Assembly: GCA_041170505.1 (NCBI GenBank)
Contig: JBEAYS010000015.1
Location: 1 to 36,302 of the forward strand
Length of the DNA stretch: 36,302 nucleotides
Source: Cyanobacteriota bacterium
GTDB taxonomy: Bacteria > Cyanobacteriota > Vampirovibrionia > LMEP-6097
Direction of reading: 5' to 3'
The notes below the pieces were generated by a model. That model was given only the letters and a program-made list of their open reading frames with translations. It was not told the DNA's origin and did not search any database. Shown here piece after piece: positions 1 through 36,302 of this stretch. Position 1 is the stretch's first letter, and each line of letters begins with the position of its first letter. Made by a program: the position numbers and the translations under genes.

Positions 1-2
1 GT

Positions 3-449
3 TTGACGATTACTGATCTTAATACCGAAAAAATTACATATAAAAATACATGGGCTACAAATTTAGAAGTATCAGAAAATAATATAGCTGATTTAATTGG
101 GGCCGCTCGCAGTAGATGGAAAGTAGAAAATGAAGGATTCAATATTTTAAAAAATCATGATTACGAGCTTGAGCACAACTATGGTCATGGGGAAGAAAAT
201 CTTGCATTCAATTTTTTTCAATTGACATTATTGTCACATCTTTATCATCAAGCTCATGAATTAAACGATGAACTTTACTTACAAGTTAAAGAGAAAAAAG
301 AAACTAAAAAAAATTTTTGGGATTCAATCAGATCTGCGATCAGAAATATTTTGTTTGACTCTTGGGAAGGTTTGTTTTGTTATTTATTAAATCCACCCAG
401 AATGAAATACGATCTTGAGTCTCAACAGCTAGTACCAGACACCGCTTAA
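3..449 (+). CDS. DDE transposase, C-terminal portion (IS4-like superfamily); 5' end cut by the window edge
   Basis: The ORF is open from the window start. The segment ARSRWKVENEGFNILKN resembles the C-terminal R-x3-E-x6/7-K (YREK-type) signature of IS4-like DDE transposases. Confidence 0.65.
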   Translation: MTITDLNTEKITYKNTWATNLEVSENNIADLIGAARSRWKVENEGFNILKNHDYELEHNYGHGEENLAFNFFQLTLLSHLYHQAHELNDELYLQVKEKKETKKNFWDSIRSAIRNILFDSWEGLFCYLLNPPRMKYDLESQQLVPDTA

Positions 450-471
450 TTCAAATTTCCAATATTTTTAT

Positions 472-491
472 GCAAAACTGACAAGTTTTGC
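472..491 (+). terminator. Hairpin 23 nt downstream of the transposase stop (possible terminator or IS-end structure)
   Basis: GCAAAACT-gaca-AGTTTTGC forms a perfect 8-bp stem with a 4-nt loop. The tail that follows is only moderately T-rich. Confidence 0.3.
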
Positions 492-721
492 TGATTTGGC
501 TTTGTTCTAATTGTTAAATTAAAGATCTGATACCTTAAAATCATCAGTAAACACTAGTCTTTTTGTAATTCTAGAATATTAAGGAATTTCTACTGTGTTT
601 TCCTCACTCTCAAATCTAAACTCTAATAAATTTTTTTTAATTAGCTTACCAAGTGTTCTTGGAGCAAAAACTGTCAATATCCTGACTCAAATATTTTTTA
701 TAAATTGCAAGCTAGCTACTT

Positions 722-964
722 ATGGCATGCAAGCAAATCAGACGAAATGTCGGTAAGTACTTAACTAAAGTGCGTGAAGAGCGCAGACTGAGCTATACCG
801 AGGTGGTCGCCTATCTTTCACTTTATAAGATTAAATGCTCGCGCACGAATCTAGCGCGCATCGAACAGCAAAACGCCAGTATCAGGCACGATATCCTAGC
901 TGGTTTGGGGCTGATTTATGGCTTAAGCGCTGATGAAATCCTTTACCGGACCGGCGATGATTAG
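722..964 (+). CDS. XRE-family helix-turn-helix transcriptional regulator (80 aa)
   Basis: The pattern ...RRLSYTEVVAYLS...SRTNLARIEQQNASIRHDILAGLGLIYGLSADEIL fits the HTH_3/XRE layout. The ORF is visibly more GC-rich (about half GC by eye) than its surroundings. Confidence 0.7.
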   Translation: MACKQIRRNVGKYLTKVREERRLSYTEVVAYLSLYKIKCSRTNLARIEQQNASIRHDILAGLGLIYGLSADEILYRTGDD

Positions 965-1188
965 AGGGTTATACCTGAATCACTTTTATATATTTTTTAA
1001 TTAGAAATTTAAAATTTTTTGATATTGCTTTTTGGCTTGGTATCTCATTAATAGCCAAAGACATTATTTTTGTAGCAATTTTAATTTACATGGGATATTT
1101 GGACCGCTTTGGTGCTTTTGTTGAACTCAAAGTCCCAGGCTATTATAATAAATCAGCGACTATTGCGAAGAAATGTCTGCAGGTTAGG

Positions 1189-4140
1189 TCAAAATAAAAT
1201 ATTTTGGAAAATAGAATTTTTAGAATTTGATTCAGTGGTTTTAAAACGCCAACTATTTTTTCCATAAATACCTGAAAAATAACATCCAGAGCTTCCACAA
1301 GCCCCTCTGACAAGGTCTGAATCTAGTAGTACATAGTATTCGGTATTAGCTGAAAAATCGCTAGTGGGATTAATCGTTACAGTCGCACCAGAAATCGAAA
1401 CATTGCCAGAACCTATTGCAATGGTTTGAAAAGTAGAGTCATTACTCAGCTGTTTAATAATAATATTACCAGTATTAGCAGTAACGTTTTCATTAAAGGT
1501 AATGGTGAGGTTAGCTTTTAAAGGGATTTGCGTGGAATAATTATTTGGGTAAGTTTTAGAGATTTTAGGGCGATTATCAGAAGAGTTTGTAGTAACGGAA
1601 TTACTTACTTGATAAAATGTACTTGGTGAATTTTGATTCCTAAATTCAGTTTTTGCCCACTGGTTAGATCTAAGTTTTTTTGATATTCTAACTTCATCAA
1701 TAAATCCATCGCTGTAGTTGTTATCATAATTTCTTTTTCCAATCAAAAATCTTGAAGAATTTATGGCAAGCTTAGTAGGGGCTTTTCCAGAAAAGGTTAG
1801 TGTAGATTGGTTACCATCAAAATAACCAATAATTCGAGTAACGCTAGTTGACGCTGTCCCATTAAAAACGCTTAAGAGATGATGCCAATTAGTGTCATTT
1901 GAATTGAAATTTGCTTCGTTTTGGGCACCATTACGCCAATATAAATTAATAACGCTAGTATTTGAAACATAGATATCAGACATATCATTAATTGTTCCAG
2001 AACCTCCTTTGCTGATATGAATTCTGGAGTTTTTATTTCTTCGTTTGAACCAGATGGAATAAGTCATTTTAGTTGCGTTATCAATTTCACTAATATCAGC
2101 AGTATCGAAATAATCATTTACTCCATCAAAATCAGTCCCATTGCCTAATTGACCTGCCACACGATCGGCACTTGTCATCGAACCATAGGGAGTTCCATAG
2201 TATTTATTTACAGCACTATTATAAATTGCGTTTGTAGCATCACCGTTAGGATTTTCTTGCATATGATAAACAGCTACAAAACCATTTGACCATACGTCAT
2301 GTTTGCCAAGCGGGTCTGAGGCATTTATGGGTCTTGCATTTGAATTGCCATAGTACATATAAAAATCCATATTTGCTGTGTTGCTTAAGTTTGGAGCTTT
2401 GAAATGAAGTTCGCCTAGATTTCCAATGGCATTAAACTGTACAAGCTCACTTGCCAGTACCGTTAGTCCGTCACCCTGGGTGATTCTAATGTCTGCCCCG
2501 TCACTTCTAGTATTATTAAACATATTGGTGGAAGAAAAATCACTCAGTCTCAAAAACACTGGGAAATTGCTCAGTGAGCCATTTACTTGACTATCATCGA
2601 CGGTGAATTTTACTCTTTTGGTCCAATCATTATTCATCCAGCCTGTTATTGGGGCGGTAGTAAAATTCCAAGTAGTACTATCACTAATACCTGCAAAACT
2701 ATTGCCAGCTAAATCATCTATGGCACTGGCATCAATCTGCACATAATAACTAGTACTGGGCGCAAAATCACTGGGATTAAAAGTAAGGCTAGAAGTACCA
2801 TTGCCAGTGGCACTCGTGATACTGATAGTTTGTGCTGTTGAATTATCAGAGGATTTCTTAATGACCAGGTTGCCTGATTGAGTATCTATATTCTCGCTAA
2901 AACTTATTATTAAATCAGAATCGATTGCTACATTTGTAGCACCATCAACAGGGCTTAATGAGCTGATGCTAGGTGGAGTAGAGTTATTGTTTTCTTGGCT
3001 AGAAACAGAATAAAACCCAGAAGGAGAGCTTTGATTAGAATATTCTGTTTGTATCCAAGATTTACCATGAGCATTATCGGATACTCTCAATTCATCGAAT
3101 TGTGCGCTTGCAAAATTAGTATAATTCAAAGAATTTTGATAACCTGCAATTAAATGATTTAGATCTGCTCCACTATTTGGACTAATAGTACTATAGCTCA
3201 TACCTGTTAGAAGATTGCCGTTTACATAAATTTTAAATCTATTATTGCCTGATTCGTTTGCATCATATACCATTACCGAATAAGTCCAGTTAGTATTTCT
3301 AGATTCGGTTTTACTATGATATAAACTATCTCCACCACCAGAATCAGAGCTTCCTTTCCAATCGGTCCCATCATGGAAAAGAGAAATTACAGAAGTGTAG
3401 CTTTTTGCAAAAATAGGGACAACGCTTGTCGTATTTGAGGCTTTAATCCAAGCAGAAAGAGTAAATGCAGAATTTTGATATAGGGAGTTTATCGCCCCGA
3501 GTTCCAGATAATCATTGGAGCCATCAAGATCAACTCCATTGCCAATTTGTCCAGCAATTTTATCACTGGAATTCATAGATCCTTTACTTTTGGCATCATA
3601 ATTATTTGAACTACTGTCCTGAAACTCGCTATCGTTATCATCAGAAGTGGGAGTTTCTTGAAGGTGTGCTACTAATTGATAGCTGGATTTCCAGGTACTA
3701 GTGGAATTAGTTTCAGCCCCTGTTGGGTTACCGTAATAAATATAAAAAATTGAGTTGCTCGTATTATAAAGATTTGGAGCCTTAAACCATAGTGCTCCTT
3801 GATTATTTGTTGTAGTGATAAATTCTATTTCTCTATTAAGTTTAGTAACTTCGTCATTATCTGTAATAACGATATCTCCTCCATCATTTTTTACATTATC
3901 AAAAAAATCAGCCCCAAAATCATTCAGCTTTAGATAAACAGGGAAATCAGTCAAATCACCATTAACTTTGCTATGCTGAACTGTGAATTTCTTGCGATAT
4001 AGCCAATTGCCGTTATACCAGGAAGCTTTGCAGGGTTCATAAAAAATCAATAAACAAAGCACTAAAAATACTAAATTTTTATTTAATTTAAAAATTAGAT
4101 TTTTCAAATAACCCTTCCTTATACATTTTTTATAATACAA
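1189..4140 (-). CDS. Large secreted/cell-surface protein with two tandem DUF2341-like + LamG (concanavalin-like) + Ig-like modules
   Basis: The 983-aa ORF has a signal-like N-terminus (LVFLVLCLLIFYEPCKA). Two ~480-aa modules each carry W-x-[YK]R-x-KFTV...[DN]FPV[YF]L[KR]L...FKAPNL...Y[IM]YYGN (DUF2341-like), AGQ[IL]GNG-x-D[LF]DG-x-NDY (LamG-like) and an Ig-like SbsA-type tail. The ORF-track start at 4140 is TTG. An in-frame TTG at 4107, preceded by AAGGAAGG, is an alternative start. Confidence 0.85.
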   Translation of the reverse strand: MYYKKCIRKGYLKNLIFKLNKNLVFLVLCLLIFYEPCKASWYNGNWLYRKKFTVQHSKVNGDLTDFPVYLKLNDFGADFFDNVKNDGGDIVITDNDEVTKLNREIEFITTTNNQGALWFKAPNLYNTSNSIFYIYYGNPTGAETNSTSTWKSSYQLVAHLQETPTSDDNDSEFQDSSSNNYDAKSKGSMNSSDKIAGQIGNGVDLDGSNDYLELGAINSLYQNSAFTLSAWIKASNTTSVVPIFAKSYTSVISLFHDGTDWKGSSDSGGGDSLYHSKTESRNTNWTYSVMVYDANESGNNRFKIYVNGNLLTGMSYSTISPNSGADLNHLIAGYQNSLNYTNFASAQFDELRVSDNAHGKSWIQTEYSNQSSPSGFYSVSSQENNNSTPPSISSLSPVDGATNVAIDSDLIISFSENIDTQSGNLVIKKSSDNSTAQTISITSATGNGTSSLTFNPSDFAPSTSYYVQIDASAIDDLAGNSFAGISDSTTWNFTTAPITGWMNNDWTKRVKFTVDDSQVNGSLSNFPVFLRLSDFSSTNMFNNTRSDGADIRITQGDGLTVLASELVQFNAIGNLGELHFKAPNLSNTANMDFYMYYGNSNARPINASDPLGKHDVWSNGFVAVYHMQENPNGDATNAIYNSAVNKYYGTPYGSMTSADRVAGQLGNGTDFDGVNDYFDTADISEIDNATKMTYSIWFKRRNKNSRIHISKGGSGTINDMSDIYVSNTSVINLYWRNGAQNEANFNSNDTNWHHLLSVFNGTASTSVTRIIGYFDGNQSTLTFSGKAPTKLAINSSRFLIGKRNYDNNYSDGFIDEVRISKKLRSNQWAKTEFRNQNSPSTFYQVSNSVTTNSSDNRPKISKTYPNNYSTQIPLKANLTITFNENVTANTGNIIIKQLSNDSTFQTIAIGSGNVSISGATVTINPTSDFSANTEYYVLLDSDLVRGACGSSGCYFSGIYGKNSWRFKTTESNSKNSIFQNILF

Positions 4141-4162
4141 TTAATTGGCAAAATAGTCTTTA

Positions 4163-4296
4163 GGATTCGCTGAAAACGAAGTTTTGAAGCGGAATCCGCT
4201 TAACAAAAATATTACGGATCCACTCCCTGAGCTAATAATGAATCTTGGCTCAGGGTTGAAAAATCGACGAAGTCGCATTTTTCAGTGGATCCTTAA
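4163..4296 (+). repeat. Copy A of a ~134-bp palindromic MITE/REP-like element
   Basis: It aligns along its full length with 22922-23055, mostly identical by eye apart from the central hairpin. The ends are imperfect inverted repeats (GGATTCGCTGAAAA versus the reverse complement of TTTTTCAGTGGATCC, 12/14 matches). It contains internal nested hairpins and is flanked by TTA on both sides. Confidence 0.8.
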
Positions 4297-5819
4297 TATG
4301 TAATGTCTATATAAGGTATAGGCAAAAATAATTTTTTGCCTCTCCGATAAAAGCTAGAAACTCTTACATCAGCCTTGTCGGTTCCAATCACATCGGGGGA
4401 CCTTAATTGAGGGTTTTGGAGCAAAATGGGTATATTAGGATTGAGATCGACCGCCAGAGACATATACTTTTCGTATAGGTCTTTTTTGTTTTGGCCTAAA
4501 TTTATAAAAGCTTTTATTAGATACCAGTATTCATTTGGGCCAGAATACTTAATAGCCTTATTTATGGCAATTTTAGCTTCCATGAGTTTATTGTTTGCAA
4601 GTAGACTTGCAGAATAATAACCATAAAAATATCCAATCTTAGGACTTAGTTTTACAGCTTGAGAAAAATAGAATTCACTTACAATAGTATTTTTATTTAA
4701 AAAATTACTACCCTGCATTAAATAATATAAAGAATTATATTTATCCCATTTTATGGCCTTGTTATAATCATCTCGATCGTAATAAAAGTGTCCTATTATA
4801 CTCATGGTGAATATCCCAAGTGCAATAAGAATAACGAGTATTTGAGCTTTGTTGGAAAATTTTTCAGGAATTTTTTTTTGAATAAAGTTTTTGTTTTGTA
4901 GATTTATAAGCCCGTTAAAAATTAGACCACTGATTAAAAATTGCTGGGGGCTTACAAGAGGGTTATCAAAACAGCTAATAATTAGCAAAGGCAAAAAAGC
5001 TGGTCTTGCTTGTTTGAAAATCAAATAAAAAAATACAATCAAAATGACTAATCCTATTATGCCGAGTTCAAAACCATAGTGAGCCCAAAGACTGTGTCCG
5101 TGAGCGAGTTCTTGTCCTGCTCGAGACCCCCAAATTGGCCTAATTATTTTGAAGGATGGTATGTCTATGGCGAAAGTGCCAAAACCTTGTCCCCATATTG
5201 GTGAGTTTAAAAAACCTTTTAGACAAGCTCCCCAAATGAATAGTCTTGAGATTAGAGATTTATAAAAAAAATGTCTCAAATTATCAAAAAACAAAAAATA
5301 TATAATCGGAAATATTGGAATCAATAATAAAAGCAATTTGTCTTTAAATTTTGATATTATTGTACTGATCAAAGCCAATATTGAAGATAGTTTTAATTGA
5401 GTAAACATTACAATTGAGGATAAAATATAGATGATTATATTTTTAGTTTGAAGTTTTTTATCAGTATAAAGAGCTAGAAAAACCGGAAGCCATAATGAAA
5501 AACCTCCTTTTTCACCAAAACAAATACCAAAACTTTCTAATAATCCAATAGATATCAACAATAAAAAAACTTTTCTTTTTGTATTGGTATTTTTATTCCA
5601 ATTGAATCCTAGAGCAAAACCTAAAAATCCAACTTTAAGTAAAAAATATTCAATACTAAATCTTGGTTCATTAGCACATAAAAAGCAGATTAATAGAATC
5701 AACCAAAAAACATAAAATTGGCTAATTTTTTTTAATCCTTGTAAGGCAATTAAGCTGGCAATAGCATGAGACCACCAAAAACTTAATCCGTGAGCGGTTC
5801 CCAAAAAAACTAAACCCAA
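4293..5819 (-). CDS. O-antigen ligase/polymerase-like (Wzy_C) polytopic membrane protein fused to C-terminal TPR repeats
   Basis: The N-terminal ~340 aa are multi-pass hydrophobic and carry the Wzy_C-type loop motif ELAHGHSLWAHYGFELGIIG. The C-terminal ~150 aa are TPR-like. The start is TTG, and the stop TAA coincides with the TTA flank of repeat copy A. Confidence 0.8.
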   Translation of the reverse strand: MGLVFLGTAHGLSFWWSHAIASLIALQGLKKISQFYVFWLILLICFLCANEPRFSIEYFLLKVGFLGFALGFNWNKNTNTKRKVFLLLISIGLLESFGICFGEKGGFSLWLPVFLALYTDKKLQTKNIIIYILSSIVMFTQLKLSSILALISTIISKFKDKLLLLLIPIFPIIYFLFFDNLRHFFYKSLISRLFIWGACLKGFLNSPIWGQGFGTFAIDIPSFKIIRPIWGSRAGQELAHGHSLWAHYGFELGIIGLVILIVFFYLIFKQARPAFLPLLIISCFDNPLVSPQQFLISGLIFNGLINLQNKNFIQKKIPEKFSNKAQILVILIALGIFTMSIIGHFYYDRDDYNKAIKWDKYNSLYYLMQGSNFLNKNTIVSEFYFSQAVKLSPKIGYFYGYYSASLLANNKLMEAKIAINKAIKYSGPNEYWYLIKAFINLGQNKKDLYEKYMSLAVDLNPNIPILLQNPQLRSPDVIGTDKADVRVSSFYRRGKKLFLPIPYIDITY

Positions 5820-5857
5820 AAAACAAATTAAAAACTCACCAAAATTTTTAATGCGTA

Positions 5858-7675
5858 TTATAAAAACCCTTTTATATAGGTCTGGCGACTGCGAGCTTCG
5901 TTTTTGTATTCACCTTCAGGATTGATTTTGAGATATTTATCATATAGGTTGATTGCATCAAGCAGTTTTCTTTGTTCCTCAAGAATTATAGCCGCAAAAA
6001 ATATTGCTTCTGTCTGATTTTTTTCATCAATGCCATAGGCTTTTTTGTATGCCTCCAAAGCCTCCAAATCCTCACCAATAGCTTGATACGCAGTACCAAG
6101 GTTGTACCAAGCATTTGCATTTTCTGGTACGAGTTTTACTACTTCAAGGTATTTGGCGATAGCTTCACGATTTTGAGCCCCACTTTGTAAAGTGATAGCT
6201 TGCTCAAGAAGTTTATTAGCTTTGGCGGCTTCTGCTGATTTTATTGCTATTTGATAATTAGGATCTGGTTTTAGTTGGTAAGCTTTTTGATAGTTTTCAA
6301 GAGATAGATCATATTGGCCAAGGCCTTGGTAGGCTACTGCAATATTATAAAAGAGACTATCGTCTTGAGGTCGATCTTTTACTATACGATTATAAATGGA
6401 AAGAGCTTCATTGTAAGAACCAGTTTGCTGAAGGCTTACAGCTTTTGAAAAGGCTTCTACAACTAAGCGTTCTTGCTCTTCTTTGTTTAGACTAGCAATT
6501 GCATCTTTAGCCTCTTGGTGATTGGGATTGAGTTCTAGTGCTTTGGAATAAGCTTTTTGAGCTCGAGCTAGATCTTTTTTGGCTTGAAAAGCAGTACCTA
6601 TATTGTAGTGAATATCAGGGTTGTTGGGTTCTAGATTTAGGGCGCGAATATAATTAGCCAAACTTTCATCTAGATTACCTTGTTTTTGAAATTTTATGGC
6701 GCGATCCAAAAAAAGTGCGACTTGAGTCTTGATGCGATCTTCCTTGAGGCTATCAATTCCTTTATTGGCAAGCTGGTTATTAGCATCTATCTGAAGAGCT
6801 CTACGAAAACTTCTTTCAGCCTGCAAAAAATCACCCTTGAGCTGGTAGGCTGTACCAAGACCTACATGATTATTAGCAAGATGCGGAGCAACACGAATTG
6901 CCGCTAACCAGCCGTTAATTAGAGCAGATTGAGCCTCTTCATTTGCGGGATCTTTTTTTATTGCTTGTTGATAGTAATCAATACCAGTGCTAATTTTACC
7001 TGAAGCCACATGCACATCTCCTAATCTAATTAGAGGGCGGGCATCTTCTGGCTCAAGCTGAATTGCTCTGTTGAAGGCAGTTATAGCTTTATCAATATAA
7101 ATTTGTTGATCTGGGGATTTTAAGGATAACAAATGATAATTAGTACCGATTTCTAAATACGCTTCAGTGGTTTCCTTAATGCGATTTGATTCATTTAGCT
7201 CAGCGATCGCCGCCAGAAAATTTTCTGCAATTCTTTCTTGCTTAGCTTGCAAAATTCTTTTTACCGGATCTTTGGCATCGATATTCATCTCTTTTAGTTT
7301 GATTTCAAGATTAGATCTTGCAATATTATTATCAGGATTATAATAAAGTGCGTGACGAAATTCTCTTGCTGAGCCAGTTCCATCTGTGCGCTCCGCTAAA
7401 TACTTACCATAGTTATTATGAGTAATACTCAGATTATTGAGAATCTGTTTATTATTTGGGTTAATGTCTAAGGCTCTTAAAAAAGATTTCATCGCCAGTA
7501 AATAGTTTCTATTACTGTGATAATTAATTCCCTCATTGATCAAATTGTCGACAGCAGATTTATCCTCGGGTCCAAGTTCTGCGTTTATATTTTGGCTAGA
7601 GGCCACAATCAAACAAAAAGTTAAAAACAGACTTTTAAAAACTCTTAAATTAATTTTGAATTTATTTTGCGACAT
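5858..7675 (-). CDS. Secreted tetratricopeptide (TPR) repeat protein, 605 aa
   Basis: The N-terminus is signal-like (LFLTFCLIVASSQNINA). TPR signatures recur: RALDINPNN, RAIQLEPED, RALQIDANN, RALNLEPNN, KALELNPNH, KAYQLKPDP. Confidence 0.85.
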   Translation of the reverse strand: MSQNKFKINLRVFKSLFLTFCLIVASSQNINAELGPEDKSAVDNLINEGINYHSNRNYLLAMKSFLRALDINPNNKQILNNLSITHNNYGKYLAERTDGTGSAREFRHALYYNPDNNIARSNLEIKLKEMNIDAKDPVKRILQAKQERIAENFLAAIAELNESNRIKETTEAYLEIGTNYHLLSLKSPDQQIYIDKAITAFNRAIQLEPEDARPLIRLGDVHVASGKISTGIDYYQQAIKKDPANEEAQSALINGWLAAIRVAPHLANNHVGLGTAYQLKGDFLQAERSFRRALQIDANNQLANKGIDSLKEDRIKTQVALFLDRAIKFQKQGNLDESLANYIRALNLEPNNPDIHYNIGTAFQAKKDLARAQKAYSKALELNPNHQEAKDAIASLNKEEQERLVVEAFSKAVSLQQTGSYNEALSIYNRIVKDRPQDDSLFYNIAVAYQGLGQYDLSLENYQKAYQLKPDPNYQIAIKSAEAAKANKLLEQAITLQSGAQNREAIAKYLEVVKLVPENANAWYNLGTAYQAIGEDLEALEAYKKAYGIDEKNQTEAIFFAAIILEEQRKLLDAINLYDKYLKINPEGEYKNEARSRQTYIKGFL

Positions 7676-7769
7676 ATAGCTGGGGCATTTTTATCTCTAT
7701 ACCAAGATATATATAAAATATAGACTTTTTGTGTTATTTCGTCCAAAGATAATCAATTATCTTATATGT

Positions 7770-7796
7770 TTGTAAATACAAAAAAATGGGTATAAT
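7770..7796 (+). promoter_or_regulatory. Candidate sigma70-type promoter for the HD-GYP gene
   Basis: TTGTAA (7770-7775) and TATAAT (7791-7796) are separated by a 15-nt spacer. AT-rich DNA produces such matches by chance. Confidence 0.25.
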
Positions 7797-7870
7797 AATA
7801 ATATATTCATTTTTATTTGTTATTTTTTGATTGTGCTGGCACAATGATAAATATCTCTTAAGGCCCCAGT

Positions 7871-8512
7871 ATGCAAGAAGAATTTTATAATATCGCAAAA
7901 GCATTAATTTACGCGCTGGAAATCAAAGATCCCTATACTAGTGGACATAGTTATAGAGTTTACAAAATCTCAAAAGAACTTGGCAAGATGTTTGATCTGC
8001 CAGAAAATGATCAATTTAATTTAGAGGGCGGTGCGCTTCTTCACGATATAGGTAAGATTGGGATTAAAGATGATGTACTTTTTAAACCTTCTTCTCTAAC
8101 ACAAGATGAATACAGTATCATGAAGACGCATGTAATTCTGGGCGCAAATATTGTCTCTCAAATACCTGATCTGAAACGCTGTCTAGAACCGATTTTGTTT
8201 CATCATGAGCGCATTGACGGCAAGGGTTACCCTCATGGCTGTACTGGTAAGGAAATTCCAATGATTGCAAAGATCACTTCTGTAGCTGATGCTTATGATG
8301 CGATGACTACTAATCGTGTTTATATGCCAGCACGCAGTCCTGAAGCAGGTTTGGAAGAAGTGATTAGATTTTCTGGGACTCAGTTCGAGCCTGAGGTAGT
8401 AGAAGCTTTCGTTGAGTGGTGGCACAAAAAATATCAAGCAAAAGATCCCATTTTAAATTCTAATATCAAAGAATCTGTGAATCACTCAGCATCATCAATT
8501 TTTCAGCCTTAA
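7871..8512 (+). CDS. Stand-alone HD-GYP domain protein (putative c-di-GMP phosphodiesterase)
   Basis: Motifs GHSYRV, LLHDIGKIG and HHERIDGKGYP (the HD and GYP signatures) are present. Confidence 0.9.
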   Translation: MQEEFYNIAKALIYALEIKDPYTSGHSYRVYKISKELGKMFDLPENDQFNLEGGALLHDIGKIGIKDDVLFKPSSLTQDEYSIMKTHVILGANIVSQIPDLKRCLEPILFHHERIDGKGYPHGCTGKEIPMIAKITSVADAYDAMTTNRVYMPARSPEAGLEEVIRFSGTQFEPEVVEAFVEWWHKKYQAKDPILNSNIKESVNHSASSIFQP

Positions 8513-9315
8513 AGCTTCTCTATTAACTGAACTATTTCGGTGATAGCTACTTTTAGAGCTTCTTTGCCTATGAACTCAGAAGAAAGAGAGTAATCCGCGC
8601 GCATAACTCCGTCAGGATAGTATTCTCGAAATTTAGCTGGAATGACCCATGCTGAATTTTCAGCAGAGACTTCTTTTTGAGGGCATTTATAAGATTTTGG
8701 CATGATCATAGAACCTGGTACTAGAGCCATTGTTACGCTCACTTCAGTAGGAGTGGCGTGATAACCTTCCTTTGCTCCAAAATATTTATCAATAATTTTT
8801 TTTTGCAATCCTTGCATAACCCACCAATTTATGAAGCTAAAATCCATTTCTGCGTACTCGTCAACCCGCTCAGCAAGAGCGTTTAAGAAGGGACCCTTGT
8901 TACCTCCGTGTCCATTGATCACAATTACATGTCTAAAACCATGACGTTTAAGTGAGTCTAGTACATCACAAATCAAATTTATATAAGTGGTTGGACGAAG
9001 AGCAATAGTGCCAGGAAAATCCAAATGATGCATGGCCATGCCGTAGTTAATAGGAGGTGCGCTGATTACTCCAGTTAATTCTGAAACGACGTAGGCTATT
9101 CCTGTCGCCGTGAGATGATCGATTCCCAATATGCCATCAGGTCCGTGTTGTTCGGTACTGCCAATGGGCAAAATTATAGTTTTATTTTTTTTGAGATATT
9201 TAGCTACTGTTGGTGAGCTTAAATTAGCCAAAAGATTTTTTTTGATGGCGGGATTGAGAATTTGGTCAGTGTTTATAAGAAAATTATCGAGTAATTTTTC
9301 TTGGTTTTTATTCAT
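8509..9315 (-). CDS. Creatininase-family amidohydrolase
   Basis: Motifs PIGSTEQHGP and VINGHGGN are typical of the creatininase/MftE/ArfB family. Confidence 0.85.
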   Translation of the reverse strand: MNKNQEKLLDNFLINTDQILNPAIKKNLLANLSSPTVAKYLKKNKTIILPIGSTEQHGPDGILGIDHLTATGIAYVVSELTGVISAPPINYGMAMHHLDFPGTIALRPTTYINLICDVLDSLKRHGFRHVIVINGHGGNKGPFLNALAERVDEYAEMDFSFINWWVMQGLQKKIIDKYFGAKEGYHATPTEVSVTMALVPGSMIMPKSYKCPQKEVSAENSAWVIPAKFREYYPDGVMRADYSLSSEFIGKEALKVAITEIVQLIEKL

Positions 9316-9412
9316 AGTTGATATTTTGACATAATAAATATGCTTGAATTTGTGTATTTACTTTTTTATTGGTTAACTAAGTCGATAAACGGGAATATAA
9401 TTACTAGGTAAA

Positions 9413-10924
9413 TTGCCCTTCAAATCTACTAATTTTTTATTACTATTCCTTGCCTTGTTAATTATTAGCGAGGCCCAAGTTAATGCTGAGCAATCAGAGC
9501 GTTTACAATCCCTACTCGAAAAAGCTCGTCAAAGAAAAGCAACACAAACAGAGGGAAAAGTTAATAGTACTAAGTCTTTAGAAGATTCAACGAGGGAGCT
9601 TCCTAGTCAAACTCCCACTACTCCGACTCGGGATCTGGGCTATCAAAGCACTAAAGTTTTAAGTACCGTCGATAAGACCTCAGTTTCAAAAGATGTTCAG
9701 GCTACAGTCCAAACTCCTGCTAAGCCCCCTGAAACTAGCTTGCCAAGTGCTTCACGTCCCCAAGCACCAACGAGCACGTCATCTAAACCAACTGCTGTCG
9801 TTAACCAAACTATCAAAGTTTCTCAACCACCAGTAGCTAGTAATATTTCAAATTCAAAATCTAGTTCGGTAAGTTCCAAAGTGAACGTGAAACCTAATGT
9901 TAGTACGGCTTTTAGCGCACCTAAAAATCCTTATTTGGAGTCGAGCTTATCTAAGCCTGATCCTAAGGCTGTAAAAAATACTGTGGCCGCTAATCCTACT
10001 CCAAAACCCAAAACATCTCTCCAAACTAAACGTGAAGAAAATCAAGCAAGGAAATCCACTCCCTATATTCAACGCGATGACAAGATTAAAGACGACTTTA
10101 TTACAAGTACAAGCGTCAATATTAAACAAGAAAACAAAAAGAAATCAGATGTTAAACCTACTGAGAAAAAAGATAAACAAGAATATATCAAGACGCCTAA
10201 ACTAGGATATGAAGATCAATTAGTAAAAAAACCTGATAATAAATCCAAGACTCCAAGCTTACCGGTTCTTGATTTGAGTAATTTTGATACAAGACCCAAA
10301 GGAGCTTACATCAGTACGGATATGGATGGTATTGGTGTTGCAGAAGATTCAAAAAAACAAGATGAAGAGCTCTTGACTATGTTGCAAGCCTACAAAGAAA
10401 CGGTCCGCAATGAGATAAAAGGGAATTCCAGAGAGGTTTTTACTTCTTCTAGCGTTATTGGTATAGAAGTTCCTAAACCAGCTGATACTTTGACTAATAA
10501 TAATGGAAAAAATCCAGAAAATTCGGCAAGTGAAAATGACTATTTATTGGTTCTTAAAAAGAGTCTCAAATCACTAGAAGAAGATTCATGGGCTCAAGTA
10601 AAACAAAATATGGGAGAGTCTCTTGATTATTTTGCTCGAGAAAAATCTCTTCATCCTGATGATTCTAATTTAGATCTTTATCATCGGGTGATAATGGGAT
10701 TTTCAAGGTTTGCTGAAGGTGGTCTTGAGCTTGATGAGGGTGATTTTGCGGATTTTGAAGAAGCCGAGGCTCTGTATTTGGATTGTTTAGATATTTTGGA
10801 AGATGCAAAATCTCGCATAAAAAAAGATGATGCAGTGAGTAATAGTGTAAAAAATATAATTAATTCAGTAATCAAATACACTGATGAAGAACTTGAATAT
10901 ATTGAACAAATGATAGGTTTATAA
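9413..10924 (+). CDS. Secreted protein with a long Ser/Thr/Pro/Lys-rich low-complexity region and an acidic C-terminal domain
   Basis: The start is TTG. The N-terminus is signal-like (FLLLFLALLIISEAQVNA|EQ). About 300 aa are S/T/P/K-rich, followed by an acidic helical C-terminus. I recognise no family. Confidence 0.6.
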   Translation: MPFKSTNFLLLFLALLIISEAQVNAEQSERLQSLLEKARQRKATQTEGKVNSTKSLEDSTRELPSQTPTTPTRDLGYQSTKVLSTVDKTSVSKDVQATVQTPAKPPETSLPSASRPQAPTSTSSKPTAVVNQTIKVSQPPVASNISNSKSSSVSSKVNVKPNVSTAFSAPKNPYLESSLSKPDPKAVKNTVAANPTPKPKTSLQTKREENQARKSTPYIQRDDKIKDDFITSTSVNIKQENKKKSDVKPTEKKDKQEYIKTPKLGYEDQLVKKPDNKSKTPSLPVLDLSNFDTRPKGAYISTDMDGIGVAEDSKKQDEELLTMLQAYKETVRNEIKGNSREVFTSSSVIGIEVPKPADTLTNNNGKNPENSASENDYLLVLKKSLKSLEEDSWAQVKQNMGESLDYFAREKSLHPDDSNLDLYHRVIMGFSRFAEGGLELDEGDFADFEEAEALYLDCLDILEDAKSRIKKDDAVSNSVKNIINSVIKYTDEELEYIEQMIGL

Positions 10925-10943
10925 TTGCTATAATTTAGTCACC

Positions 10944-11540
10944 ATGAGCATTTCACGTAAATCACACCAAGAGCGTAAAAGTAAAGAGACTTCTATTGAA
11001 GTGGGTATTAACCTAGATGGCTCGGCCCAAGGGGATATTAGCACTGGAGTTCATTTTTTTGATCATATGCTCGATCAGCTCAAGCGCTACGCATTTATTG
11101 ATCTAGATGTCAAAGCTCAAGGAGACCACCATATCGACGATCATCATACCGTGGAAGATACAGGAATAGTTCTTGGTAAGGCTATTAGAGAGGCTCTTGG
11201 CGAGCGCAAAGGTATAAGACGTTATGCATCAGCCCGTGTTGTAATGGATGAAGCTCTTGTGAGCTGTGATATTGATCTGGGCTCTAGAGCCTATTTGGTT
11301 TATAACGTTAGTGTCGACAAAGAGCGCATTAATACTTTTGAGACTGAGCTCTGTGTGGAGTTTTGGCGCGCTTTAGTAAATAATGCTTGCATGACAGTAC
11401 ATTTTCATAAAATTTCTGGTGTAAATTCACACCACATTATAGAAGCTAGTTTTAAAGCCTTCGCCCTTGCCTTCGATAAAGCAAAATCCATCGATCCCCG
11501 TATTGAGGGAGTAATACACAGCACAAAAGGTCTCATTTAA
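10944..11540 (+). CDS. hisB: Imidazoleglycerol-phosphate dehydratase
   Basis: The ETSIEVGINLDG, DHHIDDHHTVEDTGIVLG and SHHIIEASFKAFA motifs are present, and the length (198 aa) is typical. Confidence 0.95.
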   Translation: MSISRKSHQERKSKETSIEVGINLDGSAQGDISTGVHFFDHMLDQLKRYAFIDLDVKAQGDHHIDDHHTVEDTGIVLGKAIREALGERKGIRRYASARVVMDEALVSCDIDLGSRAYLVYNVSVDKERINTFETELCVEFWRALVNNACMTVHFHKISGVNSHHIIEASFKAFALAFDKAKSIDPRIEGVIHSTKGLI

Positions 11541-11553
11541 ATAACTGATTTTT

Positions 11554-11581
11554 TTGCAACTATTATTTTACTTGTTATAAA
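11554..11581 (+). promoter_or_regulatory. Candidate sigma70-type promoter upstream of the precursor peptide gene
   Basis: TTGCAA (11554-11559) and TATAAA (11576-11581) are separated by a 16-nt spacer. AAGGAG at 11612-11617 precedes the ATG at 11630. Confidence 0.25.
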
Positions 11582-11629
11582 ATAATCTTCGAGGGGTTGA
11601 ATAAATAAAGTAAGGAGAAACTGAAAAAA

Positions 11630-11896
11630 ATGAAAAAAACAATCAAACTTTCAAAAAAATTATTAGGGGCCGCGCTTGCTCTTGGTTTAGGAACCACGTT
11701 AGTGGCCAACGCTATGTCTACCCCGCAACCAGCAAGTGGTACTGATGCGATGCTAACCATTACTGAAATGCCGACTCATCCTACTTTACTAAGCAATGAC
11801 GATCACGAATGTGGTGAAAGTCAATGTGGTGAAGACGGTGGTGACGGCGAAGGCGGCGGTGATGAGCATGACGAAATGCTAACACCAGCTCAATAG
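11630..11896 (+). CDS. Putative RiPP precursor: Sec-signal peptide plus an acidic two-Cys (CGE-CGE) C-terminal core
   Basis: The ORF encodes 88 aa, with an AAGGAG SD upstream. The signal peptide is MKKTIKLSKKLLGAALALGLGTTLVANA|M. The tail is DDHECGESQCGEDGGDGEGGGDEHDE. It lies immediately upstream of a DUF692/DUF2063 gene pair. Confidence 0.65.
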   Translation: MKKTIKLSKKLLGAALALGLGTTLVANAMSTPQPASGTDAMLTITEMPTHPTLLSNDDHECGESQCGEDGGDGEGGGDEHDEMLTPAQ

Positions 11897-11917
11897 CTAA
11901 CTGTAATTTTTATTTCA

Positions 11918-11951
11918 TCAAGCCCGGAGCCTGTCTTTGGGCTTTTTTTTG
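11918..11951 (+). terminator. Rho-independent terminator/attenuator hairpin between the precursor and the MNIO gene
   Basis: AAGCCC (11920-11925) pairs with GGGCTT (11939-11944) and is followed by a run of 8 T ending at 11950. Confidence 0.55.
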
Positions 11952-11972
11952 GGATTATAATAAATACTAAAG

Positions 11973-12839
11973 GTGTTCAAAAAATCACATTTCAAAAATT
12001 ACGGACTAGGACTGGGCTTAAGAAAAGACCTCCGAAAGAACATCCTAGAACTTGGTTCTGGACTAATAAATTGGCTTGAAATAGTACCCGAAAACTATAT
12101 CTATCGCGGCGGAATTAACCAAAAAAACTTTCAGCAAGTTTTATCTTCTAAAATTCCTTTGATTCCTCATGGAGTTAACCTAAGTATCGGAACCGCTCCA
12201 GATGAGGGTCACAAGGTCGCTTATGATAAATATCTTCTTGAAGGCTTAAAAGATCTTTTTAGCCAAATCAAACCACCCTGGTTCTCAGACCATATATCCT
12301 GCACGAGAATAAATTCTATTTATCTCCAAGATCTAATCCCCGTACCACGCACTTTTGAAGCTGTTGAGATCATCGCAAACAATATAAAATTTTTGCAAGA
12401 TTATTTTCAATTACCATTTTTAATCGAAAACCCAAGCTATTACAGCGATCTAATAGAGCCTGAATTAAATGAAGTAGAGTTTATAAACAAGATTCTCAAA
12501 AGGTCTGATTGCGGGCTTTTGCTGGATGTAAATAATGTTTTTGTAAATGCTGTTAATCATGGCTATGATGCTCTGCGCTTTATTGATAGCCTTGATCTAG
12601 AGCGCGTTGTTCAAGTCCATATCGCTGGACATCTTGAAAATTACAAATGCTGGATAAACAACAAGGTTTTAGGGATTCTTGATACCCACGGACATCCCAT
12701 CAGAAAAGAAGTCTATGATTTACTTGCTTACGTAGCTAGTAAAACAGAAATAAAAGCGGTGCTCCTTGAGCGCGATTCAAACTTTGGGGATTTTGAAGCG
12801 ATAGTAGAAGAGTTAAGAACAATAGAGCTAATCTTATGA
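11973..12839 (+). CDS. DUF692 family / multinuclear non-heme iron oxidative enzyme (MNIO; MbnB/TglH/BufB-like)
   Basis: Conserved DUF692-type motifs are seen: GLGLGLR, HGVNLSIG, WFSDHIS, LIENPSYY, LLDVNNVFVNAVNHG, VHIAGH, LDTHGHP, LLERD. The start is GTG and is uncertain. Confidence 0.8.
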   Translation: MFKKSHFKNYGLGLGLRKDLRKNILELGSGLINWLEIVPENYIYRGGINQKNFQQVLSSKIPLIPHGVNLSIGTAPDEGHKVAYDKYLLEGLKDLFSQIKPPWFSDHISCTRINSIYLQDLIPVPRTFEAVEIIANNIKFLQDYFQLPFLIENPSYYSDLIEPELNEVEFINKILKRSDCGLLLDVNNVFVNAVNHGYDALRFIDSLDLERVVQVHIAGHLENYKCWINNKVLGILDTHGHPIRKEVYDLLAYVASKTEIKAVLLERDSNFGDFEAIVEELRTIELIL

Positions 12840-13582
12840 GCAAGTTATACCAAGTTCAACAAGAAATTTTAAATTATCTTTTAAATCGATCGACGGATTT
12901 TAAACTTTTGAATAAAGATTCTTGCGACGAGCTAGATATTTACAAAAGCTTAATTCTAAATAGCGCTGAAAAGTTCTTAGCAAGCGGGTTTCAGCATAGT
13001 TACACCTTACTAAAAAGCAAATGGCGCGAGATTATAAAATTGTATCTAGAAAATTTCCCTTCTCAATCACCAATTTATTTTATGATAGGTAAAAATTTTC
13101 CAGAATTCATAAAATCAGACCTATTTCAAAAAAAATTTTCTTATCCTGATTTTCTTGGTGAGTTAATTGAATTTGAATGGACTAAAATAGAACTTTTTAA
13201 CTCTGATGAAGATCAAAAAAATAAATCTAGTATCCTAAATCCTGTTTATAAAATTTTGAAATTTAATTACCCTATCACCCAAATAATTGCTTATCTAGCA
13301 GATGAAGATATTAGCCTTGAAGATAAAATTACAACAGAAATAGAAACTGATAGCGAAAATTTGTTTGTTTATAGAGATACCGAAAGCTTACAAATCAAAA
13401 CCTTTATGCTATCAGACAGCGTAATAGAGGTCCTAAAATATTTAGAACAAGGATTAAGCCCAGAGCAAATCACCGACTTATTATGTAATACAGAAAACTC
13501 GGGTCAAATTTCTCAAATCAAACAAGAACTTTTTTATTTATTAGAAAATTTGAAAAAACTAAATATCTTGATAAAATATTAA
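12836..13582 (+). CDS. DUF2063-like MNIO partner protein (BufC/HvfC-like), tentative
   Basis: It is translationally coupled to the MNIO gene through an ATGA overlap (12836-12839). Its size (248 aa), position and N-terminal LYQVQQEILNYLL pattern fit DUF2063 partners, but the sequence evidence is weaker than for DUF692. Confidence 0.55.
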   Translation: MSKLYQVQQEILNYLLNRSTDFKLLNKDSCDELDIYKSLILNSAEKFLASGFQHSYTLLKSKWREIIKLYLENFPSQSPIYFMIGKNFPEFIKSDLFQKKFSYPDFLGELIEFEWTKIELFNSDEDQKNKSSILNPVYKILKFNYPITQIIAYLADEDISLEDKITTEIETDSENLFVYRDTESLQIKTFMLSDSVIEVLKYLEQGLSPEQITDLLCNTENSGQISQIKQELFYLLENLKKLNILIKY

Positions 13583-13610
13583 AGTAAAGTTTGGGCCCGG
13601 GCCGGTTTTA

Positions 13611-15266
13611 ATGAATTTAGAAATTAGCAATAAAGAAAATTCTTCTAATACCAATTTGGTGGAATTTAACTTGCAGACAAAAATTAATTTTGAGCTAGAT
13701 AAATCTGCGGATAATAATTTTTATGGAATAAATTATTTATCTTATCCTGGCGTGGATAAGATAAATAATGATTGCACCAGATATCTAGAAAAAGATCTTG
13801 AAATTATTTTTGACATTGGGCAAGCCTTGCCGCAACTTAGTTTTGATTATCATAATTTATTTAATGACAACCAAACTAGTTTTAGTCAAACCCAGCAATC
13901 AAGCGGTATTCCAGCTAATTCATTTGGTAGTCTTTTGACTCATAGTTATGCTGGACAAAAAATTCTTGATAGCTTTTCTATCGCTTATATAGAAGCAAGA
14001 GCGATGAAAGAAGCTCTTCCAAAAGATTATCAAATTGATCATTTTATTATTCCTGAAGGTATTTGCCACCTTGATGTTTTAGATGATGCAATTAGAGCAT
14101 TTGGCTTTTGCAAAAACGAAATCGTTACCATGCTCATCCCAGAAAACGCCATAAAAGCATTTCGCAGAACCAGATTTAGTGGCTGGCAAATGGTAGAAAC
14201 CGCATCCAGGGAAGCTAGTATCGGCAAACTTATTCTTAAGCAACCGACAGGCACTTGTGATGAAATTACTCTTACCGAAACTGAGATTATCAATCTTGAT
14301 TCTCCTATCTATAAAGTCAAAATCGGCGAAAGATGGGTTTTAGTGGCGACACAAAAAAATGATTTTATTAACATCAATAAAACTATAAAACTTAAAATCA
14401 ATAATTCTGTCATTAGTAGTCTTAGGACGAATAACACTATCGAGCACGGCTCAGCCAAACAAGAAAGAACGGTAGAAGCCTCTCCTGGACAAGCAATCAG
14501 AGCGATTTTTGCCTTGCTGGGCAATAATTTTGATTTAGTGCCAGAAGCTCTCTTGAATTTTGAAGGCGGCTCTTGGTCATCGATCGCAACAGAAAAAACA
14601 AGTAGCGGAAGATACTGCGGCACTAATAGCATGAATGAAGTGATCAAGCATAAATGGTATCAGCATCCTGAAGTTGCTATTCCTTGGAACTACTTGGGAT
14701 TTGATTATCAGACAGATTCATCAGCTTTACCGTCAGATACTTATACTCTTAGCTTCAAAAACGCACCAGGAGTGAATCTCATCGAATGTCCGCAATACTG
14801 GAAAAAAATCCAGCAAGAATTATTGGTTTTTGTAAGCAGATTTATTTATAGAGAATTTTCTGCAATTGCAAGTAAAAAATTCTTACTCAGCACAAAAGAT
14901 CTCATACATATCACCACTAAATACCTTGCTGAACTCATCAAATCTGATTTTGATATTAAAAGCGATGAGTTCAAGTCAAGAATCGCTGAAATGAGCTGTC
15001 CAAGTGACCTTAAAGAGTTCCTAAAAATGATCGGTCACCTGCACTTAATGAACTCCTCAAAATCTGATTTTTATAGCTCCAAAAAACATCCTCAGTCGCT
15101 AGCTAGACTCAAAAACCTTTTTGAAATAGAAAAATCACTCGATAAACTCTGCCCTGCTAGCGCTAGCAGTTTTAAAACCAGAGTCAGAGCTATACTTGCC
15201 AAGGACCCTGTCACTGAGGGGGTTACGTTGTTAGAGTTGTTTAAGAATTTGCAGAATAACCCTTAA
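13611..15266 (+). CDS. Hypothetical cytoplasmic protein, 551 aa, no recognisable domain
   Basis: This is a long ORF in AT-rich DNA, on the same strand as the DUF2063-like gene and 28 nt downstream of it. It has no signal peptide, no TM segment and no motif I recognise. Confidence 0.7.
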   Translation: MNLEISNKENSSNTNLVEFNLQTKINFELDKSADNNFYGINYLSYPGVDKINNDCTRYLEKDLEIIFDIGQALPQLSFDYHNLFNDNQTSFSQTQQSSGIPANSFGSLLTHSYAGQKILDSFSIAYIEARAMKEALPKDYQIDHFIIPEGICHLDVLDDAIRAFGFCKNEIVTMLIPENAIKAFRRTRFSGWQMVETASREASIGKLILKQPTGTCDEITLTETEIINLDSPIYKVKIGERWVLVATQKNDFININKTIKLKINNSVISSLRTNNTIEHGSAKQERTVEASPGQAIRAIFALLGNNFDLVPEALLNFEGGSWSSIATEKTSSGRYCGTNSMNEVIKHKWYQHPEVAIPWNYLGFDYQTDSSALPSDTYTLSFKNAPGVNLIECPQYWKKIQQELLVFVSRFIYREFSAIASKKFLLSTKDLIHITTKYLAELIKSDFDIKSDEFKSRIAEMSCPSDLKEFLKMIGHLHLMNSSKSDFYSSKKHPQSLARLKNLFEIEKSLDKLCPASASSFKTRVRAILAKDPVTEGVTLLELFKNLQNNP

Positions 15267-16356
15267 ACCACTCCACAAATTTAACCAAGCCTTGGTCAAT
15301 AGGTGTTTGGGGATTATAGCCCAAAAGAGATTTAGGCTTAGATATATCAGCGCAAGTAATAGGCACATCACCAGGAATTGGCGGGCAATATTTAATAAGA
15401 GCTTTTTTGCCGATTTGATTTTCAAGAAGAGTAACAAGAGTGTTTACATCAGTGGTGTGGAACTCTCCTAAATTAAATATTTCAAAACCACAATCAAGAT
15501 CGATGGCTTTTAGGACGCCATCCATAATATCAGCGATATAAGTAAAATCACGCTTAGCTGAGCCATCACCATAAATTTCTATTTCTCGTCCGGTAGCAAT
15601 TAGTTTAGAGAATTTATGGATCGCCAAATCCGGTCTCTGACCGGGACCGTACACAGTAAAAAACCTCAGGCAAACACTCGGTATCTTATGAATATTATAA
15701 AAAGCATGAATCATAGCTTCGCCAGCGACCTTGGTCGCGGCGTATGGGCTAATAGGCTTAGAAATATCTTCAGTCTCTCTAAAAGGCACTACTGATCTAG
15801 ATCCATAAACAGAACTACTAGAAGCAAAAACAAATTTAGAAACTTGATAGCACTGCGCCAAATCCAAGAGATTAACAGTAGACTCACCGTTATTTTTTTG
15901 GTAAAGAATTGGATGCAAAGTAGAGGGTCTAACTCCTGCTAACGCCGCCAAATGCACTATATGAGTGATTTTGTGGTTTTCAAAAACCTGCTTGAGTGAA
16001 TTATAATCACAAAGATCTAATCCATAAAGCCTGTAGCCTGGGCTATCTAAAAAATTAACAGCTTGATTAATAGCAGGGAAGCCTTGCTGTAAATCTTGAA
16101 TAGCTGTAGATTGAAAATTTTTATAGGGGCTTATAATCTTCGCACTGAGGCGTTTTAGATCATCTACAGAAAAATACTTAGAACAGTTGCCATATTTAAT
16201 ACTGAGATCATAAAAATCATTAAAATTATCGACTCCAATAACATTAATACCTTGAGCAAGTAAGTTATTCACCAAATGCGAACCAATAAAACCAGCTGAC
16301 CCGGTCACCAAGACAGTTTTAACTGAGTTTGGGTTATTTGGCATACTGAGATTCAA
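15241..16356 (-). CDS. NAD-dependent epimerase/dehydratase (UDP-glucuronate 4-epimerase-like extended SDR)
   Basis: Motifs VTGSAGFIGSHL, SSSSVYG, YAATKVAGE (YxxxK), RFFTVYGPGQRPD and RDFTYI are present. Confidence 0.85.
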   Translation of the reverse strand: MNLSMPNNPNSVKTVLVTGSAGFIGSHLVNNLLAQGINVIGVDNFNDFYDLSIKYGNCSKYFSVDDLKRLSAKIISPYKNFQSTAIQDLQQGFPAINQAVNFLDSPGYRLYGLDLCDYNSLKQVFENHKITHIVHLAALAGVRPSTLHPILYQKNNGESTVNLLDLAQCYQVSKFVFASSSSVYGSRSVVPFRETEDISKPISPYAATKVAGEAMIHAFYNIHKIPSVCLRFFTVYGPGQRPDLAIHKFSKLIATGREIEIYGDGSAKRDFTYIADIMDGVLKAIDLDCGFEIFNLGEFHTTDVNTLVTLLENQIGKKALIKYCPPIPGDVPITCADISKPKSLLGYNPQTPIDQGLVKFVEWFKGYSANS

Positions 16357-16951
16357 TCGCTTTGTTAATTAAACCTATAATTTGTGCGTGCAGATCTTCT
16401 TCTGATAAACCATCTACTTCAATCATCCGCACTCTAGTAGGGTTTTCGCGGGCTATAGTCTTATAACCATTTCTAACTCTAATAAAAAATAATTTGTTTT
16501 CAGATTCAAGGCGATCCGTTTCTTTAGTTCTTTTTAAAGCTTCAGTATCAGATACCATCAGCATAATAGTTAAATCAGGCTCAACACCTTCACAAACCAA
16601 AGCATTCATCATCTTGATGGTTTTGATATCTATACCGCGTCCGTAACCTTGGTAAGCTTCAGTACTGTCAGTAAACCTATCACAAATCACTAGCTTGCCT
16701 TCTGCCAAAGCTGGTTTAAGCAAGGTAGCCACATGATCAGCCCTATCAGCCAGATATAACATCAGCTCTGCTTTATCAGATATAACTTCTTTATTATCGA
16801 GGACTATATCGCGAAGCCTAGATCCTAAGCTGGTAGCACCTGGATTTCTAGTAAAAACCCAATTAAGACCACGATCCTCAGAGTGCTTTTTAAGAAGTTT
16901 GATTTGAGTGGTTTTGCCAGCTTTATCAGGGCCTTCGATTGTTATAAACAT
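16334..16951 (-). CDS. tmk: Thymidylate kinase
   Basis: It carries the P-loop MFITIEGPDKAGKTTQ, then TRNPGATSLGSRLRDIVL and the DR...S motif. The length is 205 aa. Confidence 0.92.
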   Translation of the reverse strand: MFITIEGPDKAGKTTQIKLLKKHSEDRGLNWVFTRNPGATSLGSRLRDIVLDNKEVISDKAELMLYLADRADHVATLLKPALAEGKLVICDRFTDSTEAYQGYGRGIDIKTIKMMNALVCEGVEPDLTIMLMVSDTEALKRTKETDRLESENKLFFIRVRNGYKTIARENPTRVRMIEVDGLSEEDLHAQIIGLINKAIESQYAK

Positions 16952-16963
16952 TTAGAACTCTTA

Positions 16964-17422
16964 TTAAGCGGCTGAAACTCTGATTTTGATTCTAGATTTT
17001 ACATTTGAACCAAGATCAAGTTCTATTTTATGATCGCCAGTCTCTTTAATAGGGTTACGTAAAACAATATTGTCTTTTGTAAGCTGAGTTTTGAAACTTT
17101 GATTAATAGCTTCTGCTATTTTTTCTTTTGTAACAGCACCAAATAATTTACCAGACTCTCCAGCTCTCGCTTCCATGTTTACAGAATTATCTTCGCCGAT
17201 AATATCTCTTGTCTTTTCAGCGGTAGCGCGCTTAACTTCTGCTTGCTGTTCAAGATCAGCTTTTCTTTGCTCGAATGCTTGCATATTAAATCTGTCTGCA
17301 ACTACTGCAAGTCCTTTAGGGAGTAAAAAATTTCTCACATATCCAGGTTTTGCTTTTCTTAATTGACCAGCTTTTCCGGCCTCAGAATCTTCTGTTAGTA
17401 TCACTTCAATAGGTCTTGCCAT
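16964..17422 (-). CDS. rplI: 50S ribosomal protein L9
   Basis: The N-terminus ...EVILTEDSEAGKAGQLRKAKPGYVRNFLLPKGLAV is characteristic of L9. The length is 152 aa. Confidence 0.92.
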   Translation of the reverse strand: MARPIEVILTEDSEAGKAGQLRKAKPGYVRNFLLPKGLAVVADRFNMQAFEQRKADLEQQAEVKRATAEKTRDIIGEDNSVNMEARAGESGKLFGAVTKEKIAEAINQSFKTQLTKDNIVLRNPIKETGDHKIELDLGSNVKSRIKIRVSAA

Positions 17423-17512
17423 AAATATCTCCTTGAAAATCCCAATTATATCATGTAAAGACCATTGGTTTATCAGTTAGAATATTAAAACGATATAAAG
17501 GAATTAGAAAAA

Positions 17513-18799
17513 ATGTCAAATAAAAATAACTCAGAATTTCTGCCACTTTTAATTGCAGTCGCTTTTGCCTACTTCGCTTTTGGAGCTATCACCAATGTAG
17601 CAGGCGCAATAATACCCAAGATCAGGGATTCTTATCAGGTCAGCGCTTCGCTATCTGCTTTTTTAGCGGCGACATTTTTTATCGCTTACGGACTTACTTC
17701 TATTCCTTGGGGTATGTTTATGGAAAAAAACTCTAAGAAGACTACCCTTGTAACCAGCTCAGTGATTACGACTCTGGGAGTTTTACTCTTCGCTGGAATT
17801 CCTGGCTTCGTGCCAAATATGGCGGCTATGTTCTTATGCGGAATTGGAATTACCGGAGTGCAAGTGGCTCTAAACCCGCTTGTATCCGAGATTTCAGACC
17901 CACAAAAATACTCTCGCAATTTAACAGCGTTTATGGTGATTAACGGAGTTGGTAGCTATCTAGCTCCCCAACTAGTTACCCTTATAAAAAATCAGGGGTT
18001 TGATTGGACTGTGACCTATTGGGTTTTTACTGTGATCGCTATCATCATGACTTTGGCTATTGCTATTCCTAAGTACCCTATTAAAATCGCTGGCGATATA
18101 GACGAAGAAGCTCGCGCACTAGATGCCGGCAATATTAGTGCCTCAGCCATCGAAGAAGCTCGTTACCACCAAGCTCTAGGACCTAAAAAAAATCTTACTC
18201 TTGATTTGCTTTTAAAAAATCCTTTGATTTATTTGTATGCTGTTGGAATATTTTTATATGTCGGAGTAGAAGTCGGGGTGGCTAATACTATTGGTTTTTA
18301 TCTCCAAGACAAGCTTGTTATCAATTCTGTTTTAGGTGATGGGGCTGAAGCCGCGAAAAATACAGCTATCAGTAATTACTGGGGAGGCTTATTATTAGGG
18401 CGTTTGGTGGGGTCTTTTGTACTGGATCGCATTCCGGGCAAAACAGCAATTATGGTCTATATTTCTCTTGCTGGTCTTAGTCTATATCTAGTTATGAACG
18501 GTGATTTAAATCAAGCTCTGATGGCTTTTCCAGCCATTGGATTTTTTATATCGATAATGTTTCCTACGATTTATAGCACTGCTACTAATAGCTTTACGCC
18601 TGAATATTCAAGTGCGATTTCGGGAATACTCTGCACGGCTATTATCGGCGGTGCTGTAATTGGACCTGCGATGGCTTACATAGCAGAAATCAGCCAAGGC
18701 TCAAACGCTGTGCCTAACTGGGATGCTGGCTTAATGCTTGCATTTGCTTGTTATGCTTATATTTTTGCAGTAGGATTTTTTGCACCTAGTAAAAAATAG
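17513..18799 (+). CDS. MFS transporter (FucP/glucose-galactose-type sugar permease-like)
   Basis: About 12 hydrophobic segments are present. The N-terminal FAYFAFGAITNVAGAIIPKIRDSYQVS resembles FucP-type MFS, and there is a central hydrophilic loop. Confidence 0.8.
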   Translation: MSNKNNSEFLPLLIAVAFAYFAFGAITNVAGAIIPKIRDSYQVSASLSAFLAATFFIAYGLTSIPWGMFMEKNSKKTTLVTSSVITTLGVLLFAGIPGFVPNMAAMFLCGIGITGVQVALNPLVSEISDPQKYSRNLTAFMVINGVGSYLAPQLVTLIKNQGFDWTVTYWVFTVIAIIMTLAIAIPKYPIKIAGDIDEEARALDAGNISASAIEEARYHQALGPKKNLTLDLLLKNPLIYLYAVGIFLYVGVEVGVANTIGFYLQDKLVINSVLGDGAEAAKNTAISNYWGGLLLGRLVGSFVLDRIPGKTAIMVYISLAGLSLYLVMNGDLNQALMAFPAIGFFISIMFPTIYSTATNSFTPEYSSAISGILCTAIIGGAVIGPAMAYIAEISQGSNAVPNWDAGLMLAFACYAYIFAVGFFAPSKK

Positions 18800-18802
18800 T
18801 TT

Positions 18803-21595
18803 TTATTTGGCTTTTGCCATCGCTGTAGCTTGGTTTCTGTCAGGAGTTTTTTTGTTTTGTTCTCTGAGCTTATAATACTCGCCGTGCCTACTAAGCTTAT
18901 TAACAGCGGAATCATCGACGCCTACTTTTAACTGCTCTCTAATTCCATGTAAATAAAGTCCATTAGCTAGGTTATATAATTCAGCTCCTATAGTTGTATG
19001 TTGGCAAGTACCAGTAAGGGCTATCATCCAGCCAGCGATAGTCTGGAATAAACCAGATTTTTCTGGACTATAGTTTTGTTGCTTTTTAGCGACATCAGTA
19101 AACACACGCGGGTCACCAGCTTGATCTTGGTGAACTAGCTTACCAGCTGTTACGATACCAAGTGCTGGAATTATATTCGCTAAATTAGTGAGGGCTTTTT
19201 GAATTATGCCTGCACCCGGGATAAAGCTTGCCAAAGTTGCTGTTAGAGCGGTTCCTAAAGTAGCCATACCAGCAAAAGCATAAGTGTTAGCTTCAAAGAC
19301 TTCAGCGTAAGGCTTGCCACTATTTTTTGACATCTTAATTCTGCCTACAGGCTTCAGACCTATTAAATTTCTAAGTGCATGCTCTCTAATTTCTGGGATA
19401 CGCACAAAATCCCAAGCAAGCTTAACGCCTTGCTTAAACTGAGCTAAAGTAGCGACCAAATGCTTACCACCAGGGATTTTGCCAAGCATGCCACCAAACA
19501 TTTCATTAGACCAGCGTTCAATTTCATCCATGGTTTCTTTGGTTAATTTGGCGGCTACACCTTTTTTTTCGTAATAAGGGACTGCATTAGGATTTTTACT
19601 GAATTCAGCTTTTACAGCTTCTTTGTCTTGAAAATCATCTAAATTATAATTGTCTCTCATGGCAAGCTCATTACCGCGACCTATCAAAACCACATTAGAT
19701 AAGGCTCTTAGAATTCTACCGACGGAATTAGTCTGTTCAAAAAAAGTAGAAGTAAGCCCGAACATCTCACCGATAAACTGCCAGTAAAACTTATGAGACG
19801 AAAGATACAAGCCTCTAGATACACCAGACGCTATATTATTCACACCATAAGCCACTCGCTGAGTGAGTTTAGCCAAATTACCAAGAGAACCAAAGCCAAG
19901 AGCATCAGCGATAATCCCCACAGGAGCCGCTCCTATTAAGGCTTTTGAAATATAACTAAGAAGTACATTAAAAGTATGCCCAGCATGTAAGGGATCTAGA
20001 GCCTTTCCAATAACTGGGATAGATTTGATGAAAGGGAATTTATCAAGCAGAGATTTTTCATAAACCTGCCCCTGGAGTGCTTTTTCACCGGCTTCACTAA
20101 TAGGAGTTACCAAGGATTGTTTGCAAGTATTTTCAAGCACAGTCTTAACCCAATCTTGATTTGGATTTAGTTCCATACTAAAGTTGTTATCACCAGCAAA
20201 AAACTCTGAGAATATCGCCGCGTTAAAAGCGTTATTTTCGTGAATATTACTACATTTAAGGATTTTACTTGAATAATCTTGTTTAAAGAAATCTACCCAA
20301 CCCTTCACGGTTTTTATATCACCGTTAGAATTCATCTGGTATTGAGTCTTACCATCATGACTATCGGCGATTTTAGTAAGCGCAAACTCGTGATGTTGGT
20401 TTTGCTTACTAGCTAGCAGTTCTATCATTTTTTCAAGAACCGATGTCTCAGACATCAAGCCTCTTACAATAAAACCAGCACCGCCCAAAAGCAATGCCTG
20501 AGCGACTAAAGCCGCGTCACTACCAGGACTATCACCAGCTCCAATCACGAAATATTTATTTTCTTTATTTAGACGCTGAATATCAAAAACATCAGCTTTA
20601 GAAGTATTTGGAGCAATTTCACAATAAGGCTGTAGGTTTTCGACTACGTTAATAATTACATGTTCTTTTTTTGGAGGCTTAATCTTTTTATTTTTTAACT
20701 CATTTATTAAATCAGTAAGATCTTTATATTTTTTATCAAAATTTTCAAAATCGACATGTGAAACATCATATTCATTTATAGTAAATAAATCCGTGCCTTT
20801 GGGAATTCCTAATTCTTTTTCAGCCCACTCTTGCGCTTCTGGACTTCTAGTAAACCTTGCTAATGTTTTATAAAACTCTAGTTTCCTATCATCGCGTACT
20901 ATATTATCAGAGTCAAAAGCATGCGGAGTCAAGCACATCAAAGCACCAATGCGCAATTTATTAGTTAGCTCTGCTTCAGTTGCTGGAGGATTTTTAGGAT
21001 CGTAATAAGTGCTTGGGAGCTTTATCCCTGAAGCGTTTAATTTTTTAAAGAATTCAGCATCCGTAAACTTTTCATCGCGGTGTTTTTCTACCAAGCTAAT
21101 ATATCTAAAAAAATCTTCTGTTCTAAATTCAGGATGATCTATAAAGACCTTAGGGACTGATTTATACTCAAGTACTTTTAGAGGTTTGGATTCTTGCTTG
21201 TTAGCGACGATCTCTTCTATCTTAGACAAGAAGCCATCTGGCGCGTCAGGTAGCTTGATTTGATTAAGTTTATCAATTAATCTTCCATACTTAATTGCTT
21301 GAGGAGAAATCTGAAGAGTGCCTACTCTAGGATCATGTCTAACAGCGGCAGAGAGACCATTGATGACAAGAGTTTCGTATAAGCTTTTGGATTCTGGTGT
21401 ATCAATATCATGAATACCAAACTCATGAAGCAATCCAGAAATTTCGTTAGGAGAGCGAGGATTAACCCAGTTACCTTTACCATCTCTAAATTTAGGACCT
21501 TCAGTACCGACCAAGCTCGGACCTGGGAATGCTCCAGTACGAGCGGTGTTCACTTCAAAATATCCACCGATTTTTTTGAAGGCGGCAAGTAGCAA
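18803..21595 (-). CDS. Large orphan protein (930 aa from the TTG start; the frame stays open upstream to 22075) with C-terminal Gly/Ala-rich hydrophobic helices
   Basis: This is a very long ORF with no family I recognise. The C-terminal half contains ALIGAAPVGIIADALGFGSLGNLAKL, AFAGMATLGTALTATLASFIPGAGII...IIPALGIVTAGKL and GLFQTIAGWMIALTG. The true start is probably upstream (see findings). Confidence 0.8.
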   Translation of the reverse strand: MLLAAFKKIGGYFEVNTARTGAFPGPSLVGTEGPKFRDGKGNWVNPRSPNEISGLLHEFGIHDIDTPESKSLYETLVINGLSAAVRHDPRVGTLQISPQAIKYGRLIDKLNQIKLPDAPDGFLSKIEEIVANKQESKPLKVLEYKSVPKVFIDHPEFRTEDFFRYISLVEKHRDEKFTDAEFFKKLNASGIKLPSTYYDPKNPPATEAELTNKLRIGALMCLTPHAFDSDNIVRDDRKLEFYKTLARFTRSPEAQEWAEKELGIPKGTDLFTINEYDVSHVDFENFDKKYKDLTDLINELKNKKIKPPKKEHVIINVVENLQPYCEIAPNTSKADVFDIQRLNKENKYFVIGAGDSPGSDAALVAQALLLGGAGFIVRGLMSETSVLEKMIELLASKQNQHHEFALTKIADSHDGKTQYQMNSNGDIKTVKGWVDFFKQDYSSKILKCSNIHENNAFNAAIFSEFFAGDNNFSMELNPNQDWVKTVLENTCKQSLVTPISEAGEKALQGQVYEKSLLDKFPFIKSIPVIGKALDPLHAGHTFNVLLSYISKALIGAAPVGIIADALGFGSLGNLAKLTQRVAYGVNNIASGVSRGLYLSSHKFYWQFIGEMFGLTSTFFEQTNSVGRILRALSNVVLIGRGNELAMRDNYNLDDFQDKEAVKAEFSKNPNAVPYYEKKGVAAKLTKETMDEIERWSNEMFGGMLGKIPGGKHLVATLAQFKQGVKLAWDFVRIPEIREHALRNLIGLKPVGRIKMSKNSGKPYAEVFEANTYAFAGMATLGTALTATLASFIPGAGIIQKALTNLANIIPALGIVTAGKLVHQDQAGDPRVFTDVAKKQQNYSPEKSGLFQTIAGWMIALTGTCQHTTIGAELYNLANGLYLHGIREQLKVGVDDSAVNKLSRHGEYYKLREQNKKTPDRNQATAMAKAK

Positions 21596-22298
21596 GCGTA
21601 AATAATATTTATCCTGAAGCGAACCGATAGAACGCGAGTTCTCTACTTTTTGGGAAGTTTTGAATGTAAAAGTACCATCAGCATCAGTCGATAAATAAGG
21701 TAACCTTCCTATTGATAACTGATTTAGGTAATAAATTCTTCTTGCTAAATAATTTTCTTTTATTAGTTCGCGAGCGGCTCCCCAGGCATTAGCGTAAATC
21801 TGATCAGGGATTTTGATTTGGGATTTATCGAGCTTGAGTAATTGCTTAGCTTTTTCAATGATTCTAGATCGCGTCCAAACTTGTGCTTCATGATGTTTAT
21901 TTTTTTTGGCTGAATCTAAATTTAAAAATGGCGAGCCTGAAGCTATTGCCGGCGAAGACTTAATAGCCTCTTGTAAGAGTTGAGGCGTCTTTGATTTATT
22001 TTTAGTTTGTACTGCTACTGCTATAGTAAAAACTCCTTTGTTTTTACCTCGGGGACTGGGCCACTGATTATTAGACTACCAAAGTTTGAAAACTTAATGA
22101 ATCTGTATTACAACCAGCAGGAAGATTATATCCTTTTATTAATACACATTCATGGGTGAATACCCCTAATATTAATAAATTTTAATTTAAAAACTGCTTT
22201 AACTTTTGGTTTTCTTAAACGGTTTTAATTTTATTAAATTTGGGAATAATGTACTTGTTGAGAGCTAAAATAATTTAAGGATTAAATTAAGGATAAAT

Positions 22299-22790
22299 AT
22301 GGAAAACTTCTATACTAAAGTTATCAATCCTTGGGTTTTAATTTTTGTTTTAACTCTCTCTTGTTTTAATATAAATCAAGTTAGTAGCGGATTAGTTACA
22401 GCTAAAATTTACGCCCGTGATCTTGCCCTTGCTGAGTCTACTCTTAATGAAGCTGAAAAAACTATGCTTAGAATGGGTCTTAAGCGGAGTCATAATGTAA
22501 GATACTCAAGGGCTTCATGGTACGGAAAATACTTTCACGGTCGTCAAACAGCGACACAAGAGCTTTTTAATAGACATTTAATTACAGCGGCACATAAGAC
22601 TTTGCCACTGGGCACTTTTTTATTAGTTACTAATCTTAATAATCAAGAGCAAATTGTGGTTAGAGTAAATGATAGAGGACCTTATGTACGAGGCCGCGAG
22701 ATAGACCTCTCTGAGGGAGCTGCAAAGCTTCTTGGCAGTCACGATGGCGGAGTCATAACCGTCAGATACGAAGTTCTAGTAGAAGCTTAA
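22299..22790 (+). CDS. rlpA: RlpA-like septal ring lytic transglycosylase (double-psi beta-barrel domain)
   Basis: ASWYGKYFHGRQTATQELFN...TAAHKTLPLGTFLLVTNLNN...VVRVNDRGPYVRGREIDLSEGAAKLLG matches the RlpA DPBB signature. The N-terminus is hydrophobic. Confidence 0.85.
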   Translation: MENFYTKVINPWVLIFVLTLSCFNINQVSSGLVTAKIYARDLALAESTLNEAEKTMLRMGLKRSHNVRYSRASWYGKYFHGRQTATQELFNRHLITAAHKTLPLGTFLLVTNLNNQEQIVVRVNDRGPYVRGREIDLSEGAAKLLGSHDGGVITVRYEVLVEA

Positions 22791-22921
22791 TTTTTTGGGC
22801 TTTTTTGGGCCGCACTTACCGTTTCCACAAAACCGAGATAATTCCGAGACACCGCAGTTCACTTGGCCAAAATGTGGATGGTGAGCGATGAGTAGTAACA
22901 CAGTTATGGCGCGATCGTTAA

Positions 22922-23055
22922 CGATTCGCTGAAAAACGAAGTTTTTCAGCGAATCCGCCTAACAAAAATATTAAGGATCCACTCCCTGAGCCAAGATCCC
23001 TTCTTGGCTCAGGGTTGAAAAATCGTCGAAGATGCATTTTTCAGTGGATCCTTAA
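22922..23055 (+). repeat. Copy B of the ~134-bp palindromic MITE/REP-like element
   Basis: It has a perfect 15-bp hairpin (22923-22937 / 22941-22955) and an outer stem GGATCCACT (22975-22983) / AGTGGATCC (23043-23051). That outer stem encloses a 13-bp hairpin (22984-22996 / 23002-23014) and a 7-bp hairpin (23017-23023 / 23036-23042). It is flanked by TTAA at 22918-22921 and 23052-23055. Confidence 0.8.
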
Positions 23056-23092
23056 GACAAGTGTAACTTGTTTTGGAAAAACCAAGAGCAAG

Positions 23093-23857
23093 TTAGAGGT
23101 TATCGATAAGGCGAGTAGTACCTATCTTTCCAGCGAAAAAAACCCTGTCCCAGCGCTTTTCAAGGTAATCAATATTAAAACCAAGCTCGGTGAGCCTCTT
23201 GCATGCGGAGTCTACTGAAGTGTTAGAAGTTTTTATAGCTGTTAGTTCTTTATAGATATTTGCAGTAAGAATTTTTTCTGAGTCGCTTAAATACTGGTTT
23301 CTAGAGCTCATGGCTAATCCAGATTCTTCTCTGATGATCGGAGCAGAGATGATTTCAACAGGAAGATTTCGCTCCTGGACCATAGATTTTATTATGAGTA
23401 ATTGTTGAAAATCTTTTTCTCCAAAAATTGCAAGATTGGGTTTAATCTGCTGAAATAGTGCATTTACTACCGTCACAACTCCATCAAAATGTCCGGGGCG
23501 CGCTAGCCCGCAAAGACAATCAGCGAGCTCTTTATTAGCTTGCAATAAAACTGGTGGAAAAGGATACATCTCTTCTACACTGGGAGCCCAAACAAAATCA
23601 GGATTTAGTACTTGGAGTTTTTCAAGATCGCTATCTAGAGTGCGAGGATACTTAGTAAAATCCTCTCCAGGAGCGAATTGTAAGGGATTTACAAAAATAC
23701 TTACCCAAGTTATATCAGAAATAGACTTCGCTATTTTTACTAAGGATAAATGCCCGTCGTGGAGGGCTCCCATAGTGGGCACGAGAGCTACCCTTGAGTA
23801 AGGTTCGTAAGACTCTCTTGCTGATTGAAGTTGGGCTTGAGTATGCAGTACTTTCAT
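23093..23857 (-). CDS. panC: Pantoate--beta-alanine ligase
   Basis: The VPTMGALHDGHLSL (HIGH-like) motif, FVNPLQF and GEKDFQQ are present. Confidence 0.92.
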   Translation of the reverse strand: MKVLHTQAQLQSARESYEPYSRVALVPTMGALHDGHLSLVKIAKSISDITWVSIFVNPLQFAPGEDFTKYPRTLDSDLEKLQVLNPDFVWAPSVEEMYPFPPVLLQANKELADCLCGLARPGHFDGVVTVVNALFQQIKPNLAIFGEKDFQQLLIIKSMVQERNLPVEIISAPIIREESGLAMSSRNQYLSDSEKILTANIYKELTAIKTSNTSVDSACKRLTELGFNIDYLEKRWDRVFFAGKIGTTRLIDNL

Positions 23858-24945
23858 CGAGTATAAGATTTAGGTAAACGAAGATTAAGAGAGCAAGCTA
23901 ATTCATAAGAAATAGTATCAAGCTTAGAAACCCAGTCAGCAAGCGGGATATGCGGACCTATTAGCTCCACAATATCACCTGGCTTAATAAGGTCTGAATT
24001 ATCTTCTAGATCAAACATCATCTGATCCATAGTAATCAAACCGACTTGTTTGATTTTTTTGTTTTTGCAGTAAGCATAAATTTTATTTGATAGGGCTCGG
24101 GGCACGCCATCTGCGTATCCTAAAGGTAGAGTCGCTATGCGTGTATCGTGCTTGGCAAGCCAGGTACGCTTATAACTCACACTTTCACCTTGTTTTATAT
24201 CTTTTATAAAACTAATGCGAGCATAAAGGGACATCATCGGCTTTAGCTTAGGATTTTCTAGTCCATAGAGCTCAATTCCCACTCGGATATAATCAGCTTT
24301 TAGATTAGGTACACTTCTAAAAGCAGGGCTGGAAGCGGGGTGTAGAGGATAATCTAAGCCCTCGGTCATAGATTCAAACTCTTGTTTTTGATAATTAGAA
24401 TATTCTAAATCAGACGGATCAGCAAAATGAGAATAAAGAGACCTGATCTTAACATGGCTCAGTGACTCAATCTCAGAGAGCTGATCACGAAAATCTGCAT
24501 ATTTCTTAAAGCCAATTCTGTTCATGCCTGTATCAATCTTAATATGCAAACCCACTTGCATATTAAGCTCTTGGGCTTTTTGATTTATTTTTATGGCAGA
24601 CTGAAGATCTCCTACCGTCAGTTCGATATTATTTTCCAGAGCCGAACCTAAAGACCAATCAGGACTAATACCAAGCACTATAATCCTTTTAGCGGTTGAT
24701 TCTCGCAGGATCAAAGCCTCATCAATACTAGCAACAGCATAAGCAAGAACACAATCATAAGTATCTAAGACTTTTACAATGACACTAGCTCCGTGCCCGT
24801 AAGCATCAGCTTTTAGGACAGGTATAAGAGGTTTATTAAATTCGCTATAAATGGCTTTTAGATTATATTCTAAGTTATCAAGGTTAATTTCCAGCCAAGC
24901 ATCTCGGCGGAATCTGTTTAATTGCTGGGGTCTAAGCTGAACCAT
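23854..24945 (-). CDS. alr: Alanine racemase
   Basis: It carries the PLP-lysine motif VLKADAYGHGA. AWLEINLDNL lies at the N-terminus and the C-terminal beta domain is present. Confidence 0.92.
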   Translation of the reverse strand: MVQLRPQQLNRFRRDAWLEINLDNLEYNLKAIYSEFNKPLIPVLKADAYGHGASVIVKVLDTYDCVLAYAVASIDEALILRESTAKRIIVLGISPDWSLGSALENNIELTVGDLQSAIKINQKAQELNMQVGLHIKIDTGMNRIGFKKYADFRDQLSEIESLSHVKIRSLYSHFADPSDLEYSNYQKQEFESMTEGLDYPLHPASSPAFRSVPNLKADYIRVGIELYGLENPKLKPMMSLYARISFIKDIKQGESVSYKRTWLAKHDTRIATLPLGYADGVPRALSNKIYAYCKNKKIKQVGLITMDQMMFDLEDNSDLIKPGDIVELIGPHIPLADWVSKLDTISYELACSLNLRLPKSYTR

Positions 24946-25620
24946 CTAAACAACCGTATTCAAGTCTATCACACCAGCAAGATCCTTCTCCGAAAAATCC
25001 GGCCACAAAGTATCAACAAACACTAGACGCGCAGAGGCTAACTGCCAAAGCAAGTAATTACTGAGCCTCTTATCTCCGCCAGTCCTAATCATGATATCGG
25101 GATTAGGGATACCGTCAGTGTAGAGATAATTAGAGAAGCATTCATTATCCAAAGTCTCTACTTGATTAGGTTTCAAACTGTTTTTAATATTATTAGCGGC
25201 ATTTAGAATCTCAGCGATAGAACCATAATTAAGAGCGATTTGAAGTTTAGTGCCCGTATTAAAAGCGGTTTGATCTTCAAGATTCTTAAGATCTTGATAG
25301 ATATTCACGTTTTGAAATGCAGAAATATCACCAAGAAATTTCACGCGCACGTTTTGAGATTTTAGGCTAGAAAGCTCACCAATAGCGGCTTGGGCAAGTA
25401 GTCTAAATAAAAAATCTAATTCTGTTTTTTCTCGCTTCCAGTTTTCAGTAGAAAAAGCATAAACAGTTAAATATTCAATATCTAATCTATGACAGAGTTT
25501 GACAAGATTTTTTAGGGATTGAACGCCAGCTCGATGACCTTCGATAGTAGGAAGATTACGAGATTTTGCCCATCTTCTATTACCATCCATAATTACTGCT
25601 AAGTGTTTGATTTTTTTCAC
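24946..25620 (-). CDS. uppS: Undecaprenyl (isoprenyl) diphosphate synthase, cis-prenyltransferase
   Basis: Motifs HLAVIMDGNRRWAK, YAFSTENWKR and IRTGGDKRLSNYLLWQ are present. Confidence 0.92.
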   Translation of the reverse strand: MKKIKHLAVIMDGNRRWAKSRNLPTIEGHRAGVQSLKNLVKLCHRLDIEYLTVYAFSTENWKREKTELDFLFRLLAQAAIGELSSLKSQNVRVKFLGDISAFQNVNIYQDLKNLEDQTAFNTGTKLQIALNYGSIAEILNAANNIKNSLKPNQVETLDNECFSNYLYTDGIPNPDIMIRTGGDKRLSNYLLWQLASARLVFVDTLWPDFSEKDLAGVIDLNTVV

Positions 25621-25718
25621 AAAAAGCCCTTAGGCACTGATATTCACGCCTAAAATAATTGTAACATTTGCTCACCAATAATCGCTGGTATTAAATCTAA
25701 TGATAATTAGCCGCAAAT

Positions 25719-26474
25719 TTACTTGGTTTTTATTTGGATATAATTGGTTGAATTTGTTTCTCTACTATATACAATTGCTGGCATTGCTACTCCACCTAAA
25801 TCATAAATTGGTCGTTTGTAATATTTTAAATCTACTAATGTTTTGTCTCCGACCCTAATTGTGGTGGGATTCAACGGAGCAAAATATATTTTGAAGGTTG
25901 CTTCACTCGATAAGACATCGCTTAAGGGCAATTCTATTCTATCTTTTGAAGAGCTGGTGTTAGATGGTAAACTAATTCGTTTGAATTCTTCTCCAAAAAC
26001 TTGATCCCCTTCGATATGATCAATGGTAAATAATTTTTTATTATAATAAACATCCATTTCAAGGGTTTCAATCCCGAGGGACTGAAAGCTTGATTTTTTA
26101 TCGTAGGTATTAGCTTTATACTTTACAAAACCCGGATAGAGAATTACACCTGAAAAGTGTTCAAAGACTGGATCTTCAACATCTTGAGCAATATCATCAT
26201 CACCAATATTTAAAATATCTTTTATTAATTTTATTGTGGAGCTAAATGAGTCAATAATTTCTTTTACTTGCTTATATAAAGTCTCAAGGTCTCTAAGTCG
26301 CTGTAATATTGAACCATTTAAAAAACTTTGTTTTTTGAGAAGCTCATATTCTTGCTTAGATATTTTTACATATTGAATTTCTTGATTAGCTACCTGGCTT
26401 GCCATAACATCTCTAAAACTCAATACTAGAGCACAAACCACAAAAACCATTATTTTTATTTTTAAATTAATCAT
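25719..26474 (-). CDS. Hypothetical secreted protein, 251 aa
   Basis: The N-terminus is signal-like (IMVFVVCALVLSFRDVMA|SQ). I recognise no family. Confidence 0.6.
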   Translation of the reverse strand: MINLKIKIMVFVVCALVLSFRDVMASQVANQEIQYVKISKQEYELLKKQSFLNGSILQRLRDLETLYKQVKEIIDSFSSTIKLIKDILNIGDDDIAQDVEDPVFEHFSGVILYPGFVKYKANTYDKKSSFQSLGIETLEMDVYYNKKLFTIDHIEGDQVFGEEFKRISLPSNTSSSKDRIELPLSDVLSSEATFKIYFAPLNPTTIRVGDKTLVDLKYYKRPIYDLGGVAMPAIVYSRETNSTNYIQIKTK

Positions 26475-26701
26475 AATTATCTCCTAAAAAAATTTTGCTC
26501 GTTTCTGTTAAGAAATAAAAGAGGTTTGATTTACTTTTTTTGGTTAAGAAAGTCGAGGAGCTAAGCTGTAAACCCAGAAGTCTAGTACGTTTGAACTATA
26601 TAAAACTAACTAGCTTTATAATCTATATCAGTACTCTGACTTATTTTTTTAATTTTGGATTTGGGTAGATTATATAAAGGATTCTTGGCTAAGGAGTCGT
26701 T

Positions 26702-28417
26702 TTGTCATCTAAGGTAAATTTTTTAGGATTAAATAGTAATTTTGATTCAGCTAGTCTGGTGAATCAACTCATTGATCTTGAGACGCAAACCAAAATTAAT
26801 CCTCTACAAACTAAAAAAACTTCTCTTCAAAGAGAAAGATCTTCTCTAGATACTGTTGCAACCAATGTTAGAGACATCAAAACAGCTTTGTCATATAACT
26901 CTATAAAAGATGGTTCAAAAGCTCTTGCTCCAAAAAAAGTAAGCACTAATGATAGTACAAAAGAGTTTATTAGCGTTACTGCCACAGATTCAGCTGTTGC
27001 ACAAAGCTTCCAAGTTTATGTAGATAAACTAGCTACAAATACTATTCGTAAGTCTAGTCAAGTTATCAAAAATGATCTTACAAACGTTTCACCGACTGCT
27101 TCTGCTAATTTTAAAGGAGGAGTTACCTTATCTGATGGAACTGTTACTATTAACGGCGAAACCAAGACCTTCGCCTCCACGGCAGATGATATCGCTGAAA
27201 TAGAAACTTTTTTAAATAGTTTTACTGGTGTTACTGGGACTTTTAATACCACATCTGGAAAATTTGATCTTACAGGAATCACTTCTCTGGGCTCTGCTGG
27301 AGACACTAGTAACATGATTTCTGCTCTAGGCTTAAATAATGCTCAAATAACAGCAGGCAATGTTACAGGTATCCAAAATCTTGAAGCTGTAAAAGCCAAT
27401 GCTGTATTGACTTCTATCGGTATAACGGGCACTAAGATTACTATCAATGGAGCGGATATAAATTATGCACCTGCTACAGATACAATTCAATCACTTGTTA
27501 CAAAAATTAATAACTCCTCTGGTGCAAAAGTAAGTGCTTCATACGATGCAATTAATGGTGAGCTGATAATGACAAATAAATCGACAGGAGCTTTATCAAT
27601 TACAGTAAGTTCTAATGGAAATATCAATCCTCTAAATTTAAATAATGTTGGCAGTGAAACACTTGGCAATAATGCAGAGTTTAGAATTTCTACCTTAAAT
27701 GGAGGAGCTACTCTTGTTAGTAATAATAATTCAATATCCGATATTATTAATGGGGTGACAATTAATTTGACTAAGACTAACTCAAACCCAATTACAGTCA
27801 ATATTTCAGAGGATTCATCTGGCTATAGAACATCGATAGATGAGATTATTAGAAATATAAATAAGTTAAATACTTTTCTAAAAAATATTGATACAACTTT
27901 TTCCAGAAATTTTTCTTCACGAATGAGAAATATTGTTAGTTCAGTTGCTGGCACTAATGGAGTTGATACTTATACTTCACTTATTGATATTGGCTTGAAA
28001 AGCAATTTAGATGCTGATGGAAAGTTTACTGGTTATAGTCTCGATTCAACTCTTTTTAATAAGGCTTTTGCCTCTGCACCAGATGAACTTAATAAAATTC
28101 TTTGGGGTAATTCTAGTGATCCAAAAAGTATTTTTTCTTCTCTCTCAAACGGGAACAAGGGGATTCTTGTCCAGTTGCAGGAACTCATGGATAGTTATAT
28201 AGATCCAAGTGTTCCTGCAAATGGTTTAATTAATCAAATTCAAGAAACATTAAGTTCTCAAATAAAATCTGTTGATTCCCGAATTGAAAAAACTCAAGAT
28301 AGCATTGACAACTTGGAACAGAGAATGAGGAGGCAGTTCTCTCAATTAGATCTTATAACCTCTCAATATCAGCAACAGCAAAGTGCTCTCAATGGTCTAA
28401 TGGCTCAATTAGGATAA
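26702..28417 (+). CDS. fliD: Flagellar filament capping protein (hook-associated protein 2)
   Basis: The start is TTG, 5 nt after AAGGAG. The N-terminus GLNSNFDSASLVNQLIDLETQTKINPLQTKKTSLQ and the C-terminus RMRRQFSQLDLITSQYQQQQSAL match the conserved FliD termini. Confidence 0.85.
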   Translation: MSSKVNFLGLNSNFDSASLVNQLIDLETQTKINPLQTKKTSLQRERSSLDTVATNVRDIKTALSYNSIKDGSKALAPKKVSTNDSTKEFISVTATDSAVAQSFQVYVDKLATNTIRKSSQVIKNDLTNVSPTASANFKGGVTLSDGTVTINGETKTFASTADDIAEIETFLNSFTGVTGTFNTTSGKFDLTGITSLGSAGDTSNMISALGLNNAQITAGNVTGIQNLEAVKANAVLTSIGITGTKITINGADINYAPATDTIQSLVTKINNSSGAKVSASYDAINGELIMTNKSTGALSITVSSNGNINPLNLNNVGSETLGNNAEFRISTLNGGATLVSNNNSISDIINGVTINLTKTNSNPITVNISEDSSGYRTSIDEIIRNINKLNTFLKNIDTTFSRNFSSRMRNIVSSVAGTNGVDTYTSLIDIGLKSNLDADGKFTGYSLDSTLFNKAFASAPDELNKILWGNSSDPKSIFSSLSNGNKGILVQLQELMDSYIDPSVPANGLINQIQETLSSQIKSVDSRIEKTQDSIDNLEQRMRRQFSQLDLITSQYQQQQSALNGLMAQLG

Positions 28418-28418
28418 T

Positions 28419-28736
28419 ATGAAAAAATTTGACAATATAGAAGCTGGTTTAATTGAGATTGAAAATATTGATCGAAAAATTGTGGGTCATTTAGATAGAG
28501 AAGATTACTCAAAAATTATTGAAGAACTAAAAAATAGATTGATTGTAATTAGTCAAATTACTCAATTGAAACAAAAAAATACAGTCTTATCCGAAGCAAT
28601 ATCAAAAAAATTTGAACAAATTTTTTCTGATACAAGTTTGATTCAATTAAAAATATTAGAAAAGAAATCAAAGATAAGCGAAAGATTAAAGAAATACAAA
28701 AAGAATCAGGTAATTTATCGAAATCGCTCCTATTAG
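28419..28736 (+). CDS. Small coiled-coil protein co-transcribed with fliD (FliT/FliS-position chaperone candidate)
   Basis: It starts 1 nt after the fliD stop and encodes a 105-aa helical, charged protein with a basic Tyr-containing tail (KKYKKNQVIYRNRSY). The functional call is positional only. Confidence 0.45.
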   Translation: MKKFDNIEAGLIEIENIDRKIVGHLDREDYSKIIEELKNRLIVISQITQLKQKNTVLSEAISKKFEQIFSDTSLIQLKILEKKSKISERLKKYKKNQVIYRNRSY

Positions 28737-28765
28737 TTAAGATAAAAATCTTAATTTGGTTTTTG
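28737..28765 (+). terminator. AT-rich hairpin plus T-rich tail after the fliD operon
   Basis: TTAAGAT (28737-28743) and ATCTTAA (28748-28754) form a stem around an aaaa loop, followed by TTTGGTTTTTG. Confidence 0.35.
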
Positions 28766-28891
28766 TTCAGGATCCTTAATAATAAAAGATACTAGTAAAA
28801 CCATTGAATTTGCAAGTCCAAGATCAATTTTATATTTACTAACCCTGGGTATGTTTTATATATTTAATAAAAGTGGAATAATATTAAGGTA

Positions 28892-29119
28892 ATGTCAAAC
28901 AAACTCAAACAATGTGATATTTGTGGTTGTATAACTTCTTCGTCTTTAAGAAATGGAGTTTGTAATGAATGTATGGCTAAAGATGATGAATTGTATACTT
29001 TAGCAAAAAACAGTATGAAATTTGGTGAAAAAATGCTTCCAGAAGAACTATCCAATAAAACTGGAATTGATTGTAAACATATCTTGCGCTGGGTGCGGCA
29101 TGGGCGTTTTGGAAGTTAA
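28892..29119 (+). CDS. Zinc-ribbon protein resembling the YvyF-type flagellar-operon protein family
   Basis: CDIC...x13...CNEC forms a zinc ribbon, followed by a short HTH-like tail (LSNKTGIDCKHILRWVRHGRF). It lies near fliD. The family assignment is from memory of the family pattern, not a search. Confidence 0.5.
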   Translation: MSNKLKQCDICGCITSSSLRNGVCNECMAKDDELYTLAKNSMKFGEKMLPEELSNKTGIDCKHILRWVRHGRFGS

Positions 29120-29120
29120 A

Positions 29121-29930
29121 ATGCCGTTAATAGATACTCATGCTCATGTTTGTTTTTCAGTCTATGACTCTGATAGAGAGGAAGTACTGCTTAGAGCTTT
29201 TAACGAAGGTATAAAAAAGCTCATACATCCTTGTTGCAATCTTGAAGAGCTCGAGATATTAATTGATCTTGCTAAAAAATATCAAGGTGATAATTGTATA
29301 AAAATTTTTTCAGCAATTGGAGTGCATCCTACTGAGTTTAGTTCGTGGAAACAAAGTGCAACTGAGTTTATCGAAATGGCCTTAAATAATCCAGAGAAAA
29401 AAAAATATATAAAAGCAATTGGGGAGGCTGGTTTAGACTACTATCATGTTAGCTCTATTGATGATCAAAAAATACAGAAAGAAATTTTTATTCAGCAAAT
29501 TTTAATAGCTAAAAAATACAATCTACCTCTTATAGTGCACACCAGAGATGCTTGGCAAGATACTCTTGATATTCTTCAAGAGTATTATCCTTGTAATAAA
29601 AATGCCGATAGCGGAGTTTTGCATTGTTATACGGGTGATTTAGAATTTGCGCAAAAGGCTATAGAAATAGGTTTTTATATTTCTTGGTCTGGAGTTTTGA
29701 CTTATAATAAAAATTCACATTTTAGAGAGATCGCAGGAAAGCTTGATTTAGACCGGGTTTTAGTGGAGACTGATAGTCCTTTTTTGGCTCCGCAACAATT
29801 TAGAGGCAAAAGAAACGAACCTAGCTACGTTAGGTTTGTAGCAGAAGCTCTGGCTCAATGTTATGCTCTTAGATATGAACAAATTGCTGAAATAAGCACA
29901 AAAAATGCTGAAAGACTCTTCAAGATCTAA
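29121..29930 (+). CDS. tatD: TatD-family metal-dependent hydrolase/DNase
   Basis: MPLIDTHAHV sits at the proposed start. GVHP, GEAGLDYY, PLIVHTRDA, HCYTG and ETDSPFLAP motifs are present. The ORF-track start at 29022 overlaps the upstream zinc-ribbon gene, so the ATG at 29121 (1 nt after its stop) is preferred. Confidence 0.88.
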   Translation: MPLIDTHAHVCFSVYDSDREEVLLRAFNEGIKKLIHPCCNLEELEILIDLAKKYQGDNCIKIFSAIGVHPTEFSSWKQSATEFIEMALNNPEKKKYIKAIGEAGLDYYHVSSIDDQKIQKEIFIQQILIAKKYNLPLIVHTRDAWQDTLDILQEYYPCNKNADSGVLHCYTGDLEFAQKAIEIGFYISWSGVLTYNKNSHFREIAGKLDLDRVLVETDSPFLAPQQFRGKRNEPSYVRFVAEALAQCYALRYEQIAEISTKNAERLFKI

Positions 29931-30762
29931 AAAATTTTTATTACTAATTTTAGTAATGTTTTTTTTTGGCACGTGTCCAGCACTGGCAGAGCCAGATTCA
30001 GAAAAAATCCGAGATCATTTACTTCAGTCAAATGTAGAAGAGGTCATAAATTTATTTGATAAAGATTACATCAAGCGTAAGAAATGGGATCTAAGTGAAG
30101 AAAATTCTCAATATTATGCAATCGCTCTTTTGGTAGACGGTAAAATTGATGAGCTAAAGGTGTTTTTAAATTTTGCCCAGAAAAAATACCCAAAATCAAA
30201 AAAGTTAGAAAGTATCTCTAATCAAATTTATTATTTCACTCAAGAGTTTGATCGCGCAAAACCCAATCCCCAAGCTGATACACATATTAAGCTAATTAAA
30301 AATATAGAAAATTACAAAAGCAGTTCAGATAGACAAGAATTTCAGATCATAGATGAAATCAACCAAGTAACTAATATCATTTATTTTCCTACCCAGATGG
30401 ATTATTTACTTGAGCTCAATTCCCAAGATGCTTGTCGCCAGGTGGAAACTCTAGCGTGGCAGGTAATTAATCAAAACACAACTAAGTTATTCCCAAATAC
30501 TCTTGATCACTATGAACTTGCAAGTGCGTATAAAGCTCTTGCGGTTCTCAGTATAAAAGCTAATAAAATCAAACAAGCAACCAAATACATAAAGCTAGCT
30601 CGCGAAAACATCTATAAGATGCGCTCTATATGGCTAATTGAAGATATTATAATCAATAGACCTATTTTAAAAACTCAATCTAGATCTACAATTTTTGGGT
30701 TTGTTCTGCCACAGTGGATAATGCTCCTTAGAGATGAATACGACAATTATTTAGGTCTATAA
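29905..30762 (+). CDS. Hypothetical secreted protein or possible lipoprotein, 285 aa
   Basis: The N-terminus is signal-like (KKFLLLILVMFFFGTCPALA|EPD). I recognise no family. It overlaps the tatD 3' end by 26 nt. Confidence 0.55.
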   Translation: MLKDSSRSKKFLLLILVMFFFGTCPALAEPDSEKIRDHLLQSNVEEVINLFDKDYIKRKKWDLSEENSQYYAIALLVDGKIDELKVFLNFAQKKYPKSKKLESISNQIYYFTQEFDRAKPNPQADTHIKLIKNIENYKSSSDRQEFQIIDEINQVTNIIYFPTQMDYLLELNSQDACRQVETLAWQVINQNTTKLFPNTLDHYELASAYKALAVLSIKANKIKQATKYIKLARENIYKMRSIWLIEDIIINRPILKTQSRSTIFGFVLPQWIMLLRDEYDNYLGL

Positions 30763-31667
30763 GCTTTATTTAATGCTAGTTTTAGAGCATCTTGTATCTC
30801 TGGATAAGCAAATTCATAACCGTTTTCTACAAGCTTATTAGGTTTAACTCGACAACTGGCTAGCAGTAAAGAATCTGCCATCTCGCCCATAAAAATTTTT
30901 AGAACAAAGCTTGGAATATGCATAAACATTGGTCTTGAAAGAAGCCTAGCAAAATAGGTCGTAAATTCTTGATTAGTAACAGATTTAGGAGCCGTAAAAT
31001 TAACAGGACCAGAGATACTTTCATTATGAATAATATAATTTATCGCATAAACTAGATCATCTATAGCAATCCAGCTCATCAATTGCTTCCCAGAGCCAAT
31101 CACTCCTCCCAAACCAAAATTAAAAAGCGGCTTAAGCTTAGAAACTATTCCACCACCTGCACCAAGAACTAATCCAAAACGTGCATTAATAGTGCGAATA
31201 CCTCTGCTAGAAACCGCTTGGGTAGCAAGCTCCCACTCATTACAGGTATCAGCAAGAAAATCACCTTTTATTGTGACACTTGATTCATGAATATATTCAT
31301 CAGGTCTGTCTCCGTAATAACCTACAGCTGATGCACTTATAAAAAGCTTTGGGGGATTTTGGAGACCTGCGATAGCTACTGCAAGATTCTTGGTACTTAA
31401 TACTCGACTATCAAAAATTTTTTTCTTTTGTTTTTCGGTCCATTTTTTATTGGTAATATTCTCGCCAGCCAAGTGAATAATTACATCAAAACCCTCTAGA
31501 TCTGGAAGATTAATCTGGTTAGATTCAAGGTTCGCTTGGATACAGCTCCCAGAGAGAGTTCTAGAGCCTGGTCTAATTAGCCTGACTATATCGTGGCCAT
31601 AATGAGAAAAAAAACTATAAAGCTCGCTACCGACAAAACCGCTAGAGCCTGTGATTAAAATTTTCAT
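30747..31667 (-). CDS. TIGR01777/YfcH-type epimerase-family protein (SDR39U1-like, with a DUF1731-like C-terminus)
   Basis: The N-terminus is MKILITGSSGFVGSEL. The C-terminus RVKPNKLVENGYEFAYPEIQDAL is typical of DUF1731. Confidence 0.82.
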   Translation of the reverse strand: MKILITGSSGFVGSELYSFFSHYGHDIVRLIRPGSRTLSGSCIQANLESNQINLPDLEGFDVIIHLAGENITNKKWTEKQKKKIFDSRVLSTKNLAVAIAGLQNPPKLFISASAVGYYGDRPDEYIHESSVTIKGDFLADTCNEWELATQAVSSRGIRTINARFGLVLGAGGGIVSKLKPLFNFGLGGVIGSGKQLMSWIAIDDLVYAINYIIHNESISGPVNFTAPKSVTNQEFTTYFARLLSRPMFMHIPSFVLKIFMGEMADSLLLASCRVKPNKLVENGYEFAYPEIQDALKLALNKAYRPK

Positions 31668-32512
31668 ACCAGAGTTTCTTTTTTATTGGTTAAAAAAAGC
31701 TTTCTAATCAAAAGTACATCTCTCAACGCTTCTTCTAGATTTGATAATGGAATCATGTTAGGACCATCAGAAAGAGCTTCACTTGGATTAGGATGAGTTT
31801 CTGCAAACAAACCAGTTGCACCAGCTGATACAGCCGCACGCGCTAAAATAGGAGCGAAATGTGAATTACCTAGCGAGCGATCTCCACCTGCACCTGGCAT
31901 TTGGCACGAGTGAGTAGCATCAAACACAGTTCTAATGCCCATTTGACGAGCTTGCTCGAACATTCTCATATCTACAACCAGATTATTATACCCAAAACTA
32001 TTTCCTCTTTCGCAAATAAAGACCTTATGATTATTGAGTTCTTTGCACTTATCAACTATATTTTTTATTTCTGGCGGAGATAAAAATTGTCCTTTTTTGA
32101 TATTGAGGACTTTGCCTGTGCTAGCGGCATTTGCCACCAAATCAGTTTGGCGACACAAAAATGCGGGTATTTGAATTATATCCAGCACTTCTGCTGATTC
32201 TTTTACTTGATTAATCTCATGCACATCAGAAACCACTGGGAATCCAAAATCCGCTTTTATTTTTGCAAGAGCGTTAAGACCCGCTTCTAGACCTGGCCCT
32301 CGAAAACTATGAATAGAAGTTCGATTAGCTTTATCGTAACTAGCCTTAAAAACCGGGACCACCCCATCCATAAGATCTTCTTGATTAAGTTTTTGGAAAA
32401 TCTGTTCTAGCTTGCGAGCAATTTCATAGAGAAGAGCCTCAGATTCAATCACACAAGGCCCCAAAAGCAAGGGAAAACTGTCATTTTTAAGAATTTTTGA
32501 TTCGAAGTCCAT
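31664..32512 (-). CDS. kdsA: 3-deoxy-8-phosphooctulonate (KDO-8-P) synthase
   Basis: Motifs LLGPCVIES, FKASYDKANRTS, NIKKGQF and FDATHSCQMPG are present. Confidence 0.92.
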   Translation of the reverse strand: MDFESKILKNDSFPLLLGPCVIESEALLYEIARKLEQIFQKLNQEDLMDGVVPVFKASYDKANRTSIHSFRGPGLEAGLNALAKIKADFGFPVVSDVHEINQVKESAEVLDIIQIPAFLCRQTDLVANAASTGKVLNIKKGQFLSPPEIKNIVDKCKELNNHKVFICERGNSFGYNNLVVDMRMFEQARQMGIRTVFDATHSCQMPGAGGDRSLGNSHFAPILARAAVSAGATGLFAETHPNPSEALSDGPNMIPLSNLEEALRDVLLIRKLFLTNKKETLV

Positions 32513-32558
32513 CTACATGTAATTATAACCTGTCAAGAAAATCACAGTAATGGACTAT

Positions 32559-33224
32559 TTATAAGCCTGCACTAATAGTAATAGTTTCGCCAGTAATAGC
32601 CCGAGCTGATGGAGAAATCAAGTACTGAATCAAATACGCTATTTCACTAGGTTCTATCCAGCGGTTTTGAACATTAGCGCCTAGATTATTTTTTTCTTGC
32701 TCAGGAGTATTTAGAATAGTTTGAGCCATATCCGTCCGCACCCAGCCCGGAGCTACAGCATTTACATTAATCCCAAACTTACCAAGCTCCCAAGTCAATG
32801 ACTTCATAAGCCCGATCATACCTGCTTTTGAGGCGCTATAAGCTGGAGTATAGATTTCTCCTTCGGCACTAACCGATGAAACCATTACTATATGAGCGCC
32901 TTGCTGAGCTTGCAAGTAAGGAAGAGATTTTTTACATAATCTAAAAGCACCAGTTAAATTTACATCAATAACTTTTTGCCACTCTTCTAGACTGTGCTCC
33001 ATAAGCGGAGCTGAGTGATAAACACCAGCATTACAAATAAGCGCGTATAAAGAGGAATCTTCAGTAAAATTTTCTGCAAAAAATTTATCAACAGATTCTT
33101 GATTACTTACATCCAGCTCACGTGAGCCTGGAGCTAAGACTTGATATCCGCTCTGGATGAGTAATTCAGCGGTCGCTTGCCCAATGCCTCTAGACCCGCC
33201 TGTAATTAAAACTTTTTTTGCCAT
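32559..33224 (-). CDS. Short-chain dehydrogenase/reductase (FabG-like)
   Basis: Motifs VLITGGSRGIG, NAGV and YSASKAG (YxxxK) are present. Confidence 0.88.
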   Translation of the reverse strand: MAKKVLITGGSRGIGQATAELLIQSGYQVLAPGSRELDVSNQESVDKFFAENFTEDSSLYALICNAGVYHSAPLMEHSLEEWQKVIDVNLTGAFRLCKKSLPYLQAQQGAHIVMVSSVSAEGEIYTPAYSASKAGMIGLMKSLTWELGKFGINVNAVAPGWVRTDMAQTILNTPEQEKNNLGANVQNRWIEPSEIAYLIQYLISPSARAITGETITISAGL

Positions 33225-33259
33225 AAAAAAAGCCTAGCATTTTTATTGCTAGGCTTTTT
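33225..33259. terminator. Bidirectional rho-independent terminator between the ferredoxin and SDR genes
   Basis: AGCCTAGCA (33231-33239) pairs with TGCTAGGCT (33247-33255), flanked by an A-run (33225-33230) and a T-run (33255-33259). Confidence 0.7.
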
Positions 33260-33284
33260 ATGAATCGTGATTTCTAAAATTCTT

Positions 33285-33512
33285 TTAGACTGCTTGTAAT
33301 TCAGGTCTAGCTTCATCTAGAATAGCGCCCTCTACAGGACAAGCTGCTAGGCAAGCTCCGCAATCGATACAAGTATCTTGATCGATATATGGATACTCAA
33401 AACCTTTAGCATTAGATTTTCTTGGCTCTGGCCAGTGAATACAATCAACTGGACAAACCGGGATACAATCCGCTGCTCCTTCGCAAATATCAGAAACAAT
33501 AGTATATGGCAT
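33285..33512 (-). CDS. Small dicluster-type ferredoxin (Cx5Cx3CP ... CxxCxxCxxxCP)
   Basis: The Cys motifs are CEGAADCIPVCP and CIDCGACLAACP. The length is 75 aa. Confidence 0.88.
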   Translation of the reverse strand: MPYTIVSDICEGAADCIPVCPVDCIHWPEPRKSNAKGFEYPYIDQDTCIDCGACLAACPVEGAILDEARPELQAV

Positions 33513-33648
33513 TTAGGTCTCCTTTTTAAACCATTTGGAATATCGGCTTTTTATCAAGAAATCTTGAGGGATTTCGCCGATAAAAACATAGTAACAAAAA
33601 GAAAAGTTTTCAAACCTTCTTGAGAATTATTCTTATTAGTATTACGCA

Positions 33649-35121
33649 TTATTCTTTACAAATTCTTAGTGGAAAAATTTTATTAGGGTTACTTATCATC
33701 TCTGGATCAAAAATCTTTCGAACTTTTAGCATGGTTTCCATATCAGCAGGCGAAAACAAATAAGGCATATGATCTTGCTTCTCGACACCGATACCATGCT
33801 CGCCAGACAGAGCGCCGCCTATCTCGATACAAAATTTTAAGATCTCCTTACTTGCTTTGTGGATGCGGGTTACAACAGTAGGATCTTTTTCTGGATCATA
33901 TAAAAAATTTGGATGAAGATTACCATCAGCGGCGTGCATCACGCTAGCCAAGCGCAAGTGATATTTCTCAGAGACTTCACTTATAAATCTAACTGCCTCG
34001 GGAATTTTGGAGCGAGGCACAACTACGTCATAAAGATACCAAAAAGGAGCTAGCTTACCAAAAGCCGAAACCGTGCCCTTGCGCACCTTCCACAAAAATT
34101 TTCTACGCTCAGGATCTTGAGTCTCTTCATATTGAATGGGATTAAAACCTAGACTAGGATTGTTAATAAGAGTTTTTATCTGCTCAGCTTCAAGTAAAAT
34201 TTCATCATTATCACCGTCTAGCTCTATTAATAAAACAGCTTTAGTATCAGGGACCAAACCCAGTTCATAAGCCTGAGTAACAGCTTTTATAGCACCTTCA
34301 TCTATCATCTCGATCGCTGTTGGCTTGAACCCGCGAGAAATAATCTCGCTGACAGCTCTTGCTGAATCATCGATACTAGAAAAACAAACCTGCATGGTCA
34401 GAAACGACTCAGGGACAGGACTTAAACGCACCAGGGCCTTAGTCGCTATACCAAAAGTACCTTCAGTACCAGTAAACAAACGACTAAAATCAATCAAACA
34501 ATGCTTAACACCATCTTTTATCGCGCCAATCTCTTGGATTTGTCCGTTTGGTAAGACCAGCTCCAGACCAAGCACTTGATCGGCGGTAACCCCATGCTTA
34601 AAACAATGTATTCCGCCAGCATTCTCAGCGATATTACCGCCGATGGTGCAAGCATCTTGGGAAGAGGGGTCTGGAGCAAAATGTAAACCATGACAGGATT
34701 GCGCTTGGACCAATTTAGTAAGCTCAGAATTTATTAAACCTGGCTCTATAAGCGCGGTTCGATTGATAGGATTAAACTCTAGCAAGCGATTCATCTTAGC
34801 AAGAGAAATTATCACCGTGTGAATTCCGCCAATGGCTCCGCCTGATAATCCAGTACCAGCGCCGCGCGCAGTAAAATTTATCTTAGATTGATCGAGAAAA
34901 TCTTGATGGTTTACTTCATTTATGGCAGTAATAATCTTGGAGACCTCTTGAGTGCTTTCAGGGATCAAAACCAATCCTGGTCTGCTTTTAAATAATGATG
35001 TAGCATCTGTTTCATAAAGAACAAGATCACTTAGATCCTCCAAAACTTGATCCTTACGCAAAAAAGTTTTTAGGATTTTTAAAAGAGCCTTCAGCCTAGT
35101 AATTGATTTCAGTGAGGACAT
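33649..35121 (-). CDS. FAD-linked oxidase (GlcD / D-lactate dehydrogenase-like)
   Basis: The FAD_binding_4-type segment ARGAGTGLSGGA is present, with SGEHGIGVEK near the C-terminus. The length is 490 aa. Confidence 0.88.
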   Translation of the reverse strand: MSSLKSITRLKALLKILKTFLRKDQVLEDLSDLVLYETDATSLFKSRPGLVLIPESTQEVSKIITAINEVNHQDFLDQSKINFTARGAGTGLSGGAIGGIHTVIISLAKMNRLLEFNPINRTALIEPGLINSELTKLVQAQSCHGLHFAPDPSSQDACTIGGNIAENAGGIHCFKHGVTADQVLGLELVLPNGQIQEIGAIKDGVKHCLIDFSRLFTGTEGTFGIATKALVRLSPVPESFLTMQVCFSSIDDSARAVSEIISRGFKPTAIEMIDEGAIKAVTQAYELGLVPDTKAVLLIELDGDNDEILLEAEQIKTLINNPSLGFNPIQYEETQDPERRKFLWKVRKGTVSAFGKLAPFWYLYDVVVPRSKIPEAVRFISEVSEKYHLRLASVMHAADGNLHPNFLYDPEKDPTVVTRIHKASKEILKFCIEIGGALSGEHGIGVEKQDHMPYLFSPADMETMLKVRKIFDPEMISNPNKIFPLRICKE

Positions 35122-36043
35122 GATTATATTTATCTATCTTAGCCCGGCAGATATCATTATAAATTTTTTGAAGTTTAATGGTGATATTTCCTGGTCTAGT
35201 ATTACTCAGCTCGTAATTATCAATAGAACCAATTGGCACTATCTGCGCGCCCGTACCGCAGAAAAACGCTTCATCAGCGATATAAAGCTCACTTCTATCA
35301 ATAGCTCGAACCTCAGTCTCTAAGCCTAATTCAGCGCGAGCGATCTCAATAATAAATTTACGAGTGATGCCCTCTAAAATATTTTCGGTGATACCAGAAG
35401 TGATTAATTTACCATCTCTAATAATAAAAAGATTCATTGCCGAACCCTCAGCTACATGCCCTTCTTCTGTCAAAAATATCGAGTCATCATATCCAGCCAA
35501 AACCGCATTAGCCTTACTAAGAGCGGTATTGACGTAGCTACCATTGATTTTTCCGCGTGCTGGAATAGCATTATCAGAAAGTCTGCGCCAGCTTGAAACC
35601 TGCACGCTGATTCCTTTTGAAGTATTGAGGTAATCACCTAAATCAATAGAAGTAATAGTAAAACAATCTTCTTCATCAGCAGATCCAATCACGCAAGGAC
35701 CAATGCGCAAGCAGGATTTAAACCAGCTCGGTCTTATATAGGCATCACATTTAGGCTGATTCAGTTTTAGTAACTGCACCACTTTTTCTGTCATTTGATC
35801 GACATTGTAATAAGGCTTTAGCCTAAGAATTTTACAGCTTTTTAGCAGTCTTTCTAGGTGCTCGCGAACGTGAAGCGCGTAGAGTTTTTGTTTTTCGGGA
35901 TTCCAGTAGGCTCTTATGGCCTCAAAAACCGCCGTGCCATACATAAAACCATGAGACATAACGCTAATTTTTGCGTCTTGAAAATCTACAAAATCCTTAC
36001 CAAGAAATGCTTTTTTATGAATACTTATAGGAATTACTGCCAT
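35096..36043 (-). CDS. ilvE: Branched-chain amino acid aminotransferase (fold type IV)
   Basis: Motifs HGFMYGTAVFEAIRAY, GSYVNTALSK, EGSAMNLFIIRDGKLIT and GITR are present. Confidence 0.9.
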   Translation of the reverse strand: MAVIPISIHKKAFLGKDFVDFQDAKISVMSHGFMYGTAVFEAIRAYWNPEKQKLYALHVREHLERLLKSCKILRLKPYYNVDQMTEKVVQLLKLNQPKCDAYIRPSWFKSCLRIGPCVIGSADEEDCFTITSIDLGDYLNTSKGISVQVSSWRRLSDNAIPARGKINGSYVNTALSKANAVLAGYDDSIFLTEEGHVAEGSAMNLFIIRDGKLITSGITENILEGITRKFIIEIARAELGLETEVRAIDRSELYIADEAFFCGTGAQIVPIGSIDNYELSNTRPGNITIKLQKIYNDICRAKIDKYNHVLTEINY

Positions 36044-36127
36044 TAATTGGTAAGTATATCACAATCTAGGGAATTACTGAAAAGATAAATATTCAGCTGA
36101 TAGATATTTTAGATAAGAGAGGTGCTA

Positions 36128-36302
36128 AGATAATAAATGATGGATAGAAGAAAATTCTTAAAATTGACTAGTTTGAGTTTCTTACCAGCTATGAGTCGCA
36201 TTGCAAATGCAACTAAGCCTAAACTCCAAGCAAACCCTAAACAAAATATCCTTAAGCTTACTTATATGCCACCTTGCGGTGAAACACCGGGCAGTATATT
36301 AG
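36128..36302 (+). CDS. 5' part of a gene for a Tat-exported protein (runs off the window)
   Basis: MMDRRKFLKLTSLSFLPAMSRIANA is a twin-arginine signal motif (RRxFLK) with an AxA-like cleavage site. The frame is open to the window end. Confidence 0.5.

Follow-up and report, generated by a model that had tools for sequence, protein, structure and literature searches.

A putative HvfABC-type RiPP cassette with a lysine-free two-cysteine peptide in Vampirovibrionia

What does a short gene for an exported peptide with only two cysteines make when it lies beside genes for an MNIO (multinuclear iron oxidase) and a DUF2063 protein, and does such a peptide represent a RiPP family of its own? MNIO-PME1 clusters abound (more than 24,000 loci), and nearly all studies of them concern Pseudomonadota. 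All characterised MNIO-PME1 pairs form 5-thiooxazoles on the cysteines of precursors with a Sec signal, and their products are copper-binding (PMC13097082). PME-type 1 partners accompany Sec-signal precursors, and clusters with unclassified signal-peptide Cys peptides have already been reported (776 peptides, 93 of them with two Cys) (PMC12452194). An earlier note on the present DNA, made from the letters alone, had proposed a candidate undescribed RiPP family. In the present study, we examined this locus in the window, that is, the whole stretch of 36,302 nucleotides that was analysed. The evidence makes it fairly probable that the cassette is a chromosomal, vertically inherited MNIO-PME1 locus of the HvfABC type in a Caenarcaniphilales-like member of Vampirovibrionia, a group related to Cyanobacteria but lacking photosynthesis, and that its product is a lysine-free two-Cys Cu(I) peptide.

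The locus is a real three-gene cassette composed of an exported Cys peptide, a multinuclear iron oxidase, and a partner protein (Table 1). The three genes lie side by side, which is the gene content of a captophorin/bufferin-like BGC, and all of them are under purifying selection (dN/dS 0.07-0.21 overall; peptide 0.12-0.17, MNIO 0.07-0.10, partner 0.11-0.21). The gene upstream is hisB (PF00475 match). The GC content here is about 29-42%, and the nearest genome record is a 'Candidatus Caenarcanales bacterium' MAG (92% identity across the 551-aa gene), in agreement with the low-GC, non-proteobacterial host assumed in the earlier note. Rfam (gathering threshold), tRNA, and tandem-repeat scans gave nothing relevant.

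Table 1 Features of the cassette and its surroundings (nucleotide positions in the window unless residues are given)
Feature	Position	Strand	Remarks
Weak sigma-70-like promoter candidate (TTGCAA-18-TAAAAT)	11554-11583	+	9/12 matches, upstream of the peptide gene
Shine-Dalgarno AAGGAG	11613-11618	+	11 nt ahead of the peptide ATG
Precursor peptide gene	11630-11896	+	88-aa ORF, Sec-type signal
Predicted Sec/SPase I signal peptide codons (MKKTIKLSKKLLGAALALGLGTTLVANA)	11630-11713	+	residues 1-28; A26-N27-A28 invariant in 9/9 homologues
Conserved linker or recognition region	residues 29-58 of the 88-aa peptide		
Core HECGESQCGE	residues 59-68 of the 88-aa peptide		
Two Cys-Gly dyads (Cys61-Gly62, Cys66-Gly67; TGT GGT ... 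TGT GGT)	11810-11827	+	predicted MNIO target sites
Acidic Gly/Asp/Glu tail	residues 69-88 of the 88-aa peptide		
Intrinsic-terminator-like hairpin and T-run	11920-11952	+	between the peptide gene and the enzyme genes
MNIO enzyme gene	11973-12839	+	288 aa, GTG start, HvfB/BufB-like, PF05114 match
MNIO partner gene	12836-13582	+	248-aa ORF, PME-type 1 (probable), ATGA overlap with the enzyme gene
551-aa conserved neighbour	13611-15266	+	co-directional, 28 nt downstream of the partner gene

The MNIO matched PF05114 (MbnB_TglH_ChrH, formerly DUF692) with 271.5 bits (cut-off 25, E = 8.4e-81, residues 12-286). The motifs HG, SDH, EN, DVNN, HIAGH, DTHG, and LLERD align with 3BWW and 10 relatives, and the alignment with 3BWW includes the metal-ligand motifs and the ERD catalytic-base motif. 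The iron-by-iron assignment of the ligands presumably follows that of MbnB. The best PDB match was 3BWW itself, an HvfB-like protein of H. somni (189 bits). The enzyme scored below the NCBIfam equivalog cut-offs for both HvfB (NF003818; 236.9 vs 360) and BufB (NF050167; 238.2 vs 310), and the MbnB model TIGR04159 gave 44.7 bits against a cut-off of 325. However, the sister MNIOs that are paired with true KCG-repeat peptides (see below) are likewise below the HvfB and BufB cut-offs; thus, the low scores reflect lineage rather than function, and the enzyme branches off deeply and separately within the HvfB/BufB group. At the positions equivalent to Phe250 and Arg16 of FonB, the window MNIO has Ser and Lys, respectively. 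The substitutions R18K, E241H, E144Y, and Y190F are clade-specific. We considered them as evidence of enzyme-substrate co-evolution and rejected this use, because all of them define a single clade and are confounded with phylogeny.

In the partner protein, residues 6-92 form an N-terminal DUF2063 domain (PF09836, 46.5 bits, cut-off 27.2). The HvfC model NF050145 gave 84.6 bits (E = 9e-24), below its cut-off of 142, in an alignment of residues 31-247 with model positions 24-236 of 237. The sole match of the partner profile in the PDB was 3DEE (E = 0.02). The single-sequence AF2 model was poor (pLDDT 47); residues 176-242 were modelled as beta-beta-alpha-alpha-alpha with pLDDT 67-78. The protein is probably of PME-type 1, with a DUF2063 domain and a C-terminal RRE, and, judging from the ATGA overlap, is translationally coupled to the MNIO. 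The earlier note had described a 288-aa DUF692 ORF, a 248-aa DUF2063-like ORF overlapping it by ATGA, and a Sec-signal Cys peptide, arranged in a bufferin/Hvf logic. Every motif that it quoted is present, the Pfam checks that it asked for were positive for both proteins, and the adjacency of the genes together with the Pfam and NCBIfam matches agrees with its reading of the cassette.

The peptide ORF begins with MKKTIKLSKKLLGAALALGLGTTLVANA followed by MSTPQ, and cleavage is predicted between them, after Ala28. Judged by the n/h/c-region and -3/-1 rules, the first part is a classic Sec signal, as previously proposed: the n-region is rich in Lys, the hydrophobic core spans 15 residues, and the signal-peptidase-I site reads A-N-A; this region contains neither a lipobox nor a twin-Arg motif. 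The predicted mature 60-mer has a pI of 4.05, 14 Asp and Glu residues, no Lys or Arg, and two Cys, which are preceded by Glu and Gln; Lys is found in neither position. C61, G62, C66, and G67 are invariant in 9/9 homologues of the window clade, and within the core only these dyads are invariant. In L021 (peptide identity only 48%, MNIO identity 85%), C-G-x3-C-G alone survives in the core. The spacing of the dyads is five residues, the same as in EGKCG repeats. Because 8 homologous clusters retain the four residues and the dN/dS value is low (given above), the 88-aa ORF is not a chance ORF. The peptide did not match any Pfam family at E up to 0.1, DUF2282 included, or any of the NCBIfam precursor models at E up to 10, NF050188 and NF050137 among them. 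The view that the precursor is neither of the DUF2282 type nor of the 6/12-Cys type thus stands, also with regard to its two Cys and Lys-free mature part, and the comparison with DUF2282 proposed along with it came out negative in Pfam.

Upstream of the peptide gene, the sigma-70-like site is tentatively regarded as a promoter. Sites of this kind are no more frequent in the region than in shuffled sequence, and this one is conserved among close relatives only. The AAGGAG/AAAGGAG block is kept in 7/7 aligned upstream regions. A palindrome, ATTATTTTA-N7-TAAAATAAT, was considered as an operator and rejected, since it is conserved no further than the closest relative. The hairpin and T-run reported earlier behind the peptide gene are indeed present, as a 10-bp stem (5 GC pairs, 11920-11944) followed by T8. 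A GC-rich hairpin with a T-run was observed in the same place at all 11 loci examined, with divergent stem sequences. The element is probably an attenuator or partial terminator by which the ratio of peptide to enzymes is set.

The origin of the peptide became visible through neighbourhood comparison only. Related Vampirovibrionia (Melainabacteria/Caenarcanales MAGs) share the order creatininase, S/T-rich protein, hisB, peptide, MNIO, DUF2063, and a gene of about 550 aa. The sister peptides at the same position carry 4-10 (E/D)(G/H)KCG repeats (DHKCGEGKCGEGKCG...). Such KCG-repeat peptides with the same synteny were found at L003, L004, L005, L008, L010, L013, L015, and L019, and the L019 peptide is of a mixed KCG/CKG form. 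With the NCBIfam model NF050137 ('KCGExKCG_twice, HvfA family', cut-off 19.5), the L004 (29.3 bits) and L005 (22.4 bits) peptides pass, and L003 scores 17.7. The profile of the window-clade peptides aligned with that of the KCG peptides by hhalign with a probability of 99.7% (E = 4.5e-27, 69 columns), and the match covers the signal peptide, the linker, and the first two CG units. The orthologous synteny and the profile homology thus identify the window peptide, on sequence grounds, as a diverged, reduced, lysine-free offshoot of the described HvfA/Buf_EGKCG/oxazolin lineage. It has the homology to the HvfA family and the 5-residue dyad spacing, but lacks the repeated (E)GKCG motif. The proposal of an undescribed family therefore fails: the comparison behind it covered two described precursor families and missed the third, namely HvfA/Buf_EGKCG/oxazolin (Lys-Cys captophorins). 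The accompanying question, whether homologous enzyme pairs have adjacent Cys peptides, is answered in the affirmative by the sister loci and by the conserved dyads in the window clade.

The cassette shares several properties with the Lys-Cys captophorins, that is, HvfABC/oxazolin of Haemophilus influenzae, fontiphorin FonABC, and gonophorin: the order peptide, MNIO, and DUF2063-RRE partner; the Sec signal on the precursor; and Cys-Gly dyads at a spacing of five residues, with Glu following or separating them. Among solved structures, the closest homologue of the window MNIO is likewise on the HvfB side. In contrast, the Lys-Cys captophorins have 6-58 Cys and Lys before Cys, whereas the window peptide has one Cys pair, Glu or Gln instead of Lys, no Lys or Arg in the mature part, and an acidic Gly/Asp/Glu tail. 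Its MNIO has RK for RR and ERDS for ERDF, its host belongs to Vampirovibrionia and not to Pseudomonadota, and DoxX (HvfX) is missing. None of the 32 window ORFs of at least 100 aa matched DoxX, and tblastn with the DoxX of a related locus gave no match there; the earlier note had been right to report no DoxX (BufD)-like gene. Neither a sigma/anti-sigma pair nor a copper-homeostasis gene was found near the cassette.

The bufferins Buf1 (DUF2282) and Buf2 (BUF_6/12Cys, Cys-Lys) also combine an MNIO, a PME-type 1 partner, and a Sec-exported Cys peptide, and 5-thiooxazole chemistry with periplasmic copper buffering would be expected here by analogy. The window MNIO scores BufB and HvfB equally, yet stays below the BufB cut-off, and the cassette has no DUF2282 match, 6/12 Cys, Cys-Lys motif, or DoxX. 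The CxxxxC family (Antoine et al. 2025) likewise has a signal peptide and C-x4-C beside MNIO and DUF2063; it consists of 76 proteins, all from Pseudomonadati, whose clusters contain DoxX and, in 54%, Lactamase_B_2 (PMC12452194). The window peptide has this spacing, but its taxonomy differs, and neither of these two genes was found at the window cassette. EGKCG repeats, too, have C-x4-C spacing built in. Methanobactin (MbnABC) resembles the proposed product in that an MNIO oxidises Cys by four electrons to a heterocycle with a sulfur ligand, two of which may bind one Cu(I). It differs in having MbnC instead of a DUF2063/HvfC-like partner, an MbnB that the window MNIO matches just weakly, and a leader-type MbnA instead of a Sec-signal precursor; its transport and uptake genes are missing here. 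The Melainabacteria MNIO system MelA1/MelH (CPACGMG motif, PMC13056109) was also considered and is unrelated to the window cassette, being of the ChrH type.

From these comparisons we propose the following course. A multi-repeat (E/D)(G/H)KCG ancestor would have lost its lysines and all but two Cys, and the later KCG repeats would have decayed into the Gly/Ser/Asp/Glu tail. The precursor would be produced in excess over the MNIO and its partner, because the putative partial terminator separates its gene from theirs. In the cytoplasm, the HvfB-like MNIO in complex with the DUF2063/RRE partner would bind the precursor, probably via the signal peptide and the conserved ...SISE.P...LLSNDDH linker. 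Four-electron oxidation at each Cys-Gly dyad may then convert Cys61 and Cys66 to 5-thiooxazoles. In the case of HvfA, the modified Cys was first assigned in the literature as oxazolone-thioamide; a change of -4 Da per Cys and one Cu(I) per modified Cys pair in the AEGKCGEGKCG unit have been reported (PMC11252979). The modified peptide would be exported by Sec and cut after Ala28 to give a very acidic, lysine-free periplasmic peptide of 60 residues. By analogy with the characterised systems, this product likely carries both Cys as 5-thiooxazoles, and the two heterocycle/thiolate groups, five residues apart, could make up one Cu(I) site that sequesters or buffers copper.

Some observations count against this explanation. 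No precursor HMM that was tried recognises the peptide, the MNIO and the partner are below cut-off, Ser and Lys replace the FonB residues, and no nearby gene links the locus to copper. The missing Lys, which defines the Lys-Cys group, counts against HvfA-like processing: in FonB, the substrate Lys contacts the enzyme, and non-Lys variants such as NVCGG are partially modified by FonBC (PMC13097082).

These points could be taken to mean that the peptide does found a new RiPP family, with different MNIO chemistry or with a role other than copper binding; its Asp/Glu/Gly-rich, His-containing tail might, for example, bind Ca, Zn, Fe, or Mn. The mature peptide, Lys-free and with 14 acidic residues, is more acidic (pI 4.05) than its KCG relatives (pI 5-7), the enzyme has substitutions of its own clade, and the models and the gene context are as described above. 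We nevertheless consider a new family improbable. The homology to KCG-type peptides at the orthologous locus is clear, the conserved part is precisely the Cys-Gly dyads with the EGKCG spacing, the sister MNIOs miss the same cut-offs, and the substitutions define a single clade and are thus confounded with phylogeny. Another possibility, that the cassette is decaying and its precursor, stripped of most Cys, is heading to non-function, would account for the decrease from 4-10 to 2 Cys and for tail pentamers that resemble decayed repeats (EDSSG/DDSSG in P0127, EGGGD in the window). The peptide and partner ORFs of L012 are frameshifted, and the partner of L001 is truncated; however, polished long-read assemblies, to which the L012 contig belongs, often contain frameshifts. 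With purifying selection on all three genes, both dyads invariant over 9 clusters with identity down to 48%, and the MNIO catalytic motifs intact, decay is very improbable.

A further question is whether the cassette extends to the 551-aa gene, as a four-gene unit in which a cytoplasmic protein, modelled as a remote GH57-like (beta/alpha)-barrel with a helical domain, serves as a lineage-specific accessory, a DoxX stand-in, or an extra tailoring step. The gene follows the MNIO-PME pair at every locus with enough sequence, directly downstream and co-directional with gaps of 6-118 nt, although the genes further downstream differ (epimerase/tmk/L9 vs TP_methylase/S18/L28). It has a dN/dS of 0.10-0.12, and its family, just 23 representative clusters among 1.84 billion proteins in an exhaustive profile search, is distributed almost as narrowly as the MNIO clade. 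The earlier note had correctly placed the cassette between hisB and this gene, but 'orphan' does not describe a small, lineage-restricted conserved family. In L011, the gene comes directly after hisB and the peptide, MNIO, and partner are absent, which weakens the case for it as a component. The hisB, creatininase, and S/T-rich genes are equally syntenic; thus, the adjacency reflects vertical synteny and is not evidence of functional linkage. The protein shows no known RiPP-related domain and matched nothing in Pfam, NCBIfam, or PDB sequences; its AF2 model (pLDDT 83) gave a glycoside hydrolase, the GH57 amylase 4CMR, as the only Foldseek match (E = 1e-4, TM 0.34). The fold match is too weak for a function to be assigned, and the GH57 conserved sequence regions were not convincingly placed by eye. 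Its membership in the cassette is doubtful, and we regard a four-gene unit as quite improbable.

The HvfABC-type reading remains the preferred one, and by it the cassette opens neither a new class of chemistry nor a new class of biology. A bolder reading, which we consider unlikely, is that this freshwater Caenarcaniphilales clade has re-tooled an HvfA-type multi-site copper peptide into a minimal, acidic, lysine-free single-site metallophore, with the MNIO co-adapted through R18K, E241H, and E144Y; E241H presumably adjoins an Fe-ligand His. Under this reading, the peptide may also have altered substrate rules, metal preference, or role, possibly with the lineage-restricted 551-aa GH57-like protein standing in for DoxX. 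If this were true, the locus would serve as a naturally occurring minimal model for metal coordination by bis-thiooxazoles and would represent a new functional subclass.

The window locus carries the HvfA-type branch into Vampirovibrionia. Here one orthologous locus offers a natural series, from multi-repeat KCG peptides through the mixed KCG/CKG form of L019 to the two-Cys, Lys-free form, along which the paired enzymes also diverge; this series would be useful for finding the determinants of MNIO substrate selectivity. The published EGKCG peptides aggregate upon Cu loading, which blocks structural work (PMC13097082). A highly soluble, acidic natural variant with a single Cys pair could make Cu(I)-bis(5-thiooxazole) coordination accessible to structure solution in a minimal system.

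We found that the locus is a captophorin cassette (a copper-peptide RiPP system) of the HvfA type in a member of Vampirovibrionia, with a minimal peptide that has two Cys and no Lys, and without DoxX. The open reading frames, hairpin with T-run and ATGA overlap described in the earlier note were all confirmed, and its assignments of a DUF692 enzyme, here called MNIO (multinuclear iron oxidase), and a DUF2063-like partner were borne out by Pfam (see table).

Features of the cassette and its immediate neighbours in the window
Feature	Position	Strand	Description	Family match
hisB	upstream of peptide gene			PF00475
Ribosome-binding site	11 nt 5' of peptide gene		AAGGAG	
Peptide gene	11630-11896	+	88 aa, start MKKTIKLSKKLLGAALALGLGTTLVANA/MSTPQ	
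Hairpin	11920-11944		10 bp (5 GC pairs), then run of eight T	
MNIO gene	11973-12839		288 aa, GTG start	PF05114 MbnB_TglH_ChrH, 271.5 bits, E 8.4e-81
Partner gene	12836-13582		248 aa, ATGA overlap with MNIO gene	PF09836 DUF2063, 46.5 bits (cut-off 27.2)
551-aa gene	13611-15266	+	downstream of partner gene	

At its N-terminus the peptide has an n-region rich in Lys and a hydrophobic core, followed by the cleavage motif A-N-A; the predicted mature 60-mer (pI 4.05) contains 14 Asp+Glu but neither Lys nor Arg. It gave no match to any Pfam or NCBIfam model, and only eight homologous clusters were found among 5.8 billion proteins; the signal peptide and the C61-G62 and C66-G67 dyads are invariant across all eight. 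Among the relatives' loci compared with the window (L001-L021), the neighbourhoods of MNIO homologues with 52-62% identity (L003, L004/L007, L005/L016, L008, L010, L013, L015, and L019) have the gene order of the window: creatininase, an S/T-rich secreted protein, hisB, a small peptide, MNIO, DUF2063, and a gene for about 500-620 aa. The small peptides at these loci have a signal peptide and linker much like those in the window, after which come 4-10 repeats, for example DHKCGEGKCGEGKCGEGKCGE. Two of them, from L004 (29.3 bits) and L005 (22.4 bits), pass the cut-off (19.5 bits) of NF050137, 'KCGExKCG_twice, HvfA family oxazolone/thioamide-modified RiPP metallophore', and that from L003 falls slightly below it (17.7 bits); the window peptide itself did not match this model. 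In a profile-profile comparison, the window-clade peptides (A1) aligned with these KCG-repeat peptides (A3) from the signal peptide through the linker to DHxCGExxCGE (probability 99.7%, E 4.5e-27, 69 columns). Because of this alignment and the syntenic KCG peptides, we assign the window peptide, from its sequence, to the HvfA/'Buf_EGKCG-oxazolin'/Lys-Cys captophorin lineage as a derived member. Thus, the bufferin/Hvf-type logic proposed in the earlier note stands, whereas the homology to the HvfA lineage does not support its proposal of an undescribed RiPP family.

Compared with that lineage, the window peptide retains a single C-G-E-x-x-C-G-E unit, has lost every Lys, and carries a Gly/Ser/Asp/Glu tail that resembles decayed pentamers (EGGGD in the window, EDSSG/DDSSG in the homologue P0127). 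A change from Cys to Gly or Ser takes one codon step, and the tail units are suggestive of an origin from decayed repeat pentamers. At the deeper relative L019 (MNIO 52% identical, same synteny), a 91-aa precursor (3705-3980) mixes Lys-Cys (QCGAGKCG) and Cys-Lys (DHDCKG x4, DKSCKG) motifs, which the literature assigns to separate captophorin groups.

In comparison with L002 and L001, the dN/dS values (peptide, 0.12-0.17; MNIO, 0.07-0.10; partner, 0.11-0.21; 551-aa gene, 0.10-0.12) show purifying selection, and the three-gene cassette can be regarded as functional at the sequence level. L021 has an MNIO with 85% identity to that of the window but a peptide with only 48%, and its peptide core retains nothing but the two Cys-Gly dyads at five-residue spacing (IMCGQSQCGDND), which points to the dyads as functional sites. 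Two irregular loci were also observed. In L012 (3974-5864, on a 1-Mb polished long-read contig), frameshifts interrupt the peptide and DUF2063 ORFs, reflecting either an assembly error or a decaying cassette. In L001, a relative with 71% identity, the DUF2063 partner (6899-7453) ends at 184 aa, without the last ~57 residues that make up the three helices at the C-terminal end of the presumed RRE; the other reading frames contain no remnant of them.

The best PDB match of the window MNIO was the H. somni structure 3BWW (189 bits), and alignment with it located all metal-ligand and catalytic motifs. The partner matched NCBIfam HvfC over residues 31-247 (E 9e-24). None of the Vampirovibrionia MNIOs and partners reached the NCBIfam HvfB, BufB, and HvfC equivalog cut-offs; as this includes enzymes accompanied by genuine KCG peptides, the low scores are best read as the mark of a deep branch and not of a different function. 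At the positions corresponding to the FonB selectivity residues, the window MNIO has R17-K18 and E-R-D-S. The Ser of the latter is common to the whole Vampirovibrionia clade, KCG-associated enzymes included, and the R-to-K change, E241H, E144Y, and Y190F are specific to the MNIOs of the Lys-free clade. Since the Lys-free clade is a single lineage, these clade-specific changes do not prove that enzyme and peptide have co-adapted.

A GC-rich hairpin with a T-run separates the peptide and MNIO genes in 11/11 loci examined, with unrelated stem sequences, and thus represents a conserved structural element. It may act as a partial terminator, giving more precursor transcript than enzyme transcript. 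Upstream of the peptide gene, a perfect 9-bp inverted repeat (ATTATTTTA-N7-TAAAATAAT, 11563-11587) overlaps a -10-like box; it is partly kept in L002, is missing from more distant relatives, and probably arose by chance in AT-rich DNA.

The 551-aa gene, previously described as an orphan, has 43 homologous clusters. When 1.84 billion representatives were searched exhaustively with a profile, only 23 clusters were recovered, all of its own family, which is confined to this lineage. The protein had no sequence match in Pfam, NCBIfam, or PDB. Its AF2 model is confident (pLDDT 83, pTM 0.83) and consists of an alpha/beta region and a helical C-terminal domain; the sole significant fold match was 4CMR, a maltose-forming amylase of family GH57 (E 1.4e-4, but with a TM of 0.34). 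Wherever a locus extends far enough, the gene lies 3' of the cassette, also in cases where the genes beyond it are different, and it could be taken for an accessory of the cassette system. However, hisB and the creatininase gene are equally syntenic, and at L011 (1350-3730, on the 3.8-kb contig of the 'uncultured bacterium' MAG Loclat_bin-07551) the 551-aa homologue follows hisB after 119 nt, with no peptide, MNIO, or DUF2063 gene between them; this is a naturally occurring cassette-minus form of the locus. We therefore consider an accessory role quite improbable and treat the 551-aa gene as a conserved neighbour.

Between the creatininase-family gene and hisB, a position kept in all relatives, the window encodes a protein of 503 aa (9413-10924, +) that looks secreted, has a high content of Ser, Thr, Pro, and Lys, and matches no family; its length differs widely among the relatives (216-548 aa). 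The remaining genes are housekeeping genes (tmk, L9, panC, alr, uppS, fliD, and tatD, among others), and ORFs 18803-21595 (-), 25719-26474 (-), and 29905-30762 (+), of 930, 251, and 285 aa, had no Pfam match. No ORF of at least 100 aa in the window matched DoxX or a copper-homeostasis family, and tblastn of the window with DoxX from a related locus found nothing, in agreement with the reported lack of a DoxX-like gene.

The GC content of the window is about 29-42%. Among genome records, the closest is a Lake Mendota MAG of a 'Candidatus Caenarcanales bacterium' (92% identity over the 551-aa gene), followed by 'Candidatus Melainabacteria' MAGs, and the named homologues of the MNIO are from Melainabacteria and Caenarcaniphilales only; these relationships place the window in Vampirovibrionia, the non-photosynthetic relatives of cyanobacteria. 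The presence of fliD (26702-28417) indicates a flagellated lineage. Five MAGs (L007, L008, L009, L010, and L013) are titled 'uncultured Gammaproteobacteria bacterium'; they share full locus synteny and 37-44% 551-aa identity with the Melainabacteria and Caenarcanales MAGs, and the labels are probably wrong.

In the MNIO cluster survey of Antoine et al. 2025, precursors bearing a Sec signal are paired with DUF2063-RRE partners ('PME-type 1'), and 776 further signal-peptide Cys peptides were left unclassified, 93 of them with two Cys (PMC12452194). Manley et al. 2024 reported that HvfBC causes a loss of 4 Da on each Cys of AEGKCGEGKCG repeats and that each pair of modified Cys in the product binds about one Cu(I) (PMC11252979). 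Gadgil et al. 2026 revised the modification to 5-thiooxazole, which all MNIO-PME1 pairs tested install, introduced the name captophorins for the class, and traced selectivity to the FonB residues Arg15/Arg16, Asp249 (the catalytic base), and Phe250 (PMC13097082). By analogy with these characterised homologues, the MNIO-partner complex would oxidise Cys61 and Cys66 to 5-thiooxazoles in the cytoplasm, the modified peptide would be exported by Sec and cleaved by signal peptidase I after Ala28, and the acidic 60-mer would bind one Cu(I) in the periplasm via two heterocycle/thiolate groups.

Lipoprotein-type peptides (...LNAC/N...) precede MNIO and DUF2063 pairs at L017 (3784-4011) and L020 (3339-3997), where the MNIOs have 331-382 aa and 50-53% identity. 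The peptides are very acidic, and the lipobox Cys is the sole Cys of each; that of L020, a locus with a DoxX gene, ends in HEVEEHHDHH. Large unknown proteins are encoded downstream (454 aa and 1423 aa, the latter running off the locus end).

The captophorin class is already known to be abundant and is well characterised, and the literature includes two-Cys precursors that are unclassified. Three things give the present locus its value: the natural reduction series at one orthologous locus, a phylum that has received little study, and the potential of the locus as a minimal model of Cu(I)-bis(thiooxazole) coordination.

Follow-up and report, generated by a model that had tools for sequence, protein, structure and literature searches.

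The window, by which we mean the whole stretch of 36,302 nucleotides of Cyanobacteriota DNA that was analysed, contains on its plus strand a short gene for a putative exported peptide, followed by genes for an MNIO (DUF692) enzyme, a DUF2063/HvfC-like partner and a conserved protein of 551 amino acids. The hisB gene is located upstream of the peptide gene, and the rest of the window consists of housekeeping genes. Judging from the homologues of the MNIO, the lineage is Caenarcaniphilales/Melainabacteria (Vampirovibrionia), that is, non-photosynthetic Cyanobacteriota. An earlier note had read the short gene as a RiPP precursor with a Sec signal encoded beside an MNIO and a DUF2063-like partner, and the Pfam matches of the two larger proteins (PF05114 and PF09836) and the conservation of the ORF agree with that description. 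The window also encodes the flagellar cap protein FliD (PF07195/PF02465) at 26702-28417 (+), which fits with motility in this member of the Melainabacteria.

Layout of the precursor gene and its neighbourhood

The precursor ORF, taken from the ORF list and the window sequence, is located at 11630-11896 (+) and comprises 88 codons for 88 amino acids, encoding, in order, MKKTIKLSKKLLGAALALGLGTTLVANA, MSTPQPASGTDAMLTITEMPTHPTLLSNDD and HECGESQCGEDGGDGEGGGDEHDEMLTPAQ. Retranslation gave exactly the ORF, signal peptide, linker and pair of cysteines within HECGESQCGE that had been described previously. Using inspection and the -3/-1 rule, we assigned residues 1-28 (MKKTIKLSKKLLGAALALGLGTTLVANA; 11630-11713, +) to a Sec-type signal peptide, the n-region of which is rich in Lys and the hydrophobic core of which spans 15 residues, with A-N-A at positions -3 to -1; in an alignment of 18 orthologues, A26 was invariant and A28 was at least 90% conserved. 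The linker or follower region (residues 29-58; 11714-11803, +) is conserved in the syntenic orthologues and in 31 relatives, and contains the motif (F/L)-x-(I/M)-x-E-(hydrophobic)-(P/S)...LL(S/I)N-D-D. The core, H59-E-C61-G-E-S-Q-C66-G-E68 (HECGESQCGE; 11804-11833, +), holds the only two cysteines of the precursor, C61 (nt 11810-11812) and C66 (nt 11825-11827), and its two Cys-Gly sites are five residues apart, with the period-5 spacing kept. The last segment (11834-11896, +) encodes a Gly/Asp/Glu/His tail (residues 69-88), acidic and free of Lys and Arg by composition, and the stop codon. The predicted mature peptide is likewise without Lys or Arg and has a net charge of -14. The Pfam scan gave no match for the precursor, including none to DUF2282, nor did the tail match an EF-hand or any other Pfam domain.

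The nonamer TGTGGTGAA, an exact repeat to which the earlier note had drawn attention, was found at the two positions given there, 11810-11818 and 11825-11833 (+), and nowhere else in the 36.3-kb window. We rejected it as a signal at the DNA level. Given the codon usage of the window, two Cys-Gly-Glu tripeptides would be coded identically by chance with a probability of about 0.085, and the synonymous codons of the relatives differ, the same residues being coded as TGCGGTGAA twice in L081 and as TGTGGTGAG and TGCGGAGAA in L082. Since the relatives spell the CGE sites with other codons, the repeat exists at the peptide level, and on this codon comparison the nonamer is a mere by-product of coding CGE twice.

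A Shine-Dalgarno region, TAAGGAGAAA (11611-11620, +), is located 9 nt 5' of the ATG and is kept without change in 7/7 related loci while the remaining intergenic sequence diverges. Further upstream, TTGCAA-18-TAAAAT (11554-11583, +) is a weak candidate for a sigma-70-like promoter, matching at 9 of 12 positions; such sites were no more numerous in the upstream region than in shuffled sequence. Between the precursor and enzyme genes there is an intrinsic terminator or attenuator (11920-11950, +) with a 10-bp stem, a 5-nt loop and a U-run. In an alignment of eight related loci, 100% of the cells in the hairpin pair, three pairs are compensatory and the T-run is invariant. We infer that the hairpin is an attenuating terminator that keeps the precursor transcripts in excess over the enzyme transcripts.

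Right after the U-run, at about 11953-11958 (+) and about 15 nt before the GTG start of the MNIO gene, is a TATAAT that was invariant in 8/8 loci aligned; it could serve as the -10 element for an enzyme transcript with a short leader, or belong to the translation-initiation region. A search for known RNA families in 11300-12200 yielded a sole sub-threshold match that is meaningless (E = 0.93). We also considered a copper-responsive operator upstream of the precursor gene and discarded it; apart from the Shine-Dalgarno sequence, the alignment of the upstream regions shows just one short block, GGGG(C/T)T(G)AAT, and no palindrome could be recognised.

The MNIO gene (11973-12839, +) encodes an HvfB/BufB-like protein of 288 amino acids (PF05114, E = 8e-81). 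Using the NCBIfam models, the scores were 238 bits for BufB (cut-off 310) and 237 bits for HvfB (cut-off 360), both under the equivalog cut-offs, and 44.7 bits for MbnB (TIGR04159, cut-off 325). The nearest solved structure by sequence is 3bww, a DUF692 protein from Haemophilus somnus (E = 8.5e-55), and the common fold is also seen in a match to the MbnB structure 7dz9 (E = 5e-11). The putative iron ligands (His/Asp/Glu/Asn) do not vary among 24 homologues; they were assigned from this invariance, from their match to the aligned residues of 3bww and from the ligand set of MNIO enzymes. The partner gene (12836-13582, +), the start of which overlaps the MNIO stop by 4 nt, encodes 248 amino acids with a match to PF09836 (46.5 bits, cut-off 27.2) and a score of 84.6 bits against the HvfC model NF050145 (cut-off 142). 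It follows the MNIO gene in related loci too. A search by sequence identified no solved structure for the HvfC-like partner. Neither the MNIO nor the partner has a signal peptide.

The gene for the 551-residue protein (13611-15266, +) starts 28 nt downstream of the HvfC-like gene, and its membership in the cluster is uncertain. The protein has no Pfam or NCBIfam match and only 43 homologues in a collection of 5.8 billion proteins, none of which has a Pfam domain; the two homologues with a named source are cyanobacterial, and many of the 43 are encoded on contigs that equal those of the MNIO hits in length. The gene is syntenic in L001-L005, L009, L010, L015, L018, L037 and L081-L087 and missing from other MNIO loci. 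Its linkage to the cluster may reflect a gene order common to the lineage, as the synteny of hisB and of an upstream gene is just as strong. The AF2 model (pLDDT 80.6) gave a single significant fold match in the PDB, a weak one to the GH57 maltose-forming amylase 4cmr_B (E = 7.7e-4, TM 0.35). A Pfam scan of the ORFs of 110 amino acids or more across the 36-kb window gave no DoxX, and no copper-homeostasis gene was found in the window. The 551-residue protein was considered as a substitute for DoxX and set aside, given that it has no family match, that its fold match is just the weak one to GH57 and that hisB is as syntenic as it is. Another gene without a Pfam match, at 9413-10924 (+), encodes a protein of 503 amino acids in which a signal-like N-terminus and a long low-complexity region rich in Ser, Thr, Pro and Lys precede a C-terminal part that is conserved; its synteny with hisB extends over the whole lineage.

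Relatives of the precursor and the two-Cys clade

To place the precursor among its relatives, we took 80 loci encoding MNIO relatives and read the ORFs upstream of each. Loci with an MNIO 57-62% identical to that of the window have the same gene order, with hisB, the precursor, MNIO, the HvfC-like gene and often the 551-residue protein gene. The precursors encoded in these syntenic loci, from MAGs of Caenarcaniphilales/Melainabacteria, have the same signal peptide and linker, contain 3-12 (E/D)(G/H)KCG units and are 39-55% identical to the window peptide by tblastn; in L002, for example, the peptide reads MKKKINISKKLMGSALALGIVTTLNANAISTPQ...FSISELPS..LLLSNDTDHKCGEGKCGKDHKCG... In the alignment of 18 sequences, C61 and G62 do not vary, conservation is at least 90% for C66 and G67, and the two cysteines of the window peptide fall on KCG units one and two of the EGKCG-repeat precursors. 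The L004 peptide passes the model NF050137 ('KCGExKCG_twice, HvfA family') with 29.3 bits (cut-off 19.5). Against NF050137 and NF050188, the window peptide gave no match with a threshold as loose as E <= 10, and the two-Cys peptide of L084 gave none either. Searching 1.84 billion representatives with a profile built from the window clade retrieved only 31 relatives, nearly all of them small peptides of the signal-linker-KCG type.

The number of cysteines forms a graded series, from four (L086, L087 and P0174) to three (P0173) and two (the window clade), with L086 and L087 carrying HKCGEGKCGEHECGEHECGE (4 Cys) and P0173 carrying HQCGEGKCGEHECGEDSGDD (3 Cys). By sequence, the window peptide appears to sit at the end of this series. 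The codons of the window clade at the positions of Cys 3 and Cys 4 in the sister peptides encode Gly or Ser and are one base from TGT, which suggests that they are decayed repeats. We infer a stepwise loss of repeats from an ancestor with four cysteines, accompanied by acidification.

The survey also recovered other small peptides and loci. In P0198 (85 aa) and P0190 (84 aa), a short core of the EGKCG type precedes a His/Asp-rich tail (...GDHKCGKGKCGSDHDDEEELKDDHDDHGDEDDHGHGH); the two seem to be independent cases, such that acidic or His-containing tails would seem to recur in the EGKCG peptide family. Lipoprotein versions of EGKCG peptides are known (PMC13056109), and the precursors at L013:713-940, L016:3775-4008 and L017:3775-4008, in which a lipoprotein signal (LNAC) is combined with HKCGEDHKCGEGKCGQE, resemble the NedA-type lipidated EGKCG peptides (PMC13056109), here in Caenarcaniphilales. 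A paralogous MNIO locus was found in MAGs of Caenarcaniphilales/Melainabacteria, with an MNIO 51-54% identical to that of the window. The peptide upstream of this MNIO (L020:3778-3996, L021:3769-3996, L022:706-924, L023, L025 and L026) is 72-75 aa long, Glu/Ala/Thr-rich and ends in KSAH, and the only cysteine is that of its lipobox (...VLNAC|NVSK...). Finally, several MAGs labelled 'uncultured Gammaproteobacteria bacterium' (SRP150892 and others; L002-L005, L011, L014, L018, L019, L024 and L027) have the gene order of the Melainabacteria/Caenarcanales MAGs and a hisB 70-77% identical to that of the window, and their taxonomic labels are probably wrong.

Close relatives with an MNIO 71-92% identical to that of the window have an intact ORF of 83-87 aa at the same place. 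Within the two-Cys clade, the frame is intact in L081, L082, L084 and L085, and a database search with the peptide found eight further clusters of the precursor. The pattern C-G-x3-C-G is invariant in 9/9 cluster representatives, each of which has exactly two cysteines. Comparisons of codons 1-68 with four relatives yielded pN/pS ratios of 0.16-0.29 at pS values of 0.47-0.69; the ratios were 0.10-0.21 for the signal peptide, 0.22-0.38 for the linker and 0.06-0.27 for the core. The enzymes of the clade are intact, with identities of 71-93% for the MNIO and 54-88% for the HvfC-like partner. On these comparisons, the precursor ORF is a genuine, conserved gene under purifying selection. Of the features that the earlier note proposed to check, the frame is intact beside homologous enzyme pairs, and both cysteines and the Cys-Gly spacing are kept in 9/9 representatives. 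The count of two cysteines proved to be constant within this small clade only, the orthologues having 3-12 cysteines, and the flanking His, common at position -2 to Cys, is not invariant, as P0172 has I-M-C. In one assembly (L084:5899-6453), the HvfC-like gene was called at only 184 aa, compared with 243-250 aa in most other loci, which may be due to a truncation or frameshift in that assembly.

The clade differs from the other relatives in the residue that precedes the cysteine, which is Glu at 10, Gln at 7 and Met at 1 of the 18 sites and Lys at none of them (0/18), as compared with Lys at 106/141 sites in the other relatives. Gly follows the cysteine at 18/18 sites in the clade and at 136/141 sites in the relatives. 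The acidic, Lys/Arg-free composition of the tails is kept in the clade, while their sequence and length vary. The net charge of the mature peptides is about -14 to -18 in the clade and about -15 to +9 in the relatives (most about -10 to +9), the latter being a crude estimate on the residues after position 30. A search for charge-compensating substitutions specific to the acidic clade found E/D23->N and E/D276->A in the MNIO and E/D117->K in HvfC, along with the opposite changes K155->A and R165->I in HvfC. Since changes in the opposite direction occur and the clade is monophyletic, this result is not interpretable and the idea was dropped.

Predicted modification, function and alternative readings

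The 'Buf_EGKCG/oxazolin' family consists of EGKCG peptides with a Sec signal, encoded beside MNIO, DUF2063 and often DoxX genes, and has about 2,000 members, mostly from Pseudomonadota (PMC12452194); 'captophorins' is a class name for these peptides (PMC12668002). In Haemophilus influenzae, HvfBC modifies all six cysteines in the three AEGKCGEGKCG motifs of HvfA, with a mass shift of -4 Da each, and the modified HvfA binds Cu(I) in keeping with a ratio of one Cu to two modified cysteines (PMC11252979). The heterocycle of the EGKCG peptides was at first assigned as oxazolone/thioamide (PMC11252979) and is now assigned as 5-thiooxazole, both by the oxazolin authors and by an independent group (10.64898/2026.06.05.730506; PMC12668002). 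In vitro, FonBC needs at least two repeats, the cysteine and a small residue after it, and its activity is severely impaired by a Lys-to-Glu exchange before the cysteine (PMC12668002).

We consider it probable that the window precursor belongs to the EGKCG/oxazolin family (HvfA-type, 'captophorin'), as a minimal and derived member, namely a Sec-exported, MNIO-modified metallophore peptide from Caenarcaniphilales. The system is of an already described kind, and the window peptide is an acidic two-Cys variant of it that the family HMMs miss. Points in the sequence data that count against this assignment are the failure to match the family HMMs, the enzyme scores below the equivalog cut-offs, the replacement of Lys before the cysteines and the lack of a DoxX or copper gene in the window. 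The loss of repeats could also be read as decay.

According to this scheme, the precursor gene would be transcribed with its own strong ribosome-binding site, and the terminator hairpin would pass only part of the transcription on to the enzyme genes, so that the peptide would be made in excess over the enzyme. In the cytoplasm, the iron-dependent MNIO and the HvfC-like partner would, by homology, oxidise C61 and C66 by four electrons each to 5-thiooxazoles, with ring closure by the carbonyl of the residue before each cysteine, which is Glu60 or Gln65 here and not the usual Lys. Since Lys-to-Glu impairs FonBC (PMC12668002), modification here would require an enzyme with altered tolerance. Sec export and a cut by signal peptidase I after Ala28 would then release a periplasmic peptide of 60 residues without Lys or Arg and with a net charge of -14. 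By analogy with the one Cu per pair of modified cysteines proposed for oxazolin, the single pair of heterocycles would make up one high-affinity Cu(I) site, with His59 and the Asp/Glu/His tail as possible auxiliary or low-affinity ligands. The two-Cys state would have arisen by loss of repeats in the four-Cys ancestor.

The linker was put forward in the earlier note as the recognition sequence for the partner. Since it is conserved and under purifying selection (pN/pS 0.22-0.38), a role as a recognition element for the HvfC-like partner is plausible; against this, the N-terminal regions of HvfA and FonA are dispensable or tolerant to substitution (PMC11252979; PMC12668002).

The same note likened the two Cys-Gly sites to those modified by MbnBC in methanobactin, with the modified pair forming an N2S2-type metal site. 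On such a reading, each cysteine would be converted to an oxazolone/thioamide pair, giving a methanobactin-type copper site. The first half of this comparison stands, in that the Cys-Gly sites are conserved and presumably modified, and the MNIO has the fold of MbnB (7dz9, E = 5e-11). Oxazolone/thioamide was also the assignment first made for oxazolin (PMC11252979), and a shift of -4 Da and an absorbance at about 302 nm fit both chemistries. However, the MNIO scores only 44.7 bits against MbnB (cut-off 325) as compared with about 238 bits against BufB and HvfB, making HvfA/oxazolin the closest system, and the partner is of the DUF2063/PME-type 1, not MbnC. With the modification of EGKCG peptides reassigned to 5-thiooxazole (10.64898/2026.06.05.730506; PMC12668002), the chemistry suggested in the note is probably wrong, and we regard an MbnBC-like site as very improbable. 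Another reading retains the enzymology and export of the family and changes the function, to a different or mixed metal specificity or to that of a chaperone with one site in place of a copper sponge. The Glu60 carboxylate beside the heterocycle could for instance be used to bind Cu(II), Zn or Ni, and the Asp/Glu/His tail to bind Ca2+, Fe or Mn. The complete replacement, within the clade, of the Lys before the cysteine by Glu, Gln or Met, a mature peptide more acidic than most relatives at a net charge of -14 to -18, a tail that keeps its acidity though not its sequence, and the known fusions of EGKC domains to Ca2+-binding EF-hands (PMC12452194) all point in this direction. Yet the tail matches neither an EF-hand nor any other Pfam domain and evolves fast with indels, as expected of a low-complexity spacer; thiolate and azole donors prefer soft Cu(I), as is the case for every relative characterised, and no metal-specific gene is located nearby. 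Such a change of function therefore seems unlikely to us.

It is also conceivable that the system is decaying, with relaxed selection behind the loss of repeats and of the Lys, in which case the peptide would be unmodified, or non-functional, or no more than a small acidic peptide of the periplasm in which a disulfide joins C61 and C66. The stepwise drop in Cys units (4 -> 3 -> 2), the lack of matches to the family HMMs, the poor acceptance of Glu at position -1 by FonBC (PMC12668002) and the shortening of the HvfC-like gene of L084 to 184 aa would fit with this. We nevertheless hold decay to be quite improbable, since C-G-x3-C-G is invariant in 9/9 clusters at near-saturated synonymous sites, the core pN/pS is 0.06-0.27, the MNIO and partner are intact across the clade with invariant ligand residues, and both the Shine-Dalgarno sequence and the terminator are conserved; two repeats are, moreover, exactly the minimal substrate of FonBC (PMC12668002). 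A doubtful extension of the family assignment, offered here tentatively, is that the Glu/Gln-Cys-Gly clade is a functionally distinct offshoot of the oxazolins, in which the MNIO and HvfC accept an acidic residue before the cysteine and 5-thiooxazoles armed with a carboxylate or amide, together with the poly-acidic tail, shift the metal selectivity or the role away from bulk Cu(I) sequestration. If so, the peptide would be, for example, a single-site periplasmic chaperone or a binder of mixed soft and hard metals in non-photosynthetic cyanobacteria.

With the precursor taken as a derived captophorin, no new type of system is revealed, and the locus would extend the oxazolin/captophorin family into Vampirovibrionia. 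It would mark a natural lower limit of the family, with two cysteines for one predicted metal site, equal to the minimal substrate of FonBC in vitro. The clade would also represent a natural experiment on the co-evolution of enzyme and substrate, in which the Lys before the cysteine, thought to be important for processing, has been replaced by Glu or Gln. Since the EGKCG-based family HMMs miss derived members such as this one, counts of these metallophores from genome mining are underestimates.

Comparison with known systems

The closest likeness is to oxazolin/HvfA of nontypeable Haemophilus influenzae (NF050137/NF050188), which has a Sec signal, an N-terminal region and a C-terminal Cys-Gly repeat of period 5 and the gene of which likewise directly precedes those of an MNIO and a DUF2063/RRE partner; the MNIO of the window is BufB/HvfB-like, with scores under the equivalog cut-offs. 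Unlike HvfA with its six modified cysteines, the window peptide has two, with Glu or Gln in place of Lys before them and an acidic tail free of Lys; it has neither the 17-residue nor the AEGKCGEGKCG super-repeat, there is no DoxX nearby, and the host belongs to Caenarcaniphilales rather than Pseudomonadota. With fontiphorin and gonophorin (FonABC/NgoABC; PMC12668002), the locus shares the MNIO and PME-type-1 logic and a predicted 5-thiooxazole on Cys-Gly dyads. The window peptide contains both the two repeats and the small residue after the cysteine that FonBC needs, whereas its native residue before the cysteine is Glu or Gln, of which Glu is poorly tolerated by FonBC.

The bufferins Buf1 (DUF2282) and Buf2 (PMC11626156) are similar in being Sec-exported, MNIO/DUF2063-modified peptides of the periplasmic copper-buffering type, and the MNIO of the window scores equally against BufB and HvfB; the window precursor differs from them in having no DUF2282, four-Cys pattern, disulfide or folded domain. 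In the earlier note, Sec signals were called uncommon among RiPP precursors and the bufferins named as the known exception, but the oxazolins and the CxxxxC peptides have signal peptides too (PMC12452194). In methanobactin (MbnA/MbnBC), an MNIO also acts on a cysteine that precedes a small residue, and one copper site is made up of two heterocycles, but the MbnB subfamily, MbnC, a leader without a Sec signal, the oxazolone/thioamide chemistry and dedicated export and uptake genes are features of that system that were not seen here. The 'CxxxxC' precursors (76 proteins; PMC12452194) share with the window peptide a signal peptide, the C-x4-C spacing and an adjoining MNIO and DUF2063 protein. That family is reported only from Pseudomonadati and has Lactamase_B_2 in 54% of its clusters, whereas the leader of the window peptide is homologous to that of the EGKCG-type precursors.
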